A stretch of DNA of 64,000 nt, taken from the NCBI GenBank assembly GCA_026707815.1, contig JAPOWB010000009.1, forward strand, positions 6,752 to 70,751, written 5' to 3'. Below the pieces are notes generated by a model. The model saw only the letters and a list, made by a program, of their open reading frames with translations. It ran no database searches and was not told where the DNA came from. The translations under genes were made by a program, and so were the position numbers. Shown in pieces: positions 1 to 64,000 of this stretch. Position 1 is the stretch's first letter; the number at the start of each line of letters is the position of its first letter. The stretch comes from Candidatus Saccharimonadota bacterium. Lineage in GTDB: Bacteria; Patescibacteriota; Saccharimonadia; Saccharimonadales; VXPC01.

Positions 1-1600
1 TTATCCAACTACGGAAGGATTGAAAAGTTTCCAGATTCAAAATGCTCTGAAGGAAGTCAAGCTATTGTTAAGCCAAATTGAGGATTATTTTCCCAAGTGG
101 TTGATTAAGCAGGCTTCTTTACCGAGTTTAAGTCAGAGCTTATCTCAGCTACATTTTCCAAACAGCTTGATAGAAACTGAAAAAGCTAAACAGGCTTTGG
201 ATTTTCGAGATTTAATAGCCATGAGTTTGGGTTCGCAATTATTGTCTAAGCAATATCAATATCAGAATGCCCGAAAAATTGATATCAATCACGATTTAAT
301 TAATCAAGTCATATCTAATTTGTCTTTTCAATTAACACAAAGCCAAAATCAGATTGTTGACAATATTTTAATGGAGATGAATCAAGCCGATAAACCCCTG
401 AATCGCCTGATTCAAGGTGATGTGGGTTCTGGTAAAACTATTCTAGCTTTGTTGATTGCCATTAATTTAATCGATCAAGGCTATCAAGTAGCTCTGATGG
501 CTCCAACCCAAATCTTAGCTTTTCAACATCTTCAAACTATTCAAACTCATTTGCCAAAATTTTTACCAAGTAGTCAAGTGGCAGTTTTGACTTCAGGTTT
601 GAAAAAATCTGACCAACAGACACTGCTGGCTAATTTAAAGTCGGGTAATATTAAATTAATTATTGGCACTCACAGTCTTTTGTCCGAGAATGTTAGCTTC
701 AAAAATCTCGGCTTAGTTATTGTTGATGAGCAACATCGTTTTGGAGTCGAACAACGACTAAAACTCTTAAAAAAGACAGATCCCAGCTTGAGCAATATAT
801 TAACTCTAAGTGCAACACCTATACCTCGCTCACTCGCTTTGGTGCTATATGCTGATTTGGATATCAGCTTCTTAACTGAAAAACCTCCCGATAGATTGCC
901 AATTATTACTCATGTCATTAATTTAAGTGATAGAGCTTCCAAATTTAAACAATTAATTAATCAGGCTTCAAATCAAGAACCAATTTATGTTGTCTGTCCA
1001 GCCATCAGTCAATCTTCGGAGGAGGATGCTTTAGAAAAAGTTATCAATTATTTTTTAAAATTAGAATCCAATTTAAATTACATCACACTCCATGGACAGA
1101 TGAAGGTAGAGGCTAAAGAACAGATTATTAATCAGTTTCAAAATCAAAAATATTCAATTTTATTTAGCACTTCTATTATTGAAGCTGGTCTAGATATTGG
1201 TCATGTTAATAAGATTATTATTATGTCGCCTGAAAGATTTGGTTTAGCTCAGCTTCATCAGTTGCGTGGTCGAGTCGGACGATTAAATCAGCAAGGCTAT
1301 TGTTACTTATGCCCCTTAAGCAATCAAGCTCCCTCAGAGCGACTGCAAGCTATTATGCAACATCAAGATGGATTAAAACTGAGTGAATTAGATTTACAAT
1401 TCAGGGGTCCGGGAACTTTGTATGGCATTAAGCAAAGTGGAATTTGTCAGATTTCTCAATCTAGTTTAAGTGATTTACAAATAGTCAACAAAGCTAGTAG
1501 ATTAGCTAGTCTCTTTTTGGAGAAGAAAGAAGATATTGATCAATATCAAATGCTCAAAGATAAGATTAGCGATTATCAGCAAATTACTCATTTAAATTAA
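1..1600 (+). CDS. recG: ATP-dependent DNA helicase RecG, 5' end outside window
   Basis: ORF 20..1600 stays open back to nt 2. SF2 helicase motifs GDVGSGKT (Walker A), VDEQHRFG and QLHQLRGRVGR occur in RecG order. Confidence 0.85.
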   Translation, partial: YPTTEGLKSFQIQNALKEVKLLLSQIEDYFPKWLIKQASLPSLSQSLSQLHFPNSLIETEKAKQALDFRDLIAMSLGSQLLSKQYQYQNARKIDINHDLINQVISNLSFQLTQSQNQIVDNILMEMNQADKPLNRLIQGDVGSGKTILALLIAINLIDQGYQVALMAPTQILAFQHLQTIQTHLPKFLPSSQVAVLTSGLKKSDQQTLLANLKSGNIKLIIGTHSLLSENVSFKNLGLVIVDEQHRFGVEQRLKLLKKTDPSLSNILTLSATPIPRSLALVLYADLDISFLTEKPPDRLPIITHVINLSDRASKFKQLINQASNQEPIYVVCPAISQSSEEDALEKVINYFLKLESNLNYITLHGQMKVEAKEQIINQFQNQKYSILFSTSIIEAGLDIGHVNKIIIMSPERFGLAQLHQLRGRVGRLNQQGYCYLCPLSNQAPSERLQAIMQHQDGLKLSELDLQFRGPGTLYGIKQSGICQISQSSLSDLQIVNKASRLASLFLEKKEDIDQYQMLKDKISDYQQITHLN

Positions 1601-1617
1601 GAATTCATCAGAATGAT

Positions 1618-1646
1618 TTGACAAAAATAAATTTTCAGATTAGCAT
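1618..1646 (+). promoter_or_regulatory. candidate sigma70-type promoter for rpoBC (TTGACA-17-TAGCAT)
   Basis: TTGACA at 1618-1623, a 17-nt spacer, then TAGCAT at 1641-1646. This implies a ~235-nt leader before rpoB. Confidence 0.35.
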
Positions 1647-1887
1647 AAACTCTGCTATGGGGCAGGGTATTTGTCGCTTGGTCTTTGATTTCTTTTGAGA
1701 TCTTGAAAATTCCAAAACGACGGTGGAGTCCTCAGTCAAAAACAAAACTATTCGCAGTGGTGCGAGGAAAGAAATTTTATGAATTAGTAGTCTAAATTTC
1801 AAAGACTGCCGAGGCTGGTTAGGTTGTTTTAACACCTTATTTGCTAGTCCAATTATTATTTTATATAAAGATTAAAGTAATTTAAGT

Positions 1888-4800
1888 ATGCCCTCCCAAA
1901 CTCTTGATGCTCTTAAACAAGTATCCAAGATTGTCAATATTGATAACAATAGAGTTAGTTTCGTTGATTCCAGAGACGAGGCTCTGATTGGTCACTTAAC
2001 CGATCATCAGAATCAATCTTGGCAAGAATTTGCTACAGAAGGTTTATCCAATTTATTCAGCAACTTCAATCCCTTAAAAGTTGAGATTAAAAAGCATGAT
2101 CAAAATTATGATTTGGAGCTAAATTTTAAAAGTCATCGCTTTGAAACTCCGACTATAACTGATAAAGAAGCTTTAATGAATAATGCGACATATGAATCAA
2201 CTTTGAAGGTCAATATTGAATTAATTAATAAGACTTTGGGCACTAAAAAAGTCCAAGAAATTTATTTTGGGGAATACCCTTGGATGACTGATAGGGGAAC
2301 TTTCATCATTAATGGCAAGGAAAGAGTTATTATTACTCAGATTATTAGAAGTTCGGGAGTCTTTTTTGAAGAGGTCGGAGTTAGCTTTGATCAACAAGCC
2401 GAAGAAATTACCCAACAAGTAGTCTTTGCTGCCAAGATCATTCCAGCCCCTGATCGAGGAACATGGCTTCGAATTGAAACTTCACCCAAAGACAATGTTA
2501 TCTACATTGTCATCAATCACAAATTTAAAACTCCAGTCACTAATTTTCTTCAAGCCATTGGCATGACTATTGATGAGATATATCGAGCTTTTGCCAATGT
2601 TGATACTGGTTCTGTTAAGTATATTTCTGAAACTTTCAAGCACAAGAATAGCATGCATGATTACAATAATGCTTTGATTGAAATTTACCGTTACATCAGA
2701 CCTGGGGATATTGCCAATTTAGAAAATGCCAAAGAAGCTTTGGAGAATAAGTTTTTTAATCAGCGTTATTATGATTTATCTAAAGTTGGGCGCTACAAAA
2801 TAAATCAACGTCTCGGATTAAAAACCCCCAATACCCCGACTAATCACGTTTTAAAGAAATCAGATTTCATCGCCATTATTTCAGAAGTTATTCGCATGAA
2901 TAACACGCCCGGATCCATTAATGATGATATTGATAATTTGGGTAATCGACGTCTAAGATTGGTCGGAGAATTAATCCAAAAACCTTTTCGGACTGGATTG
3001 GTCAGGCTGGAAAAAAATATCCGAGAACGAATGCTCAGACTAGATATTGACAGCATGACTCCTCAGCAATTAATTAATTCTCGACCAGTGGTAGCTGTCG
3101 TTAAAACATTTTTTGCCACTAATCAATTATCCCAATATATGGATCAAGCCAATCCTTTGTCAGAATTAGCAACTAAAAGACGGTTAAGTGCCATGGGTCA
3201 AGGAGGCTTGACTCGTGATTATGCCAAGTTTACTGTTCGAGATGCTCATCCGACTCATTATGGTCGAATTTGTCCAGTCGAAACTCCGGAGGGAGCCAAT
3301 ATAGGTCTAGTCATGTATATGGCACTTTATAGCCGAATCAATGAATATGGTTTTTTGGAAACTCCTTATTATCAAGTTTTAAATAAAGCTTTAGCTCAAG
3401 ATATGACTGGTCAAATTGCTGGGGCTGATTTAACTGATTTATCGGGCAAAGTTATTGTTGCTTCAGGTAACGTTGTAAGCCAAGCCCAGGCCCAAGCTTT
3501 GGCCAAGGTTGATCCTGATAAATATTGGCCAGTTAAACCTCGAGTTTTAAAAGATAAGATTGTTTATCTTGATGCCAATCAAGAAAATGCAGTTCTTTTA
3601 CTTAATGCTTCAGCTCAAACTGATGAGGATGGCTATTTCATTAACCCAGTCGAAGCAGGTAGATTAAACAATGTTGCCAATTATTACAATACTTCTGATG
3701 CTGAATACATGGACTTGTCAGCTCGGCAAATTTTAGGTTCTTCAGCTGGTTTAATTCCTTTTGTTGAAAAAGATAATTTAGTTCGCTCCCTAACCGGAGC
3801 TAATCAGACCCGTCAAGCTGTGCCTCTGATTCAGCCGAAACCTCCAGTAGTTGGCACGGGTTTAGAGAAAATTGTCACCAAGTACACCAATCAATTGGTG
3901 AGTGCTGAAGCTCCTGGCGAAGTTATTAAAGCTACTGCCGATGAAGTTGTGGTCAAATATGACAAAGTTAAGAAAACTTATCCAGTGACTCATTTTGAAA
4001 GAAGTAACAATGATACAGCCATCAACCAACATGTGGTTGTTTGTCGAGGTCAGAAGGTTGAAAAAGGTCAAGCCTTAATTGAAGGTATGTCAGTAGCTGA
4101 TGGAGAATTAGCCTTAGGTCGGGATGTTTTAGTAGCTTTAGCTTTTTGGGGTGGAGATAATTTTGAAGATGCTATTGTTATTTCTGAACGTTTAGTCCAA
4201 GAAGACGTTTTAACCAATATTAAGATTACTGAATACACAACTGAAGTCAGAGAAACTAAGCTTGGACCCGAAGTAACAACCCTAGATATACCCAATGTTT
4301 CTGAAGAGGCTCTGCGTAATTTAGATGAGACCGGCATCATTAGAGTTGGTGCTCGAGTCAAAGAAGGAGATATTTTAGTTGGTAAAATTACTCCCAAGGG
4401 AGAGCAAGAATTATCTTCGGAGGAAAGACTCCTAAGAGCTATTTTTGGCGAAAAAGCCAAAGATGTTAGAGATACTTCTCTTAAATTACCCAACGGTAAG
4501 ACTGGCAAAATTGTTGGAGTTAATGTTTTTTCTAGAGATCAAGGTCATGACCTCAAAGCCGGCATCTTAATGCAAGTTCAGGTTTTCGTGGCTCAGACTC
4601 GCAAGATTCAAGTTGGTGACAAATTAGCTGGTCGTCATGGCAATAAAGGGGTGATTGCTAAGGTTTTACCTGCTGAAGATATGCCTTTTACTGAAGAGGG
4701 TCAGCCAGTTGATCTAATCCTCAATCCCTTAGGAGTACCCAAGAGATTAAATGTCGGTCAGTTATTTGAAGCTACTTTGGGTATTGCTGCTCACAGGCTA

Positions 4801-5523
4801 AATTTTAAGATTGCTAGTCCAACTCTGCAGAGCGTAACTCATACTCAAATTACAGATTTATTGAAGTTGGCTGATTTACCCCAAGATGGTAAACAACAAC
4901 TTTATGATGGTCGAACTGGCAAGGCTTTTAAAGAGCGAACTATGATTGGCTATATGTACATTTATAAATTAACCCATATGGTTGAAGATAAAATCAATGC
5001 TAGAAGCACTGGACCTTACATGATGATTACTCAACAACCCTTAAGAGGTAAATCTCAAAATGGTGGTCAAAGATTGGGTGAAATGGAGGTTTGGGTCTTA
5101 GCTTCTTATGGAGCCACTCGAAGTCTCCAAGAAATGTTAACCTTGAAGTCTGATGATATGCATGGACGTTTGAAGGTTTATGAGTCAATTGTCAAACAGC
5201 TAGATATTGTCGATTCTCGAATTCCGGAAAGCTTCAATGTCTTAGTTAAAGAATTACAAGGTTTAGGCTTGAAGATTGACTTGATAGATAAACATAATAA
5301 ATCAATCAATGCCGAAGAGGTTATTGCTAGCAATTTGCATGGCACAGAAGCTAATGCTTCATCTGTTACTTTAGCTGATTTAGATGCTTCAGAAGAATTG
5401 GAAGAAGACCTTGATGCTGAAAATGAAGAGATTATGAATGATGAAGAACTCCAAGCTTTATTACATAATAATCCTGTCGAAGTACCATCAACAGAGGAGG
5501 TAGAGACTGATGACTTATCCTAA
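1888..5523 (+). CDS. rpoB: DNA-directed RNA polymerase subunit beta
   Basis: 1211 aa with conserved beta-subunit blocks (GRHGNKGV, GEMEVWVLASYGA). Followed by rpoC. Confidence 0.97.
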   Translation: MPSQTLDALKQVSKIVNIDNNRVSFVDSRDEALIGHLTDHQNQSWQEFATEGLSNLFSNFNPLKVEIKKHDQNYDLELNFKSHRFETPTITDKEALMNNATYESTLKVNIELINKTLGTKKVQEIYFGEYPWMTDRGTFIINGKERVIITQIIRSSGVFFEEVGVSFDQQAEEITQQVVFAAKIIPAPDRGTWLRIETSPKDNVIYIVINHKFKTPVTNFLQAIGMTIDEIYRAFANVDTGSVKYISETFKHKNSMHDYNNALIEIYRYIRPGDIANLENAKEALENKFFNQRYYDLSKVGRYKINQRLGLKTPNTPTNHVLKKSDFIAIISEVIRMNNTPGSINDDIDNLGNRRLRLVGELIQKPFRTGLVRLEKNIRERMLRLDIDSMTPQQLINSRPVVAVVKTFFATNQLSQYMDQANPLSELATKRRLSAMGQGGLTRDYAKFTVRDAHPTHYGRICPVETPEGANIGLVMYMALYSRINEYGFLETPYYQVLNKALAQDMTGQIAGADLTDLSGKVIVASGNVVSQAQAQALAKVDPDKYWPVKPRVLKDKIVYLDANQENAVLLLNASAQTDEDGYFINPVEAGRLNNVANYYNTSDAEYMDLSARQILGSSAGLIPFVEKDNLVRSLTGANQTRQAVPLIQPKPPVVGTGLEKIVTKYTNQLVSAEAPGEVIKATADEVVVKYDKVKKTYPVTHFERSNNDTAINQHVVVCRGQKVEKGQALIEGMSVADGELALGRDVLVALAFWGGDNFEDAIVISERLVQEDVLTNIKITEYTTEVRETKLGPEVTTLDIPNVSEEALRNLDETGIIRVGARVKEGDILVGKITPKGEQELSSEERLLRAIFGEKAKDVRDTSLKLPNGKTGKIVGVNVFSRDQGHDLKAGILMQVQVFVAQTRKIQVGDKLAGRHGNKGVIAKVLPAEDMPFTEEGQPVDLILNPLGVPKRLNVGQLFEATLGIAAHRLNFKIASPTLQSVTHTQITDLLKLADLPQDGKQQLYDGRTGKAFKERTMIGYMYIYKLTHMVEDKINARSTGPYMMITQQPLRGKSQNGGQRLGEMEVWVLASYGATRSLQEMLTLKSDDMHGRLKVYESIVKQLDIVDSRIPESFNVLVKELQGLGLKIDLIDKHNKSINAEEVIASNLHGTEANASSVTLADLDASEELEEDLDAENEEIMNDEELQALLHNNPVEVPSTEEVETDDLS

Positions 5524-8500
5524 TTCATTGAGTAGCCTAGATTTTTCTGATTTCAACTCTTTGAGATTAAGTGTCGCCTCCAAAGATGATATGTTGGCTT
5601 GGTCTTATGGCGAGGTTATCAAGTCTGAAACTATTAATTACCGGACTCAGAAACCGGAAAAAGATGGTCTTTTTTGCGAGAGAATTTTTGGTCCAGTCAA
5701 AGATATAAATCCCCATGATACCCGCTACAAAGGGGCGAGAAGTCGTAATATGGCTGTTGATAAAAAAGGGGCAATTGTCACGAAAGCCATTGTTCGTCGA
5801 GAGAGAATGGGGCATATTAGCTTGGCAGCTCCCGTTGTTCATATTCTCTTTTTAAGAGTCGCTCCTAGTCCTCTCAGTGCTATTACTGGCATGACAGTTA
5901 AGGCTTTGGAGAAAGTTATTTATTTTGCTTCATATATTATCTTAGATGTCGATGATAAAACCAAATCCCAGCTGGGAACTTCCCTGACTGATACCTATAA
6001 AGATTGGCATAAATTATTCAAGGAGCAATCCCAAGCAATTTCAATTGACACAATTTTGGACTATTTTATGAAATTAAAATCAGATGAAGATTTTAAAAGC
6101 TATAAGTTTGATTTTTTCAAACTCCTGCCAGCCTTAAATACTTCATATGCCTCTCAACCTAAATTAATTGTTAATCTCGAAAAACACGAGTTAATAGATC
6201 ATCAACGCCGAGAAATTATTAATCAAAAATTTGGTGAAGTTTGGAATTTCTTCCAAGTTAATTCTCATTTGAAAACCACTAAATCTTTGATTAAAATCTA
6301 TCAAGATTTCTTAGCAAGCAAAGAAGATAAATCCAAGGCTTCAGAACTCGATTTGACAACTGAGCTTAAGGCTGATTTTCGAAAACTGACCCGATTACTA
6401 GATGGCTTATCAGAAAGCTTAGAATTTTCCGATGAGCAGATGAGTGATATTTATCAATTGCGATTAAAACAATTAAAAAATGATCTAGTGATCAATGAGT
6501 TAATTATTGAAACTGATTATCGTAATCTGCCTCTGGATTACCAAAAGATTGTCAGAGTAGCTATGGGTGGTGAAGCTCTCCAAGAAATTTTGAAAAGCAC
6601 TAATCTAGATAAGCTGATTAAAGATCTAAATCGAGAAGTCGACCAAACAAAGGGGCAAAAACGCCAAATGCTTTTAAAGAGATTGAAAGTTTTAGAAGGC
6701 ATGCAAAATGGCAAGATTAATGTTGAGGATTTTTGCTTAACAGTTGTGCCCGTCATTCCACCAAATTTGAGGCCAATTATTCAACTTTCAGGTGGTCGAT
6801 TTGTTGTCAGCGATCTTAATGATTTATATCGCATTGTTATCAATCGCAATAATCGATTGAAAGATATGCAACAAAAAAAGGCTCCCGAGATTATTTGTCG
6901 CAATGAGAAAAGAATGCTTCAAGAAGCTGTTGATGCTCTGATAGATAATACTCAGCAACGAGGTTCTCGAATTGCCACGACTGGCTCCCAACAAAGAAAG
7001 CTTAAAAGTTTAGCTGATAATTTAAAGCGTAAACAAGGACGTTTAAGACAGAATTTGCTTGGTAAAACTGTTGATTATTCTGGGCGATCAGTGATTGTTT
7101 CTGGTCCTCAGCTTAATATTTTGGAATGTGGGTTACCTAAAGTTATGGCTTTAGAGCTTTTTAAGCCTTTTGTAATCGGTTATCTGATCAATAATGACTA
7201 TGCCAATAATCCTCCTTCTGCCAAACGCTTAATTGAGCTAGGTGATGATGCTGTCTGGGACGCCTTGGATCAGGTCATTAAAGGCAAATATGTTTTATTG
7301 AATCGAGCTCCTAGTCTGCACAGATTAAGCATCCAAGCTTTTAAGCCGAAATTAATCGAAGGTAAAGCTATTCAACTCCATCCTTTAGTTTGCAAAGGTT
7401 TTAATGCTGATTTTGATGGAGATACCATGGCAGTTCACTTACCTTTATCCAGAGAAGCTCAAAAAGAAGCTGCCAGCTTAATGATTGCTCCCAATAATTT
7501 ACTTCATCCGGCTAATGGGACTCCAATTTTATATCTTGACCAAGATATTATTATGGGGCTTTATTATTTAACTTACCTGCCAGCAGATGCCTCAGATCAA
7601 GTTAAATTTAGATTCAATTCAGTTGATGAAGCTGTTATGGCTTATGAGCAGGATTTGATCAAGCTTCAAACTTGGGTCGAAATTAAATTCAGAAACCAGC
7701 GTCATCAGACAACTCTTGGTCGAGTCTTATTTAATGAGATTTTGCCAGAAGATTTTCAATTTCAAAATCTAACTTTAGGTAAAAAACCAATTAAAGAAGT
7801 CATGTCAAAAATCTATGATGCTTATGACAATAAATTGGTGGCTCAAATTGCCAATGAGATGAAGAACCTAGCTTTTGAGTATGCTACTCAGAGTGGCTAC
7901 AGTGTCGGCATGGGGGATTTTACGCCGATCACTGATTATAAGCATTTGCAACAACAAGGTATTGCTAAAGTTATGCAAATTAACCAGCAACATCAATTAG
8001 GTTATATTACTGATTCGGAAAAATATCGTTTGATTACTCAAAATTGGTTTGACATTGATCAAGAAATCGAACAAATTGCTCGTAAACAATTTATTAGTCA
8101 CAAGGACAGCGCTTTGATGATGATTGTTGATTCAGAGGCTCGTGGGGGTGTTAATATTCGTCAAATTAAACAGTTAATGGTCTCTGTTGGGGTTACCAAT
8201 GATGCCAGTGGTCAACCTCTAGAATTATCAATTAATAGCAATTATTTTGATGGTCTGCCGACTTTGGAATATTTCATTTCAACTCGTGGTTCTCGTAAAT
8301 CCTTAATTGATGTCGCTTTGTCGACAGCTGATTCTGGCTATTTGTCTCGTCGATTAGTTTATGTGGCTCAAGACGTGATTACTGTTGATGATGATCCTCA
8401 ATTAGTCGATCCGGGTTTTGAAATTTTTAGATCCGATTGTCAAGAAATTGATGCCAGCTTCGGACAGCGTCTAGTTCATCGTTATTCAGCCGAAGATTTG

Positions 8501-9664
8501 CAGATTAATGATGATTTACAAATAAAAATTGGTCAATTAATCACTAAGCAGATTGCCCAAACTATCGAGGATAGTGATATCAGTAGCTTCAAAATAATGA
8601 GTTCTCTATCATGTCCCCAGGTTAAGAATGTACCCATTAAAAGCTATGGCATTGACTTAGCTAACGGTTTGCCAGTTAAAACTAATCAAGCTATCGGCAT
8701 TGTAGCCGCTCAAAGCATCGGTGAGCCTTCGACACAGCTGAAATTAGATTCCAAACATGGTGGGGGCATAGCTACCACCCATAAACGCCTAGTCCATATT
8801 GGTTTGAATCGGATTGATGAATTGTTTGAAGCTCGACCACCTAAGGGGGAGGCTTTCTTAGCCCCCTTTAAAGGGCAAATCAGTATTACTAAATTAAATT
8901 ATGATTATGATGTTCAATTAAAAGCCGATACCAGTCAAGCCTTAGACATTAAACTCGACCAAGCTAAACCACTCGTTAAAGCTGATCAAGTGGTCAAACA
9001 GGGAGATATCTTAGCTCTTAAATCCAGCTATGAAGTTATTTTGTCACCTTGTGACGGCATGATTGAAAGCCTAGATTCTCAAGCTATCAAGATTAAATTA
9101 TTTAAGCCTCTCAGTGTTAAATTTAGTATTCCTATTAGTCAATATTTGTTTGTTAAGGATCAAGAAGTTATCGAAGCTGGAACTCAAATCAATGAAGGTT
9201 CAGTCAGATTGCAAGAAATTTTAGATCATCGAAGCATTATTGATGCTCAGCGCTATTTAATCATTGAAATCTTAAAGGTCTTTGCCGAAGAAGGACAAAA
9301 TATTGCTGAAAAACATCTAGAAGTGATTATTCGTCAGATGTTTAGGCTTGTTCAAGTCATTGATCCAGGTAATAGTCAATTTAGAGAAGGGGATGTCATT
9401 TCAGTTATGTCTTTGGCTGAAGAAAACAATAGATTGATTAAAGCTTCTAAAAATCCGATTCTTTGGAAACAATTAGTAGCTGGGGTAACTAAAGTTATTT
9501 CTTCAGCTGATGGTTTTTTGGTCTCAGCCGGTCATCAAGATACAATCAGAACTTTAATTAATGCAGCCGTTCAATCTCAGGTAGATACCATCGATGGTGT
9601 TATAGAGAATATTATTCTCGGTCGGAGAATTCCAGTCAGTAGTGATGGTCGAGTAATTGACTAA
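5510..9664 (+). CDS. rpoC: DNA-directed RNA polymerase subunit beta'
   Basis: 1384 aa with the catalytic NADFDGD motif. The start overlaps the rpoB stop by 14 nt. Confidence 0.97.
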   Translation: MTYPNSLSSLDFSDFNSLRLSVASKDDMLAWSYGEVIKSETINYRTQKPEKDGLFCERIFGPVKDINPHDTRYKGARSRNMAVDKKGAIVTKAIVRRERMGHISLAAPVVHILFLRVAPSPLSAITGMTVKALEKVIYFASYIILDVDDKTKSQLGTSLTDTYKDWHKLFKEQSQAISIDTILDYFMKLKSDEDFKSYKFDFFKLLPALNTSYASQPKLIVNLEKHELIDHQRREIINQKFGEVWNFFQVNSHLKTTKSLIKIYQDFLASKEDKSKASELDLTTELKADFRKLTRLLDGLSESLEFSDEQMSDIYQLRLKQLKNDLVINELIIETDYRNLPLDYQKIVRVAMGGEALQEILKSTNLDKLIKDLNREVDQTKGQKRQMLLKRLKVLEGMQNGKINVEDFCLTVVPVIPPNLRPIIQLSGGRFVVSDLNDLYRIVINRNNRLKDMQQKKAPEIICRNEKRMLQEAVDALIDNTQQRGSRIATTGSQQRKLKSLADNLKRKQGRLRQNLLGKTVDYSGRSVIVSGPQLNILECGLPKVMALELFKPFVIGYLINNDYANNPPSAKRLIELGDDAVWDALDQVIKGKYVLLNRAPSLHRLSIQAFKPKLIEGKAIQLHPLVCKGFNADFDGDTMAVHLPLSREAQKEAASLMIAPNNLLHPANGTPILYLDQDIIMGLYYLTYLPADASDQVKFRFNSVDEAVMAYEQDLIKLQTWVEIKFRNQRHQTTLGRVLFNEILPEDFQFQNLTLGKKPIKEVMSKIYDAYDNKLVAQIANEMKNLAFEYATQSGYSVGMGDFTPITDYKHLQQQGIAKVMQINQQHQLGYITDSEKYRLITQNWFDIDQEIEQIARKQFISHKDSALMMIVDSEARGGVNIRQIKQLMVSVGVTNDASGQPLELSINSNYFDGLPTLEYFISTRGSRKSLIDVALSTADSGYLSRRLVYVAQDVITVDDDPQLVDPGFEIFRSDCQEIDASFGQRLVHRYSAEDLQINDDLQIKIGQLITKQIAQTIEDSDISSFKIMSSLSCPQVKNVPIKSYGIDLANGLPVKTNQAIGIVAAQSIGEPSTQLKLDSKHGGGIATTHKRLVHIGLNRIDELFEARPPKGEAFLAPFKGQISITKLNYDYDVQLKADTSQALDIKLDQAKPLVKADQVVKQGDILALKSSYEVILSPCDGMIESLDSQAIKIKLFKPLSVKFSIPISQYLFVKDQEVIEAGTQINEGSVRLQEILDHRSIIDAQRYLIIEILKVFAEEGQNIAEKHLEVIIRQMFRLVQVIDPGNSQFREGDVISVMSLAEENNRLIKASKNPILWKQLVAGVTKVISSADGFLVSAGHQDTIRTLINAAVQSQVDTIDGVIENIILGRRIPVSSDGRVID

Positions 9665-9697
9665 ATTTTTAAATGTTTTTAGAATAGAAGAGTTCTC

Positions 9698-10105
9698 ATG
9701 CCAACTATTAATCAATTAATTAGAAAAGGAAGACGAAAAAAGACTAAAAAAAGTAAGTCTCCCGCTTTGGGTTTGATGGCTAATAACCTCAAAGGTAAAA
9801 ACTATTCTCAAGCTGCTCCGTTTAAGAGGGGAGTTTGTATTCGTGTCACTACTAAGACTCCCAAAAAACCCAATTCAGCTTTGCGCAAAGTCGCCCGTGT
9901 TCGATTGACTAATGGTCAAGAAGTCTGGGCATATATTCCAGGTATTGGCCACAATCTTCAAGAACATGCTGTAGTTTTAGTTCGAGGCGGACGAGTACCT
10001 GATGTTCCAGGAGTTCGCTACCATATTGTTCGAGGGCATTTAGATCTCCAAGGTGTCGAAGGCAAAAAACAGAGTCGCTCTAAATATGGAGCTAAAAAAG
10101 ATTAA
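9698..10105 (+). CDS. rpsL: 30S ribosomal protein S12
   Basis: [12 protein letters not shown]... and [11 protein letters not shown] motifs. First gene of the str-operon order. Confidence 0.97.
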
Positions 10106-10110
10106 GGATT

Positions 10111-10587
10111 ATGCCTCGTAAAATTACCAAAGATTTAAGTCGGCAGATTCCCCCTGATCGAATCTATGATTCAGTCTTAGTTCAAAGACTGATCAATAAA
10201 GTTATGAGAAACGGTAAAAAACAGCAAGCTGAACGGCTAGTTTATAAGGCTATGGAGATGGCTGCTAAACGTTTAAAGGAAAAAGACCCTCTGGAAGTTT
10301 TGCTAACAGCCTTAGATAATATTAAGCCTGAGATGGAAACTCGTTCAAAGCGAGTCGGTGGAGCTAATTACCAAGTTCCTTTAGAAGTTAAACCTCAGCG
10401 CCAAGCTCATCTAACTTTAATGTGGTTTATACAGGCTGTTCGTCAGCGCAAAGGTATGGCAAGTGATGAAAAAATATGTTTAGAAATCATTGATGCTTTC
10501 AATCAAACGGGCGTGGCTTTCAAGCACAAAGAAGATGTCCAAAAAATGGCCGAAGCTAATCGAGCTTGGGCTCATTTGAATCGATAG
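10111..10587 (+). CDS. rpsG: 30S ribosomal protein S7
   Basis: 158 aa, S7-typical sequence, located between rpsL and fusA. Confidence 0.96.
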   Translation: MPRKITKDLSRQIPPDRIYDSVLVQRLINKVMRNGKKQQAERLVYKAMEMAAKRLKEKDPLEVLLTALDNIKPEMETRSKRVGGANYQVPLEVKPQRQAHLTLMWFIQAVRQRKGMASDEKICLEIIDAFNQTGVAFKHKEDVQKMAEANRAWAHLNR

Positions 10588-10608
10588 TTTTTAAAAGAAA
10601 AAAATAAA

Positions 10609-12696
10609 ATGTCTCAAGAATCTCATCTAGATCAAGTTAACAAGTTGCGTAATGTTGGTATTATTGCCCATATTGACGCTGGTAAAACAACGACCACAGA
10701 AGGAATTTTGTATCGTACTGGTAAAAAACATAAAATCGGAGCTGTCCATGAAGGTCAAGCTGAAATGGATTGGATGCAACAAGAAAAAGAGAGAGGTATT
10801 ACTATTACTTCAGCGGCGACTACTTGTTTTTGGCGAGATCATCACATCAATATCATTGATACTCCCGGACATATTGATTTCACAGCCGAAGTCGAAAGGT
10901 CTTTGCGAGTTCTAGATGGAGCAGTGGTAGTTTTCGACGGCAAGATGGGAGTTGAAGCCCAGACAGAAACTGTCTGGCGACAGGCTAATAAATATAAAGT
11001 ACCTCGAATTTGCTTTATTAATAAAATTAATCAAACTGGGGGAGATTTCCAAAGGAGTCTCAAAAGCATTCACGCTCAATTAAGTAAAAAAGCTTACCCG
11101 ATTCATTTGCCAATTGGCTTTGAACAGTCTGTAAAGGGTGTTATCGACTTGGTCGATTGGAAAGCCTATGTCTACGATAATTATGATGATAAGGAATTAA
11201 AAGAAGTCGAAGTCCCAGCTGATTTAGTTGATCAAGCTCAAGAACTCAGACACCAGCTGATTGAACATGCTGTGGCTGAAGATGATGAAATTTTAACCAA
11301 ATATCTTGAAGAGGGATTAGACAAGCTAACCTCAACAGATATTAAACAAGCCATCAGAACGGCAACTCTGAGTGGTGAATTTTATCCTGTTTCTGGAGGT
11401 GATGGTCGAGGGGTGATTGTCGAGAAATTACTTGATTTGGTCGTTGATTTTTTACCAGCCCCGACAGACACAGTTAATATTATTGGTCGACATCCCAAAA
11501 CGGCTAAAGAAGTTATTCGACCGACATCAATTGATCAACCTCTAACGGCTTTAGCTTTTAAAATTGCCACTGATCCCTTTGTTGGTAAACTCTGCTTTAT
11601 TCGAGTTTACGCTGGAGTTTTGAAGGCTGGCTCATATGTCTTAAATGCCACGACGGGTGATAAGCAAAGAGTCGGGCGATTAGTAAGAATGTTTGCTGAT
11701 AAAAGAGAAGATATTGACATGATTGAATCTGGAGACATCGGAGCAATTGTTGGTTTGAAAGATTCTTTTACTGGTCATACTCTGAGTGATCTTAATCAAC
11801 CAATCATCTTAGAATCAATTGATTTTGCTGAACCACCAGTTAGCATTGCTATTGAACCAGCTACTAAAGCGGATCAAGAGAAAATGAGTTTAGCTTTACA
11901 AAGATTAGCTGAGGAAGATCCAACTTTCAGAATTTCAGTCGATGATGAAACTAACCAAACAATTATCAGTGGTATGGGTGAGCTTCATTTGGAAATTATT
12001 GTTGACAGAATGAAGCGAGAATTTAAAGTCGTGGCCAACATTGGCGAACCTCAAGTTGCTTATCGAGAAACAATTAAAAAAGCAGAAGTCACTGCTCAAG
12101 GCAAATATATTCGGCAATCAGGTGGTCGAGGTCAATATGGTGATGTCTGGCTAAAACTAGAAGCTCAATCACTTGGAGCTGGTTTTGAATTTGAAAATCG
12201 CATCAAAGGCGGAGCAATTCCTCAAGAATATATTCCAGCTGTTAAGAATGGTGTTTTAGAAGCCATGAATCGAGGGGTAGTAGCTGGTTATCCAATGGTT
12301 GATATTAAAGTCACTGTATATGATGGCAGTTATCACGATGTTGATTCCAGTGAACTAGCCTTTAAAATCGCTGCCTCAATTGCTTTTCAAGAAGCTGCTA
12401 AATTAGCTGAACCCATCTTATTAGAACCCATTATTAAATTAGAAGTTGTCACCCCAGAAGATTTTATGGGAGATGTCATTGGTGATATCAATGCCCGTCG
12501 AGGACGAATTGAGTCAATGGAAGATAAATTAGGCGTCAAGGTTATTATGGCTTTTGTGCCTTTAGCTTCAATGTTTGGTTATACTAACGATTTAAGGAGT
12601 TTGACTCAAGGTCGAGCTTCATCAACGATGGAAGTTCATAATTATCAGGAAGTTCCCAGCAGTATTGCTCTAGAAATTACCAGTAAAGCTCGATAG
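10609..12696 (+). CDS. fusA: translation elongation factor G
   Basis: 695 aa with GTPase G1 motif [12 protein letters not shown] and DTPGHIDF. Confidence 0.97.
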
Positions 12697-12697
12697 A

Positions 12698-12991
12698 TTA
12701 GATTGTTTCAAATTCTGAAGCTATTAGCCAAACTGTGAAGACTGTATGTAAAACAAGCCCAATGATGCTGAAAATCAGCCCCAGTTTAGCCAATTTCTTA
12801 TCTTTGACTTGATAATCTTGAGCATCTTTAAGGATAATAATAGATAAAGTAATGCCAATCACTGGGCTTATAATGCTGAAAATTAATGCTAAAACTGTCA
12901 AAATACTGGCTTTAGCTTGAATTGAATTTGCCGAAAGTGGAGACTGGGGAGATTCAATTTGCCTCTGATGTGAAACTGTTTGCTTATTCAT
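12698..12991 (-). CDS. small two-TM membrane protein (DUF4190-like), function unknown
   Basis: 97 aa with two hydrophobic helices. Its stop lies 1 nt from the fusA stop on the opposite strand. Confidence 0.6.
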   Translation of the reverse strand: MNKQTVSHQRQIESPQSPLSANSIQAKASILTVLALIFSIISPVIGITLSIIILKDAQDYQVKDKKLAKLGLIFSIIGLVLHTVFTVWLIASEFETI

Positions 12992-13031
12992 ATTTACAAG
13001 TATACTGCATAAAGATTGAAAATTGCCATTA

Positions 13032-13643
13032 TCAGTCAGTTTCTGGAAAAATCTGCTTTAGTCTCTCAGCAAAAACTTCGACACTGAATTTATAGATATT
13101 ATTTGCCCTTATTTCTTGATTTCTTAAATAAGAGCTGTCTATGGATTGCTTAGATAAATAGTATCTTAATTTCTGATTACCAAGACCATTTATTTTATCG
13201 TGTAAATTCTGGATTATCTCTTTTGGCAAGGGAAGTGTTGGGATTAGTTTTGAAGCTTCATAATCTGCCAAAATATCGAAGATCAGAATGGTGGCTGAAT
13301 GAATACCCTCAGCTAAGTTTTTATCGGGTTGTTTAATGTCAGTTTCTAATTTTTGTCGCTGTTTACGACAAGGATAATAGAGTAAATCTTGAGCATGTAA
13401 ATCCAGTAATGTTTGATGATAATTTCTTAAATCAGAAAACGATCGCCTATATATATTGGGGGCCATAAACTTAGACCAATTTCTAGATACAAGACCTAAG
13501 TTACCACTTCGATGACCAATAATCTCGGTCAGAATTAAAGCCATAGCCTCTCTCTTCTCTAAAGTTTTGGGATGATTCAAAAAATCTTCTAAGTCAAACT
13601 CTGGCTTGGGAGTTTCAAACTGAGGTTTTGGCGAAAATTCCAT
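13032..13643 (-). CDS. hypothetical protein
   Basis: 203-aa ORF with ATG start. No motif recognised. Confidence 0.6.
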   Translation of the reverse strand: MEFSPKPQFETPKPEFDLEDFLNHPKTLEKREAMALILTEIIGHRSGNLGLVSRNWSKFMAPNIYRRSFSDLRNYHQTLLDLHAQDLLYYPCRKQRQKLETDIKQPDKNLAEGIHSATILIFDILADYEASKLIPTLPLPKEIIQNLHDKINGLGNQKLRYYLSKQSIDSSYLRNQEIRANNIYKFSVEVFAERLKQIFPETD

Positions 13644-13881
13644 GATTAAAAATATTTGACATTTTATCTATATTATTATATCACTATTCTCTGATAATCT
13701 GTAGTAATTATGTAAGATTCGAAAAATTGAGTGCGATTAAATATTGTGAAATACCAATTAATATCATATACTTAAACAGGTACTTAATCTAAGGTGGTTT
13801 GGAAAGTCACACTGAAGTGACTTTTTCAGTCTTTGATTGAGAATTTTTTTAAAAATAATTTAAATATTACAAGGATTATAT

Positions 13882-15063
13882 ATGGCACAATTTGATAGGA
13901 ATAAACCTCACATTAATGTCGGAACTATGGGACATGTTGACCATGGTAAGACGAGCTTAACAGCAGCAATTACTTTAACTTTGTCTAAAAAACTGCCAAG
14001 TAATATTAATCAGCCTGTTAGCTATGATCAAATAGATAATGCTCCTGAAGAAAAGAAAAGAGGGATTACTATCGCTACTTCTCATCAGGAATATGAATCT
14101 GAAACTCGCCATTATGCTCATGTTGATATGCCTGGGCATGCCGATTATATTAAAAATATGATTACTGGAGCTGCTCAAATTGATGGAGCTATTTTAGTCG
14201 TCTCAGCTGCTGATGGTCCAATGCCTCAAACAAGAGAACATGTTTTGTTGGCCAAACAAGTTGGTGTACCATCTATTATTGTCTTTTTGAATAAAATGGA
14301 TTTGGCTGATCCTGAACTAGTGGAATTAGTTGAATCTGATATTCGTGATCTGTTGGCTAAATATGATTTTGACAAAGATTGTCCAATCATCAAAGGTTCT
14401 GCCACTAAGGCAATTGATGGTGATGAAGAGGCTATGCAAGCTATCATGGATTTAGTTAAATCTATGGATGAATATATTCCGGAGCCTGTTCGTGATCTGG
14501 ATAAGCCATTTTTGATGCCTGTCGAAGATGTTTTTTCTATAAAAGGTCGAGGCACTGTAGCCACTGGTCGAATTGAACAGGGTCAAATTAATTTGAATGA
14601 TGAAATTGAAATCGTTGGTATTAAAGCCACTAAAAAAACAGTTGTGACGGGTATTGAAATGTTTCAAAAGTCTTTAGATTCGGGTCAGGCTGGTGACAAT
14701 GCTGGTATCTTATTAAGAGGTATTGAGCGAGATCAGATTGAACGAGGACAAGTTTTATGTAAGCCAAGCTCTATTAAAGCCCATACTCGCTTTGAAGCCG
14801 AAGTCTATGTTCTAACCGATAAAGAAGGTGGACGTCACACACCATTTTTCAAAGGTTATAAGCCTCAATTTTATTTCAGAACTACCGATGTAACAGGAAC
14901 AGTTGAATTGCCAGCTGACAAAGAAATGGTTATGCCTGGAGATACAATTACTTTTAAGGTGACATTAGGACAACCAATTGCCATTGAAAAAGAAGTCCGC
15001 TTCGCTATTCGTGAAGGTGGTCGGACTGTTGGAGCTGGAGTCGTCACTCAAGTGATTGAGTAA
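13882..15063 (+). CDS. tuf: translation elongation factor Tu
   Basis: 393 aa with [15 protein letters not shown] and DMPGHADY. A purine-rich AAGGA lies a few nt upstream. Confidence 0.98.
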
Positions 15064-15332
15064 TCTTTTTGCTTGCAAAGATTCCAGAGATTCCGCTAAA
15101 ATCATAGCTTTTCATCTATAAAATAATTTCTTTTTGAGGATGAATCTGATAATATAAGAGTACTTCTTTTATAACAAGAGTTATTTAGATTCTAAATTTA
15201 GAGTTTTGTTTTTAAATTTAGAGAAGCAAATTAACCTAAGATATTAGTTTTTCTGATATTGGCGGTTGATTTTTGTATGCTTTAACCTCATAGAGAGAGA
15301 AGCCATTGAAAATCCATTAATGTATATATGTT

Positions 15333-15944
15333 ATGCTATTAACTTTTAAGCTTGGGATGATGTCTTTGATTAATGATCAAGGCTTGCTTTTACCAGTCAC
15401 TTTGCTAAAGGTTGAAGATAATTTTATTAGTCAAATCAAGACTCTCGATAAAGATGGTTATCAGGCTATTCAAATTTCTACTCGTCAGAGCCAGAAAGTC
15501 AACAAACCTCAGAGACAACATTTCAAAAAAGCTAAACTGAAAACTGGCTTTAAATTTGTTCGAGAACAAAGATTAAAACAAGATGCTAATTCAGATTACC
15601 AATTGGGTCAGAAATTAGATTTAAGCATGTTTGAATTGAATGATAAGGTTCATGTAACCAGTTTCTCAAAAGGTAAAGGTTTTGCCGGAACCGTTAAGAG
15701 ACATAATTTTGCTACCACAGGGCGAACTCATGGAGTTCGAGGGCGTCGAGAACCCGGTTCAATTGGCTCTGTTTGGCCTCAGAAAGTTACTAAAGGCAAG
15801 AAGATGGCTGGCAGAATGGGCAATAAACAGGTGACTGTTAAGAATCTGAGAGTTGCTCTCATTGATCAGAATCGTCAAATTATAGGGATTAAGGGAGCTA
15901 TACCTGGACCTCGTAAACGACTAGTAATTTTAAAGAAGGGCTAA
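15333..15944 (+). CDS. rplC: 50S ribosomal protein L3
   Basis: 203 aa with L3 blocks (KGKGFAGTVKRHNF). Followed by rplD. Confidence 0.9.
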   Translation: MLLTFKLGMMSLINDQGLLLPVTLLKVEDNFISQIKTLDKDGYQAIQISTRQSQKVNKPQRQHFKKAKLKTGFKFVREQRLKQDANSDYQLGQKLDLSMFELNDKVHVTSFSKGKGFAGTVKRHNFATTGRTHGVRGRREPGSIGSVWPQKVTKGKKMAGRMGNKQVTVKNLRVALIDQNRQIIGIKGAIPGPRKRLVILKKG

Positions 15945-15957
15945 AAAAGATAAGACG

Positions 15958-16608
15958 ATGACTTTACCTTATTACAGCTCAACCGGTCAAAAGCAAACCT
16001 CGACTTATAAAATTAAAGAACCCATTTTCAGCATAAAGAAGATTAATCATAACTTATTAAAACAAGTTTATGTAGCTCAATTAGCTAATCGACGGCTCAA
16101 TCTAGCCAAAACGAAAACTCGCCGAGAAGTCAGAGGTGGAGGTCGCAAACCCCATCGACAAAAAGGTCTAGGTTTAGCTCGAGCGGGTTCGATTCGTTCT
16201 CCACTAATGCGAGGCGGAGGCATTACTTTTGGACCAACAGGTTCAGAAAATTATACTCATAAAATCAACAAAAAGGTTAAATATATAGCTTTACTTCACG
16301 CTCTGAGTTTAAAAAAATCAAAAATGATAGTTGTTAAATCTTTGCCTGATGATGGTAAAACTGCTAAGTTACATCAACTGCTATATCAAAAACTGAAGTT
16401 AGATCGCAAAATTCTAATCATTGCTGATGATTTGTCAATAAAACTCAAAAGAGCCAGTCGCAATTTACCTGAAGTCGAACTCATCAGATTTGATCAATTA
16501 AACTTAGGGCAAGTTTTAGATTTTGACCAATTAGTTTGGTTGGATCAAGCCCTAGATAATCTAGCTGATAAATTACGTAAACAGGGAGCTTTAAGGACTG
16601 ATGCCTAG
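15958..16608 (+). CDS. rplD: 50S ribosomal protein L4
   Basis: 216 aa with GGGRKPHRQKGLGLARAGSIRSP. Confidence 0.92.
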   Translation: MTLPYYSSTGQKQTSTYKIKEPIFSIKKINHNLLKQVYVAQLANRRLNLAKTKTRREVRGGGRKPHRQKGLGLARAGSIRSPLMRGGGITFGPTGSENYTHKINKKVKYIALLHALSLKKSKMIVVKSLPDDGKTAKLHQLLYQKLKLDRKILIIADDLSIKLKRASRNLPEVELIRFDQLNLGQVLDFDQLVWLDQALDNLADKLRKQGALRTDA

Positions 16609-16924
16609 AAAAAATACCTTAATTCAACCACATCTGACTGAAAAAACTGCTAATTTAGCTCAAGCTCAGAATGTTTATGTTTTTAAATTAAGTCCTCAAT
16701 TAAATTGTTCAGAGATTAAAAAGCTTTTGGAAGCTGAATATAAGGTCAATATTATTAAACTACGGACTATGATTATTAAAGGTAAATCAGCTGCCAGTAT
16801 TCATCTAAAGGCTAGAAGTAGATCAGCTGGTGGCAAGAGATCAGACTTCAAGAAGGCTTATGCAACCTTAAAAGCCGGGCAGAGTATCCCAATTTTTGTT
16901 GATACTAAAAAGGACGATAAATAA
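16601..16924 (+). CDS. rplW: 50S ribosomal protein L23
   Basis: 107 aa, assigned by position between rplD and rplB. Overlaps rplD by 8 nt. Confidence 0.85.
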   Translation: MPRKNTLIQPHLTEKTANLAQAQNVYVFKLSPQLNCSEIKKLLEAEYKVNIIKLRTMIIKGKSAASIHLKARSRSAGGKRSDFKKAYATLKAGQSIPIFVDTKKDDK

Positions 16925-16948
16925 AATTTGAACAAGGATAATATAGTT

Positions 16949-17782
16949 ATGGCAATACGCAAAATGAAACCAACCACTCCTGGACAGCGAGGCATGACTT
17001 CACAAGATTTCAGTGAAATTACGACCAAGAAGCCCATCAAAAGTCTGCTCAAGCCCATGAAAAGGAGTTCTGGACGGAATCATCGAGGAGTGATTACTTC
17101 TCGTCGGCGGGGCGGGGGAGCTAAGCGTCATTATCGGCTGGTTAGTTTTAAGCTTCCTGAAAATTTTGAGGCTCAAGTCAAAGAAATTGAGTATGATCCT
17201 AATCGTTCAACTCGACTAGCTCGCCTAAAAACTTCTGAAGGATCTTATCATTATATTTTAGCTCCCAAAAATCTTCGTCAAGGTCAAACTGTCAAAGCTG
17301 GTTCATCAGCCGATATTGAAAATGGTCATCGTTTACCTTTGAGTAAAATCCCAATCGGCAGTTTAATCCATAATTTAGAACTCCGACCGGGCAGAGGTGG
17401 TCAAATTGTCAGATCAGCTGGACTCAGTGCTCAAATTACTGCTAAGGATGACAAGTATGCTCAAGTCAAATTACCCAGCGGAGAAATTAGGTTATTCAGG
17501 CTTGAAGCTCAAGCTTCTTTGGGAGTTTTAGGCAATGAACAGCATAAAAATATTAAACTGGGTAAAGCTGGTCGTAATCGTCATAAAGGTCGAAGACCAA
17601 AAGTCAGAGGGGTTGCCACCAATCCATCTGATCATCCTCACGGTGGGGGAGAAGGTAAGAGAAAAGGCTATAAAACTCCTGTTACTCCTTGGGGTCAACC
17701 GACTCTAGGTTATAAAACCCGCCCAAGACGCAAATCTAATCGCTTAATTGTTAGAAGCCGCCACCTTAATAAGAGGAAATAA
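16949..17782 (+). CDS. rplB: 50S ribosomal protein L2
   Basis: Start MAIRKMKPTTPGQRG at an internal ATG of ORF 16928..17782. Contains the HPHGGGEG motif. Confidence 0.95.
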   Translation: MAIRKMKPTTPGQRGMTSQDFSEITTKKPIKSLLKPMKRSSGRNHRGVITSRRRGGGAKRHYRLVSFKLPENFEAQVKEIEYDPNRSTRLARLKTSEGSYHYILAPKNLRQGQTVKAGSSADIENGHRLPLSKIPIGSLIHNLELRPGRGGQIVRSAGLSAQITAKDDKYAQVKLPSGEIRLFRLEAQASLGVLGNEQHKNIKLGKAGRNRHKGRRPKVRGVATNPSDHPHGGGEGKRKGYKTPVTPWGQPTLGYKTRPRRKSNRLIVRSRHLNKRK

Positions 17783-17794
17783 ATATAGATAGTT

Positions 17795-18064
17795 ATGAGT
17801 CGTAGCAGTAAAAAAGGTCCATTTATTGATCCTAAATTAGCCTTGAAAATCTCTAAATTACCCAAAGGAGATAGAACAGTCATTAAAACGTGGGCAAGAG
17901 CTTGTACAATTACCCCTGATTTCGTTGATTATACTATTGGTGTTCATAATGGACGGATTCACGTTCCAGTTTTCATTACTGAAAACATGGTTGGTCATAA
18001 ACTAGGTGAATTTGCTCCGACTCGCAAATTCAGACAACACGGAGGCAAGAAAGCTAAGAGGTAA
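17795..18064 (+). CDS. rpsS: 30S ribosomal protein S19
   Basis: 89 aa with SRSSKKGPF and [11 protein letters not shown]. Confidence 0.96.
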
Positions 18065-18065
18065 G

Positions 18066-18497
18066 ATGCAATTTAGTCTAAAATTAAAAAACGTTCGACA
18101 CAGCCCCAGAAAGATGGCTGAAGTCACGAGGTTGATTAAATCACGGCAACTTGAGGATGCTCTGATTATTTTAGAACATACTCCTAAAAGAGCGGCTATA
18201 ACTTTGAGAAAACTGCTAGTCAATGCTCAAAATACTGCCAAAACAGTTCATAAATTAAAACCCGATAGTTTAGTTGTCCAAGAAATTTTTGCCAATAAAG
18301 GTCTAACTTTAAAACGCCGAAAATTAAGTCAAACTACTCTTAGAAATGGTCGGGGCGGACGGCGATATCCTCTGCCATTCAATCATCAATTCAGTCATGT
18401 TTTTTTAATCGTCAGCGGTCAAATTAAACCAGCTTCTAAACCAGCTAAGCCTAAGTCTGAAGTTAAGAGCAAAACTCAAAAGAAGGTCAAGGAATAA
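18066..18497 (+). CDS. rplV: 50S ribosomal protein L22 (Lys-rich C-terminal tail)
   Basis: Internal ATG at 18066, just after the rpsS stop. The L22 core is followed by a KPASKPAKPKSEVKSK tail. Confidence 0.9.
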   Translation: MQFSLKLKNVRHSPRKMAEVTRLIKSRQLEDALIILEHTPKRAAITLRKLLVNAQNTAKTVHKLKPDSLVVQEIFANKGLTLKRRKLSQTTLRNGRGGRRYPLPFNHQFSHVFLIVSGQIKPASKPAKPKSEVKSKTQKKVKE

Positions 18498-18499
18498 TT

Positions 18500-19135
18500 A
18501 TGGGACAGAAAGTTAATCCTATTAGTCTCAGATTGCAGATTCACAAGAATTGGCATAGCCAATGGTTTGCCAATAAAACAGCTTTTGCTGGTTTTTTGCA
18601 AAAAGATTTACAAGCTCGACAATATATTGAGCAAAAGCTTGGTATGAGGGGGGCAGTTAATAAAATAATTATTGAACGTCATTCTGGCAATACAATTAAT
18701 ATCACTATCTATACTGCTAGAGTGGGAGTTGTCATTGGTCGGAGTGGTTCCAATGTTCAAGAAATGAGTCTTCAGTTGTATAAACTTTATAAAATTCCTA
18801 TTAAGATTGGTGTTGAGGAAATTAAGCGTTTTGAATTGCACGCCAAATTGGTCGCCGAAAATATTGCTCAGCAGCTTGAAAGACGATTATCTTACAGGCG
18901 AACTATCAAGAATGCCGCTAATGCTACTATGAGAGCTGGAGCCTCTGGAATTCGCATTGAAGTTGCTGGTCGAATTGCCGGCCAGAGAATGTCTCGTCGA
19001 GATAGGGAAATTCAAGGCTCAGTACCCTTGCATAAATTAAGAGCAGATATTGATTATGGTGTCGCCCGAGCAAGATTTCCCAATGCCGGTATCATTGGTA
19101 TCAAAGTCTGGATTAATAAGGGGGAGAAATTCTGA
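18500..19135 (+). CDS. rpsC: 30S ribosomal protein S3
   Basis: Starts [12 protein letters not shown] and contains a KH domain. Confidence 0.96.
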
Positions 19136-19548
19136 TGTTGATTCCCAAAAAAATGAAATTCCGCAAAGCTTTTAAGGGTCGAATTCATGGTCAAGCTCAC
19201 AAAGGCAATAAGATTGCTTATGGTGCTTACGGTTTGCAAAGTCTATCTGCTAATAGAGTAACCTCAAGACAAATTGAAGCTGCTCGACAAGCTATGACCC
19301 GTAAGATTAAAAGGCATGGTCGGGTTTGGATTCGGATTTTCCCGCATCTACCAGTCACTCGTAAACCACATGATGTTAGAATGGGTCGGGGAAAGGGCAA
19401 TCCCGAATTTTATGTTGCTCGAGTCAGACCTGGAACAGTGATGTTTGAAATGGCTGGAGTTGACCAAGATCTAGCTCAAGAAGCTATGCGTTTGGCGGCT
19501 CACAAACTCCCAGTTAAAACTAAGTTTATTATTAAGCAAGAAATTTAA
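19135..19548 (+). CDS. rplP: 50S ribosomal protein L16
   Basis: Starts [16 protein letters not shown]. Confidence 0.96.
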
Positions 19549-19553
19549 GGAAT

Positions 19554-19790
19554 ATGGCACAAACTAAATTAAAAAAATCAGCTTCTAAATCTAAAATTGA
19601 TTCAAATCTTCAGGTTGATGATTTGAAACGGCAACTAGTTCAGAGTTATCAGCAATTAAGACAGGGAACTCATCAAAATATTCGTCTACCAAAAATTCTG
19701 AGAAAGAAGATTGCCCGGACTTTGACTCAAATGAATCAGACTAAACATCAAAAGCAAGATAAGACTGAAAAAGGAGTAAAAAATGTCTAA
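19554..19790 (+). CDS. rpmC: 50S ribosomal protein L29
   Basis: 78 aa, assigned by its position between rplP and rpsQ. Confidence 0.8.
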   Translation: MAQTKLKKSASKSKIDSNLQVDDLKRQLVQSYQQLRQGTHQNIRLPKILRKKIARTLTQMNQTKHQKQDKTEKGVKNV

Positions 19791-20160
19791 TTTTAAAACT
19801 GGTAAAGTTATTCAAACTGTCAATCAGAAAACAATTACTGTTTTGGTTATAAATTATAAAAATCATCCCCTTTATCGAAAACGTTATATCGCTAGCAAGA
19901 AATACTTAGTGCATGATCCTGATAATAAGGCTAAATTGGAGGATATGGTTAGCATTAAGCAATCTCGTCCAATTAGTAAACGCAAAACTTGGGTGTTAGA
20001 TAAAATTATCAATCAATCAGATTCAAAGATTAATCCTCAATCCAAGGCTAACACTGATAAAGTGACGAAGGCTTCCGAAAAGTCTGAATTAAAATCCACT
20101 AAACCCAAAACCCAAATATCCAAACCGAAAACAACTCCCAAAAAAGAGGCAGCAAAATGA
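19783..20160 (+). CDS. rpsQ: 30S ribosomal protein S17 (Lys-rich C-terminal tail)
   Basis: S17 core ([10 protein letters not shown]...) followed by a ~40-aa K/S/T tail. Confidence 0.87.
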
Positions 20161-20525
20161 TTCAACAAGAAAGTCGTCTGAAAATCTGTGATAATTCGGG
20201 AGCTAAAGAAATTCTCTGTATTCGAGTTTTGGGTGGCAGTCGACGACGCTATGCTAGAGTTGGTGATGTGATTGTCGGAAGTGTCAAACAGGCATCTCCA
20301 ACAGGTCAAGTTCCCAAAAAACAAGTTGTCCGAGCTGTCGTCGTTCGAACTAAAACCAAAATCAAGAGATCTGATGGTAGTACTTTAGCTTTCAGCGATA
20401 ATGCAGCTGTTATTATTAATGAGAAAAAAGAAATGCGAGGAACGAGAATTTTTGGACCAATTCCTCATGAACTCAGAACATTAGGGTATAATAAAATAGT
20501 TAGTTTAGCTTCCGAGGTATTATAG
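20157..20525 (+). CDS. rplN: 50S ribosomal protein L14
   Basis: Starts [18 protein letters not shown]. Confidence 0.96.
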
Positions 20526-20876
20526 ATGCAAGTTAAAGTTTTTAAAATTAAGCTCAAAAAAGGTGACTTAGTCCAAGTTATTAGGGGTAAATTGAAAGGT
20601 CAGACCGGTCGAGTTTTAAGTCTTCATCCTAAAACTAATCAAGTTACAGTCGATGGAGTCAATTTAGTGACTAAACACTTCAAGCCTAATAAACAATATC
20701 CTCAAGGAGCTATTGACACTATTTTGAAGCCCTTAAATATCAGTCAAGTGGCTATAGTTGAACCACAATCTCAAAAACCTTCACGAATTGGTTGGCAGAT
20801 TAAAACTGATGGCTCCAAAGAGAGAATTTATCAAAAAACTAAAAAGAAAGTTGTTATTCAACAGGGTAAGAAATAA
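20526..20876 (+). CDS. rplX: 50S ribosomal protein L24
   Basis: KOW motif KKGDLVQVIRGKLKGQTGRV. Confidence 0.88.
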   Translation: MQVKVFKIKLKKGDLVQVIRGKLKGQTGRVLSLHPKTNQVTVDGVNLVTKHFKPNKQYPQGAIDTILKPLNISQVAIVEPQSQKPSRIGWQIKTDGSKERIYQKTKKKVVIQQGKK

Positions 20877-21472
20877 TGAGAACTCAAACTTATCAACCAA
20901 CTTTAAAGCAAGAATATTTTCAGAAGATTCGTTCTCAGTTAAAAAAAGATCTTCATCTAAAAAATATTCACCAAGCTCCTTATTTAGAAAAAATTATTCT
21001 CAACAGCGGGTTGGGGCGAGCTAAAACAGATAAACAACTGTTTGCTACGGCTGAAAATACTTTAACCAAAATAAGTGGGCAAAAACCTATTCTAACGATT
21101 GCTAGAATGTCGGTAGCCAGCTTCAAATTGCGAACCGGCAATCAAATTGGAGCCATGTTAACCCTCCGAGATATTCGCATGTATGAATTCTTGGAAAGAT
21201 TAATCCATTTCACTATGCCAAGGTTCAGAGATTTTCGAGGAGCAAGTTTAAAATCTTTTGATCGAAGTGGTAATTATTCTTTGGGTTTTAGGGAACAATC
21301 AGTATTTCCAGAACTATCCTTTGAAGAAACTAACCCATCCCATGGGTTGCAAGCAACTTTAGTTTTTAGCACCAACAACACTGAACACAATAAAGCTCTT
21401 TTAGAAGCTTTTGGCTTTCAGTTTGAAAATAAAGTGTCATCAGCTAAAAATCAGGAGGAATCCCATGGCTAA
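20876..21472 (+). CDS. rplE: 50S ribosomal protein L5
   Basis: 198 aa with L5 blocks ([18 protein letters not shown]). Confidence 0.95.
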
Positions 21473-21734
21473 AAAATCAATCATTGCTCGAGATCTAAAG
21501 AAGGCTAAGATGATTAATAAATATCAAAAAAGGCGACTCCAGCTTAAGGCAGATGGTCAATTTGATAAATTGCATTTACTACCGCGTAATTCCAGTCCTT
21601 GTCGACGCAAGAATCGGTGTGTCATCTCTGGTCGTCCACGTAGTTATATGCGTCAATTTGGAGTGAGTCGGATTGTCTTTCGAGAACAGGCTAGTTTAGG
21701 CAATATTCCAGGTATAGTAAAAGCAAGTTGGTAG
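21465..21734 (+). CDS. rpsN: 30S ribosomal protein S14 (long form)
   Basis: Internal ATG at 21465 preceded by AGGAGG at 21453-21458. Starts [10 protein letters not shown] and ends ...GIVKASW. Confidence 0.9.
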
Positions 21735-21750
21735 AGGGGGAGTTTTAAAA

Positions 21751-22149
21751 ATGTATTCAACTGATCCAATCGCCGATATGCTGACTAGAATTCGCAATGC
21801 TTTAATGAAAAACCAGCCGAGAGCGGTTATTCCTTATAGTCAAATCAAGGAAAAAATTGCTCAAATTTTAGTCAAACATCAATTCGTAGCTGGCTTAAAA
21901 ATTAATGGTCAGCTCAAGGATAAAGTCATCACTATCACTTTAATAAATGACAAATTACCCATCAATCCGATTAATGAAATCAAGCGACTCAGTAAGCCTA
22001 GCCGACGATATTATGTTGATTGTCAGAATATTCCAACCATCAGAAATGGTCGAGGCATAGTTATAATTTCTACTGATAAAGGCTTGATGACTGGTCGACA
22101 GGCTAGGCGAAGTAAATTAGGTGGAGAAGTTATTTGTTCAATTTATTAA
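21751..22149 (+). CDS. rpsH: 30S ribosomal protein S8
   Basis: DPIADMLTRIRNA motif. Confidence 0.96.
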   Translation: MYSTDPIADMLTRIRNALMKNQPRAVIPYSQIKEKIAQILVKHQFVAGLKINGQLKDKVITITLINDKLPINPINEIKRLSKPSRRYYVDCQNIPTIRNGRGIVIISTDKGLMTGRQARRSKLGGEVICSIY

Positions 22150-22159
22150 TGTTAAAATT

Positions 22160-22699
22160 ATGAGTCGCATAGGTCAACAACCAATCACTATTCCAGACAA
22201 TGTTCAAATTAAACTAGCTGATCAGCAAGTTGTTGTCAGCGGACCAAAAGGTCAACTTAATCAGACTTGTTTAGATCAGATTGATTATGATATTAATCAA
22301 AGTCAATGCCTAGTGATTAGAAAAAATGACAGCTCAAAAGCCAAAGCTCAGCATGGTCTAATGAGATCTCTGATTGCCAATATGGTAGAAGGAGTTAGCC
22401 AAGGTTTTAATAAAGAATTGGAAATTATTGGTATCGGTTATAAAGCTCGGCTTGAAGGACAAACTTTAATTTTAAATATTGGCTTCAGTCATGAAGTCAA
22501 GTATCAAATCCCTGATAATGTTCAAATTACTATCGAAGGCAACAATATTAAGCTTCACAGCATAGATAAACAACTGATTGGACAGGTAGCTGCTACGATT
22601 CGCAACTTTAAAAAACCTGAACCTTACAAGGGTAAAGGTATTCGCTATCGAGGCGAAAAAATCAGACGTAAAGCTGGTAAGGGAGCTAAAGAAAATTAG
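22160..22699 (+). CDS. rplF: 50S ribosomal protein L6
   Basis: Internal ATG at 22160, start MSRIGQQPITIP, located after the rpsH stop. Confidence 0.95.
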   Translation: MSRIGQQPITIPDNVQIKLADQQVVVSGPKGQLNQTCLDQIDYDINQSQCLVIRKNDSSKAKAQHGLMRSLIANMVEGVSQGFNKELEIIGIGYKARLEGQTLILNIGFSHEVKYQIPDNVQITIEGNNIKLHSIDKQLIGQVAATIRNFKKPEPYKGKGIRYRGEKIRRKAGKGAKEN

Positions 22700-22707
22700 A
22701 AAAAACC

Positions 22708-23061
22708 ATGACCAGATTATTAAAAATTAAAGATAATAAACAGCAACGTCGCACTAGAACACGACGACAGATTAAAAATCATACTCTCAGACCAAGACTT
22801 TGCGTTCACATTAGTCTGCGACATATCTATGCCCAAGTTATTGATGATGTTGAGGGTAAAACTTTAGTAGCTAGCTCAACTTTGAAAAAGAATCTGAAAC
22901 AATCTTTGAGCAAACAAGCTGAAATAATTGGTAAAGAAATTGCTGAAAAATGTTTGAAAGCTAAAATTAAGCAAGTTGTTTTAGATAGAGGTTGCAAGAC
23001 TTATCATGGACGATTAAAGATTTTAGCTGAAGCTAGTCGACAAGGAGGATTAGAATTTTAA
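22708..23061 (+). CDS. rplR: 50S ribosomal protein L18
   Basis: 117 aa with RPRLCVHISLRHIYAQ and YHGRLKILAEASRQGGLEF. Confidence 0.92.
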   Translation: MTRLLKIKDNKQQRRTRTRRQIKNHTLRPRLCVHISLRHIYAQVIDDVEGKTLVASSTLKKNLKQSLSKQAEIIGKEIAEKCLKAKIKQVVLDRGCKTYHGRLKILAEASRQGGLEF

Positions 23062-23067
23062 AAGGTT

Positions 23068-23583
23068 ATGAGACCGAATATGCAACACATTAATCTACCA
23101 ACTGATTTCGATCATGTTGTCTTAAATGTTAATCGAGTATCTAGAGTTGTTAAAGGTGGACGACGATTTAGAAATCGAGCTGTAGTGGTTATCGGTAATC
23201 GCAAGGGTCGAGTTGGAGTTGGAGTAGCCAAAGGCGCTGATCGAACAATTGCTATTCAGAAAGCTGTTAATGTCGCTCAGAGAAATTTAATTCAAGCCGT
23301 TATTGAAGAACCCACAACTATTCCCCATGAAGTTTTATCTAAAGTTGGCGGAGCTAAAATTCTCTTAAAACCAGCTAATGATGGCACAGGTATTATTGCT
23401 GGTGACACTGTTCAGAGAATCCTAGATTTAGCTGGTTATCATAATATTTATAGCAAGTCCTTAGGTCGAACTAATAAAATCAATGTAGCCTATGCCGTCA
23501 TGGAAGCCTTAAAACAACTCCAACCCAAAGATAAGTGGCATATTAATTTAATAAAAGAAACTCAGCAAGCAGTTCAATCATGA
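23068..23583 (+). CDS. rpsE: 30S ribosomal protein S5
   Basis: NRVSRVVKGGRRFRNRAVVVIGN motif. Confidence 0.95.
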   Translation: MRPNMQHINLPTDFDHVVLNVNRVSRVVKGGRRFRNRAVVVIGNRKGRVGVGVAKGADRTIAIQKAVNVAQRNLIQAVIEEPTTIPHEVLSKVGGAKILLKPANDGTGIIAGDTVQRILDLAGYHNIYSKSLGRTNKINVAYAVMEALKQLQPKDKWHINLIKETQQAVQS

Positions 23584-24119
23584 AGTTTAATCAATTAAAT
23601 TTAACCAGCTTTAAAAATCAACGAAGAAGAGGTCGAGGCATTGCCGCTGGATTGGGAAAAACCGCTGGTCGAGGGACAAAGGGGCAAAAATCTCGCAGCG
23701 GAGGACGAACTAGACCATATTTTGAAGGTGGACAAACTCCTTTAGTTCGTCGATTACCAAAATTAGCTGGCTTTCGAAGCCATAGACCAAAGGCACAAAC
23801 CGTCTATACCGAACAACTGGATCAAATCAAAACTACTAGCAAAATTATCGACAATCATGTTTTATTCCAGCAAGGTTTAATTGATGATGAATATCGAACC
23901 GTTAAGATAATTTCTAAAGGTCAAGTCAGTCAAGCTCACCAAGTGCAGGTTCAAAGAATTTCTAAAACTGCTCTAAATAATATTCAGCAAGCTGGAGGTG
24001 ATTTCAAAAAGATTAGCAGACCTCAAAGACCTAATTCGACTAAAAAGACTGAACGTCAGCAAGCTCGGCTGAAAAACCGACAAGCTACCAGAAAATCAAA
24101 AAACTCAAAATTAATGTAG
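23580..24119 (+). CDS. rplO: 50S ribosomal protein L15 (basic C-terminal tail)
   Basis: GRGIAAGLGKTAGRGTKGQKSRSG motif. Overlaps the rpsE stop by 4 nt, so there is no room for rpmD. Confidence 0.92.
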   Translation: MKFNQLNLTSFKNQRRRGRGIAAGLGKTAGRGTKGQKSRSGGRTRPYFEGGQTPLVRRLPKLAGFRSHRPKAQTVYTEQLDQIKTTSKIIDNHVLFQQGLIDDEYRTVKIISKGQVSQAHQVQVQRISKTALNNIQQAGGDFKKISRPQRPNSTKKTERQQARLKNRQATRKSKNSKLM

Positions 24120-24137
24120 GGGTTTATAAAAAGCATT

Positions 24138-25553
24138 ATGAATTGGAAATTAATTTGGCGAGGCATAAAAACTCCCGCCATGCGCAATAAACTGCTTGCC
24201 ATCTTGGGTATTTTGCTGGTTTATCGGATGCTATCTCATATTCCCATTCCTTTGGCTGAACCGACGGTTTTAAAACAGCTAATAGATAATCTATTCACTA
24301 ATGAGGGTATTCCTGAATTACTTAGTATTTACAATTTATTATCAGGTGGAGCTTTAACAGGTTTATCAATTATGCTAGTCGGAGTAGCTCCTTATATTAC
24401 CGCCTCAATTATCATGCAAGTTCTAACTCGAGCCATTCCTAAATTAGAAAAAATGCAAAAAGAAGGTGAATATGGTCGAAAAAAGATTAATCAATACACT
24501 CGGCTTTTAACTTTACCTTTAGCTATTTCACAATCAATTCTAATGCTCTTTTTTGTCAGACAAGCCACATCTCAAATCAGTGGTTTAGGCGATATTTTTG
24601 GGGAAGCTAGTTTAGGGACTTGGCTTTTAATGATTGCTTCTTTGACAACTGGAGCAATGATTTTAATGTGGTTGGGAGAATTAATTACTGAGAAAAATAT
24701 TGGTAATGGAATTAGTTTATTAATTACAGTAGCCATTATTAGTCAATTGCCACTTCTAATTTCATCTCTATATAGAAGTGTAACAACCGATGATTCAACT
24801 GCCATATCTATCTTTAATTGGTTTGATGTTTCGCCAACTTTAATTTATGTTCTGGTTTTGCTTTTAATCACCTTCCTACTGACAGTCTTTATTGTCTATG
24901 TTAATGAAGCTTATAGAAAAATCAAATTAAGCTATGCCAAGCGCATTCAGGGTAACAGAGTCTATGGGGGAGTGAATACTTTTCTGCCCATTAAATTAAT
25001 TTTAGCTGGAGTGATTCCAATTATCTTTGCCACTTCATTTCTATCTATCCCCCAACTAATGAGTAGTTGGTTAAGCAATGTCGATAGCCTCTTTTGGGCG
25101 GATTTAGGAACAAATTTAGGTACTTGGTTTGCTATTCCCAGCCAAGAAACTGATTTATCTAATTGGGTTAGTTATATTTATCCAGCTAGCTATTTCTTCT
25201 TGGTCGTAATCTTTACTTATTTCTATACCAATATTGTCTTTTCAGCTAAGGATATTTCTGAAAGATTACAAAGACAGGGCGGCTTTATAGAAGGTGTCAG
25301 ACCAGGTTTATCAACCCAGAAATATTTAAGCAGTATTGTCAATCGGCTAAATCTTTTTGGAGCCGGCATTTTGGGAACAATTGCTCTCATCCCAATCATG
25401 GCTCAAATGTTTTTCCCCGGCAGTCAAATACTTTTGAGTGGTATTAGTATCCTGATTATTGTAGCCGTAGCTCTAGAAACATTGAGGCAAATAGAATCTC
25501 AAGCTTTAATGGTTACCTATGAAGATTATGATCGAAAATTTGAATCTCAGTAA
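24138..25553 (+). CDS. secY: preprotein translocase subunit SecY
   Basis: 471-aa polytopic membrane protein in the canonical position after rplO. Confidence 0.95.
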   Translation: MNWKLIWRGIKTPAMRNKLLAILGILLVYRMLSHIPIPLAEPTVLKQLIDNLFTNEGIPELLSIYNLLSGGALTGLSIMLVGVAPYITASIIMQVLTRAIPKLEKMQKEGEYGRKKINQYTRLLTLPLAISQSILMLFFVRQATSQISGLGDIFGEASLGTWLLMIASLTTGAMILMWLGELITEKNIGNGISLLITVAIISQLPLLISSLYRSVTTDDSTAISIFNWFDVSPTLIYVLVLLLITFLLTVFIVYVNEAYRKIKLSYAKRIQGNRVYGGVNTFLPIKLILAGVIPIIFATSFLSIPQLMSSWLSNVDSLFWADLGTNLGTWFAIPSQETDLSNWVSYIYPASYFFLVVIFTYFYTNIVFSAKDISERLQRQGGFIEGVRPGLSTQKYLSSIVNRLNLFGAGILGTIALIPIMAQMFFPGSQILLSGISILIIVAVALETLRQIESQALMVTYEDYDRKFESQ

Positions 25554-25573
25554 ATAATATTTGCAATATATAT

Positions 25574-25584
25574 GGGGGGGGGGG
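25574..25584. repeat. G11 homopolymer tract
   Basis: Eleven consecutive G counted directly, in otherwise AT-rich intergenic DNA 30 nt upstream of the 25614 start codon. Confidence 0.95.
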
Positions 25585-25613
25585 TAATCTATAGTTTAGA
25601 TTAATAGAGTGAT

Positions 25614-26225
25614 ATGGCAAAAGGAATAATTTACGTAATGCTAACTGCCGTTTCCGGCTTAGTAAAAATTGGGAAAACAAACACGGACAACTACAAAGAG
25701 CGTATGCGACATCTTGAAGCCAATGGTTATTATAATGTAGTTGGTCTCAAACGCTTTTTGGCAATTGAACTTGCAGATTATGATGATAAAGAAAGTTTAT
25801 TGCACGAAATCTTTAGTAAATATCAAGTTGGTAACAGTGAGCTTTTTGCCCTTGATCAAGATTTAATAAGACAACTTTTACTTTCCTTTGATGGCAGAGT
25901 AATTTATCCCGAAAGAATTAAGAAAGAAAAAGAATTTAACAAAATTACTACAATTCGCAAGAAGGGAGCTTTATTCAATTTTTATGCAAAAGGTTTGAAA
26001 AAGGGGGATCAGATTAGCTTTATATCCGATAATGCAATCACAGCTAAGGTCGCAGACAAACGGACAGTTGAATATGCTGGTTCACTTTGGAAATTATCGC
26101 CACTCACATTTAAAATATACCAAACAAAGAATCAGCAGAATGAGAGTGGTGCATATCAAGGCGCTAATTATTGGCAATACAAGGGTAAAAAATTAAAAGA
26201 TTTACCCGATATTGTACAACAATAA
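25614..26225 (+). CDS. GIY-YIG-superfamily / T5orf172-like domain protein with a small C-terminal SPxxF...NYWxY domain
   Basis: N-terminus has GIIYVM...GLVKIGKT...R..L, the T5orf172/MUG113 pattern. C-terminus has WKLSPLTF...GANYWQYKGKKLKDL, resembling the DUF4357-type module often fused to such nucleases. Confidence 0.7.
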   Translation: MAKGIIYVMLTAVSGLVKIGKTNTDNYKERMRHLEANGYYNVVGLKRFLAIELADYDDKESLLHEIFSKYQVGNSELFALDQDLIRQLLLSFDGRVIYPERIKKEKEFNKITTIRKKGALFNFYAKGLKKGDQISFISDNAITAKVADKRTVEYAGSLWKLSPLTFKIYQTKNQQNESGAYQGANYWQYKGKKLKDLPDIVQQ

Positions 26226-26277
26226 AATATCTGTATAAGATACAGGAATAATAATTTCTACCATTTAAATCACTGGT

Positions 26278-26943
26278 TTGTCAAAAAGTAAAAAACATTT
26301 TATAATTTTATATATGAGAACTGGTTTGAATTACGAAAACAATCTTGAATATCAAGATCTGGATATTGATGAACCTCAATATATTTTTTTAAATTTAAAA
26401 CTTTATGAATACAATACCCAGATTATTAAAATTCTCAATCAGATCCAATCTAAGCCTCTTGATATTAAAAAATATTTAAATCAAGCCAATCTTGATATAG
26501 ATAAAGTTTTATACAATATAGATATATTGACCAAGGAATTTCAAAATACCCTAGAATGTTTAAGCCTTTGGGAATTGCTCAAATATGACAAACAAGAGGA
26601 TGCTCAGGTCGTACCTTTGGGTATTTTTTTTGCGAGTTGTTACCTACAAAAAACCTTTCACTCATTCAACCAAAGACGATTTTGGGGAGAAAGTTTTAAT
26701 CGACAATTAATCAGAATGGATTGCAGTTATTATGATATAGCTCATTCTTTCAATATTGATGGCTGTATTGAAATGCAAAATAATTATCTCAGAAAAAAGA
26801 TTCATTATACCAGTTTGATTGAGCATCAACTTGAAACTGCTCAGCCTGTTAGAATAACTCCAATGAGTGTGGCTCAATTTAATTTAGACATATTCAAAGA
26901 TAGTGTTCTGCAGAGAAGAACTTTTTATCCCCAATGGTTTTAG
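26278..26943 (+). CDS. hypothetical protein
   Basis: 221-aa ORF with TTG start (alternative ATG at 26314). No motif recognised. Confidence 0.55.
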   Translation: MSKSKKHFIILYMRTGLNYENNLEYQDLDIDEPQYIFLNLKLYEYNTQIIKILNQIQSKPLDIKKYLNQANLDIDKVLYNIDILTKEFQNTLECLSLWELLKYDKQEDAQVVPLGIFFASCYLQKTFHSFNQRRFWGESFNRQLIRMDCSYYDIAHSFNIDGCIEMQNNYLRKKIHYTSLIEHQLETAQPVRITPMSVAQFNLDIFKDSVLQRRTFYPQWF

Positions 26944-26994
26944 AAAAATCCATTCTCCTATCCCTTAAAAAGAAAACATATGATAAAAGGAAGT

Positions 26995-27023
26995 TTGACA
27001 AGTTAACAGATTTAATCTAGAAT
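26995..27023 (+). promoter_or_regulatory. candidate sigma70-type promoter for infA-rpmJ-rpsM... (TTGACA-17-TAGAAT)
   Basis: TTGACA at 26995-27000, a 17-nt spacer, then TAGAAT at 27018-27023, about 50 nt upstream of infA. Confidence 0.45.
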
Positions 27024-27076
27024 TATCTGTTGGACAAAGAGTCTGAGGTTATTTTTTTATCTTTTGGTTTAAGTGC

Positions 27077-27310
27077 ATGTCAAATCAAAAAACTGTTTTA
27101 AAACTTGATGGTCGGGTTGTCGAATGTTTACCTGGGGCTTGTTTTACTGTCGAGCTAGAAGATAACAAGCATCAGATTCGTTGTAGTGTCTCTGGTCGCA
27201 TGAGAAAGAGTTATATTAAACTTATCAGAGGCGATGGTGTGGTGATAGAAATGACACCTTACGATCTCACTAAGGGTCGGATTATCTACCGCAAAAATAA
27301 GAATTCTTAA
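27077..27310 (+). CDS. infA: translation initiation factor IF-1
   Basis: 77-aa S1-like fold sequence, ...[33 protein letters not shown]... Confidence 0.95.
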
Positions 27311-27337
27311 ATTATTAAATTTAAAAAGTAGAAGTAT

Positions 27338-27451
27338 ATGAAAGTTAGGGCGAGCGTCAAAAAAATCTGTCGAAAATGTCAGATTGTCAGACGTAAGCGA
27401 CGCCTAGTTATCATCTGTCAGAATGTTAAACATAAACAACGCCAAGGTTGA
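27338..27451 (+). CDS. rpmJ: 50S ribosomal protein L36
   Basis: Hand-translated 37 aa: [37 protein letters not shown]. Too short to appear in the ORF track. Confidence 0.9.
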
Positions 27452-27453
27452 AA

Positions 27454-27840
27454 ATGAATAGAATCGCTGAAGTTAGTCTACCCTATGATAAACGTATTGT
27501 CATTGGTCTGACCTATATTTATGGCATTGGACGAACCACTAGTCAGAAAATCCTTGATCAAGCTAAAATCTCTCCTGATATTAGAGTTAAAGACTTAACA
27601 GCTGATCAAATTCAATCTCTGGACGGCATTATTAGAGAACAGTATGTTGTTGAAGGTAAATTACAAAAAATAGTTTTCAACAATATTAAAAGACTGAAAG
27701 ATATTCGAGCTTACCGAGGTCTAAGACATCAAGCTAAGCTACCTTCAAGAGGACAAAGGACTCAAACCAATGCTCGAACCCGAAGAGGTAAAAAAATTAC
27801 TGTTGGTGGAACAGCTAAAAAGGCTCCTTCTAAGACTTAA
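27454..27840 (+). CDS. rpsM: 30S ribosomal protein S13
   Basis: ATG at 27454, start MNRIAEV. The track start at 27448 is a TTG two codons upstream. Confidence 0.95.
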   Translation: MNRIAEVSLPYDKRIVIGLTYIYGIGRTTSQKILDQAKISPDIRVKDLTADQIQSLDGIIREQYVVEGKLQKIVFNNIKRLKDIRAYRGLRHQAKLPSRGQRTQTNARTRRGKKITVGGTAKKAPSKT

Positions 27841-27855
27841 AGATTTATTTAAAAC

Positions 27856-28266
27856 ATGGCAAAAGCTCAAGCATCTACTACTAGCAAAAAAACTAAATCA
27901 AATCGAACTAAACGAACTGTCAATCATGGTTGTATTCATATTTTAGCCTCTTTCAATAATACTTTGATTAGCATATCTGATTTACAAGGCAATGTTTTAG
28001 CCAGCACTAGTGCTGGAGCTTGTGGCTTTAGAGGAGCTAAAAAAGGTTCACCTCACGCCGCCCAAACTGCAGCTAATCAAGTTATCACTAAAGCCATGAA
28101 GAATTTTAATCTTAAAAAGCTGAACATTTATATTAAGGGGGTTGGTTCGGGTAGAGAAAGTACTATTCGCACCCTTTTGAGTAAGGATATTCAGATTGAT
28201 TTAATTGCTGATAAAACTTCTATTCCTCACGGTGGAGTGCGACCTCGAAAGGCAAGGAGAGTTTAA
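27856..28266 (+). CDS. rpsK: 30S ribosomal protein S11
   Basis: 136 aa ending in IPHGGVRPRKARRV. Confidence 0.96.
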   Translation: MAKAQASTTSKKTKSNRTKRTVNHGCIHILASFNNTLISISDLQGNVLASTSAGACGFRGAKKGSPHAAQTAANQVITKAMKNFNLKKLNIYIKGVGSGRESTIRTLLSKDIQIDLIADKTSIPHGGVRPRKARRV

Positions 28267-28270
28267 AGTA

Positions 28271-28891
28271 ATGGCAAGAGATCTAGCCCCAGTAGTCAAG
28301 CAGAGTCGGAGAGAAAACTTCGCTCTACACCCTAAAGCACATAAATATTTAATTAAAAAATCCGGCATTCCCGGACAGCATGGAGGTAGTGGACGGCGAT
28401 TAGTTAATAGAAAACAATATGCTATTCAACTGAGAGAAAAACAAAAAGTTCGACGGTTGTATGGATTATTAGAGAAACAATTTGCCAATTTATTCAAAAA
28501 ATCTTTAAAGCAAAAAGGTCAAGGTGGGAGTAATGCTCTGAGTCTATTAGAAAGAAGATTAGATAATGCTGTTTACCGAGCTGGTTTTGCTAGCAGTCGT
28601 CAAGCTGCTCGTCAATTGGTTAGCCATAAGCATTTAATTTTGAATTCTCGACGAGTGAATATTGCCTCTATTACTTTGAAAATCGGCGATAAAATTCAAG
28701 TTCGACCCCAAAGCCAAAAAAATGCCTATTTTAAATTCTTAAATGATTTAAGTCCAGCCCCCGCTCAATTACCAAATTGGTTAAAAATTAACCGAGACAA
28801 GCTAACTTTTGAAGTTGTTGCCTTACCAATTCGAGAAGATATACCCGAAGAAATTAATGAACAATTAGTAGTCGAATATTATTCACGTTAA
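28271..28891 (+). CDS. rpsD: 30S ribosomal protein S4
   Basis: Internal ATG at 28271, start MARDLAPVVKQSRRE. Contains an S4 RNA-binding domain. Confidence 0.95.
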   Translation: MARDLAPVVKQSRRENFALHPKAHKYLIKKSGIPGQHGGSGRRLVNRKQYAIQLREKQKVRRLYGLLEKQFANLFKKSLKQKGQGGSNALSLLERRLDNAVYRAGFASSRQAARQLVSHKHLILNSRRVNIASITLKIGDKIQVRPQSQKNAYFKFLNDLSPAPAQLPNWLKINRDKLTFEVVALPIREDIPEEINEQLVVEYYSR

Positions 28892-28924
28892 ATAATTAAA
28901 TTTTAAAAATATAAGGAAGGATTA

Positions 28925-29902
28925 ATGTTTCAAAAAATTTACACTCCCAGCATTTCTAATATTGATGAATATGAACCCAATAAGGCAACTCTGACTATCG
29001 AGCCTTTACTACCCAATTATGCTTTAACTTTAGGCAATAGTTTACGGCGGGTTTTACTATCATCTATTTCTGGATTAGCTGTAGTTTCCTTCAAGGCTGA
29101 AGGAGCTTCACATGAATTTACCACCCTGCCAGGCGTTAAAGAAGATTTGGTTGAGATTATGCTTAATTTAAAAGCTCTCAGATTTAAAGCTCCCGAGGAT
29201 TTTAGAAATATAAATTCTGAATCAGAATCGGACACCCTTATTAGACTGTCCTTAAACAAGACGGGTTCAGGACCAGTTTTAGGCAAAGATATTAGCCCTC
29301 ATCCCGATATCGAAGTAGTCAATCCTGATCACCTAATTGCTACTTTAGATGCTCCCTCAGATAAAATTGCCTTAGAATTAGTTATTGATTGGGGCTTGGG
29401 CTATTTATCCATCGAAGAAAGCGAAGCTCAATATGGTCAAAATGACTATATTTCTATTGATGCTGTTTTCTGTCCGGTTTCTCGAGTTCGTTACAAGGTG
29501 GAAAATACTCGAGTTGGTAAAATGACTAATTTAGATAGATTACTACTGACTATTGAGACAGATGGGAGCATGACTCCTAAAAATGCTTTTGAAGAGGCAG
29601 CAGCTATTTTGAAAGAGCACTATGCAATTTTATCAGGGGCAACTGAAGTGGATAGTCAATCTTTCCGTCAATCTTCTGAAGACAAAGCTCTTCAGGATGC
29701 TGTTAGAGCTGATGAGAGACTGGACTACTATATTGAAGATCTGCAATTAAGTGCTCGAACAACTAACGCTCTCATCAATAATGATTTACATACCGTTCAG
29801 GATATCTTGAATTTAAGCGATGCAGAACTCAGGGATCTCAGAGGTTTCGGAGCTATTGCTTTGCAGGAAATTAAAGATAAAATGAAGGAATTAGGCTTTT
29901 AA
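28925..29902 (+). CDS. rpoA: DNA-directed RNA polymerase subunit alpha
   Basis: 325 aa with N-terminal dimerisation and C-terminal domains (LSARTTNALINNDLHTVQDIL). Confidence 0.95.
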   Translation: MFQKIYTPSISNIDEYEPNKATLTIEPLLPNYALTLGNSLRRVLLSSISGLAVVSFKAEGASHEFTTLPGVKEDLVEIMLNLKALRFKAPEDFRNINSESESDTLIRLSLNKTGSGPVLGKDISPHPDIEVVNPDHLIATLDAPSDKIALELVIDWGLGYLSIEESEAQYGQNDYISIDAVFCPVSRVRYKVENTRVGKMTNLDRLLLTIETDGSMTPKNAFEEAAAILKEHYAILSGATEVDSQSFRQSSEDKALQDAVRADERLDYYIEDLQLSARTTNALINNDLHTVQDILNLSDAELRDLRGFGAIALQEIKDKMKELGF

Positions 29903-29917
29903 ATATATTATATAGAA

Positions 29918-30481
29918 ATGCATCGACATGGTTATAAAGGCAGGAAACTTGGGCGAACTCGAGATCCTCGACGTTTGTTAATTAAGAATTTAGCCACTGA
30001 ATTATTTAATAACCAATCCGTAACAACGACTTTAGCTAAAGCTAAAGAGGTAATTTCCTACAGCGAAAGACTAATTACTAAGGCTAAAAAAGGTGATTTA
30101 CATAATCGCCGTCAAATTATATCTAAACTAACTACCATTGATTCAGCACATAAATTGGTTGATCATATTTCCCCCCAACTTACTCAAAGACCGGGTGGAT
30201 ATTTGAAATTAATTACTTTGAGTCCACGCAAGGGCGACGGAGCTCAAATGGCTTATATCAGTTTTAATGATAATCTTGAAGCAGATTTTCAAAAATCTCA
30301 AGCAGTTGCTTCTAGTAAATCCTCCCCAGCAAAGGCTAATAAACAGAAATTAACTTCTCAAATTAAAGCTGAAATGACTAATACTTCAAAACCAACCCCT
30401 AAAACTAATTCTCAACCCCAGAAAAAATCCAGCCAGACTGCTTCTAGAAGAAATAATTCTCTACGAAAAACTGCTAAATAA
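29918..30481 (+). CDS. rplQ: 50S ribosomal protein L17 with ~65-aa K/S/T/Q-rich tail
   Basis: L17 core (MHRHGYKGRKLGR...) followed by a long low-complexity basic tail. Confidence 0.9.
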   Translation: MHRHGYKGRKLGRTRDPRRLLIKNLATELFNNQSVTTTLAKAKEVISYSERLITKAKKGDLHNRRQIISKLTTIDSAHKLVDHISPQLTQRPGGYLKLITLSPRKGDGAQMAYISFNDNLEADFQKSQAVASSKSSPAKANKQKLTSQIKAEMTNTSKPTPKTNSQPQKKSSQTASRRNNSLRKTAK

Positions 30482-30973
30482 ATGTACAAATCTTTAGCTA
30501 CCATGAGCACCAAGCATCAGAAATTTAAAACTAATCATTTAAAACCATCAGATATACAATCCGATTGGTATTTAGTCGATGCTAGTCAAATTGCTTTGGG
30601 TAGATTGGCTACAGAAGTAGCTAAGTTATTGATCGGCAAACATAAAATTGATTACAGTCCACATCTGAATCATGGAGATCATGTCATAGTCATTAATGCT
30701 CAACAATGCTTTTTAACCGGCAATAAAGAAACAACTAAAAAATATTATCGGCATAGTGGTTATTTAGGGAATCTATCTGAACGAACAGTCGCTCAACAAA
30801 GAGCATTGGATGCTCGTCAGATTGTTTATAAAGCCGTCAAAGGCATGTTGCCAAAAAATAAACTTCAAGCCGTTAGATTAGACAAATTGAGAATTTATTC
30901 GGATGACAATCACCAACAGCATGCTCAAAAACCAATGACATATAAATTACCTCAAAAGGAGAAAATCAATTAA
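30482..30973 (+). CDS. rplM: 50S ribosomal protein L13
   Basis: WYLVDASQIALGRLATEVAKLLIGKHK motif. Confidence 0.92.
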   Translation: MYKSLATMSTKHQKFKTNHLKPSDIQSDWYLVDASQIALGRLATEVAKLLIGKHKIDYSPHLNHGDHVIVINAQQCFLTGNKETTKKYYRHSGYLGNLSERTVAQQRALDARQIVYKAVKGMLPKNKLQAVRLDKLRIYSDDNHQQHAQKPMTYKLPQKEKIN

Positions 30974-30986
30974 ATAAAAGAAGATT

Positions 30987-31391
30987 ATGGCTGAATCAAA
31001 AACTAATTATTATTATGCTTTAGGACGACGAAAGACTTCAGTAGCTAAAGTCAGATTGATAAAAGGTAAAGGGCAAATTACAGTTAATAATCAATTAGCT
31101 AAAGAATATTTTTGCCAAGCTGAGCCTTTATTAGTTGAATTAAGCATCCCCTTAATGCTGGTTAATCAAGTCGATAATTTTGATTTAAGTATTCTGGTAA
31201 GAGGTGGAGGACATCATAGTCAGGTTGGAGCAATTAGATTGGGTATTGCTAAAGCTCTAATAATTTTCAATCCTGACTGGAAAGATACTCTCAAGAGAGC
31301 AGATCTACTGAGTCGAGACCCCCGAGCTAAAGAAAGAAAGAAATTCGGTCAAAAAGGGGCTCGGAAAAAACGGCAATTTACGAAGCGATAA
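30987..31391 (+). CDS. rpsI: 30S ribosomal protein S9
   Basis: GRRKTSVAKVRL near the start and ...RKKRQFTKR at the end. Confidence 0.95.
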   Translation: MAESKTNYYYALGRRKTSVAKVRLIKGKGQITVNNQLAKEYFCQAEPLLVELSIPLMLVNQVDNFDLSILVRGGGHHSQVGAIRLGIAKALIIFNPDWKDTLKRADLLSRDPRAKERKKFGQKGARKKRQFTKR

Positions 31392-31465
31392 TTTCTTTAA
31401 AAATAAAAACTGATAGAAAAATAGTTTTAAAAAATTTTAAACTATTGTGATAATAAATGTAAAAG

Positions 31466-32503
31466 ATGCCTAAAGAAGTCGTTTTAACTGGTCTGAGAAC
31501 TAATGGAGCTTATCATTTAGGTAATTACATTGGTGGCATTTTGCCTATTTTAAAATTGATTCAAGACAACCAAGCTAGCTCTTATCAAATTAATCTATTT
31601 GCTCCAGATTTGCATAGTTTTACGACTCCCACTAATCTTGATAAATTGAATCAACAAACCTTGGAAAATTTAAAGCTTTTTGTCGCTTGTGGCGTACCTT
31701 TAGATGATAATAATGTTAATTTGTATCGTCAAAGCTACATTTCAGCTCATTCAGAGCTAACTTGGATTTTAAGTAATTTTACCAGTTGGGGAGAAATGAG
31801 TCGGATGACTGAATTCAAGGATAAAATAAACCAATTTAAATCTGGAAATCAGATTACAGTTGGCTTATTCAGTTATCCAATCCTCATGGCAGCTGATATT
31901 TTGCTTTATGATGCAACTTGGATACCAGTTGGAGAAGATCAAAGGCAACATTTAGAATTTTGTCGCAATCTAGCTCAAAGATTTAATCAACGGTTTAAGA
32001 AGGATATTTTCAAAATTCCTGCTGATTTTAATAAACAACAAGACTGGCTGAAAAGATTTGAAGCCCCTCGTATCAGAAGTCTTAAGCATCCAGATAAAAA
32101 AATGAGTAAAAGCATAGCAGATCCCAAGGGAACGATTATGCTTTCTGATACTTCTGAAGAAATAGCTCAAAAAATAACCTCAGCTCAAACGGATAATTTA
32201 GCTTCCATTGATTATGATTGGCAAAATCAACCTGGAATCACTAATTTGCTAAGTATTTTGGCTTATTTGAATTCGAAATCTTTGTCCGATATTAAACAAA
32301 ACTGGCGAGGTCAGTCAGATTATAGCAATTTAAAGCAGGCAGTTATTCAAAGTGTGCAGGCGACTTTAAATGAGATTCAAAACAGTTTAAAATCAGTTAG
32401 TGATACTGTAGTTTTGAATCACTTAAAAAATAGGGAAGTGAAGCTGAATAAAATTGCTAATCAAAAATTGCAACAAATTCAAAAAATAATTGGACTGAGA
32501 TAA
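31466..32503 (+). CDS. trpS: tryptophan--tRNA ligase
   Basis: Class I synthetase signatures: HIGH-like GAYHLGNY, KMSKS and GEDQRQHLEF. Confidence 0.88.
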   Translation: MPKEVVLTGLRTNGAYHLGNYIGGILPILKLIQDNQASSYQINLFAPDLHSFTTPTNLDKLNQQTLENLKLFVACGVPLDDNNVNLYRQSYISAHSELTWILSNFTSWGEMSRMTEFKDKINQFKSGNQITVGLFSYPILMAADILLYDATWIPVGEDQRQHLEFCRNLAQRFNQRFKKDIFKIPADFNKQQDWLKRFEAPRIRSLKHPDKKMSKSIADPKGTIMLSDTSEEIAQKITSAQTDNLASIDYDWQNQPGITNLLSILAYLNSKSLSDIKQNWRGQSDYSNLKQAVIQSVQATLNEIQNSLKSVSDTVVLNHLKNREVKLNKIANQKLQQIQKIIGLR

Positions 32504-32504
32504 A

Positions 32505-33401
32505 ATGCTAATCTATGAGGTAAAAATAGAAAATTTATCTCAAAGAGCAGATATTTTCATTCATAAGCAAACTCCCCACATTAATCGCAGCTTAGTTAAG
32601 CAATTAGCTTATCAAGGCAAATTACATTTTAAAAAGAAACAGATTCAAGCTGGATATAGATTTAAAACGACTGGACAGTTGATTTTAGATTATGAATTAA
32701 AGGAAACTACTGCAATTCCATCCCTAAAATTAAATATTTTGTATGAAGACCCACATTTATTGGTAATAAATAAGCCGTCTGGCGTAATAGTCTATAGTCG
32801 AAATCGTTACTCGAATGAGCCTTCAATAGCTAGTTCTTTGAGAACTCATTGGCAATGGCCAGCCTTGACGATCGATAGTCTGCAGTCAGAGTATCGGGCT
32901 GGGATTGCTCATAGACTTGATAGAGCAACTAGTGGTCTTTTAATTTGTGGCAGAACAAAAGATATTGTTAATAGTTTACAACAACAATTTACTCAAAGAC
33001 TAATAGAAAAAACCTACATATGTTTAGTTAAATCAAATACAAAATTGCCCAAGCAAGGATTGATAGATAAACCAATTGACAGACAAAAATCTAATAGAAA
33101 TCGCTTCAAGGTCAGTCAGCAAGGCAAAGAAGCTCAGACAGTCTTTAAAATTAAAGAAAAATCCCCTCATTGTCTTCTGCTGGAGATTCAAACTAAAACT
33201 GGGCGAACTCATCAAATCAGAGTTCATTTAGCTTCCATAAATAGTCCAATTATTGGTGATCAATTATATGGCGGTCAAAAAGCTAAACGCTTGATGCTTC
33301 ATGCTTCTAAAATTAGCTTCAAACATCCAATTACTGGTAAAATACTTTGTATCAAAGCTCAATGCCCTCAAGAATTTAAAGATTATCAAAATGCCCAATA
33401 A
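32505..33401 (+). CDS. RluA-family pseudouridine synthase with S4-like N-terminus
   Basis: Catalytic HRLDRATSGLLICG motif and TGRTHQIRVHL. Confidence 0.85.
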   Translation: MLIYEVKIENLSQRADIFIHKQTPHINRSLVKQLAYQGKLHFKKKQIQAGYRFKTTGQLILDYELKETTAIPSLKLNILYEDPHLLVINKPSGVIVYSRNRYSNEPSIASSLRTHWQWPALTIDSLQSEYRAGIAHRLDRATSGLLICGRTKDIVNSLQQQFTQRLIEKTYICLVKSNTKLPKQGLIDKPIDRQKSNRNRFKVSQQGKEAQTVFKIKEKSPHCLLLEIQTKTGRTHQIRVHLASINSPIIGDQLYGGQKAKRLMLHASKISFKHPITGKILCIKAQCPQEFKDYQNAQ

Positions 33402-34266
33402 CAGCAATAGTTATCCATTTCATCCTAGAACTTTAGAATTTTTAAAAGCCTACGCCTCTAATTTGAGGGGTTCTGTGTTTATTCAGGGATTTACGGATAG
33501 TAATTTAAGCTCTACTGTCGATTATTTAATTAATGAAATTTACCCGCTCGAAAAAGACCAACATCCCAATATCTATCATTTACCAGAGTCCAGTATTCAA
33601 GCCTTAAGAAATATGATGCAACACCTTATTAAAGCTGCATTTGTCTCTAGTCAGCCCCGATTGATTATTATTGATAACTGTCATCAATTAAATTTGGTCG
33701 CTCAAAATGCCTTGTTGAAAAATCTGGAAGAGCCTATTTCTGGGACTCACTTTATCTTAACTTCTGATCAACCTCATCAAGTTTTAGCAACTATTAAATC
33801 TCGTTGTCAGGTTATTACAATGCGCAAACCACTTAAACGAGATATTTGGTTAAATTGGTCTGATCAAGACAATCGAATTCTGAATCAAGCTTATTGGGCA
33901 ACTGATGGTTGGCCGATATTATTAGAATCATATTTACAAGAGCCTAATAGTTTAATTCATCAAGAAATTGCTTTGGGTAAAAAATTTTTACAATTAAAAC
34001 TGGCTGATAAACTGCATTATATTTTTGCATCAACAACAAAATCAGCTAAAGACGAAGATTTTGTAAAATTTCTCAAATCATTAATACAAGGTCTATATCG
34101 AATTTCAAGAGCCAGTCTATTGAGTATGATTCAACAACAAAATATGGAAAAAATCTTAATCTGGCAGAATAATTTTTTAATCGTAAATACTCTAAAAACT
34201 GATTTAGAAAATCAACTTAATCCTAAAATAATTGCCCTGAATTTAAGTTTAAAATTATCAACATGA
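33391..34266 (+). CDS. holB: DNA polymerase III delta' subunit-like clamp-loader protein
   Basis: Internal ATG at 33391. AAA+ clamp-loader sensor block IIIDNCHQLNLVAQNALLKNLEEP and IKSRCQ. Confidence 0.7.
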   Translation: MPNNSNSYPFHPRTLEFLKAYASNLRGSVFIQGFTDSNLSSTVDYLINEIYPLEKDQHPNIYHLPESSIQALRNMMQHLIKAAFVSSQPRLIIIDNCHQLNLVAQNALLKNLEEPISGTHFILTSDQPHQVLATIKSRCQVITMRKPLKRDIWLNWSDQDNRILNQAYWATDGWPILLESYLQEPNSLIHQEIALGKKFLQLKLADKLHYIFASTTKSAKDEDFVKFLKSLIQGLYRISRASLLSMIQQQNMEKILIWQNNFLIVNTLKTDLENQLNPKIIALNLSLKLST

Positions 34267-34282
34267 TAAAATGAATTGAGAA

Positions 34283-34945
34283 ATGTCTGAATTAGTTTTG
34301 TTGGTCAGCTTGATAATTTTGGGTATTATTGCCATTATTTATAATCAAAATCCTGCCAAGAAACCAGTTCTTGCTCTGAGTACAGTTAATCGCATTAATA
34401 GATTATGGGAAATATCTCAAAAGAGCTTGCAACAGAATAATTTCATCCAAGCTGAAAAAAGTCTTTTAACTATCTTAATTTTTGATCCCCAAAATGTAGC
34501 CACTTATAATCGTTTGGGTATTTTATATGCCAAACAAAAAGCTTATAAAGATGCCATAGAATGCTTTTCAGCTGCTGTTAATATTGAGCAAAATGTCAGT
34601 TTAATGCATAACTTAGGTCTAGTCTATTTCAATTTAAAACAATACGAGCAAGCTCGCACAGCTTTAAAGCAAGCTTTGAAATTAGACGATCAATCAGCGG
34701 TTCGCTATGTTGATTATGCTAAAGTTTTGGATAAATTGGGTCGCAATAAAGAGATGTTTGCTATCTTGGAAAAAGCCACTCAATTAGAACCTAAACCTGA
34801 AATTTTAAAAATTCTGCTTAAGATTTATGAAGAAAAAGAAATGGATCAGAAGGCCGATGATATTAGATTGAGATTAAACAATCAAATTAAGCCTGAATAT
34901 CAACAGGAAAATCTCCAAAGACCAGATAATGCAGTATTGTACTGA
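34283..34945 (+). CDS. membrane-anchored TPR-repeat protein
   Basis: N-terminal TM helix followed by TPR-like repeats (YNRLGILYAKQKAYKDAIECF..., HNLGLVYFNLKQYEQA...). Confidence 0.75.
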   Translation: MSELVLLVSLIILGIIAIIYNQNPAKKPVLALSTVNRINRLWEISQKSLQQNNFIQAEKSLLTILIFDPQNVATYNRLGILYAKQKAYKDAIECFSAAVNIEQNVSLMHNLGLVYFNLKQYEQARTALKQALKLDDQSAVRYVDYAKVLDKLGRNKEMFAILEKATQLEPKPEILKILLKIYEEKEMDQKADDIRLRLNNQIKPEYQQENLQRPDNAVLY

Positions 34946-34960
34946 ATATTTCAGTATGTA

Positions 34961-34991
34961 TCTGCTATGATAAGCAGAAGGTATTTTTTTT
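34961..34991 (+). terminator. candidate Rho-independent terminator
   Basis: TCTGCT / AGCAGA 6-bp stem with a 6-nt loop, then a T8 run at 34984-34991 just before tRNA-Tyr. Confidence 0.4.
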
Positions 34992-34993
34992 AA

Positions 34994-35079
34994 GCAGAGA
35001 TACTCAAGCGGTCAACGAGGGCAGACTGTAAATCTGCTGGCGCAAGCCTTCGGGGGTTCGAATCCCTCTCTCTGCACCA
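34994..35079 (+). tRNA. tRNA-Tyr (anticodon GTA), long variable arm, CCA encoded
   Basis: Hand-folded cloverleaf. Acceptor GCAGAGA/TCTCTGC, anticodon stem GCAGA/TCTGC with loop CTGTAAA, T-loop TTCGAAT. Confidence 0.93.
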
Positions 35080-35139
35080 AACAGGACGAAGGAGTTCAAG
35101 GGTAGCTTGTTCACCTCTATTATTAGGTTGTTTTTCAGG

Positions 35140-35187
35140 AGTTCCGGAATGATTTTTAGAATTATTAGTTCCGGAACTTTTCTTTTT
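35140..35187 (+). terminator. candidate terminator after tRNA-Tyr
   Basis: AGTTCCGGAA at 35140-35149 pairs with TTCCGGAACT at 35169-35178, followed by TTTTCTTTTT. Confidence 0.4.
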
Positions 35188-35406
35188 AGATACTCGGTTA
35201 TTACTGGCAATTAGACTAGTAAGTTTAGTCCAATGTAGATAAATTTTCGGAATTAACCAGTAATTGACTTAATGCTTGACAATCAATTTGATAGCTGATA
35301 ACTTCAAGCACCGTATTTAACTGATGCAGTCCAGTGTTTTGTGACTCCATTAATGAAGCTTTCGTAAATTAGAGGTTTCTTAAAAAGTAGCTCTCTAAAA
35401 CCATAT

Positions 35407-35436
35407 TTGTAATTTATCTCTTCAATATGATATAAT
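35407..35436 (+). promoter_or_regulatory. candidate extended -10 promoter for the 35478 gene
   Basis: TTGTAA at 35407-35412, an 18-nt spacer, then TGaTATAAT with TATAAT at 35431-35436. Confidence 0.4.
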
Positions 35437-35477
35437 GCTCTCACAAATAATAATTAATATTCCATGTGGGGTATTAA

Positions 35478-37196
35478 ATGAAAAACAAACAATTAGATGA
35501 TAATCGCAAGAAAAAAATAATCTTGTTGGTTGTACCTTTAATTATTCTAGTACTACTACTTGGAATAATTCTTATAGTTGTTAATAATTCTGATGATACG
35601 ACAGATACAGTTGACTCCAGTGATAGCAATAATGAACAAACTGCAGATAACGAATCTGCTTCTGTTTCAGAAGATAGTAACGATCAAACACCAGTTGATG
35701 ATACTGCTAATGCCTCTAATGAAAATACAGAGGTAAGCACTTCAGCTCCTTTTCAGCAACAATCCGCTCCGTCGACCAATAATGAGCCTAGTCAAAATTC
35801 TAACAACCAACAACCAGTTAGCAATGATCCTTCTAATGAAAATACAGAGGTAAGCACTTCAACTTCATCAACCAATAATAATGAGCCTAGTCAAAATTCC
35901 AACAATCAACAATCAACAACCAACACTAATACCTCACATAATTCCAATACTCGGAATGAAGATCCACCAGACGATTCATCTAATAATGATAATCCTAATC
36001 CTGCTCCCCCTACAACAAATATTAGTGTACGAATTAATCAAGTCAAACAAAATTTAAATCTAGTTATTACTGCTGTTGGTCAAGTTAACGGATCCAATGA
36101 TTCAAGTCAATTCACTTGGAGGCGGACTGTCATAGACTCTGATGAATCTTGTGACATTCAAGCTTTTAGTGATACAACCAAAGTCTCCAATGGACGAACT
36201 AAGATAATTACTCAAGCTCAAAAAGATGATTATGTTAATAAGAAGATTTGTTTCCATGCTGTTTTAACCAGTAATTCTAATTTACAAGCTTATGCTGGTG
36301 CTAATATTATTCCTCTGCCAGAACCAGTAGTCGATGATAGCCCCGATCAAGAAGAACCTACCACCCCAGAACCAATTATCTTGCAACACTTTAATCAGCG
36401 ACAAACTCTTTTTCAGCAACATCTACTAATTAGAGTAAATAAAGGTAATCTTAGAGATAAAAGAATTCTAACTTATTCATATGTTGTTCAACCTAGCACT
36501 GATAGTTGTGAGTCAACTTCCTTCAATGGCAGTAAACCAATTCAAAGTGGGGGCCAGCAAGCAATCTTTAAAAAACGAAGTCTACGGAATACGAAACCGA
36601 ATAGTCAAGGTAACACAGTTGAAATAGTTGAACATTATAAGACTGAATATGGCAATAACGATAAAGAAGTTTGTTTCCGAGCTACGGATGGCATAACCAC
36701 AGGTTATATAGCTGTAAATATAAATACAGACTTATTTAAACCAAGACTTGAAATATTTACTAAATTTAATGGTGAACAACAAACTATGACTATAAGAGCT
36801 AGACACTTTAATTTGGATAATTATCAAGCATCATTTAAGTATGCAAACGTTAGTATCGCAAACAAGAAGATAAAAGATAGATTTGGTAATGATACATATC
36901 ATGATCATGCATTTACTGAAGTTCATGAACGTGGTACATATACTGAAACTCTAACTAATTGTCCAAGCAACAATTTAGATACAACCACTAATAATGGTAT
37001 AGTCATCTTTAAGATAGCAGATTTAAAAAATCATCTCAATTGTTCAGTTCAATTTACTTTAACTGGAGTGGTAGGGCTTCATGATTTACCAACCTTTAAT
37101 ATTTCTGATATACCGGCTAATCTACGACCTGTTACTAAAACAATCAGTGGTTTGTGTACTGCCAATTATTGTAAGGCAAATATTGTTGCTCGATAA
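35478..37196 (+). CDS. N-terminally anchored surface protein A: S/N/T/Q-rich linker followed by repeated Cys-pair modules
   Basis: 572 aa. TM helix at aa ~13-35, a ~150-aa low-complexity linker, then modules W-x-R...C...ICFHAV and Y-x-V...C...VCFRATD. Confidence 0.8.
   Translation: MKNKQLDDNRKKKIILLVVPLIILVLLLGIILIVVNNSDDTTDTVDSSDSNNEQTADNESASVSEDSNDQTPVDDTANASNENTEVSTSAPFQQQSAPSTNNEPSQNSNNQQPVSNDPSNENTEVSTSTSSTNNNEPSQNSNNQQSTTNTNTSHNSNTRNEDPPDDSSNNDNPNPAPPTTNISVRINQVKQNLNLVITAVGQVNGSNDSSQFTWRRTVIDSDESCDIQAFSDTTKVSNGRTKIITQAQKDDYVNKKICFHAVLTSNSNLQAYAGANIIPLPEPVVDDSPDQEEPTTPEPIILQHFNQRQTLFQQHLLIRVNKGNLRDKRILTYSYVVQPSTDSCESTSFNGSKPIQSGGQQAIFKKRSLRNTKPNSQGNTVEIVEHYKTEYGNNDKEVCFRATDGITTGYIAVNINTDLFKPRLEIFTKFNGEQQTMTIRARHFNLDNYQASFKYANVSIANKKIKDRFGNDTYHDHAFTEVHERGTYTETLTNCPSNNLDTTTNNGIVIFKIADLKNHLNCSVQFTLTGVVGLHDLPTFNISDIPANLRPVTKTISGLCTANYCKANIVAR
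35715..35915 (+). repeat. imperfect tandem duplication (~117-nt period) inside the linker of gene A
   Basis: tctaatgaaaatacagaggtaagcacttca occurs at 35715 and again at 35832. Both copies are followed by aataatgagcctagtcaaaattc. Confidence 0.7.
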
Positions 37197-37509
37197 TACA
37201 TATTAACCAAAGAGTCAATCTGCTAATCACTATAAAAGATTTTTCATAAAATGCTAATATCACAATCCCGCTCAATCCTAGCTTATATTTTAATTAGCTA
37301 TTGCCTTCTTAATTGTGATACACCCTGCTATATTGGTAAAGGCATTAGAGTTCATCTACACAGAAATAGAAGATTTTTAATTAACTTGAGTTTTGCAACA
37401 GGAATCTAGTCTGTCTATCATCTTTAATTAGCCCAATATTATTATTGCCAAATAAATCTTTTAAATTAAGGATGCTCTGTCACTATAAATTAGATCAGAA
37501 TCAATCCAT

Positions 37510-37830
37510 ATGAAAACAACATTTGTCTTACAATATTTGGCAGAGTGCATAAATCATTAACATATTGACATGCATTAGAAATACTCTGATGCCCTTTGGG
37601 AAAGTCAGACAGATTAAGGAATAATATTAGCTCCAGCATAGACTTGTAAATTAGAATCATTGGTGACTACTGCATGGAAACAAATCTTCCTGTTAGTATA
37701 AACATCCTTTTGAGCTTGAGTAACTATCTTAGTTCGTCCATTGGAGACTTTGGTTGTATCACTAAAAGCTTGAATGTCACAAGATTCATTAGAGTCTATA
37801 AAGTATGACGCTAGGTGAATTGATATACTG
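37510..37830 (-). pseudogene. start-less, internally deleted paralog fragment of surface-protein gene A
   Basis: The reverse complement of 37617-37799 aligns codon-for-codon with 36132-36314, with 17 mismatches in 183 nt by hand alignment. It then reaches an in-frame TAA. 37515-37549 matches the last codons of gene A (37155-37190) with indels. No start codon is present. Confidence 0.65.
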
Positions 37831-37913
37831 CAAAAGAGGGCAGCAGTAAATCCGAATTTTAATGCTTACTCTCAGAGAATAGAGAGAGATTGTTTAGTCT
37901 AAGATTAGAGATT

Positions 37914-39134
37914 TTATTGAGTGACAGTCAGAGTTTTTGTTAGTTCGGGATAAGTGTAGGTCACACTATCACCCTGGTTCACCATATCCTCAATCATAAA
38001 AGTGAAAGTGATTCTGCAAACTTCATATAGCTCATTTTTAACGAATAAAACAGAATAATCATTTTGAGCATAGTCAGTTGGGCAATTATCAGTTAATTCT
38101 TTAGTAATACCGAAATGTTGACCCTTTTCATTGTAGGGAAAATCAATCTTTTGATCAGAAGAAGTGGTTGAACTGCCACGCACATAATGATGAGAAGCAA
38201 CAACCCCTCTCATTAGGCGTGTGTTATTACCAATAAGGAGGGTAGAAGATTTAATTGGAGTTCGGATTTGAGCAGGAAAGACATTTGAAGGAATGCGAAT
38301 ATTTTTAAAAACAATAACAGCTTTATCACTATTTAGATCAGACTCAGTATTAAAGAGAGTCGCCTTAAAACAGACATAATAACCCCGATAATCAAAATCA
38401 TTTCCAACAATGTCATCATATGTTAAAGTCAATTTACTTTTGGCACTCAAACTGCCCGAAGGTACTCTGACTCTATCAGGTACATAAGACGTCATTGAAC
38501 TAAAGTACTGGGCATTACACTGACTGTTATTGGTAATGATATAACCCCAAGTACTATTTTTATAGACTTCATCACCTGTTGATGAAATGCTGGAATCAAA
38601 AAATAATTCATCAGAAGTTTGTCTCAATGAAACGGTTATACTATGTCGACTTCTAGGGGATTCAGGGGATTCATCTGCAGTAGTAGATGAATCTACCGAT
38701 TCTTCAGCAGAATCATCATTGCTGGTCGTTAGTTGTTCTGAATCTCCTATTGAGGAAGAATCAGTCTGGTGGGCTAAAGATTGATCATTCTCTCTCTCTT
38801 GGGAAGAGGGATTAGTTGCATTGACAGCTTGAATCGGAGTTGAAGTAGTTGGAGAATTAGTGCTGCTACTAGTATTTACTGCTTCAGATTGGCTGTCAGT
38901 AGGTGTTTCTGAAGAACTATTGGAAGAATCATTTTGGGATTCAGTCTGACTAGCTTCAGAAGAAATCGCTGAATTATCTTGGGTAATTAAATTATTAGAA
39001 TCATCCAAATCGCTACTGCCTGACGTAATAGCTACTGAAAATAGACCTATAGCTAAAATCAATAGACCGATTGTTAATAACAATATCCGTTTATCTTTAG
39101 TTATATTTTGTAAAAATTTATTTTCTGAAATCAT
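37914..39134 (-). CDS. N-terminally anchored surface protein B (same architecture as A)
   Basis: 406 aa. TM helix, a Ser/Asp/Glu/Thr-rich linker, then module W-x-Y...C...YYVCFKATL. Confidence 0.8.
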   Translation of the reverse strand: MISENKFLQNITKDKRILLLTIGLLILAIGLFSVAITSGSSDLDDSNNLITQDNSAISSEASQTESQNDSSNSSSETPTDSQSEAVNTSSSTNSPTTSTPIQAVNATNPSSQERENDQSLAHQTDSSSIGDSEQLTTSNDDSAEESVDSSTTADESPESPRSRHSITVSLRQTSDELFFDSSISSTGDEVYKNSTWGYIITNNSQCNAQYFSSMTSYVPDRVRVPSGSLSAKSKLTLTYDDIVGNDFDYRGYYVCFKATLFNTESDLNSDKAVIVFKNIRIPSNVFPAQIRTPIKSSTLLIGNNTRLMRGVVASHHYVRGSSTTSSDQKIDFPYNEKGQHFGITKELTDNCPTDYAQNDYSVLFVKNELYEVCRITFTFMIEDMVNQGDSVTYTYPELTKTLTVTQ

Positions 39135-39159
39135 AGTCTTAATTATACTATAAAAGAGA

Positions 39160-39194
<35 letters not shown>

Positions 39195-39356
39195 TCTCTT
39201 TACTTCTTGATTGTTTTAAATTAAAAGATAATATAACTTAGAGTCATTAATTTTTCGGGAACGGAGAATTGGACGATTATATCAACCTAGAGATTCATTA
39301 AATAGTAGAATCTTTGGAATTTTATTCCTTATTCCTCTGTTTAACATTCTAGATTA

Positions 39357-39433
39357 GCCGGCATAGCTCAGTTGGTTAGAGCAACTGTTTTGTAAACAGT
39401 AGGTCGTGGGTTCGAATCCCTCTGCCGGCTCCA
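39357..39433 (+). tRNA. tRNA-Thr (anticodon TGT), CCA encoded
   Basis: Acceptor GCCGGCA/TGCCGGC, anticodon stem ACTGT/ACAGT with loop TTTGTAA, T-loop TTCGAAT. There is one U-U mismatch in the T stem. Confidence 0.88.
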
Positions 39434-39507
39434 GTGGAATCTTAGACACAGATTTCGTAATTACCGACTGAATTTAAAGATTAAATTAGAATATTAAGAT
39501 AAAAATA

Positions 39508-39582
39508 TGGAGCCGACGACGAGAATTGAACTCGTGACCCCATCCTTACCATGGATGTGCTCTACCTCTGAGCTACGTCGGC
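39508..39582 (-). tRNA. tRNA-Thr (anticodon GGT), CCA encoded
   Basis: The reverse complement folds with acceptor GCCGACG/CGTCGGC, anticodon stem CATCC/GGATG with loop ATGGTAA, and T-loop TTCAATT. Confidence 0.9.
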
Positions 39583-39707
39583 AAAAAATATTATGTGTCA
39601 ATTATAATATTGATACTTAAGGATTTAAAACAATAATTTGCTTTTATTAGCAATAAATTATATAAGTAGATTTAGTTTTTAAAATTCAAATTAACTATAT
39701 CAGCTCT

Positions 39708-39860
39708 ATGACAAGTTTTGAATCCCGAATCAATTTTTATTCAGAAATTTCACACCCCTATTCTGTTTCTAGAGAATATCATACTAAAATCAACGCCTTG
39801 CAAGACAAGCAAAGACGTAACTGGCTTAAGTCAAAACAATCTAAAAGAATTAGAAAATAA
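39708..39860 (+). CDS. possible small basic protein (50 aa)
   Basis: Hand-translated MTSFESRINFYSEISHPYSVSREYHTKINALQDKQRRNWLKSKQSKRIRK. No recognisable SD and no homology known to me. Confidence 0.2.
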   Translation: MTSFESRINFYSEISHPYSVSREYHTKINALQDKQRRNWLKSKQSKRIRK

Positions 39861-39966
39861 CTTTAATAAAATCCTTTTAAATAGGGTAGAGGAGTAACAA
39901 TTTGTATATATCAAAAATTATTATATAATAATAAAGTTATTGATTTTAAATTTATATTAAATACTC

Positions 39967-40833
39967 ATGCCTTTAAAGGAACATTTAACTAAAGAAAGCC
40001 CTGAGAAAAATCCAGACATCCCTCAGCCTTATCCCAATCTAGAAACTCTAACAAAAGATTTCAATATTGTTGCTAAACCAGCAGTATTTGCCTTTCATCA
40101 TAATCTTTACACTTTGAGGGGATTGGAGGATGGCACACAAATTGGTTTAATTTCTAGAATGAGTGGAGATATGTCCATTAAAACCCAGCATATCATCAAC
40201 CCAGATACAAGTTTGCAAATTAATAAAACATGGAAAGACGTTAGACATAGCAGACTAGTTCACCCCAATAATACTTTGCTTTTTTCAGAGGGGAGTTTGC
40301 ATCATAAATTTCTCAAGGAAATGACTATAGGTTCCAATGGAGAATTTTGTCGGCTTTCCTATGGTGCTAATCACAATTTATTAAATGAAATTACTAAAAA
40401 TTCAGATGGTCAATTGGAACATAAAGATTATCGTAAGGATGGTAGTATAGTCAAAGATTTTACCATCAATCAAGGACAATATTCTTTGCAACGTCATGGT
40501 AGTAGTCGCCACAATAATCGCCTCCAAGAAAAGATCATAATGAATAAAGACGGTTTATTCATTTTTGAAGATTATAATCCTTATAACAATAGTTTGCGAT
40601 TTAATATTAAAATAGGTCAGGGCAAGTGGGTTTTTACAGATTTTTATAAATCTCGCAAACGCCGAGAGCAGATTGTTTGTTATCTCGATAAAGATCTTAT
40701 AGTTTGGCGAGAATATTCAGCTTCTGAACAGTTGATTCGTCGAGTTCAAAGAGATAATCTGAATAAACTTATGAATTTACGGATGTGGGATCATAATAAT
40801 AAATGCATTATTGACTGGAACTGGCAAATTTAA
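39967..40833 (+). CDS. hypothetical protein, beta-hairpin-repeat-like (MORN/YwqK-like pattern)
   Basis: 288-aa ORF with recurring G-x-hydrophobic-x-[DE]-[YF] stretches. No catalytic motif recognised. Confidence 0.6.
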   Translation: MPLKEHLTKESPEKNPDIPQPYPNLETLTKDFNIVAKPAVFAFHHNLYTLRGLEDGTQIGLISRMSGDMSIKTQHIINPDTSLQINKTWKDVRHSRLVHPNNTLLFSEGSLHHKFLKEMTIGSNGEFCRLSYGANHNLLNEITKNSDGQLEHKDYRKDGSIVKDFTINQGQYSLQRHGSSRHNNRLQEKIIMNKDGLFIFEDYNPYNNSLRFNIKIGQGKWVFTDFYKSRKRREQIVCYLDKDLIVWREYSASEQLIRRVQRDNLNKLMNLRMWDHNNKCIIDWNWQI

Positions 40834-40891
40834 GTTTATTAATATATAAGATAAGTTGTTTATAGTGGTATAGTGACAAGGTTTAAAAAAA

Positions 40892-41083
40892 ATGAAATCT
40901 AAGGAACATCAATCAGCTAAATCAGAAAAAGAGGAAGAGATAATTCCGTCTAATTCTAGAGAAGAAGAAAATCGCCGTCAACTTTTACGACGTTGGCAAA
41001 CTAAAGCTAATAGAATCAGTGATAATAGATATCGCAATCAATTACTTGATCGCTATAGCTGGGAAGATTTTGATGGAGCATAA
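40892..41083 (+). CDS. hypothetical small charged protein
   Basis: 63-aa ORF. No motif recognised. Confidence 0.35.
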   Translation: MKSKEHQSAKSEKEEEIIPSNSREEENRRQLLRRWQTKANRISDNRYRNQLLDRYSWEDFDGA

Positions 41084-41153
41084 AAAGATAAATAAAGTTC
41101 AAATTTATTTAAATTTTATGCTACTCTATAAAGTGACTCTCTAAATATTGGGT

Positions 41154-41372
41154 ATGGCAAAAAAAACTAAAAAGAAGGCTAAAAATCGACGTTCATTAGT
41201 TGCTTTAATCAGTGAGGCGACTGGTCATCGTTATATTATTCGCAAAAATAACCTGAATACGCCTGATAAATTAAAGAGACGAAAGTATGATCCCTTGATT
41301 CGCAAAACTGTCATGTATACTGAAGTTAATAAGAATCTTGGTCGCAACGAAGTTAAACCACGTAAAAAATAA
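41154..41372 (+). CDS. rpmG: 50S ribosomal protein L33 (Cys-less form, extended C-terminus)
   Basis: [44 protein letters not shown] matches the L33 pattern without the CxxC pairs. Confidence 0.8.
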
Positions 41373-41380
41373 ATCTCTCC

Positions 41381-41704
41381 ATGAATACTATTGCCAATAC
41401 TCAAAAAATTAGAATAAGGCTTAAGGCTTACGATTATAAAATTATTGATCAATCAGCCAAAAAGATTATTGATACAGCCTTAAGAGCTGGAGCTAAGGTA
41501 AATGGTCCAATTCCACTGCCAACCAAACGAACAACTTATACGGTGGTTAAGAGTCCTCATGTCTTTAAAAAGGGGCGGGAACAATTTGAAATGAGAATTC
41601 ATAAGCGTTTAATTGATATTTCCTCAATTACTTCTAAAACTATCGACAATCTGACTCATCTATCTTTACCAGCCGGTTGTGACATTGAGATAAAAATGTT
41701 TTGA
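41381..41704 (+). CDS. rpsJ: 30S ribosomal protein S10
   Basis: [43 protein letters not shown]...[23 protein letters not shown]. Confidence 0.95.
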
Positions 41705-41758
41705 TAAATATTTTCACAATTCAGAACATTCTCTTATAAAGTATATAATTAGACAAAA

Positions 41759-41834
41759 AGGGGAGTAGCTCAGATGGCAGAGCATTGGTCTCCAAAACCA
41801 AAGGTCGCAGGTTCGATCCCTGTCTCCCCTGCCA
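41759..41834 (+). tRNA. tRNA-Trp (anticodon CCA), CCA end encoded
   Basis: Acceptor AGGGGAG/CTCCCCT, anticodon stem TTGGT/ACCAA with loop CTCCAAA, T-arm GCAGG-TTCGATC-CCTGT. Confidence 0.93.
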
Positions 41835-42027
41835 GATCAAATGTTTCCTCGAATTTCGGCAAAAAGATTAGGTTTACATCTGTAAAAATTGACGCGCCAG
41901 GGGTTGCACCGACCAGCTGGAGTAAGTCGGCAACTTATCGAAAATGGTTTGCAAGACTGAGCCTTTGAATGCTACCCGTTAGATTTTAGCAGACTCTGTT
42001 ACTATTATCCATGACGCAACTACCTCG

Positions 42028-42081
42028 AATTGCGACATTAAGTGCTACAATCTATTTATAATTGCGACATTAAGTGCTACA
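42028..42081 (+). repeat. two perfect 22-bp direct repeats (aattgcgacattaagtgctaca), 32-bp period
   Basis: Copies at 42028-42049 and 42060-42081, read directly, ending 11 nt before the ATG at 42093. Confidence 0.9.
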
Positions 42082-42092
42082 CTTGTGATATT

Positions 42093-43694
42093 ATGGACAA
42101 TCCCCAGATAAATATACTCATCAAATATTTGCTCCAATCAGATCAGGCTGTAAAAGATCTAGCTGTTTATACCGATTACAAGCGGCGTATTTGGGATTCT
42201 GTCAATCAATATGTACAACGTTTTTTGTCACATCGAACTAACCAATGGATTATCATTCCAGGCCTACGGGGGGTAGGTAAAACCACATTGTTAGCCCAGC
42301 TCTATAATCACCTATCCTTGGTGGGAAATAAAACTAGCAGATTTTATTTCTCTTTGGAGCAATTATCCTTAATAGGCGCGTCTATCAATGATCTCGTGGA
42401 AGCTTTTAAGTTTTTGCGTCAGGAGCATCCCGAGCGGATGTTTTTTATCTTCCTAGATGAGGTGCACTCTGACCCCCAGTGGTCTTTGGGTTGCAAAATT
42501 ATTTTTGATCAAATACCGAATTCTTTTCTTGTCTGCACGGGTTCCTCGGCTTTAAGTTTGCGTTTAAACCCGGACAGCGCCAGGAGGGCTCGTCTTATCA
42601 AAATGTATCCCCTGAGCCTTGCAGAATTCGTAGCCATCAGACAAAGTCAAGGGGATGTAAGTCAGGCGCATCTTCCAGCAAGCAACCTAAGTCACAAGTT
42701 GCGTACCGCTTTATTTGAATCACGCACAATTATAGAAGTCTACGAAGGATTACTAAGCTGTCGTAAATTCGTAGACCACTACTACAATAGCCTTGGTCAA
42801 ACGGGGTTCTTGGGCAAAATGACTGCTGATGAATCAGCTTCTTCTCAGTTAATCGAAGAATATATCAACGGCTATGGAACTCTGCCGTTTTTCAGCCTTC
42901 CAAAGTATGTAAACCAACAAATAGGGCTGCTACCTACGGGAACAAGCGGTCGGACTGATGAACACGATAAAGGGGAGATTCGGGAAGTGATTTTGCAAAC
43001 CGTGGAACAAACATTAACAGGGGATACCTTGAAACTGTTAGCTGGGCAAAGCAGTGACGCTAGGGTGAATTTCCAGCTTCAAGCTTCAACGATCAATCTC
43101 TTGCCTAAGTTAATTCGCATCTTGGCAAACAGTGAGCGCATTAGCTTAAGGACGATCGCCACAAAATTGGAGGACACCCACCAAAAAACTTTGGGTGTAA
43201 TGCTCAAGGTTCTAATTATGAGCGACCTGATCTCGGAAGTATCGCCCCTCGGATCCCATCTAGGTCGGAGTACCAAAACTCCTAAATATCTCTTTGGCGC
43301 ACCAGCGCTTAGGCAAGCATTAGTACCCCTTAATTCGTCAAAAGGAATTAGCGCAACCAATCATCAAAGCGGGCAATTGAGGGGTAGATTGTTAGAAGAC
43401 ACCGTCGTTATGTACTTGGAGCGTATTTTTGGCAAACTTTCCGAAAAAAGAATCATCGAGTACGATTCTCGGTCCGGCGGTGCAGATTTTGTTGTTACAC
43501 CTCCGGCCACAAATCGGGATCAGATAGTGGTCGAAGTGGGTTATGGAAAGAAAACATCTGTCCAAGCCAAACAAACCCTGCAAAACGTTAATGGCTTATA
43601 TGGCCTAGTAATCACATCATCGGTAACTAGGCCGGAAATTGATACGAATAATAACTCTGTATATGCACCTTTATCGTATTTCTTGCTTACTTGA
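42093..43694 (+). CDS. P-loop ATPase (AAA_14-like) with C-terminal DUF4143 / PD-(D/E)xK-like module (COG1373 type)
   Basis: Walker A GLRGVGKTTLL and Walker B FIFLDEVH. The C-terminus GGADFVV...IVVEVGYGKK resembles a restriction-endonuclease-fold motif. Confidence 0.82.
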   Translation: MDNPQINILIKYLLQSDQAVKDLAVYTDYKRRIWDSVNQYVQRFLSHRTNQWIIIPGLRGVGKTTLLAQLYNHLSLVGNKTSRFYFSLEQLSLIGASINDLVEAFKFLRQEHPERMFFIFLDEVHSDPQWSLGCKIIFDQIPNSFLVCTGSSALSLRLNPDSARRARLIKMYPLSLAEFVAIRQSQGDVSQAHLPASNLSHKLRTALFESRTIIEVYEGLLSCRKFVDHYYNSLGQTGFLGKMTADESASSQLIEEYINGYGTLPFFSLPKYVNQQIGLLPTGTSGRTDEHDKGEIREVILQTVEQTLTGDTLKLLAGQSSDARVNFQLQASTINLLPKLIRILANSERISLRTIATKLEDTHQKTLGVMLKVLIMSDLISEVSPLGSHLGRSTKTPKYLFGAPALRQALVPLNSSKGISATNHQSGQLRGRLLEDTVVMYLERIFGKLSEKRIIEYDSRSGGADFVVTPPATNRDQIVVEVGYGKKTSVQAKQTLQNVNGLYGLVITSSVTRPEIDTNNNSVYAPLSYFLLT

Positions 43695-43797
43695 CACTCC
43701 GGTCATAAAATCTCCAGCCCTGACATTTGGGGCAATGCGCATATGTAAGAATTCCGGAATCGTCCCTTAACGCCTGCCAGAACGCTAAGAAGTCCGA

Positions 43798-44802
43798 CTA
43801 GCCCAGTTTGTTCTTGATTTCCGCTAGGGTGAAACGTTGGTTCTGCAACTGGCGTATCCGCTTGGCGCGCTTGACTGCCGAGGGGGCGTAGAGGCGGTAT
43901 TTGGACGGCAGCATATCGGCTGGCGGCAGTAAGCCTTGGTCGGTCCAATACCTCAGGGTTGAAACCGGCTCTTCACTGAGACGGGCTAGTTCGCCGATTT
44001 TCAAGAGCTTGGCTTCGGCCGGGGCAGGGGAGTCCGGTTGCAAATGCGAGTCCAGCGAGCGCTCAATAGCTCGCAGGATAAAGATATGGAAGGACTCCGT
44101 TGCACCTTTTGTCTGAATGTTTTCCAAAAGCCGCAAATAGGTCAGGCGATCTTCTTTGCGGATGACTGCCGGCGGCCAGCCGTCCTGCAAAAGCAACAAA
44201 TTCATCAGCAGTCGGGCAGTCGGGCCGTTGCCGTCGACAAAAGGGTGGATACTGACGAGCTGCAGATGTGCTTGGGAAGCCTTGAGGCAAATATGTGCTT
44301 TGCTGCTTCCGATTTCTTCGACCATCTCGTCCAGCATGGACGAAACGCGACGCCAGTTCGGAAAGACGGTTGCCGATCCGGCCACTCTGACAGGCATGCG
44401 ACGCAGGCGACCGGCGTTCGTGCTATCAATCTTGTCTAAAACTAGGTGGTGAATTGCCAGAATAAGCTTGGCATCCACGTCCTGGGTTGTGGTCTTATTG
44501 GCGAATTGCCAAATATAATCAACCGCTTGGGCATGATTAACGGCTTCTAGGTGTTCAGTCAGGCTTTTGCCGGCGACTGAGAGATTCTTGCCGACGATCA
44601 AGGCCGTCTGTCGGCGATCCAAAGTATTGCCCTCTAGGGCATTGCTAGTATAGGTAAGCTCAACCTTGTACCATTCTTGCAAATTGACCAGCTGCTCCTT
44701 GGGTGCAGACAACTGCTGCAACCGCTTCTTCTTGCTGTCCAGCCTTTTCAGAATATCATCCATAACTATGGTACTCTCAAGTATCACTTTAGAGTTTACC
44801 AA
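43798..44802 (-). CDS. Fic-domain protein fused to a C-terminal MerR-type HTH
   Basis: Fic motif HPFVDGNGPTARLL and upstream inhibitory-helix motif TSNALEGN. The C-terminus LKIGELARLSEEPVSTLRYWTDQGLL is MerR-like. The gene is visibly GC-rich. Confidence 0.85.
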   Translation of the reverse strand: MVNSKVILESTIVMDDILKRLDSKKKRLQQLSAPKEQLVNLQEWYKVELTYTSNALEGNTLDRRQTALIVGKNLSVAGKSLTEHLEAVNHAQAVDYIWQFANKTTTQDVDAKLILAIHHLVLDKIDSTNAGRLRRMPVRVAGSATVFPNWRRVSSMLDEMVEEIGSSKAHICLKASQAHLQLVSIHPFVDGNGPTARLLMNLLLLQDGWPPAVIRKEDRLTYLRLLENIQTKGATESFHIFILRAIERSLDSHLQPDSPAPAEAKLLKIGELARLSEEPVSTLRYWTDQGLLPPADMLPSKYRLYAPSAVKRAKRIRQLQNQRFTLAEIKNKLG

Positions 44803-44880
44803 ATAGGCTCCAGTGTGTCAAGACCTATGCCAGAATGTATCTCGCAGGAAATTGCCCCTCTGTTTTGCAAGGGGGAAAGG

Positions 44881-44910
44881 ATAATCTATTATAATCTAAT
44901 ATAATCTAAT
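44881..44910 (+). repeat. three tandem 10-bp units (ataatctatt ataatctaat ataatctaat)
   Basis: Read directly. The array ends 5 nt before the ATG at 44916 and lies in the divergent Fic-Fic intergenic region. Each junction creates a TATAAT. Confidence 0.85.
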
Positions 44911-44915
44911 ATATA

Positions 44916-45995
44916 ATGAGTGATAGATTCTTAAATTTTAATTTTATCATGGATTATGACAAATTACTTGAATCCCTGCCAACCAGTTTAATAGGCGCAA
45001 TCGCCCGGATTGACGAATTGAAGGGTAGGTGGATCGGTGGATGCGACTTAAGTCCGCGGACTGTCGAGAATCTGCGACGTTCAACTCTGATAACTTCCGC
45101 TGGAGCGTCGACGCGTATTGAAGGATCAAAAATGACCGATAAAGACATTGAGGATTACTTGTCGGGACTGAAGATTCAAAAGTTCGCCGAGCGAGACCGT
45201 CAAGAGGTGAGTGGCTATCATGAAACCTTGGAGCTAATCTTTAATCAATACCAAGAACTGGCTTGGACAGAAAACAATATCAAATACCTACACACCCGAC
45301 TGCTACAGTACTCAGCTAAAAATGAAAATCATCGTGGCAATTATAAAACGATAGACAATCGCATCGAAGCAGTTGATGCGAACGGCAAATTGATTTCGGT
45401 CATTTTTGAAACTACTCCAGTTTATTTAGTTGGCAAGGAGATGTCGGAATTGATTGACTGGTCGCAATCGGCTGAGCGGCATCACCCTCTGCTAGTTTTA
45501 TCCGTCTTTACCATCAGTTTTTTGAAAATTCATCCCTTTTTGGACGGAAACGGTCGGCTATCGCGACTTTTGACCAACCAGTGGCTGCTAAGACATGGCT
45601 ACGACTACACTCCATTTGTTTCTCACGAGAAGCTGATTGAAGATTCCAAAGCTGACTATTACCGAACGCTCAGAGACAGTCAAATAACTTTCGGTCGAGC
45701 TGATGAATCAGTTGGCGCTTGGACTGAATATTTTCTCAGAATTTTGTTGTTCCAAGCTCAAAAAGCTGTTGATCTGCTTGATGTCACCAGAATTGAGGAC
45801 GAGCTATCGCCTAAGCAATTGGCTATCTGGCAGTATTTGAGCCGAGTTGATCAAGCGACTCCTGGGCAAATCAGCAAGGAAATTCAGGTCGCTCGCATGA
45901 CGGTCAGCCAAGCCTTGACCAAGTTGCTTGGCTTGGGTCTAATTGTCCGTCTCGGTCAAGGACGAACAACTTCTTACCGCCGAAGGGTTAGATAA
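44916..45995 (+). CDS. Fic-domain protein fused to a C-terminal winged-helix (MarR-like) domain
   Basis: Fic motif HPFLDGNGRLSRLL and inhibitory-helix motif STRIEGS. C-terminus is QISKEIQVARMTVSQALTKLLGLGLIVRLGQGRTTSY. An alternative start exists at 44949. Confidence 0.85.
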   Translation: MSDRFLNFNFIMDYDKLLESLPTSLIGAIARIDELKGRWIGGCDLSPRTVENLRRSTLITSAGASTRIEGSKMTDKDIEDYLSGLKIQKFAERDRQEVSGYHETLELIFNQYQELAWTENNIKYLHTRLLQYSAKNENHRGNYKTIDNRIEAVDANGKLISVIFETTPVYLVGKEMSELIDWSQSAERHHPLLVLSVFTISFLKIHPFLDGNGRLSRLLTNQWLLRHGYDYTPFVSHEKLIEDSKADYYRTLRDSQITFGRADESVGAWTEYFLRILLFQAQKAVDLLDVTRIEDELSPKQLAIWQYLSRVDQATPGQISKEIQVARMTVSQALTKLLGLGLIVRLGQGRTTSYRRRVR

Positions 45996-46518
45996 AAGCA
46001 GAACTCTAGCCTAGGTGATAAATGAATTGTAAATAACTTTATGGTAAATTTGGCTTAGATCCTCATAAGAGAGAGTCCGCTCATTATATAGATCCAAGCA
46101 CAACAAAGAGAGTCGGTGACGATTGCAATTCTGAATGATCTGCACATTGCCTTCGAACTAGAATATCATTGCTTGCAAGAATTATTATCGTGGGATAGAT
46201 ATTTTGTATCTAAATGCTATTGTAAGGTTTTTAGATTATATTAATTTTAAATTATAGACAACAGAGTTTTTTGATGGATATCTACTACTAATGAAAATCA
46301 GGGTGATTAACATTGCAAAAGGTACATTGATTCCAATTCAATTGAACTTTGACATATCAATATTTAATAGCCTTTTAGATATTAATAATCAATGATGCTA
46401 GTCTTTTCGAGTAAGGGTTATGATAAGCTATAGGTTAGTTAATCTTGATAATAAATAATATTAAAAGCCAGTTATGAAGCAACGGTCAACAATAATAATT
46501 ATTTCGATAGTCGGAGGG

Positions 46519-46974
46519 TTAGCCCTTGTTAACTAACTGGCGATAAAGTCTACTCGCTTGTTTGTTTATGTCGCTACTAAAATGATGGTAATCAGCAGAC
46601 TTAATCAACTCACCAGTTTTAAATCTATAGATAGATAGCAATCGGCTAAATGCTTCTCTAAATTCTTTGCCATGTTCGTCTTTAAGCTCAACAACACTCT
46701 GTGCTAATTTATGGATTATAATCTCTCTTTGTTTTTTAATATTTAATTTAGCTAATGTAGTGCTTAATTTTATATATACTTGGGGATATGCTGGGTTATA
46801 CCCACCATCCTTCATGCCCTTATACCACTTAAAGCTACGCCCTAAAGCAGTAGCATCATAAGATACGCCCCAAGTTATAGGCATATCACCTAACTCGGCT
46901 TTTAAAAGAGCCTCTATTCTACTGGCTTCAGCTAGTAGCTTATCAATCTGTTTCTGTTTAACTCTTTTAGCCAT
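46519..46974 (-). CDS. hypothetical protein, possibly a degenerate SprT-like fold (HKLAQ in place of HExxH)
   Basis: 151-aa ORF. The pattern W-G-x-S...LGR...I-K-L-S...IIHKLAQ...H resembles SprT/DUF45 topology without the catalytic Glu. Confidence 0.5.
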   Translation of the reverse strand: MAKRVKQKQIDKLLAEASRIEALLKAELGDMPITWGVSYDATALGRSFKWYKGMKDGGYNPAYPQVYIKLSTTLAKLNIKKQREIIIHKLAQSVVELKDEHGKEFREAFSRLLSIYRFKTGELIKSADYHHFSSDINKQASRLYRQLVNKG

Positions 46975-47082
46975 TGTCTTTTTTAGCTTTGGATAATTTA
47001 ATTAGCAAATCGCCCTTTAATTCTTTTAGATAATCAGCATAAAAAATCCTAATTAAAGGGGGTTATTAGGGTTATATACTTT

Positions 47083-48024
47083 TTATGGGGTAAAAATCAA
47101 ATTACCATCTGCATCATAGCGTTCAGTAGCAGTCAAAATACCATCAGCACTATAGTATTCTGCTTTAATCAAATTACCATCAGCATTGTATTCATACTGA
47201 ACATACCCCTGTGAATTACCATCTGCATAATATTCTTCGTATTTAATCACATTACCATCTGCATCATACCATTCAGCACCAATCAACCTATCATTAGCAT
47301 TATAGCGTTCTCTTTTAATCCTATTACCATCAGCATTGTATTCAGACTTATTATATCCCCTTAAATTACCATCAGCACCATAGTCTTCCCTTTTAATCAC
47401 ATTACCATCAGCATCACAAATATATTTTCTAGTATCTGTATCTTTGGGACATTCTGTTTTATCTTTGGGGGCATCAACTGGAGCTTTATCAACTGGCTTT
47501 ACTTCATCTTTTACTTCATCATCACCAATCTCATTACCATCTGCATCATAAAGTTCTGTCTTAATCTGATTACCATCAGCGTCATAGCGTTCTGTCTTAA
47601 TCTGATTACCATCAGCATCATATTCATATTTGATATACCCCCCTAAATTACTATCGGCATCATAGTATTCTCTTTTAATTAAATTACCATCAGCACCATA
47701 GTATTCTCTTTTAATTAAATTACCATCAGCGTCATATTCATATAGGCGATAACTTGTTAAACTACCACCTGCATTATAGTCCTCTCTTTTAATCTCATTA
47801 CCATCAGCGTCATATTTAAACTTGGTATATCCTTCTGAATTGCCATCAGCATCATGCCATTCAGCTTTAATCAAATTACCATCTGCATCACAAATATATT
47901 TGTTGGTATCTGTATCTTTAGGGCATTCAGCTACCTCTTTACTAGTCAAAGCATGGATGGTTATACCTATCCCAAGCAGTAAGACAATGATACTGGTAAG
48001 AATAATGATTAGCTTTTTATTCAT
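47083..48024 (-). CDS. small membrane-anchored YD-repeat (Rhs-like) protein with internal two-fold duplication
   Basis: 313 aa. N-terminal TM helix, then about 20 copies of Y-[DG]-A-D-G-N-x-I-K-x-E. ECPKDTDT[NR]KYICDADGN occurs twice. Confidence 0.8.
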   Translation of the reverse strand: MNKKLIIILTSIIVLLLGIGITIHALTSKEVAECPKDTDTNKYICDADGNLIKAEWHDADGNSEGYTKFKYDADGNEIKREDYNAGGSLTSYRLYEYDADGNLIKREYYGADGNLIKREYYDADSNLGGYIKYEYDADGNQIKTERYDADGNQIKTELYDADGNEIGDDEVKDEVKPVDKAPVDAPKDKTECPKDTDTRKYICDADGNVIKREDYGADGNLRGYNKSEYNADGNRIKRERYNANDRLIGAEWYDADGNVIKYEEYYADGNSQGYVQYEYNADGNLIKAEYYSADGILTATERYDADGNLIFTP

Positions 48025-48045
48025 TGATTATAAGTATATCTCACA

Positions 48046-48351
48046 TCACTCATTTAAAGCCTCTAATACTTTGACTTTAGCCATATGTAAAAAATTAAGA
48101 TAGCCGTCAAAGGATAAGTCTAAAAACTCTTGGCTACCCTCTATAACTTCAATCTCGGGCGGTAAGTTTTTAAGCATATCATCTAAAGCCTCTGCTTTTA
48201 AGGGCTTCATAACATCAGTCATAAAGGCATTATAATCAGCCTTGCCTAATTTTCTAATTAACTCAAAATAAAGATATCTCAAAAAGCAGAAAATATAAGC
48301 AATAAAATAAGTAGTGTAAATTGATAAAAAGCCTTCGTCTTTTTTGATCAA
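48046..48351 (-). CDS. hypothetical protein
   Basis: 101-aa ORF with TTG start, immediately upstream of the YD-repeat gene on the same strand. Confidence 0.35.
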   Translation of the reverse strand: MIKKDEGFLSIYTTYFIAYIFCFLRYLYFELIRKLGKADYNAFMTDVMKPLKAEALDDMLKNLPPEIEVIEGSQEFLDLSFDGYLNFLHMAKVKVLEALNE

Positions 48352-48392
48352 AGTAAGATATAATTGAATCAGTTATTAGCAGTATTAAATAA

Positions 48393-49466
48393 ATGAATAT
48401 GCTCTTAGATTCTTCCTTCAAGCTAGGTTACAATGATGTACTTCTAAGACCTAAAAGATCAGCTCTGGGTAGCCGCAAAGAAGTTAATATACATAGAGAA
48501 TTAAAATTCAAACATTCTCAACACACCTTTGAAGGTTTACCAATTATAGCCTCAAATATGGATGGAGTAGGAACATTTAAAATGGCACAAACATTGTCAA
48601 AATATAAGATGCTAACTGCTCTAACAAAACATTTAGAAATTGATGATTTAATTAACCATTTTAAAAAAGATAATCAATATACAATTTACTCCTTAGGTAT
48701 TAAGGATGAAGATTTCCAAAAATTTAAAGCAGTTAATCAAGCAGTTACAATTAAATGGGTGTGCATTGATGTTGCTAATGGTTACTCAGAGAGGTTTATT
48801 GACTTTGTAGCTAATTTTAGACAAGAATTTCCAGATAAAATTATTATTGCTGGTAATGTCGCCACATCAGATATTACCGAAGAATTAATTCTCAAAGGAG
48901 CTGACATTGTCAAGGTTGGCATCGGTCCAGGATCTGCCTGCACAACCCGTATAGTTACAGGAATAGGGGTTCCTCAACTATCAGCAGTTATCGAATGTGC
49001 TGACGCCGCTCATGGTTTGGGAGGTTTAATTATTGCAGATGGTGGTTGCAATACAACTGGCGATATTGTTAAAGCTTTTGCTGGAGGTGGAGACTTTGTC
49101 ATGCTGGGTGGTTTTTTGGCTGGAACAGACCAAAGTCAAAAAGAAGTTATTGAAAAAAAGTTTATAACTTCTCAAGTTGATAATAATAATCAGATTATTT
49201 ATGAAACTAAAAAGTTTATTCAATTTTATGGCATGTCATCAGAAACAGCTAATAAGAAATATAGTGATGGTATCAAAGATTATAAAACTTCTGAAGGCAG
49301 GGAAGTTCTAGTCGATTATAAAGGTTCTGTTGACAAAATAGTCCAACAAATCATTGGGGGATTGCGATCAGCCTGCACTTATGTAGGGGCTATTAATTTA
49401 AAAGTCTTGCCCAGATGTGCTACCTTTGTCCGTTGCAATAACACGCATAATAAAATATTGGAATAA
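48393..49466 (+). CDS. guaC: GMP reductase
   Basis: 357-aa IMPDH/GMPR-family barrel without a CBS insert. N-terminus is GuaC-like, and the active-site loop [11 protein letters not shown] is present. Confidence 0.85.
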
Positions 49467-49829
49467 AATTAATGATTATTTTAATTGGACTACAAAGAGA
49501 AAACAGCAGCCCCCAAAATGTATAAGGCGATTACTCTCACTATACTCATAGATAGTATTTGTACAACTAGACAATACCCTTCTGCAAAGAATCAAAACAT
49601 TTGGAAGAGAATTAGACAAATGACCACTGTAATGAGAGTGAGGGAAGAGGTATATCAGTCAAATTGACTGTAATCACATTTCCTTTCTACAGTATTCAAG
49701 ATAAGCATCAATTTATGGATATCAGCTTTGAAATGACAATTCAGCCAATCTCTTTCTTATCTATGAAAATACAATTTTAAATACATATTTTGCATCTTTA
49801 AACCTTAACGCTTAACTATTATAGTGAGC

Positions 49830-49882
49830 ATCTGTCACGCCATCTTCTTACTTTCAGTAACCAAGATGACAGCGTGACAGAT
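49830..49882. repeat. imperfect inverted repeat (atctgtcacgc-catctt ... aagatgacagcgtgacagat)
   Basis: Arms of 17-20 nt with a 16-nt spacer, read directly. There is no flanking T-run. Confidence 0.7.
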
Positions 49883-49965
49883 TGAATGGGATTTTGTTGT
49901 TGATATATTCTCTCTCTGTTCTCAACCCATTCTCTCACCTTGAATTAGTCCACTGGAGCAATCAA

Positions 49966-50487
49966 TTATGGCATATCATTCCCGAAAAATTCGGATTCAT
50001 AATCACCAAAGCCCTGTGGTGGACATATGCCGTCGCAATCATCCATGTCATAGTTTTCCATGGGAATATCCCAGATGTCATCCATATCACCCCAAGGGGT
50101 ATCTATAATTGGATTCACTTCAGAGCTGAGCATCATGCCTAGAAAGAGCATTAGGCTAGCAAGGTCGTCAGAATTCGCATTCTGATTATCAAGTTGCGAT
50201 GAATTTTCAAGTTGGTTGCGAATTTCTAAAATTTCATCCATCAACTCCGCCAATTGCTCAGCTGTTTGCTCTTGCATCACCGCTTGCTCAACCAGAGCTT
50301 CAGCGACATTGCTATTGCTATCCACTCTCTCTGCTCCAAGTATCAACCACAGAGCAGACTGAGCAATCAACCCTAGCGACAGTATGATTACCATTACGGA
50401 CGGGATGACATCCACGGGGGAAGTCTTGTTGCTAGACTCCATTATTTTCTCCTTTATATGATGAGGGTAGGAAGAGATTTTGTGCAA
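49966..50487 (-). CDS. hypothetical single-TM protein with highly acidic C-terminal half
   Basis: 173-aa ORF; the likely true start is MESSNK at 50442. TM helix VIPSVMVIILSLGLIAQSALWLIL, with a D/E-rich tail containing DDCDGICPP. Confidence 0.5.
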   Translation of the reverse strand: MHKISSYPHHIKEKIMESSNKTSPVDVIPSVMVIILSLGLIAQSALWLILGAERVDSNSNVAEALVEQAVMQEQTAEQLAELMDEILEIRNQLENSSQLDNQNANSDDLASLMLFLGMMLSSEVNPIIDTPWGDMDDIWDIPMENYDMDDCDGICPPQGFGDYESEFFGNDMP

Positions 50488-51098
50488 AATCCCCAGTTCA
50501 CCAGTCTAAACAGTGAACCGTTAAGATTTAAAATGTTAAGATACTCAAAGTTATTGAAACTCTCTTTTTATAAATTATATAATATTTATAACATTTATCA
50601 ATGGAGCCAAGCAACTAAGCTAGTCCATTAAATTTTAACTTTTCACAATGCTAAGTGGTTGCAAATATTAAGATCAATCAGGAAATCAAGAAAGTCGCTT
50701 AAATATTAGCCAATGGTTTAGTCTTAACTCTCAGCAATCTTATCAATGCCCAATTAAAGCAATTGCTTGATCCGTCGCACTAGTCTTAGATACTCCTTTG
50801 CCTTAATCAGTCTATCAATCCCAAGCTGGAAGCGGAATTTAGATCAGGTTTACAAAGAGATTGAACAGAGAAACATCAGTCAGCTCTACACCAACATTAT
50901 TGGAATATGAATGTAGTAAGTGACATCAGAGCGATTTTTGAATATCTAGATGGGTATACAAAATCTTATTCTTGGTAATTGGCTTACATGTTCATCTTTA
51001 TTAAAACATTTCAATCAATACATCATCTCTGAGATTTATTAGAATTAATCGCAAAATAAGCAATAGAGCGATAGTTTTAAAAAATTTTAAAAAAATTC

Positions 51099-51126
51099 TT
51101 GACAATAAAAATATAGTTGCTAATAT
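51099..51126 (+). promoter_or_regulatory. strong sigma70-type promoter with extended -10 (TTGACA-16-TGcTAATAT)
   Basis: TTGACA at 51099-51104, a 16-nt spacer ending in TGC, then TAATAT at 51121-51126. Confidence 0.55.
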
Positions 51127-51132
51127 GACAAT

Positions 51133-51213
51133 ACATTCACCGATTAATCCTTTCCCAAGAATTAATTAGTAAATGTGGATTGCCACCAGTTTTCGGACTG
51201 GTGGCTTTGTTTT
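51133..51213 (+). ncRNA. candidate ~80-nt small RNA or terminated leader
   Basis: Bounded by the promoter above and the terminator below. No ORF. An internal ATTAAT/ATTAAT hairpin presents a CCUUUCCC loop. Confidence 0.35.
51182..51213 (+). terminator. Rho-independent terminator
   Basis: 9-bp stem GCCACCAGT / ACTGGTGGC with loop TTTCGG, followed by TTTGTTTT. Confidence 0.65.
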
Positions 51214-51292
51214 AAACATGTTCTTTTGGCTAAATTCTTCTCTGTTTTTAAAGATCTAATTACAAATCATTGAAAATTGATATCATAAATTT

Positions 51293-52567
51293 ATGACTCA
51301 AAAACAAGCTCTAACTATTCTCCAGCAAGGTCATAATGTTTTCTTAACTGGAGCAGCTGGTTCAGGCAAAACTTTTTTACTGGATAAATTCATCAAATTA
51401 ATTTCTGCTACCGAAAAACGTATAGCAGTTACTGCCACTACAGGCTTAGCTGCCACTCATCTTAGAGGGCGAACAATCCATTCTTGGGCAGGAATTGGCA
51501 TTGCTGATAAATTGACTCGTAGTCAATTAAATAAAATCATAACATCGACTAAATTGCAGGAGAATATACGAACAACAAATATCTTAATTATAGATGAAAT
51601 CTCCATGTTACATGATTTTAGATTAGATATGATTGACCAAGTTTGCCGAGAAGTTCGACGTAATCCGAAAGTTTTTGGAGGGCTACAAGTTGTTTTAAGT
51701 GGAGATTTTTTTCAACTGCCACCGATTACTAAAGACGCCAACTTAAAGTTAGAAAAAACTAGTTTTATCACTAATTCTGAAGCTTGGCAAGCAGCTGATT
51801 TTAAAATTTGTTATTTGAGGGAACAACATCGACAAACTGATGACAATCAATTAACTGATATTCTTAATGCTTTAAGGAATAATGTTCTGACAAATCAGCA
51901 TGTTGATTTGCTAAGAAACCGCATTTTGCCCAACCCCGGCAATTTAACTGAATTACATTGTCATAATCTAGACATTGACCAAATTAACAAGAAAAGATTA
52001 GCTGAAATTCCGCATAAAGAATATCAATTTGCTGGAGAAAAATTAAATCCTCATAGAGATAAAAAATTACTAGATCAACTCTTAAGAAATTGCCTAGCCG
52101 AAGAATTGCTGAAGCTAAAACAAGATGCCCTAGTTATGTTTATTAAAAATGATACCCAGAATCAATATATAAATGGTAGTTTGGGTAAAATTAAGGGATT
52201 TCATTCTAGAGATGGTTATCCAATCATTGAACTTAATTCTGGTAAGACTATTTTTGTTGACTTGGCAACTTGGAGCATTACTCAAGATGAAGTTGAATTA
52301 GTCAGATTCAGACAACTCCCCTTAAAATTAGCTTGGGCTATGACTATCCACAAAAGTCAAGGTATGACTTTAGATGGGGCTTTTATAGATTTGTCAAAAG
52401 CTTTTGAGACTGGCATGGGTTATGTGGCTTTGTCTCGGCTTAAATCTTTAGAAGGTCTTTACTTAAAAGGTTTTAATGAAACTGCTCTGCAAATTAACCC
52501 AGAAGTCTTGCGAATTGATCAGTATTTTCAACAAGCTTCCAGACGGCTTGAGATGCAAGCATTTTAG
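51293..52567 (+). CDS. PIF1/RecD-like SF1B DNA helicase
   Basis: Walker A GAAGSGKTFLL, IIDEISML, VLSGDFFQLPPI and TIHKSQGMTLD. Confidence 0.85.
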   Translation: MTQKQALTILQQGHNVFLTGAAGSGKTFLLDKFIKLISATEKRIAVTATTGLAATHLRGRTIHSWAGIGIADKLTRSQLNKIITSTKLQENIRTTNILIIDEISMLHDFRLDMIDQVCREVRRNPKVFGGLQVVLSGDFFQLPPITKDANLKLEKTSFITNSEAWQAADFKICYLREQHRQTDDNQLTDILNALRNNVLTNQHVDLLRNRILPNPGNLTELHCHNLDIDQINKKRLAEIPHKEYQFAGEKLNPHRDKKLLDQLLRNCLAEELLKLKQDALVMFIKNDTQNQYINGSLGKIKGFHSRDGYPIIELNSGKTIFVDLATWSITQDEVELVRFRQLPLKLAWAMTIHKSQGMTLDGAFIDLSKAFETGMGYVALSRLKSLEGLYLKGFNETALQINPEVLRIDQYFQQASRRLEMQAF

Positions 52568-52700
52568 CTGTGTAAAACAGAGGAAAATATTAAATGTCGA
52601 TGAGTAATCTTTAGTTTAGAAATGGAATATTGACACGAACCTTATAAATATCAGTTATCATATAATGAATAGAAGATAGAGGTTGAATTATTTTTGGGAC

Positions 52701-53366
52701 ATGTCCAATCAACTGAAGTACCCCACCTTATTTATTATCATCGGCTGGCCAAGTAGTGGTAAAACTTATCTAAGTCGCCAACTTGCTAAAGATTTTCAAA
52801 TCAATAAAGTCCATGCCGAACAAATCAGGGCAACTATTTTTCATAGTCGCTATTCAACTAATGCAGAAGAAAACTTAATGGCTCAGAAAATAGGTTTTCT
52901 ATTGATAGAAGAATTGATGAGATTGAAGCTATCAGTAATTTGTGATATCGATGTTCAAGCCAGTAATCAAAGGTTCAAATTGCAGAAATTAGCTCAAGCA
53001 TACGACTTTAAAACTGTGGTTATCTATCAGCAAGTCGATAAACAAACAGCTTGGCTGAGATGCCAAAATCGTAATATTCATCACCCGGATGATAGATATG
53101 CCCTCAAACTAAGTCAGAAAAGCTTCAATACCTTGTGTTCTCATTTTCAGCCCCCAAAACCTCAAGAATCAGTCATTGTAGTCTCGGGTAACCATGATTA
53201 TAAAACTCAAAAACAAACCATTCTGCGACGATTAATTGAGCTACAGTATTTAGTTAATCCAAAAGAGATAATTAGAGATATTCCGAAGCCAGGATTGGTT
53301 AATTTAATTGTCCCCGTGGTTGATAAAAATAATCCTCAAAATAATCTCAATATTACTATTGAATAA
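52701..53366 (+). CDS. P-loop kinase-like protein (AAA_33 / zeta-toxin-like NTPase fold)
   Basis: ATG at 52701. P-loop IIIGWPSSGKTYLSRQLA. Small size typical of nucleotide or polynucleotide kinases. Confidence 0.65.
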   Translation: MSNQLKYPTLFIIIGWPSSGKTYLSRQLAKDFQINKVHAEQIRATIFHSRYSTNAEENLMAQKIGFLLIEELMRLKLSVICDIDVQASNQRFKLQKLAQAYDFKTVVIYQQVDKQTAWLRCQNRNIHHPDDRYALKLSQKSFNTLCSHFQPPKPQESVIVVSGNHDYKTQKQTILRRLIELQYLVNPKEIIRDIPKPGLVNLIVPVVDKNNPQNNLNITIE

Positions 53367-53370
53367 TATT

Positions 53371-54051
53371 GTGACTTATCAAAAAACTTACCCGAAAATT
53401 GGCACAGTCACTTATTGTGCCAGAAAGCAAAAGCGTATTAGATTATCTTTTCAAGATTCTAGTATTAGAGTTAGTTATCCTTCTCGACTTGGTTTCAAAA
53501 GAGCTGAAGTATTTGTCCAGTCTAAAATAGATTGGATTCTTGAACATAAGCCGAACAATAATTTGATCAGAGATCAAATTAAAATTGGGCAATATCATAA
53601 GTTGTATCTACAAGATTCTTGCTTAAATGTCGGGATTTTTAAACGACAAATTTGTGCTCCCAAGCAAAATATAGAATTGATTGAAAAACTCATTAAGCAA
53701 GCTTTGAAAATAGAAGCTGAAATATTACTCAAACCCTTATTTAACAACTTGAGTCAAAAATTGCAGCTACCAGCCACAAGATTGCGGATTAAATACATGA
53801 AATCTCAATGGGGAAGTTGTAATCATCGAGGCGTTATTAGTCTCAATAGTGCTTTAGTTTACTTACCAAAAAGAATTATTGAAGCAGTTATTATTCATGA
53901 GCTGTGTCATCTAAAATTTTTAAATCATAGTTCTGATTTTTGGCAATTAGTCATCAAACATCAACCCAATCATCTTGCCCTCAGACAAGAATTAAAGACT
54001 TATCCTATTCATCTGGTTATTACAAAAAAATCTTCCAAAAACAAAAATTGA
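53371..54051 (+). CDS. YgjP/DUF45-family zinc metallopeptidase-like protein
   Basis: HExxH in VIIHELCHLKFLNHSSDFW. The likely GTG start at 53371 comes just after the upstream stop at 53366. Confidence 0.78.
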   Translation: MTYQKTYPKIGTVTYCARKQKRIRLSFQDSSIRVSYPSRLGFKRAEVFVQSKIDWILEHKPNNNLIRDQIKIGQYHKLYLQDSCLNVGIFKRQICAPKQNIELIEKLIKQALKIEAEILLKPLFNNLSQKLQLPATRLRIKYMKSQWGSCNHRGVISLNSALVYLPKRIIEAVIIHELCHLKFLNHSSDFWQLVIKHQPNHLALRQELKTYPIHLVITKKSSKNKN

Positions 54052-54092
54052 CTGATGCCTTAAAGTGCTTTATACTAAAAGAACATAAGTTT

Positions 54093-54129
54093 GATGCTTG
54101 ACTTTCGGTCTCTAGAGCATCTTTTTTTT
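54093..54129 (+). terminator. Rho-independent terminator
   Basis: GATGCT...AGCATC outer stem with inner GAC/GTC pairing, followed by a T8 run at 54122-54129. Confidence 0.6.
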
Positions 54130-54176
54130 ATGATTTATTTATAACTTGTACTTGATTAGATAGATAAGAGAATTTC

Positions 54177-54602
54177 ATGCCCCAAACTAAAGGACGTCGA
54201 CGGAATTTAAAGACCGTCCGAGAAGTCGCCGAAAATAAACGTCAATCCAGCCAAAAACCAGCTTGGTTTAAAAGATTGTTGAAAGGATTTTTTAGCCCCT
54301 TGCTTAAATTATTGACTTGGTTAAATCAGCCTTTAGCTACCCATCAACAAGTTGCAAGCAGCAACTGGACTACAGCTTGGACTAAACAAAGATCAATGAT
54401 GCCTAAATATTTCAGACAATCATTTGCTGAAATTAAATTAGTCACTTGGCCGACATTTCCAGTTGCTATGAGATTAACTTTTGCAGTCGTCATTTTCACT
54501 TGTATCTTTGCCGGACTGATAGCTGGACTAGATTGGGTCTTGTCTAAAATTTTTGAAGAAATTATTATTAATGAAGGTCAAAATCTAAAGAATTTATTTT
54601 AA
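54177..54602 (+). CDS. secE: preprotein translocase subunit SecE with ~80-aa basic N-terminal extension
   Basis: C-terminal FAEIKLVTWPT... followed by a single TM helix. Located directly upstream of nusG. Confidence 0.8.
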   Translation: MPQTKGRRRNLKTVREVAENKRQSSQKPAWFKRLLKGFFSPLLKLLTWLNQPLATHQQVASSNWTTAWTKQRSMMPKYFRQSFAEIKLVTWPTFPVAMRLTFAVVIFTCIFAGLIAGLDWVLSKIFEEIIINEGQNLKNLF

Positions 54603-54605
54603 GTT

Positions 54606-55157
54606 ATGGATGATAAAATTGATACTAAACAGCGCTGGTATGCCATACACACTTACAGTGCTTATGAAGAACGAGTTGCTCAAGAAATTCGGCAAAGAAT
54701 TGCTAATTTAGGGATTGCAGATAAAATCACTGATATTCTAGTTCCTAAAGAAAATCAGATTGAATTGAAAAACGGCAAACGACGGATTGTAGCTAAAAGA
54801 ATTTTTCAGGGCTATGTTTTGATTCGTATGCAGTTAGACAAAGAAACTTGGCATACAGTTAGAAGTACTCCCAATGTCACAGGCTTTGTCGGTGATGGCA
54901 GTAATCCAGTCCCAATTGAAGAAGAAGAAATTAGAAAAATAGTTAAGCGAATGGAGATTGAAGAGCCAAAACATAAGATTAATTATCAGGTTGGAGAAGC
55001 AGTGAAAATCACTGATGGACCTTTCCGAGATCAAGAAGGTTTGGTCTCCGAGATAGATGCTCAAAAAGGAACCTTAACTGTTTTAATCAGTGCTTTTGGT
55101 CGAGAAACGCCCATGAAATTGGATGCTTTACAAGTAAGTAGTTTAAAAAATGAATAG
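54606..55157 (+). CDS. nusG: transcription termination/antitermination factor NusG
   Basis: NGN domain (WYAIHTYSAYEERV) and KOW domain (GEAVKITDGPFRDQEGLV). Confidence 0.95.
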   Translation: MDDKIDTKQRWYAIHTYSAYEERVAQEIRQRIANLGIADKITDILVPKENQIELKNGKRRIVAKRIFQGYVLIRMQLDKETWHTVRSTPNVTGFVGDGSNPVPIEEEEIRKIVKRMEIEEPKHKINYQVGEAVKITDGPFRDQEGLVSEIDAQKGTLTVLISAFGRETPMKLDALQVSSLKNE

Positions 55158-55596
55158 TTCGAATCAACCTAAAACCAAAGTTACTGCCCGTCTAAAAATG
55201 CGCCTCAAAGGCGGTCAAGCTAGTGCAGCCCCACCAGTTGGTAGTACCTTAGGTCAATATAAAGTTAATATGATGGATTTTATTAATCCTTTTAATGAAG
55301 CTACTAAAGATCGTCAAGGACAAGATTTAACAGTCCATATTTTCATTCATGAAGATAATGCTCTAAGTTGGCGAATCGTCAGTCAACCAACTGATGAATT
55401 GATTCGCCAAGCTCTTAAAGTCGACAAGGGGAGTGGTAAGCCTCATTTAGAGAAATTAGAGCAGAAACTTAGCCAGAACCAATTAACAGAAATTGCTCAA
55501 GCTAAACTCAATGACAGTAATACAGATAACCTTGAATCTGTTAAAAAGATGGTAGCTGGCACAGCTAGAAGTATGGGAGTAGAAATAGAGGGCTAG
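55150..55596 (+). CDS. rplK: 50S ribosomal protein L11
   Basis: LKGGQASAAPPVGSTLGQ motif. Confidence 0.95.
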   Translation: MNSSNQPKTKVTARLKMRLKGGQASAAPPVGSTLGQYKVNMMDFINPFNEATKDRQGQDLTVHIFIHEDNALSWRIVSQPTDELIRQALKVDKGSGKPHLEKLEQKLSQNQLTEIAQAKLNDSNTDNLESVKKMVAGTARSMGVEIEG

Positions 55597-55601
55597 AGAA
55601 T

Positions 55602-56723
55602 ATGACTAAAAAAACTGAACTTATTGAAAAAGCTCAAAAACTGGATATTAAGACTGATGGCTTAACCATTGCTAAACTTGAAGAAGCTATAGCAAAAAAG
55701 CAAGAAACAGACCAGAAAGACTTCAATAAAAAAACTACTAGCCCCTTAAGGGAAAAACCAATTAAAAATCTCAAAGAGTTATCTGAGAAAATCTTGGGTA
55801 AAAAAGCTACCCCAAAGCCCTCCAGTAAACCCAAAAAACTTCTTAAGAAAAAACCTAACACAACAGATAAAAAGCTAGATCAGAGTTTTGCTAAAGCTGG
55901 TAAAAGAAGTCAGAAAAATGTTGAAGCCAACAAGGCTGAACAGGAGAGACAGGCTCGCAAATTAAGTTCTCAATCCAAAACTAGCTCTATTCAACCGACT
56001 CAACAAAAGCTGATTAAATCGACCAGATCTCGTCTGCAAAGGCGGTCAAAAAAATACCGTCAAGTTTTTCCAAAGGTTGATAAAAAGAAAAACTATGAAA
56101 CAAAAGAAGCTTTAGAATTAATTATTCAAACTTCGACGACTAAATTTGATAGTAGTGTTGATATCTCTGTAGGTTTGGGAGTCGACGTCAAACAAGCCGA
56201 TCATAATATTCGAGACTACGTAGTCTTACCAGCTGGGACTGGTAAAAATTTACGAATTGCCGTTTTCGCAGAGGACAAGGAAACTCAACAAGCTCTTCAA
56301 TCAGGGGCTGACATTGCCGGCAGGGACGTATTTTTACAACAATTAGATAAGGGTATTCTTAATTTTGACGTTTTAATCACCATGCCTAATTTAATGGTTG
56401 AATTGAGTAAATATGCTAAGATGCTTGGACCAAAAGGTTTAATGCCTAACCTCAAATCAGGTACTATCACTAAAGATATTCCAGCCACCATCGAAGAGAC
56501 TAGGGCAGGGCGAACTGAATACCGAGTTAATGAGAATGGTATTATCAGTCTTTCTATTGGTAAAGTCAGTTTCGGTACGGTTAAGCTTTTAGATAATTTC
56601 CAAGCTGTTTTAAGTAGTATCAAAGACAATAAGCCAACTAGTTTGAAGGGCTCATATATTAAAACTATCTCCGTTAGCACAACTATGGGACCAAGTCTTA
56701 AGATTGCTACTTCAACTCATTAA
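55602..56723 (+). CDS. rplA: 50S ribosomal protein L1 with ~135-aa N-terminal extension
   Basis: The canonical L1 core begins near RRSKKYRQVFPKVDKKKNY...KFDSSVD...LPAGTGK. The upstream 135 aa lie in the same ORF with no internal start codon. Confidence 0.9.
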   Translation: MTKKTELIEKAQKLDIKTDGLTIAKLEEAIAKKQETDQKDFNKKTTSPLREKPIKNLKELSEKILGKKATPKPSSKPKKLLKKKPNTTDKKLDQSFAKAGKRSQKNVEANKAEQERQARKLSSQSKTSSIQPTQQKLIKSTRSRLQRRSKKYRQVFPKVDKKKNYETKEALELIIQTSTTKFDSSVDISVGLGVDVKQADHNIRDYVVLPAGTGKNLRIAVFAEDKETQQALQSGADIAGRDVFLQQLDKGILNFDVLITMPNLMVELSKYAKMLGPKGLMPNLKSGTITKDIPATIEETRAGRTEYRVNENGIISLSIGKVSFGTVKLLDNFQAVLSSIKDNKPTSLKGSYIKTISVSTTMGPSLKIATSTH

Positions 56724-56889
56724 TTTTTTTGTCAATCAAAGAATCCATCTTTAATATATTATTTAAGAAAAAATTGTTTTATTATAGCTATTTGAATAGT
56801 TTGAAAGCTGGTATAAACATTGAAATTATGAAATTTTATTGTGTTATGATAGAGCTGTAATTTACTGATCGAATTAAAAAAATACTTTT

Positions 56890-58074
56890 GTGAAAATTAC
56901 TATCAATAAGAAAGAGTCAGGCATCTATCTCCTAGCAATCCTTATCTGGTTTGGGGCAATAGTTCTTTTTAATCTAATTAACCAAGATACCGAGCAATTA
57001 GATAAGCAAACACAAATTAGCGTCAAGGCTGAAGAACAACTAATTAGATATTATGATCAAGCTGTTCTTGATATTGACGATTATCCCCATATCAAAGATT
57101 TGATGCCTCTAGGTTTTATTGATGTCTTGAAAAAAACTTCTCAATTAGATCCTAGTTTTTATAATCAAAAACAGCAAATATGTGGTATCGCTGGTTGGTC
57201 ATGCCAAGATTCCGATTGGCAAAGACTGAAGACTTTAGCTTCAAGATATGATTTAAATTATATTTCTTTGGAAGCTCAATTTTTGTATATGAATCATCAA
57301 CTGGAAAATATTGAATTCAATATTAATCTGAAATTAGATAACTTACCCTCGGCTTATAGAAATTTCTATTATCATTTGATTGAGACTCATATCATTATTC
57401 GACCAGTACCAAAACCTGCTGTTGCGACAATTGCTCCAATATCAACAAATAACAGCTCCAGTCACATTAATCGTCAGCCTCAGATTCTACCGACTAAACA
57501 ACAGGGCTGTTGGAGACAATCCAATCAATATATTAAGACAGTCAAGCAGACAGATAGTCAGGGATATTTATTAAAACCAGTAGAAGTTCTATCTAGAAGT
57601 GAGGCGGGGGAAATGACTACAACCTATGTTCATCGCTGTATCCATGCTTTGGCTTTAAAACTTTTAAAAGATTACAATTCATCTCAAACTAATCCCCAAT
57701 ATAAACTTGGATTTAGTGGTTGGCGAAGCCATTATCATCAAGTCCAAGCTCGATTGCGACCAGTTAATGGATGCATAACTGTTGATGCTGAGCATCCACT
57801 TTATACTTATCAAGTTTACGAAGCTGGATCAACGGAGATTTGCACTACACCAGTTGCTAAACCCGGTCATTCTAATCACCAAGATGGTTTAGCCTTGGAT
57901 TTTTATTGTCTTGAAGGGGGATCTCTAACTCGAACTAATTGTAATAAAGCTTATGAATGGCTGAGATGTCATGGAGCTAAATATGGGTTAGTGGAATTCA
58001 TTAAAGAGCCTTGGCATTGGGATTATTTTACTCAAGTTAATAACGGTCAAAAACGATTAGTGCGTAATTGTTAA
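56890..58074 (+). CDS. membrane-anchored peptidase M15 (VanY-like D,D-carboxypeptidase fold) with N-terminal lysozyme-like region
   Basis: GTG start and a TM helix. Zn-site motifs GHSNHQDGLALD and EPWHWDY. The mid region ICGIAGW...LEAQFLYMNHQLEN resembles phage-tail-lysozyme-type domains. Confidence 0.78.
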   Translation: MKITINKKESGIYLLAILIWFGAIVLFNLINQDTEQLDKQTQISVKAEEQLIRYYDQAVLDIDDYPHIKDLMPLGFIDVLKKTSQLDPSFYNQKQQICGIAGWSCQDSDWQRLKTLASRYDLNYISLEAQFLYMNHQLENIEFNINLKLDNLPSAYRNFYYHLIETHIIIRPVPKPAVATIAPISTNNSSSHINRQPQILPTKQQGCWRQSNQYIKTVKQTDSQGYLLKPVEVLSRSEAGEMTTTYVHRCIHALALKLLKDYNSSQTNPQYKLGFSGWRSHYHQVQARLRPVNGCITVDAEHPLYTYQVYEAGSTEICTTPVAKPGHSNHQDGLALDFYCLEGGSLTRTNCNKAYEWLRCHGAKYGLVEFIKEPWHWDYFTQVNNGQKRLVRNC

Positions 58075-58084
58075 AGACAGATCT

Positions 58085-59038
58085 TTAATTACTTGTGCAA
58101 CCAAGACCATCTTTATTAGCATCTAACTTGTAGGGATCAATATTGATTTGTTTGACAATAACTGAAGTTTCAATGTCTTTGCAGTTGAGATCCCCAACAA
58201 TAGGTAAGCATGGCTCATAGGCTGGATGACAATCACCTAAGTAGGGGATTGAACTAAATTCCGGATTGTCTGGGGTTGAAATTTGATTATCTTGACAAGA
58301 TTGGGGATGCCATAAGCCCAGTTGCGACAATTGAGCTTGCCGTTGAGCATCCTTAAATTGCGTTTGATACTTGTAAGGAATTTTATAAGTGTATTCATGA
58401 GCATATCCTTGTTTAATCATTTCCAAATTATAATGAAAACCACTTTTTAAAAAGACATATCTGAGTAGTCGACCATATCTATCTCTTTGACCTTGACTAG
58501 GATCAGATTCTAAATAAACAAATTTATTTAATAATAATTGCTTAGCTTTGGTTGAGGCTTCTAAGCCAAAACACTCAACTGGTTTGCGAGGATCAACTGT
58601 CTCTGGAGTATCGAGTCCGATTAATCGCAATCTTTCAATCTGATCATCTATTAAAACATCAATGGTATCGCCATCGACAACTTTCATCACTTGATAATAT
58701 TGATTATTGTCTACCGAACGAGATGACAATGAGGATGCAGTCAAAGACATATCTGAATCTATTAAGTTTTCAGAATCTGTTGAATTAGTTTGATTATCTA
58801 AGTCTATTGAGGGCGGGGAGCTTGGATTGAATGAGATATTATCTAGATTATTAGATTCTGAAATCGGAACAATTGCCGGAATATTCCTTCCTTCATCTGA
58901 ATTACCTTTATTCGATGATTGCTTAAAATTAAAACCCAGCAGAAAAATAGTGATAAGCAGAATTATTAAGCTAATAGCAATTAATTTGAATTGCTCTGAG
59001 ATAATTTGATTAAACCAATTTTTTATTCGTTGCAACAT
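58085..59038 (-). CDS. secreted/anchored staphylococcal-nuclease-like thermonuclease with C-terminal Excalibur Ca-binding motif
   Basis: TM/signal anchor. SNase blocks VVDGDTIDV, RLIGLDTPE and RYGRLLRYVF. C-terminal DANKDGLGC matches DxDxDGxxC. Confidence 0.85.
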   Translation of the reverse strand: MLQRIKNWFNQIISEQFKLIAISLIILLITIFLLGFNFKQSSNKGNSDEGRNIPAIVPISESNNLDNISFNPSSPPSIDLDNQTNSTDSENLIDSDMSLTASSLSSRSVDNNQYYQVMKVVDGDTIDVLIDDQIERLRLIGLDTPETVDPRKPVECFGLEASTKAKQLLLNKFVYLESDPSQGQRDRYGRLLRYVFLKSGFHYNLEMIKQGYAHEYTYKIPYKYQTQFKDAQRQAQLSQLGLWHPQSCQDNQISTPDNPEFSSIPYLGDCHPAYEPCLPIVGDLNCKDIETSVIVKQINIDPYKLDANKDGLGCTSN

Positions 59039-59134
59039 TCTTGACTAATGTTTTTTTTGGAATTATTCTCTTAATTTCATTCTATAGATTTAAAAATTGT
59101 ATAGTAAAAATTATATGATACAAACATCTCACAA

Positions 59135-59162
59135 TTGACTTCAAATTCAATGGAGACATAAT
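59135..59162 (+). promoter_or_regulatory. candidate promoter for rplJL (TTGACT-16-CATAAT)
   Basis: TTGACT at 59135-59140 and CATAAT at 59157-59162. Confidence 0.35.
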
Positions 59163-59164
59163 CA

Positions 59165-59237
59165 CCTTGCAATTTAAGATGTAATCAGATAGACTTTGAA
59201 ATTAGTGCAAGGAGCTAGAGACAGTGTCTAGGTTTTT
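59165..59237 (+). promoter_or_regulatory. candidate structured rplJ leader (long hairpin plus terminator-like hairpin)
   Basis: CCTTGCA at 59165-59171 pairs with TGCAAGG at 59206-59212. It is followed by the CTAGAGAC-AGT-GTCTAG hairpin and a T5 run at 59233-59237. Confidence 0.3.
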
Positions 59238-59334
59238 CTTATATAAGAGAAGGACTTTTAAATATGGCATCGAAGCTTGATTATCTCCTTAATTAATATT
59301 TATTTAAAAAAACTAGTTTAAAGTATTTGCCACA

Positions 59335-59859
59335 ATGGCTATCAGTCGTTCTCAAAAAGAAACCATCATTGAGGAAGTTAAAAACTTATTCCGAACTTCT
59401 AAGCTAACTGTTCTGGTTTATTATGAAGGTTTGACTGTTTCTGAATTTCAAAATTTAAGAAGTCAGGCTCGAAAGTCTGAGGTTACTTTGAAAGTAATTA
59501 AAAACAGGTTAGTCAAACAAGCTTTAAAACAATCAGCTAAAACTGACTCTGTCGTTGCTGACCAATTAAAGGGAATGTTGCTTTATGTTTTTAGTTCGTC
59601 TGATGAAATTATTGGAGCTCAAATCATTAAAAATTTTGCTAAAACCTCAAAAGCTAATTTAGATTTTGTGGGAGCAATTTCTGAAGCTGGTAATTTTCTA
59701 GCTAAAGAGCAGGTTGCTCAATTAGCTAATTTAGCTCCCAAACCTCAATTGATAGCTCAGACAGGTGCATATTTATTGAGTCCTTTGACTCAATTGCAAA
59801 ATATATTAGCTGGGAGATTACCCCAGTTATTGAATAATCTTAAGTTAAATAAAATTTAA
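59335..59859 (+). CDS. rplJ: 50S ribosomal protein L10
   Basis: 174-aa L10-like N-terminus (SRSQKETIIEEVKNLF...). Followed by rplL. Confidence 0.9.
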   Translation: MAISRSQKETIIEEVKNLFRTSKLTVLVYYEGLTVSEFQNLRSQARKSEVTLKVIKNRLVKQALKQSAKTDSVVADQLKGMLLYVFSSSDEIIGAQIIKNFAKTSKANLDFVGAISEAGNFLAKEQVAQLANLAPKPQLIAQTGAYLLSPLTQLQNILAGRLPQLLNNLKLNKI

Positions 59860-59888
59860 AATAATAGATTTCAGGAGGTCTAAATTTT

Positions 59889-60287
59889 ATGAATAAAACT
59901 ACAAAAACTGATTTAAAAAAATTAGCTGAACAACTAATTAATTTAAGCGTCATTGAGGTCAATGATTTAAATCAAATCTTAAAGGATGATTATGGTATTG
60001 AGGCTATGGCAGCTCCAGTAGCTACTGCTCCTAGTTCGTCTTCGGATTCTGAATCAGCAACTGGAGGAGAAGAAAAACAGCAATTCAGTGTTCTATTGAA
60101 AGATGCTGGTGAACAGAAAATAGCTATCATCAAAGCTGTCAAAGAATTATTGGAAATGCCTTTGGGTGAAGCAAAAACTTTAGTCGAAGGTACGCCAGCC
60201 ACTATTAAAGAAGCTGTAGCTAAAGCAGAGGCTGAAGAAATTAAATCTGAATTAGAAAAGAAAGGAGCGGTGGTTGATCTAGTCTAA
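59889..60287 (+). CDS. rplL: 50S ribosomal protein L7/L12
   Basis: Ala/Ser hinge followed by the C-terminal domain KIAIIKAVKELLEMPLGEAKTLVEG... Confidence 0.95.
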   Translation: MNKTTKTDLKKLAEQLINLSVIEVNDLNQILKDDYGIEAMAAPVATAPSSSSDSESATGGEEKQQFSVLLKDAGEQKIAIIKAVKELLEMPLGEAKTLVEGTPATIKEAVAKAEAEEIKSELEKKGAVVDLV

Positions 60288-60376
60288 AGATCAATCAGAC
60301 CTCGGTTTGTATTTTAAGATATAAATGCTAGAATGTAATCTAGTCTTTAAGAAACATATGCGAGAAAAATAAAAAG

Positions 60377-60886
60377 ATGGCTGAGATACCAGATAAACAG
60401 CTAGAGAGATTTAGAAATTTAGTTGGCAAAGCTAATACGGCTTTACAGGCAGCTGAAGAATTATTGACCAGCATCATTGGTGATGATTTTCAGGGCATGG
60501 ATACTCAGAGACTTGAAGAAGCGGGCAAGGTTATTGAGGGAGTCTTCAATGGTCAAAACATGGTTGCCGATGATGGCAAAATTTTTCCAATTCAGGCTAA
60601 TTATGCCAGTAAGTCTCGTTTAGTTCAGGGTGACCGTATGAAACTAACGATTAGTGATAATGGTTCATTTACATATAAGCAAATCGGACCGATTGAGAGA
60701 ACTCAGGTCATTGGATTATTATCCTTACAGGATGGTCGCTATTATGTTCAAGTTGGCAGTAAACGTTATCAAGTTCTCATTGCCAGTGTGACACACCATA
60801 AAGTTAAACAAGGTGATCAGATTAGCATCACCATTCCTCAAGACAATCCAGATGCTGAATGGGCAGCTATTGAATCTCCTTTATAG
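60377..60886 (+). CDS. hypothetical protein
   Basis: 169-aa ORF with ATG start. No motif recognised. Confidence 0.6.
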   Translation: MAEIPDKQLERFRNLVGKANTALQAAEELLTSIIGDDFQGMDTQRLEEAGKVIEGVFNGQNMVADDGKIFPIQANYASKSRLVQGDRMKLTISDNGSFTYKQIGPIERTQVIGLLSLQDGRYYVQVGSKRYQVLIASVTHHKVKQGDQISITIPQDNPDAEWAAIESPL

Positions 60887-61069
60887 ATTCAAATGTTTTT
60901 AGGCAAGTAGGTATTTTTTTGCAAGAGATAGCAAGGGGTAATTTTCAGTCCCTCGCCTGCATGTGTAATACTTGTTAAGAAACCAGTGTAAAAGTTTTGT
61001 AAAACTGTTCTTTAGCAACCTTGCTGACATATTCAACTAATATAATAGATATACTAATCACTGAATATT

Positions 61070-62047
61070 ATGAGTTTAGTCCTATATCGTAAATATCGCC
61101 CCAAAAATTTAGATGAAATTGTCGCCCAAAAAGGTATCGTAACCGTCTTAAAAGCTGCTCTAAAACGCCAAAGTTTAGGGCATGCTATTTTATTGACTGG
61201 TCCTAGAGGTATTGGCAAGACTAGTTTAGCTCGTATCTTGGCTCATAAATTGAATCAGATTGATTATTCTTTAGATCAAACACCTATAGATATTATCGAA
61301 ATTGACGCTGCTAGTAATGGGCGGATTGATGAGGTCAGAGATTTAAGAGAGAAAATCAAATTAATGCCTTTGGAACTAAAATATAAGATTTACATTATTG
61401 ATGAAGTTCACATGCTTACTAAAGAGGCTTTCAATGGTCTACTGAAAACCTTGGAAGAACCACCTCAACATGTCATCTTTATCTTGGCCACTACGGAAAT
61501 GCATAAAGTTCCAGCAACCATCATTAGTCGCTGTCAACATTTCAACTTACGTCTAATTTCTGATCAAGAAATCTCTGAACACTTAAGCCAAATTGCTAAG
61601 AAAGAAAAAATAGATATTACTGATTCGGCTGTGGCTAGCTTGGCCCAAGTTGCTCGGGGTAGTCTAAGAGATGCTTTGAGTCTTTTAGATCAATTAGCTA
61701 CCTTAAACAAAACAATCGACCAAGATCTTATAGAACATATTTTAGGTTTACCACCACAGGATTTAACCCTAGAATTACTAAAAACTATTAAAAATGATGA
61801 TTTTCAAAAGGTTATGGAATGCTATCAGAAATTAATGGCTCAAGGAGTAGATGCGGTATTATTGGCTCACCAACTGGCTTATCACCTCAGATTAGAATTG
61901 CAAAAACTTGATAATAAACAAGCCATTGGGCGAATTCTTCTTTTATTGGAAGACCTACTATTAATCTTTCAAGCTCATCAACCTCAGACCAGTCTAGAAA
62001 TTATTTTACTCAAGCATACTCAATCAGGAATAAAAATGAAGTCATGA
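61070..62047 (+). CDS. dnaX: DNA polymerase III gamma/tau subunit, short form
   Basis: GPRGIGKTSLARI, IIDEVHMLTKEAFNGLLKTLEEPP and SRCQHF. At 325 aa it has no long tau tail. Confidence 0.9.
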   Translation: MSLVLYRKYRPKNLDEIVAQKGIVTVLKAALKRQSLGHAILLTGPRGIGKTSLARILAHKLNQIDYSLDQTPIDIIEIDAASNGRIDEVRDLREKIKLMPLELKYKIYIIDEVHMLTKEAFNGLLKTLEEPPQHVIFILATTEMHKVPATIISRCQHFNLRLISDQEISEHLSQIAKKEKIDITDSAVASLAQVARGSLRDALSLLDQLATLNKTIDQDLIEHILGLPPQDLTLELLKTIKNDDFQKVMECYQKLMAQGVDAVLLAHQLAYHLRLELQKLDNKQAIGRILLLLEDLLLIFQAHQPQTSLEIILLKHTQSGIKMKS

Positions 62048-63420
62048 ATCAAAAAACTACTCCCAAGCAACCTCAAGATATCCAAGCCGAAGCCGCCTTG
62101 CTGGGTTCAATTTTATTAAATCCTCTAGCTATTGTTGAAATAGATGATTTAGTCCAATCAATAGATTTCTTCGATAAAAAACATGAATATATTTATCAGG
62201 CAGCTTTGTCTGTTTATCAGGAGGGTAAAGAGGTAGATATTTTAACAGTCGGCAGTCAATTAAAAAATAGCAAGAAATTTAGTTCAATCGGAGGCAATGA
62301 TTATCTCAATCAATTGATCAATATTGTACCAACAGCAGCCCATATTAAAAGTTATGCCCAGATCATCATCAGTAAAGCCCGACGAAGGGGCTTAATTAAA
62401 GCTTCTCAATCCTTAAATGAATTAGCCTTTGATGAAAATAAAAATCTCGATCAAATTATAGAAGAGGCTGAATTAAGCTTATTTAATATTTCTCGGCAGC
62501 ATGTTGAACAAAATGTTCTCCGTCTCCAAGAGATCATGGCTGAGAGTTTTGAACAACTCAAACAAGCTCGAGAGAATAAGACAGCTCTTAGAGGTTTGTC
62601 GTCTGGTTTCTCTAATTTAGACAACTTCTTGGCTGGTTTTCAAAAAAGCGATTTGATTATTATTGCTGCTCGACCAGGAATGGGTAAAACTGGTTTCGCC
62701 TTGAATCTAGCCTATAATATTGCTTTTAATATTGAATCTAAACAACAAAACACTGTTCTTTATTTCTCATTAGAAATGAGCAACGATCAACTCTTGGATA
62801 GACTATTATCAATGCATACTGGCATTGACAACTGGCAATTAAGAACTCGCCATCTCAGAGATAGTGATTTTCATAAAATTGAACAAGCTCAATCTGAATT
62901 AGCTAAGGCAGATCTTTATATTGATGACACACCGGGTTTAAATATTAGTGAGATACGCACCAAAACTCGGAGGTTGAACTATAAACAGCCAGTCGACTTA
63001 GTAGTCGTTGACTATTTGCAATTAATGAGAGGATTAAATCCTGGCCCGACCGAAAATCGAGTAGCAGAAATTACTGAAATCAGTCGAAGTCTCAAACTCC
63101 TAGCCAAAGAATTGAACATCCCTGTTATTGCTCTTTCTCAATTAAGTAGACAAACAGAAACTCGTGAAAGTAAACAACCAGCTTTAGCTGATTTGAGAGA
63201 TAGTGGAGCAATTGAACAGGATGCCGATATTGTGGCCTTCCTCTACAGAGAAGAATACTATAATCCTGATTTAGAAGATAAGAAAGGATTATTGGAATTT
63301 CAAGTCAAAAAACACCGTAATGGTCCTGTTGGAAAAATCACCTTTTACTTCAATAAAGAAATTCAACGTTATTTGGTGCTAGATAAAGAATCCATGCAAC
63401 CAGCTGACATTAAAAAATAA
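62044..63420 (+). CDS. dnaB: replicative DNA helicase DnaB
   Basis: N-terminus AEAALLGSILLNP, Walker A ARPGMGKTGFALN, and LSQLSRQTE. Confidence 0.95.
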   Translation: MNQKTTPKQPQDIQAEAALLGSILLNPLAIVEIDDLVQSIDFFDKKHEYIYQAALSVYQEGKEVDILTVGSQLKNSKKFSSIGGNDYLNQLINIVPTAAHIKSYAQIIISKARRRGLIKASQSLNELAFDENKNLDQIIEEAELSLFNISRQHVEQNVLRLQEIMAESFEQLKQARENKTALRGLSSGFSNLDNFLAGFQKSDLIIIAARPGMGKTGFALNLAYNIAFNIESKQQNTVLYFSLEMSNDQLLDRLLSMHTGIDNWQLRTRHLRDSDFHKIEQAQSELAKADLYIDDTPGLNISEIRTKTRRLNYKQPVDLVVVDYLQLMRGLNPGPTENRVAEITEISRSLKLLAKELNIPVIALSQLSRQTETRESKQPALADLRDSGAIEQDADIVAFLYREEYYNPDLEDKKGLLEFQVKKHRNGPVGKITFYFNKEIQRYLVLDKESMQPADIKK

Positions 63421-63440
63421 AATTAAAGAGAAAACAATTG

Positions 63441-64000
63441 ATGTATAAAAAATTTATTCTTTATCAACAAAGAATAAAAATTCTGTGGCAGACAACTTAT
63501 TTCCCGCCTTATAATTTTGGACTTGGTCTAAGCCTGATGTTAGCAGGTTGGTTTATCATACTGTCAGTTTTATTGTTTTGGGGACTTGATTATGGTGGCT
63601 TATTAGCAGGTCATAGCCCCGAAGAGCAGACAGTATTAGACATTACAGCCAATTTTCCAAATATTTTAGAGAATTTCATTTACTGGCCATATTACTTACT
63701 GGTTTATCTCTTGAGATTCCTCGCAGATGACGGCATCCTAGTTATCCGAATGCTTAATGGAATATTCATGTTGATAGCTTCAGGAAGCTTATTATTCTTA
63801 CTGAGAAAACTAAACCTCAGTCTAAGGCTGAGTCTACTAGTTGCCAGTTTATTTGTCTGTAATTCTTGGATTTTACAATTAGCTAGATTAGGCACTCCGC
63901 ACATTCAAATATTGACTAGCATCTTATTGTTTTTAGTTTTAATGAGTTTATTTAGATCAGGAATAAGAAATAGATGGATAAAAATAGGTCTGTTATCTGT
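63441..64000 (+). CDS. polytopic membrane protein, 3' end outside window (possibly GT-C-type glycosyltransferase)
   Basis: Hand-translated from the ATG at 63441 to the window edge without a stop. Several hydrophobic helices. The functional guess is weak. Confidence 0.55.
   Translation, partial: MYKKFILYQQRIKILWQTTYFPPYNFGLGLSLMLAGWFIILSVLLFWGLDYGGLLAGHSPEEQTVLDITANFPNILENFIYWPYYLLVYLLRFLADDGILVIRMLNGIFMLIASGSLLFLLRKLNLSLRLSLLVASLFVCNSWILQLARLGTPHIQILTSILLFLVLMSLFRSGIRNRWIKIGLLS

Follow-up and report, generated by a model that had tools for sequence, protein, structure and literature searches.

The analysed window, a 64,000-nucleotide stretch of DNA, comes from a 'Candidatus Saccharibacteria' bacterium that is AT-rich (35% G+C) and is known through metagenome contigs. 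The labels of the samples resemble those of sponge-microbiome studies, and the organism is presumably sponge-associated. In this window, the ribosomal protein genes rpmG and rpsJ and the tRNA-Trp gene are followed by a G+C-rich stretch (41835-46150) that carries three genes and the junction repeats named here leader and R, with a decayed toxin-antitoxin (TA) pair further out (Table 1). The rpsJ gene is relocated here from the tuf-rplC junction, where tuf (13882-15063) is now directly followed by rplC at 15333. Pfam assigns AAA_14 and DUF4143, Fic and MerR HTH, and Fic and a MarR/ArsR-like wHTH to the three genes, in line with the P-loop ATPase with a nuclease-like tail and the two Fic genes described in the first-pass annotation.

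Table 1 Features of the tRNA-Trp locus, in window positions.
Feature	Position	Strand	Evidence
rpmG (ribosomal protein L33), upstream host gene	41148..41372	+	Pfam Ribosomal_L33 1.2e-10; GC3 0.28
rpsJ (ribosomal protein S10)	41381..41704	+	Pfam Ribosomal_S10 4.7e-35
tRNA-Trp(CCA)	41759..41834	+	ARAGORN; Rfam 69.2 bits; 100% identical in all strains
Leader half of junction repeat, GATCAAATGTTTCCTCGAATTTCGGCAAAAAGATTAGGTTTACATCTGTAAAAATTGAC	41835..41896	+	Sequence model of 6 copies taken from other genomes
Two perfect 22-nt direct repeats AATTGCGACATTAAGTGCTACA, operator-like, just 5' of ATPase start	42028..42081	+	Repeat search, family D15
AAA+ ATPase, 533 aa, AAA_14 and C-terminal DUF4143 (PD-(D/E)XK-class)	42093..43694	+	Pfam AAA_14 3.2e-24, DUF4143 1.9e-06
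R junction repeat ending CCTGCCA (43773-43779), right end of ATPase cassette	43701..43781	+	Model of 17 copies taken from other genomes
Fic-MerR fusion, 321 aa, FICD-like class II Fic domain and C-terminal MerR HTH	43798..44763	-	Pfam Fic 1.2e-19, MerR_1 1.7e-16
Tentative third junction: degenerate core CCTATGCCA (44824-44832), leader remnant, hairpin CCCCTCTGTTTTGCAAGGGGG (44855-44875)	44824..44876	+	Read from sequence, without statistical support
Fic-wHTH, 359 aa, SoFic-like architecture, canonical motif HPFLDGNGRLSR	44916..45995	+	Pfam Fic 1.3e-13 and weak MarR/ArsR HTH
G+C-declining tail, right boundary of foreign stretch	45996..46150	no strand	G+C 0.43 to 0.30
Pseudogenised RelB-like antitoxin and YafQ-like toxin	50655..51023	+	tblastn, blastn

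The G+C content of 41835-46150 is 45.6%, versus 35.3% for the remainder of the window; the other segments of 4.3 kb have a mean of 35.5% (sd 1.6, maximum 38.7), which gives z = 6.2. In steps of 200 nt, the G+C content rises at 41800-41999 (0.465), peaks with 0.575 at 43800-44099 and is 0.30 by 46100-46299. The tetranucleotide distance to the remaining window is 0.40-0.47 at 42-46 kb against a background of 0.17-0.30; a second bump at 46-49 kb corresponds to an internally repetitive RHS gene. The third-codon-position G+C (GC3) is 0.43 in the ATPase, 0.64 in Fic-MerR and 0.45 in Fic-wHTH, and 0.21-0.31 in 14 of the 15 other genes scored at 39.9-56.7 kb, the single outlier being a 173-aa ORF at 49966-50487 (0.47). 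These profiles bear out the earlier observation that the DNA turns GC-rich right after tRNA-Trp, and the placing of the start of the foreign stretch at the first base after the tRNA is supported. The hand counts of 35/60 (44161-44220) and 16/60 (20521-20580) G+C were reproduced exactly, and the overlapping shadow ORFs reported at 43079-44904 are indeed stacked there because high G+C leaves fewer stop codons. The right boundary is soft, with the G+C content decaying across 45996-46150; this tail has no homology to relatives and holds no credible small ORF. Beyond the boundary lies a 151-aa gene at 46519-46974.

The ATPase shares both Pfam domains with the COG1373 (AAA_14-DUF4143) ATPases and differs from typical members in being about 100 residues longer. 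DUF4143 has been assigned to the PD-(D/E)XK superfamily class, with its function given as unknown there (PMC3424549). The Walker A motif (GLRGVGKTT), the Walker B residues DE122-123 and the residues D465, E481 and K486 are conserved in 111 homologs. The nearest folds to the AlphaFold2 model (pLDDT 85.5) are Orc1/Cdc6 and STAND ATPases, with TM scores of 0.2-0.38; there is no NCBIfam match and no sequence relative in the PDB, and PADLOC PDC-S01 matches the AAA part alone, over about 150 of its 375-450 profile positions. The 22-nt repeats upstream of the gene are conserved in the strains, and the related contig L098 has two palindromic copies. Relatives of the ATPase have RM and other defence genes around them.

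The Fic domain of Fic-MerR aligns with that of FICD in the PDB over 234 residues (4.8e-31). The protein shares this domain and the SxxxEG inhibitory motif with the FICD/HYPE-type class II Fic AMP-transferases, whereas a MerR-type HTH is fused in place of their TPR/transmembrane region. The Fic motif of this strain, HPFVDGNGPTAR, has Pro for the first Arg (GNGPTAR), unlike 118 of 120 family members, and the change is private to this strain's protein cluster. Fic-wHTH matches the PADLOC SoFic model (4.6e-40, positions 29-349 of 361) and, at near full length, PDB 8uqu (4.5e-26). It has the domain order and length of SoFic, the canonical HxFxDGNGRxxR motif and the N-terminal SxxxEG inhibitory motif; however, its 39.6 bits lie far below the 550-bit cut-off of the NCBIfam SoFic equivalog, and its similarity to solved SoFic chains spans about 65 residues only. 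No small antitoxin ORF is evident downstream of Fic-wHTH. SoFic is a single-gene anti-phage system that causes abortive infection via AMPylation (PMC12249575), and EF-Tu is a reported target (bioRxiv 10.64898/2026.07.09.737422). Of the 120 best Fic homologs in each family, all organism-named ones are Patescibacteria or unclassified.

The last 9 nt of tRNA-Trp, CCCCTGCCA (41826-41834), form the core of the proximal junction. A leader model built without the window copy matches 41821-41893 (E = 1.7e-20) as its sole match in the window, and an R model built in the same way has its only significant match at 43708-43781 (E = 6.7e-18), so one leader and one R flank the ATPase. The conserved R of about 75 nt closes with CCTGCCA (43773-43779), a copy of the last 7 nt of tRNA-Trp. 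With its ends included (41849-43782), the ATPase module shares 80% identity with L091 and L098; homology to these two contigs and to L099 stops at this core, at 43782. The first-pass view that there is no direct repeat of the tRNA 3' end thus proved wrong at short length; the proposed aligner check for 15-25 nt of the tRNA end would have missed a copy this short, and a search that allowed up to 3 mismatches did miss it. Near the tentative third junction, which resembles L098 at about 4040-4085, the homology of Fic-MerR to L095 ends at 44825 and that of Fic-wHTH to L098, L100 and L094 begins at 44877-44883; the latter ends at the stop codon of Fic-wHTH itself (45995).

R recurs in the relatives, with 9 copies in L131, 5 in L091 and 2 in L098 and up to 9 per 21 kb, and it is always co-oriented (9/9 in L131, 5/5 in L091) whatever the strand of the genes that it parts, which are TA, NYN, exonuclease, pentapeptide and ATPase genes as well as unknown ones. 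In the relatives a leader stands after R or after other ...GCCA sites; L091, L098 and L131 show it immediately behind R. Indels and homology breakpoints in the relatives fall exactly at the R end. In the strain contigs L002 and L003, an extra 3.66-kb module (UvrD-like helicase and a 119-aa ORF) lies exactly at the end of the window R, flanked by CCTGCCA, and 13 of the 14 positions of its right junction GTCTTCCCCTGCCA agree with the tRNA end; L131 carries 6.4 kb between two R copies where L091 has a single R. R was seen in five lineages, all represented by metagenome assemblies, some at 2-5x coverage, and was not found in L092 and L132, both of which carry ATPase homologs. Apart from the final 7-9 nt, R shows no significant resemblance to a tRNA (shuffle test, p = 0.02-1). 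Neither R nor R with the leader has a significant fold or attC-type hairpin potential on either strand, and IMG/VR and JGI metagenomes hold no exact match to R- or leader-derived patterns.

A horizontal origin of the three genes is well supported. Fourfold third-position identity between the window and L095 is saturated for the core genes (S10 0.23, L33 0.36) and reaches 0.72 for Fic-MerR (L095), 0.61-0.64 for the ATPase (L098/L091) and 0.62 for Fic-wHTH (L100); this synonymous-site test agrees with composition and codon usage on the foreign origin that was first proposed. The donor-like contigs are Saccharibacteria-like with 43-52% G+C. Judged from these sequences, the sources of the cassettes were related Saccharibacteria-like lineages with a higher G+C content (43-52%). 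The acquisition had also been called recent, which holds on a deep time-scale but not at strain level. All seven strain contigs that reach past tRNA-Trp (L001-L007, independently assembled from at least six samples, with identical S10; ENA and NCBI records) carry the same cassette at the same site, and the cassette genes are 96.6-99.4% identical, versus 98.4-99.2% for the left flank; the cassette therefore predates the split of the sampled strains.

The relatives show different arrangements of the same modules. L098 has the order tRNA-Trp, Fic-MerR, ATPase, TA, Fic-wHTH, and L095 has tRNA-Trp, TA, Fic-MerR; the L095 copy of Fic-MerR, likewise downstream of tRNA-Trp, shares 86.6% nt identity with that of the window, and Fic-wHTH shares 82.5% with the L100 copy. 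L095 and L098 share a TA cassette at 95% identity, set among different neighbours, and each of the three cassette genes is also found alone in other contexts. The TA pseudogene of the window gives 40-48% identity in tblastn with the L098 and L131 TA proteins, with in-frame stops and frame changes, and 68% in blastn to L095/L098; it is what remains of an older cassette and lies 9 kb away from the tRNA. The stretch holds at least three modules rather than a single island; they differ in GC3 and nearest relatives and are apart or reordered elsewhere.

The secE gene lies at 54177, as first reported. Its separation from tRNA-Trp had been ascribed to the cassette, which accounts for 4.3 kb of the 12.3 kb, the other 8 kb being mostly host-like in composition. 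In L095, the one relative sharing the L33-S10...tRNA-Trp neighbourhood, no secE homolog was found in the 10.5 kb of its contig downstream of tRNA-Trp. The cassette is therefore not what parts the two genes.

The three foreign genes resemble exchangeable single-gene cassettes whose joints are short repeats copying the last 7-9 bases of the tRNA, and we consider it probable that a small cassette array was built by recombination at the tRNA-Trp 3' end. The layout would be tRNA-Trp, leader - ATPase - R, inverted Fic-MerR and Fic-wHTH, with the decayed TA cassette further out. The mostly single-gene cassettes would be joined at the core (C)CCTGCCA, the 3' end of both tRNA-Trp and R. R followed by the leader of about 75 nt is the junction expected of a circularised cassette, and a circle of this kind inserting at the end of the tRNA would give exactly the arrangement of the window; an unoccupied site would read tRNA...CCTGCCA followed directly by GAACGCTAAG. 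The breakpoints lie at the cores, and from them we infer the recombination reaction itself. The polarity shows G+C-rich cassettes adjoining the tRNA and the AT-rich TA pseudogene 9 kb out. No integrase, resolvase or transposase was found by Pfam in the 29 window ORFs scanned (every ORF of at least 100 aa at 39.9-56.8 kb, and 10 others), as the first-pass annotation had noted for integrase and transposase, nor in any relative locus; the recombinase may act in trans, or the exchange may be carried out by host recombination. Against the array count the single R of the window and the degenerate junction between Fic-MerR and Fic-wHTH, and RecA recombination between 75-nt repeats can also give precise indels.

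Uptake of DNA followed by homologous recombination of the host, with tRNA-Trp, leader and R as homology arms and no dedicated recombinase, is a rather unlikely alternative; R would then be a repeat scattered between genes that promotes insertion, deletion and shuffling through RecA. No recombinase lies near the arrays, indels bounded by two R copies are the expected R-R product, and the copies of R and of the leader (75-90% identical over about 75 nt) and tRNA-Trp (86-91% between lineages) are similar enough for homology-facilitated recombination. However, the junction falls at one position, after ...GCCA, for tRNA with leader, R with leader, R' with leader and R with unrelated DNA; the identity shared at the right junction of the window is only 7 nt, and recombination between dispersed repeats alone does not enforce the co-orientation of all R copies. 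We regard as improbable that one conventional tRNA-targeted genomic island, or a prophage now left as a remnant, brought all three genes and then lost its integrase and most of its att repeat by decay. A location right at the 3' end of the tRNA, a foreign composition, the missing mobility genes and the same three genes in all strains fit such a decayed island, but the GC3 values of the three genes are far apart, the nearest relatives of these genes lie on separate contigs, reordered or alone (L098/L091, L095, L100), R with CCTGCCA stands between ATPase and Fic-MerR, and Fic-MerR of L098 abuts the tRNA with no ATPase between. The genes are also intact, so the integrase alone would have to be selectively lost. 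Native DNA of functionally unusual composition, or an assembly or binning chimera, is hardly credible and already contradicted: metagenome-assembled genomes can be chimeric, and patches rich in G+C can stem from amino-acid content or expression level, yet the surplus of G+C sits mainly at third codon positions, the synonymous divergence is discordant with that of core genes, and the seven independently assembled contigs show the same junctions. Three shorter contigs (L008-L010, two of them from Logan) confirm the tRNA-leader junction, and these multiple assemblies argue against a mis-join at 41834/41835.

Integron arrays consist of small, mostly single-gene modules with co-oriented repeats of 60-140 nt that are alike within an array (Vibrio VCRs), and CALINs are clusters of attC sites without integrase. 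The R arrays share with them the small modules, the co-oriented repeats alike within an array, a cargo rich in toxin-antitoxin pairs and unknown genes, and a module order shuffled between genomes with newer modules proximal. They differ in that no intI, no attC-type hairpin potential and, by eye, no GTTRRRY core was found; a tRNA gene end, instead of attI, serves as the primary site, the genes lie on both strands, and each cassette seems to have its own leader and operator upstream. The tycheposons of Prochlorococcus (bioRxiv 10.1101/2020.12.28.424599) are tRNA-targeted islands in streamlined genomes. Both they and the array of the window lie 3' of a specific tRNA gene in a small host genome, with successive arrivals pushing older ones outwards, degraded remnants further out, copies of the tRNA end between modules and defence genes in the cargo. 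In contrast, a site-specific integrase borne on the element and hallmark replication genes define the tycheposons, and the window array has none of these. Their attachment repeats are partial tRNAs of about 40 nt, versus a tRNA match of 7-9 nt here, and the modules of the window type are single genes parted by a conserved 75-nt non-tRNA repeat.

The relatives of the cassette genes lie among RM, OLD-family ATPase/UvrD-helicase (Gabija-like), SocA-domain, RloB and TA genes (the L100 Fic-wHTH neighbours the Gabija-like and SocA-domain ones), and PADLOC matches for the cargo are SoFic, PDC-S04 and PDC-S01. Based on homology and on these neighbourhoods, the cargo of the array is most likely of defence or toxin type, and would most likely comprise an ATP-driven protein of nuclease type together with two Fic AMP-transferases that are autoinhibited and carry DNA-binding tails, one of the two being SoFic-like.

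A compositionally foreign segment begins at position 41835, the first base past the intact tRNA-Trp gene. From there to about 46150 (hereafter the cassette) the G+C content is 45.6%, compared with 35.3% in the rest of the window (z = 6.2) and a maximum of 38.7% among other 4.3-kb windows. Profiled in 200-nt steps, G+C climbs from within the tRNA gene to a maximum of 57.5% at around 43.8-44.1 kb, and the excess is gone by 46.1-46.3 kb; the tetranucleotide distance is maximal across the same 4 kb. Most of the excess sits at the third codon positions of the cassette genes, where G+C (GC3) is 0.43 for the ATPase, 0.64 for the Fic-MerR protein and 0.45 for the Fic-wHTH protein, as against 0.21-0.31 in 14 of the 15 other nearby genes scored. 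These results confirm the first-pass annotation, which had placed a G+C-rich stretch right after the tRNA and whose two hand counts of G+C reproduce exactly. Pfam likewise agrees with its gene content (a P-loop ATPase with a nuclease-like tail and two Fic genes) and with its positions for L33, S10, SecE and NusG. The stack of overlapping shadow ORFs that it described is present and is a by-product of the elevated G+C. Atypical composition and patchy distribution, which together serve as a criterion of genomic islands, are both found here, the content 3' of tRNA-Trp differing among the window and the relatives' contigs L095 and L098.

The tRNA-Trp gene and the protein-coding genes of the cassette, in window positions
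Feature	Position	Strand	Length	Assigned by
tRNA-Trp(CCA)	41759-41834			ARAGORN and Rfam
AAA_14 + DUF4143 ATPase	42093-43694		533 aa from likely ATG	Pfam
Fic + MerR-HTH protein (Fic-MerR)	43798-44763	-	321 aa	Pfam
Fic + winged-HTH protein (Fic-wHTH)	44916-45995		359 aa	Pfam

The closest homologs of the three cassette proteins, at 74-89% identity, lie on other contigs, several of which are 0.4-1.0 Mb long, the usual size of whole genomes of the candidate phyla radiation (CPR). Fic-MerR and Fic-wHTH are widespread accessory genes, with thousands of more distant homologs at ~50% identity; among the best 120 homologs of each Fic family, all named ones belong to Patescibacteria and a few entries are unclassified. 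The relative L095 (52% G+C) shares the unusual L33-S10 neighbourhood of the window and carries Fic-MerR 1.5 kb 3' of tRNA-Trp in the window-like orientation. Between the window and L095, the identity at fourfold third positions is 0.23 for S10 and 0.36 for L33 (saturated), versus 0.72 for Fic-MerR; the ATPase reaches 0.61-0.64 against L098 and L091, and Fic-wHTH 0.62 against L100. Because these synonymous identities differ, the cassette genes share far younger ancestors with other lineages than the core genomes do. In composition the cassette matches the G+C-richer relatives (43-52%), unlike the 35% host. Many independent assemblies with identical junctions rule out an assembly artefact. Horizontal transfer into this lineage, as proposed in the first pass, is strongly supported as the sole fitting reading, and is borne out by composition, by GC3 and by the fourfold-site identities relative to core genes.

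The cassette is several modules and not one island, because the GC3 values of its genes differ, their best relatives lie on different contigs, and the genes occur apart. In L100 the neighbours of Fic-wHTH are OLD-family ATPase/UvrD-helicase (Gabija-like) and SocA-domain genes, and in L094 it adjoins a type III RM system. In L092 an ATPase homolog, accompanied by a DpnII RM system, separates S10 from L3, and in L093 a homolog has RloB/AAA_21 and type III RM genes next to it. L095 carries Fic-MerR without the other two genes. Since each gene was found without the others in relatives, an obligate pairing of Fic with Fic, or of Fic with the ATPase, is excluded. In L098 the order is tRNA-Trp, Fic-MerR, ATPase, TA (toxin-antitoxin) pair and Fic-wHTH, with the end of Fic-MerR six bases past the tRNA. 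A small multi-cassette array at the tRNA-Trp end replaces the single recent island, devoid of repeats, suggested initially.

The word recent also fails at the strain level. S10 is identical in thirteen contigs, of which ten (L001-L010) were compared, with L001-L007 reaching past tRNA-Trp. L001 is an ENA metagenome scaffold identical to the window; the sample labels ROBB21 and SHAF22 we take to be those of sponge-microbiome studies. The three cassette genes occupy the same place in 7/7 contigs running beyond tRNA-Trp; L008-L010 stop within ~500 bases of the tRNA, yet share the same junction between the tRNA and the leader, a repeat of ~75 nt that follows tRNA-Trp. Between strain groups, identity is 96.6-99.4% for the cassette genes and 98.4-99.2% for the left flank. 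Because all seven contigs carry the cassette with flank-like divergence, the ancestor shared by the sampled strains already had it, and it predates their split. Two strain contigs (L002 and L003) hold an extra 3.66 kb between the ATPase and Fic-MerR, made up of a 119-aa ORF and a UvrD-like helicase with GajB-like matches. A 368-aa ORF without Pfam or PADLOC match is intact in L004 and L006, and starts in L005 and L007 before the contig end cuts it; in the window, its first 17 codons alone survive (46474-46536) at a 1.33-kb deletion whose junction shows a 5-bp overlap. Right behind the tRNA, some 50 nt (41835-41880) are far more diverged from L004-L007 and L009 than the surroundings (97-100%), a pattern suggestive of a recombination junction or of leader replacement. 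Overall, the leader region is 88% identical between the two strain haplotypes, and tRNA-Trp itself is identical. Also strain-variable is the RHS/YD-repeat gene at 47083-48024 (minus strand), which encodes 313 aa with five diverged 210-nt repeats and a signal-anchor-like N-terminus, and is shorter in L002 and L003 (161 aa).

The cassette had been described as separating tRNA-Trp from secE. It does sit between the two, but supplies only 4.3 kb of the 12.3-kb interval; the remainder, mostly of host composition, encodes a 151-aa protein, the RHS-repeat protein, GMP reductase, a Pif1-type helicase, a kinase-like P-loop protein and a YgjP peptidase. At 49966-50487 (minus strand) lies a 173-aa acidic ORF without Pfam match, the sole exception in GC3 (0.47) among the 15 neighbours scored; it stands beside a TA pseudogene and may be another imported gene. 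In L095, tblastn with the window SecE gave no match in the 10.5 kb 3' of tRNA-Trp. The adjacency of L33 and S10 is common to the window and L095; at other Saccharibacteria loci S10 has neither L33 nor a tRNA beside it, and a scan of genome contigs with S10 found Saccharibacteria S10 in its usual operon with no tRNA close by. In the window, rpsJ (S10) is absent from its customary position: rplC (15333) comes straight after tuf (13882-15063), and the sole rpsJ is located at 41381-41704, after rpmG and before tRNA-Trp. L092 retains tuf-S10, and its defence island with the ATPase homolog, between S10 and L3, spans 9 kb. SecE (54177-54602, 141 aa) and L1 (55602-56723, 373 aa) have long Lys-rich N-terminal extensions relative to typical bacterial versions.

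Homology and the gene neighbourhoods in relatives make defence or toxin activity our best guess for the role of the cargo. Fic-wHTH carries the canonical motif HPFLDGNGRLSR, which fits HxFx(D/E)GNGRxxR. It matches the PADLOC SoFic profile near full length (4.6e-40) and the solved Fido protein 8uqu along nearly its entire length, and scores 39.6 bits against the NCBIfam SoFic equivalog (cut-off 550). Fic-wHTH may work like SoFic and is at most a candidate ortholog of it. SoFic is reported to act in abortive infection via AMPylation, its toxicity in E. coli being controlled by the small antitoxin AS1 encoded downstream (PMC12249575), and to modify EF-Tu (bioRxiv 10.64898/2026.07.09.737422). No credible small antitoxin ORF was found 3' of Fic-wHTH. 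Fic-MerR combines a FICD-like Fic domain (4.8e-31) with a MerR HTH. In this strain it reads HPFVDGNGPTAR (GNGPTAR) and departs from HxFx(D/E)GNGRxxR by a Pro in place of the first motif Arg (residue 180); six other strains have GNGRTAR, and the Arg is kept in 118/120 homologs. Catalysis by Fic-MerR may be impaired in this strain, which would amount to inactivation of the toxin domain. The N-terminal class II inhibitory motif (S/T)xxxE(G/N) is present as SNALEG in Fic-MerR and STRIEG in Fic-wHTH, and is kept in 117/120 and 119/120 homologs, respectively.

The ATPase shows the features of COG1373, namely both Pfam domains (AAA_14 at 85.8 bits; DUF4143 at 28.1 bits, exactly its cut-off), intact Walker A/B motifs, and the conserved C-terminal residues D465, E481 and K486. 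DUF4143 has been classed as PD-(D/E)XK, without known function (PMC3424549). The AlphaFold2 model of the ATPase (pLDDT 85.5) matches only generic AAA+/Orc1/Cdc6/STAND folds with low TM-scores, and the fold search is not informative on function. An ATPase profile search returned no viral relatives. A perfect 22-nt direct repeat, AATTGCGACATTAAGTGCTACA, is found at 42028-42049 and 42060-42081, in the stretch 12-65 nt before the ATPase start. All strains retain it, L098 has two palindromic copies (TGTAGCACTTAATGCTACA), and it looks like a putative operator.

The boundaries of the modules fall at short repeats. Homology of the ATPase module to L091, L098 and L099 runs from just past the tRNA to 43782 and then stops. 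The ~75 nt before 43782 form a junction repeat, R, whose consensus ends in TCTCCAGCTTCGACATTTGGGGCAGTGCGCATCTGTAAAAGTTCGCTGGCCGTCCACTANCCCCTGCCA. Its terminal CCTGCCA at 43773-43779 is the same seven bases as the tRNA end and marks the site of the 3.66-kb indel of L002 and L003; the right junction of that indel, GTCTTCCCCTGCCA, matches the tRNA end at 13/14 positions. The first-pass annotation had seen no direct repeat of the tRNA 3' end, and this 7-nt repeat overturns the statement in that form. It stands for longer copies: when the last 17 or 25 nt of tRNA-Trp were searched for across the window, allowing at most 3 mismatches, the tRNA itself alone was returned, and a scan by local alignment with its final 36 nt gave just other tRNAs and chance matches. 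In most R copies of relatives, the match to the tRNA 3' end is 9 nt, versus 7 nt in the window.

A model of R built from 17 foreign copies matches 43708-43781 (E = 6.7e-18), with no other significant match in the 64 kb, and a leader model from six foreign copies matches 41821-41893 (E = 1.7e-20). R occurs nine times in 21.6 kb of L131, five times in 21.6 kb of L091, twice in 7.2 kb of L098, once in 21.6 kb of L130 and once in the window. The copies are co-oriented within each locus regardless of gene strands, and between them lie YafQ/HigB/RelB TA pairs, an NYN domain protein, a 5'-3' exonuclease, a pentapeptide protein, the ATPase, a GSDH-domain protein and many unknowns. The leader is located directly 3' of R or of another GCCA-ended site in L091, L098 and L131. 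More indels coincide precisely with such sites: where L091 has a single R, L131 has a 6.4-kb block between two copies. Furthermore, a TA cassette with its own GCCA-ended site is 95% identical between L095 and L098, where its neighbours differ. Judged by these matches, the window array appears to belong among repeat-punctuated arrays of related Saccharibacteria-like genomes.

Within the array of L131, a tRNA-Trp-like gene (15012-15090) has the anticodon UCA (ARAGORN 'SeC'), a 2-nt acceptor-stem insertion and a leader copy after it; perhaps it is a tRNA that reads UGA, or else a pseudo-tRNA used as an attachment site. In the window, AT-rich pseudogenes of a RelB-like antitoxin and a YafQ-like toxin, with in-frame stops and frameshifts, lie at 50655-51023 (plus strand). 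They are homologous to intact TA cassettes in L098 (6065-6632) and L131 (6399-6952), and this distal position fits an array growing at the tRNA end and decaying distally.

A MAFFT alignment made R resemble a degraded near-complete tRNA-Trp, but this reading was rejected: with the last nine bases kept fixed, shuffles often match the score (p = 0.02-1), and no more than the terminal 7-9 nt of R qualify as tRNA-derived. An attC-type hairpin or a terminator was rejected as well, R folding no better than shuffles on either strand; z-scores of R and of R + leader are +0.3 to +1.3 on either strand, and the consensus fold of R (-4.8 kcal/mol) lacks covariation support. Rfam matched no family in the leader, R or the cassette. 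Exact-pattern scans of IMG/VR with the leader and R gave no match, nor did a strict R pattern in JGI metagenomes, where a loose R pattern gave 29 loci, all chance matches on model re-scoring.

Comparison with known systems reveals partial likenesses. The cassette shares with a classical tRNA genomic island the insertion at the 3' end with the tRNA left intact. Such islands usually have a distal attR repeat of 15-50 nt, of which the 7 nt in the window may be a short counterpart; their element-borne tyrosine or serine integrase was found neither in the window ORFs scanned nor in the relatives' arrays. With integrons and CALINs the arrays have in common that their small cassettes are set apart by co-oriented repeats and differ in content and order from one genome to the next. 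In contrast to attC hairpins with a GTTRRRY core, R has the core CCTGCCA and no hairpin potential, and in place of IntI and attI beside the array there is a tRNA gene at its start and no tyrosine recombinase in the 29 window ORFs scanned. Tycheposons, defined by a lineage-specific site-specific integrase and hallmark replication/mobility genes (bioRxiv 10.1101/2020.12.28.424599), form tRNA-anchored tandem islands that resemble the array, but the integrase and hallmark genes were not detected here. Collectively, the array resembles tycheposons and integrons and has the defining features of neither (no element integrase, attC structure or intI). IMEX (Xer-dependent integrative elements) are integrated at chromosomal dif, and their junctions hold a 28-bp dif-like site composed of a XerC and a XerD arm. 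The GTGCGCAT block in R presumably resembles a XerC arm, which we treat as a lead only; no XerD-like arm was seen in R by eye, and the cumulative GC skew has no reversal at 41.8 kb.

We propose that the ATPase cassette would circularise with R + leader as its joint, and that the circle would insert at the tRNA-Trp end, beside Fic-MerR placed as in L098, to give the window arrangement base for base. L098 contains R + leader at 4133-4252, as expected for the joint of a circularised window ATPase cassette. The predicted empty site has GTCTCCCCTGCCA directly followed by GAACGCTAAGAAGTCC, and at the predicted circle junction CCCTTAACGCCTGCCA would be joined to GATCAAATGTTTCC. A recombinase whose gene lies elsewhere could catalyse the exchange in trans; as a lead only, it is perhaps of the Xer family. 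Alternatively, host homologous recombination between the 75-nt repeats following DNA uptake could exchange the modules. The junction, however, keeps a constant position after GCCA whatever is joined, and only 7 nt are shared at the right junction in the window. The strict co-orientation of R also favours a site-specific reaction, without proving one. As for the enzyme, Pfam found no integrase, resolvase or transposase domain in 29 window ORFs, which include every ORF of at least 100 aa within 39.9-56.8 kb, bearing out the earlier remark that integrase and transposase are missing. The relatives' arrays contain no recombinase domain (Pfam), their sole related match being a transposase-type HTH fragment in L091, and ten unknown ORFs adjoining them have none at E <= 0.1. 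Confidence in the mechanism proposed for the array is moderate, because it is drawn from metagenome assemblies of five lineages and the enzyme was not found.

A further-reaching reading, which we offer tentatively and as a possibility somewhat short of even likelihood, is an undescribed cassette-exchange system of Saccharibacteria, integron-like but unrelated to integrons. Cassettes of a single gene or a few genes (defence, TA, metabolic) would be anchored at tRNA-Trp and punctuated by an unstructured ~75-nt site ending in CCTGCCA, with a recombinase whose gene lies elsewhere or cannot yet be recognised. As the minimal form of the proposed system, the window would have three cassettes and one R site. 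A literature search on integrons, attC or tRNA islands in Saccharibacteria and Patescibacteria found nothing relevant.

Saccharibacteria, like other CPR bacteria, live attached to host cells and have tiny genomes. To our knowledge, few mobile elements have been recognised in CPR bacteria, and their gene exchange and phage defence are poorly known. Should the array reading fail, what is left is a decayed island of the ordinary kind, carrying defence-type cargo beside a tRNA gene. If the reading is true, it provides a defined junction sequence to seek in raw reads and a defined site for recombinase hunting, and the repeat-bounded cassettes, as real exchange units, would give a concrete and testable route by which genes pass between Saccharibacteria lineages that differ greatly in base composition.

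Follow-up and report, generated by a model that had tools for sequence, protein, structure and literature searches.

A predicted M15B peptidase and a staphylococcal-type nuclease between rplA and rplJ in a Candidatus Saccharibacteria genome

Within the canonical nusG-rplKAJL-rpoBC cluster, E. coli transcribes rplKA separately from rplJL-rpoBC. Staphylococcal-type nucleases (SNases) break down both DNA and RNA into small products. Starr et al. (2018, PMC6031116) have already proposed that Saccharibacteria use an "external micrococcal nuclease" to scavenge nucleotides. In S. epibionticum, two genes lie directly downstream of virB4, of which SEML1_0007 encodes a DD-peptidase-fold domain and SEML1_0006 a PF18013 lysozyme (PMC10633639), and both are essential for epibiotic growth (PMC10633639; PMC12102498). 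PrgK and TraG are membrane-anchored hydrolases of monoderm T4SSs that act on the cell's own wall (PMC12102498).

We analyzed a stretch of 64,000 nucleotides (the window) from a Candidatus Saccharibacteria MAG. Two ORFs occupy positions 56724-59334, the gap between rplA (55602-56723) and rplJ (59335-59859). A peptidase gene on the + strand and a nuclease gene on the - strand converge there, with 10 bp between their coding regions. As in the canonical cluster, the genes run in one direction within secE-nusG-rplK-rplA and within rplJ-rplL, both of which are intact, but rpoBC lies ~50 kb away at 1888-9664, rplL is followed by a conserved 169-aa ORF, and rplA and rplJ are 2.6 kb apart.

An earlier note on this DNA had presented the pair as splitting an otherwise universal rplKAJL cluster. 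The split is instead clade-wide, and rplA-rplJ distances in Saccharibacteria-like relatives run from 1.7 to >7 kb. Among 57 such loci with at least 1.5 kb of sequence upstream of rplJ, rplA is less than 1.5 kb from rplJ in none and 1.7 to 6.7 kb away in 15. A contig scan with the L1 protein returned a single Bacteroidia locus, which we used as a positive control; the same method detected the canonical order there, with a gap of 22 bp. In relatives the gap usually contains dcd (dCTP deaminase), tmk or a tmk-thyX fusion, and an M20 peptidase gene. It is thus a variable slot, filled with non-ribosomal genes in all relatives that we examined, and its conservation as a slot occupied mostly by thymidylate-metabolism genes may be useful to researchers of Patescibacteria. 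The insertion seen in the window is not shared, since the available sequence upstream of rplJ, at most 7 kb, contains no homologue of either protein in any of the 80 related loci. The reading that we favor, with moderate confidence, is that two unrelated and separately transcribed surface-hydrolase genes reside in the variable gap between the rplKA and rplJL operons, and that they are not a co-evolved module.

Because the slot content is unique to the window lineage, the pair could have arrived with a mobile element that integrated recently, or belong to a prophage remnant; the peptidase also matches a phage tape-measure PHROG weakly, and the nuclease matches phage nuclease PHROGs. PHROGs overall nevertheless give no prophage signal, the GC content (0.30-0.39) is that of the flanks, and flanking direct or inverted repeats do not exceed chance length. 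No integrase, transposase or tRNA gene is adjacent, and, for both proteins, the nearest homologues look like chromosomal genes of Patescibacteria. Recent integration is therefore extremely improbable, and we return to the reading of two resident but unrelated genes.

The peptidase gene (56890..58074, + strand) has a GTG start and encodes a putative membrane-anchored zinc peptidase of 394 amino acids and of the M15B (VanY/LdcB) type; an identical protein at NCBI bears the name "M15 family metallopeptidase". The earlier assignment as an M15/VanY-type peptidase holds: residues 275-381 score 40.3 bits against Pfam VanY (PF02557; cutoff 25), and the zinc and catalytic motifs H330-x6-D337 and E373-x-x-H376 are intact and invariant in the four closest homologues. 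Seven cysteines and the motif G277-W278-R279-S280-x3-Q284 are likewise invariant among these proteins, and we take R279 to be the substrate-carboxylate-binding Arg, after the LdcB and VanY structures. The key residues are encoded on the + strand at 57724-57726 (R279), 57877-57879 (H330), 57898-57900 (D337), 58006-58008 (E373) and 58015-58017 (H376).

The M15B catalytic domain (aa ~200-394; 57487..58071, + strand) is delimited by the Pfam match, the alignment invariants and Foldseek. Residues 200-390 have AF2 pLDDT values of 75-96, and Foldseek retrieves 5hnm, 4mph, 4nt9 and 4ox5 (E 3e-5 to 2e-4, probability 1.00, TM(target) ~0.5). These structures represent VanY, LdcB, DacB and VanXY, and so point to the hedgehog/DD-peptidase fold. 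The window peptidase has this fold and the H-x6-D, E-x-x-H and G-x-R-S-x3-Q motifs in common with LdcB/DacB and VanY (MEROPS M15B), and the predicted N-terminal membrane anchor in common with B. subtilis LdcB and with VanY. It differs from them in its seven extra conserved cysteines, an insertion at aa ~296-310, a putative added PF18013-like N-domain, and the absence of van operon context, as no vanHAX or vanRS genes are found near it. It also falls far below the NCBIfam models for LdcB (NF041194), VanY (NF000086, NF000473, NF000380) and VanXY, scoring 18-27 bits against cutoffs of 250-400. The enzyme would be expected to cut D-Ala-containing bonds in peptidoglycan stem peptides.

Hydropathy and the positive-inside rule suggest the same topology for both proteins. 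Each has exactly one strongly hydrophobic segment, which is N-terminal, has a 19-residue Kyte-Doolittle mean of 2.6-2.7, and is preceded by basic residues and followed by multiple cysteines. In the peptidase this putative signal anchor is aa 9-30 (56914..56979, + strand), the sole hydrophobic helix, with K7 and K8 before it. The 19-residue maximum of 2.57 falls at the anchor and all other windows are <=1.6; the AF2 model has a helix from residue 7. The prediction that both proteins are anchored and catalytically competent, rather than cytoplasmic or catalytically dead, is consistent with the single helix and intact motifs of each.

A lysozyme-like N-terminal region had also been proposed for the peptidase, and this stands at the level of the family, in which 7 of 11 members match PF18013 (Phage_lysozyme2; best E 1.1e-5), but not for the window protein itself, which scores 12.7 bits (E=0.14, cutoff 28.2). 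The region, aa ~73-140 (57106..57309, + strand), retains the family-invariant residues of CG(I/L)AGWxC...W..L, which suggests a diverged domain related to this phage tail lysozyme family. The alignment of N-domains contains no invariant Asp or Glu; its invariants are S, C, G, W, C, W, L, Q, N and L. In the AF2 model of the whole protein, the lysozyme-like region has pLDDT 74-83, and the N-domain modeled alone has pLDDT 60. A fold search with the latter ranks phi29 gp13 (3csr) second, which is not significant (E=7.6), and a profile search of PDB sequences with the N-domain gave no meaningful match. The lysozyme-like domain is apparently degenerate in the window copy.

What emerged as new concerns the family to which this peptidase belongs: its full-architecture members are consistently found at a dnaN/T4SS locus. 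The family is rare, with 11 representatives among 1.84 billion, and a general housekeeping role is therefore less likely. The four full-architecture members that we examined (P0003, P0004, P0125 and P0126) all follow a homologous ORF of ~950 aa and abut dnaN-dnaA, and a T4SS cluster (virB4) is present in the context of P0125 and P0126. At two loci (L088 and L091), genes for PrgI, TraC-like and VirB4-like proteins precede the ~950-aa ORF. This partner has no Pfam match at E<=0.1; it may be equivalent to the N-terminal part of SEML1_0007, as its length and position suggest. From gene order, the position of full-architecture members, downstream of virB4 and beside dnaN-dnaA, appears to match the essential T4SS locus of S. 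epibionticum. The domain types are also the same as those of SEML1_0006 and SEML1_0007 (PF18013 lysozyme-like and DD-peptidase (M15B) fold), although S. epibionticum encodes them in two distinct and larger proteins. A two-domain hydrolase (PF18013-like plus M15B) that ends an origin-proximal T4SS locus might supply the VirB1 function that the literature describes as missing. The VirB1 analogues PrgK of pCF10 and TraG of pIP501 carry SLT, LytM and CHAP domains instead of M15B.

The window copy has a predicted membrane anchor, as T4SS-linked wall hydrolases do, but its gene lies outside any T4SS locus, the family motif GLQHLYPYY is missing, and its lysozyme-like domain is the degenerate one just described. 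Homologues of VirB4, PrgI, the TraC-like protein and the ~950-aa partner are absent from the 64-kb window. The closest relatives of the window peptidase, P0002 and P0127, are without the lysozyme-like domain, and the gene for P0127 is flanked by a SecDF-like gene and rmuC. The window peptidase is a probable diverged orphan, and orphan copies in general, this one included, seem to be losing the lysozyme-like domain. We propose that it descends from the rare two-domain wall hydrolases that end a T4SS locus beside dnaN, and that it has left this locus while its lysozyme-like domain decays. Membrane-anchored hydrolases such as PrgK and TraG open the cell's own wall locally; the window peptidase may now be a stand-alone, membrane-tethered stem-peptide hydrolase that works mainly on its own wall.

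The target could instead be the host wall at the contact zone, with the peptidase as a T4SS-derived wall-breaching enzyme that operates independently of the nuclease. S. epibionticum needs its T4SS-adjacent wall hydrolases for epibiotic growth, the rarity of the family favors an accessory role, and the architecture parallels the combination of lysozyme-like domain and metallopeptidase of the phi29 gp13 type, as judged from the PF18013 matches and the non-significant second rank of 3csr. Such a role appears unlikely because the predicted N-terminal anchor resembles those of the own-wall hydrolases PrgK and TraG (PMC12102498), the lysozyme-like domain of this copy is degenerate, with no acidic position invariant in the domain alignment, and no T4SS gene adjoins the window copy. 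Action mainly on the producer's own wall is the interpretation that we retain.

The nuclease gene (58085..59038, - strand) encodes a predicted membrane-anchored SNase of 317 aa; NCBI has an identical protein under the name "thermonuclease family protein". Its assignment to the staphylococcal type, made from sequence alone in the earlier note, is confirmed by a score of 79.6 bits against Pfam SNase (PF00565; cutoff 21, aa 136-244) and by matches to SNase chains in the PDB (E ~3e-18). All catalytic and Ca2+-binding residues are present: D124, R138, D143, T144, E146 and R190 align with S. aureus D21, R35, D40, T41, E43 and R87, of which D21, D40 and T41 are Ca2+ ligands and R35, E43 and R87 are catalytic. 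The protein scores 119 bits against the NucI equivalog model (cutoff 250) and 77 bits against that for EcnA (cutoff 180). It is a member of a very large Patescibacteria family, with >7,000 homologues, and the homologue contexts examined are unrelated.

To the catalytic domain (aa 113-249; 58292..58702, - strand), which is defined by Pfam and the S. aureus alignment, the protein adds a predicted membrane anchor, a lengthy linker of low complexity and, at the C terminus, a Cys-rich tail. The anchor would be the N-terminal helix at aa 16-38 (58925..58993, - strand), the sole hydrophobic segment, with a Kyte-Doolittle maximum of 2.73. With no cysteine near it, this helix is not a lipoprotein signal. 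The linker (aa 41-112; 58703..58918, - strand) is rich in Ser, Asn and Asp, which account for 18, 12 and 8 of its 72 residues. This arrangement is consistent with a Ca2+-dependent SNase on the outer face of the membrane, held by its N-terminal helix and the flexible linker. Like the external micrococcal nuclease proposed for Saccharibacteria, it is predicted to be extracytoplasmic and to take part in salvage of external DNA and RNA. Most probably the enzyme breaks down DNA and RNA outside the cell so that nucleotides can be salvaged or taken up, the organism presumably being unable to make them de novo. A GMP reductase gene reported at 48393 is indeed present, as ORF 48393-49466 encodes an IMPDH/GMP-reductase family protein.

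A nuclease that is predicted to be tethered to the membrane rather than released might alternatively serve natural competence, by cutting bound double-stranded DNA for uptake in the manner of Firmicutes NucA and EndA instead of digesting DNA in bulk. Saccharibacteria are naturally competent according to a preprint (bioRxiv 10.1101/2023.05.02.539146). We find this role decidedly doubtful: SNases yield small DNA and RNA products, their fold differs from those of NucA and EndA, and no competence genes adjoin the nuclease gene, either here or in the homologue contexts. Competence and nutrient roles are, moreover, mutually compatible.

The Cys-rich tail that follows the catalytic domain (aa 250-317; 58088..58291, - strand) contains C270, C277, C286 and C314 and ends in DANKDGLGC. 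It had been called an Excalibur tail. The Cys-rich character and a similar loop are present, but the window tail has no match to PF05901 even at E<=10, and the tails of close homologues are borderline, in that four of five score 17-22 bits (cutoff 22) and one of five has no match. Excalibur calcium-binding domains occupy the same place, at the C terminus of secreted nucleases, and have the same cysteine framing. The loop of the window tail, D-x-N-x-D-G-x-x-C within DANKDGLGCT, resembles the Excalibur motif DxDxDGxxCE, although it has Asn for an Asp and Thr for the final Glu, and the upstream module CHPAYEPCLP...DLNC is not part of PF05901. The same tail module stands alone on a fragment at a related locus. 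The tail is best regarded as a putative diverged relative of Excalibur and not as a callable member; it would form a disulfide-rich, degenerate Excalibur-like domain.

The earlier note had combined the two enzymes into an attack-and-scavenge module, in which the peptidase opens the wall of a neighbor or host and the nuclease harvests its nucleic acids, with the genes coupled and the ribosomal neighborhood beneficial. The nuclease-for-salvage part fits previous work (PMC6031116). Both proteins are predicted to be surface-exposed and have intact catalytic motifs, the peptidase family is linked to T4SS, a host-interaction machine, and Saccharibacteria are salvage-dependent epibionts (PMC6031116; PMC10633639). 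The arrangement is also kept on all four contigs that have an identical nuclease, although these represent near-identical genomes and are not independent. The module itself fares less well. The genes are convergent and therefore cannot be co-transcribed, and the argument from a highly expressed ribosomal neighborhood is weak, as the nuclease gene is read from the other strand and E. coli transcribes rplKA and rplJL-rpoBC separately. The 80 related rplJ loci do not contain the pair, with neither gene in their rplA-rplJ gaps, and nor do ten homologue contexts; in the contexts examined, peptidase and nuclease homologues never adjoin elsewhere. Because the insertion is absent in relatives and the homologues occur in unrelated places, the module is without comparative support. 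Both enzymes are also presumably tethered to the producer's membrane and would have a short reach. A functional module thus seems rather unlikely, and two independent genes in a variable slot explain the arrangement better.

The dTTP-synthesis genes dcd, tmk and thyX, typical of the slot in relatives, may be ancestral and have been replaced in this lineage by a surface nuclease and a T4SS-derived wall hydrolase, with the canonical L10 leader also lost. We regard this scenario as speculative and probably incorrect. We sought dcd, tmk, thyX and the M20 peptidase gene within the 64-kb window, which is a part of the genome, and did not find them there. If dcd and thyX were truly absent from the genome, a switch from making to stealing thymidylate would be suggested, and if the replacement did take place, a hydrolase that once belonged to a secretion machine would have been put to a new use, that of gaining access to the nucleic acids of the host. 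The finding is otherwise mostly ordinary, in that both proteins are already annotated and belong to known families, and the ribosomal cluster is split throughout the clade.

The sequences between the genes offer few regulatory signals. A spacer of 166 bp (56724..56889, + strand) between rplA and the peptidase gene has no predicted terminator, and promoter-like hexamers turn up in a consensus scan (56729-56757 and 56801-56829). Shuffled sequence contains at least as many sites of this kind as the region does, so they are weak evidence. An AT-rich 7-bp inverted repeat, TTAAAGA-CAGA-TCTTTAA (58071..58088), covers the stop codons of both convergent genes, but the predicted hairpin is weak (-6.1 kcal/mol, z -1.3) and no better than that of shuffled sequence. 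In the divergent spacer of 296 bp between the nuclease start and rplJ (59039..59334), TTGACT-16-CATAAT (59135-59162) is the most promoter-like site for rplJ. This spacer has no recognizable canonical L10 leader; a covariance model of the leader built from 29 relatives gave no convincing match upstream of rplJ (best 7.6 bits, E=0.25), and a search of 56600-59450 against Rfam at E<=10 found no credible match. By eye, AGAGACAGTG...ATGGCATCGAAG is similar to the conserved core of the L10 leader, a likeness that is unproven.

On the left border of the gap, the rplA product (L1; 373 aa; 55602..56723, + strand) matches Pfam Ribosomal_L1 with 170 bits (aa 176-364) and TIGR01169 with 273 bits (aa 147-371), and it has a Lys-rich N-terminal extension of ~145 aa. 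The right border (59335..60886, + strand) consists of rplJ (59335-59859), rplL (59889-60287) and the 169-aa ORF (60377-60886), a trio that is kept in most relatives.

Between 53308 and 63420, every gene except that of the nuclease lies on the + strand, in the order YgjP-like metallopeptidase, secE, nusG, rplK, rplA (55602-56723), a 394-aa ORF encoding the peptidase (56890-58074), the 317-aa nuclease ORF (58085-59038, - strand), rplJ (59335-59859), rplL, a 169-aa ORF, an AAA+ gene similar to those of the DNA polymerase III clamp loader (delta-prime/gamma-tau), assigned by the Pfam matches of an identical 325-aa gene in the related locus L087, and dnaB. The GC content of the peptidase and nuclease genes (0.30-0.39) matches that of their flanks. 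NCBI already lists 100% identical proteins from MAGs of 'Candidatus Saccharibacteria bacterium', under the names 'M15 family metallopeptidase' for the peptidase and 'thermonuclease family protein' for the nuclease. The earlier note took the pair for an attack-and-scavenge module that splits the otherwise universal rplKAJL cluster. The observation is real and its family calls are essentially right, but the 'module' and 'split cluster' readings are not supported. Both proteins are new members of already known families, and in this respect offer little that is new.

The gap between rplA and rplJ was compared across 80 metagenome loci whose L10 proteins are 41-48% identical to that of the window, and spacing was counted in the 57 loci with at least 1.5 kb of sequence upstream of rplJ. 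In none of these 57 is rplA less than 1.5 kb from rplJ; it lies 1.7-6.7 kb upstream in 15 loci, and elsewhere is farther than the available sequence. The same method recovered the canonical order nusG-rplK-rplA-(22 bp)-rplJ-rplL-rpoB in a Bacteroidia control locus (L006). The relatives' gap typically contains genes for dCTP deaminase (dcd), thymidylate kinase (tmk) or a tmk-thyX fusion of ~790-800 aa, and frequently an M20 peptidase immediately upstream of rplJ (tblastn counts over the related loci: tmk-thyX 39, M20 27, dcd 26). Examples are L048 2603-5714, L042 5419-6767 and L007 4673-5794, among many other loci. None of these four genes was found within the 64-kb window. Because the gap is likewise open and filled in relatives, the rplKA/rplJL split is ancestral to the clade and neither originates with the pair nor makes its location special; the window departs from its relatives solely in slot content. 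The rpoBC genes are at 1888-9664, ~50 kb upstream of rplKAJL and not after rplL, and are followed by rpsL, rpsG, fusA and large ribosomal operons. The window rplA also carries a Lys-rich N-terminal extension of ~145 aa (55602-56036) ahead of the L1 domain. In relatives, rplK and the L1 domain are ~330-710 nt apart, which suggests rplA extensions that vary in length and have no sequence similarity to that of the window.

The Rfam L10 leader (RF00557) is found upstream of rplJ in five of six relatives' loci with scores of 43-70 bits (L010 6233-6354, L017 6816-6945, L009 889-1014, L016 6488-6615 and L007 5814-5951), and includes an attenuator-like hairpin and T-run. Upstream of the window rplJ (59039-59334), the Rfam model has no match at E<=10, and the best score from a covariance model built for the clade is just 7.6 bits. 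This autoregulatory leader may have been lost or reshaped in the rearrangement that brought the nuclease gene and rplJ into head-to-head orientation. Visual inspection picks out AGAGACAGTG ... ATGGCATCGAAG at ~59217-59275, which could be what is left of the conserved leader core. The place after rplL, taken here by the 169-aa ORF (60377-60886), is the rpoB position in other bacteria. This ORF has no Pfam or NCBIfam match. In most related loci with enough sequence beyond rplL, a homologue with 48-60% identity follows that gene (for example, L010 7478-7948 and L017 8100-8570), and the ORF may belong to the rplJL operon as a component specific to the clade.

Assignment of the peptidase to the VanY/M15 family holds: residues 275-381 match Pfam VanY in a profile search (40.3 bits, cutoff 25), and all three M15B signature motifs are intact (G277-W-R279-S-x3-Q284, H330-x6-D337 and E373-x-x-H376). 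These motifs and seven cysteines are invariant across the four closest homologues. Among PDB sequences, LdcB/DacB LD-carboxypeptidases are the best matches (E 5e-6 to 2e-5), with VanY ranking behind, and the AF2 model, confident for residues ~200-394, has Foldseek matches to the structures of VanY, LdcB and VanXY (E ~3e-5, TM to target ~0.5). Scores against the NCBIfam equivalogs of LdcB, VanY and VanXY fall far short of the cutoffs (18-27 versus 250-400 bits); the protein is a member of the superfamily and the orthologue of no characterised enzyme.

The N-terminal region was described as lysozyme-like, which is right at the family level because 7 of 11 aligned members match PF18013 'phage tail lysozyme' (best E 1.1e-5), although the window copy is itself degenerate, with a weak match at residues ~73-140 (E=0.14). 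It is the most degenerate of the family set: the GLQHLYPYY motif is absent, KKTS replaces the YSVS of other members, and the final helix of the PF18013-like domain is missing. An exhaustive search with residues 31-275 against 1.84 billion representatives found only 11 proteins. The family alignment has no invariant acidic residue in this domain, and structure-based confirmation, by profile against PDB sequences and by fold search with a separate AF2 model of the domain, failed.

Genomic context was retrieved for four full-architecture members of the peptidase family (P0003, P0004, P0125 and P0126). In all four, the gene starts at most 17 bases from the end of a homologous ~950-aa ORF (37-40% identity) and dnaN-dnaA adjoins; in two, PrgI-family, TraC-like and VirB4-like (P-loop_TraG/AAA_10) genes precede the ~950-aa ORF. 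In Patescibacteria, this placement is known as that of the origin-proximal T4SS locus (PMC12102498). The ~950-aa ORF lacks a Pfam match and is always ahead of a PF18013+M15B hydrolase (L001 3162-5999, L002 3142-6000, L088 3131-5986 and L091 4156-6984). In Southlakia epibionticum, SEML1_0007 (1,113 aa; residues 951-1105 have a DD-peptidase fold) and SEML1_0006 (PF18013, PF01832 and cysteine-proteinase domains) are directly downstream of virB4, and epibiotic growth requires both (PMC10633639 supplement). The ~950-aa ORF matches in length the part of SEML1_0007 ahead of its C-terminal DD-peptidase domain, which suggests gene fission or fusion between lineages.

The nearest relatives of the window peptidase, P0002 (51% identical over half of the query) and P0127 (52% over residues 200-394), have no lysozyme-like domain, and the P0127 gene is flanked by a SecDF-like gene and rmuC. 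The three proteins form a subclade outside the T4SS locus, and no homologue of VirB4, PrgI or the ~950-aa partner is present in the 64-kb window. The peptidase is most likely an orphaned, diverging descendant of the T4SS wall hydrolase, a link that is modestly interesting. Its sole hydrophobic segment (residues 9-30) is preceded by K7 and K8, and it would still be able to cleave stem peptides as a zinc hydrolase, anchored in the membrane of the producer. Action on a host wall at the contact zone is possible, but we favour the cell's own wall as the probable target because of the analogy with LdcB and with PrgK and TraG, two hydrolases with membrane anchors that PMC12102498 discusses.

The staphylococcal-type nuclease call is borne out by a Pfam SNase match of 79.6 bits and by residue-by-residue alignment to S. 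aureus nuclease, in which all Ca2+ ligands and catalytic residues are present. A single N-terminal helix (residues 16-38) is followed by a linker of 72 residues that is rich in Ser, Asn and Asp, by the catalytic domain and by a Cys-rich tail. The tail, previously called Excalibur, has no Pfam match to that domain even at E<=10, but tails of close homologues score near the cutoff of 22 (17-22 bits in four of five tested), and we regard its sequence (DANKDGLGCT) as that of a diverged Excalibur-like module. In one related locus (L077 5664-5801, - strand), a fragment that encodes the tail module alone (CNPNYSPCIP...DLDC...LDRDSDGMGCES) separates rplL from the homologue of the 169-aa ORF. The tail seems to be mobile, occurring as a module on different secreted proteins. 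The nuclease is presumably membrane-tethered and Ca2+-dependent, and would digest external DNA and RNA for salvage, a role previously proposed for an external nuclease in Saccharibacteria (PMC6031116); action in competence is an alternative compatible with salvage.

There is no evidence that the two proteins form a functional module. Their genes are convergent, with stop codons 10 bp apart, and homologues of either are near rplJ in none of the 80 related loci. The nuclease family is very large (at least 7,340 homologues at E<=1e-3 among 8,000 candidates scored), its named matches are from MAGs of Saccharibacteria, Parcubacteria or Patescibacteria, and on long contigs its members neighbour unrelated genes. 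Only four contigs, all with the identical nuclease, repeat the arrangement, and they come from one organism or from near-identical ones.

The proposed GMP reductase at 48393-49466 is a 357-aa IMPDH/GMP-reductase family protein whose full-length match leaves no room for a CBS insert; family and missing insert fit the proposal, but a CBS-less IMPDH is also possible. Several conflict-type genes are also nearby (43798-45995, 47083-48024 and 52683-53366), encoding two Fic/DOC-domain proteins, one with a fused MerR HTH domain, an RHS-repeat protein and a Zeta-toxin/KTI12-like P-loop kinase, and a PIF1-like helicase is encoded at 51293-52567.
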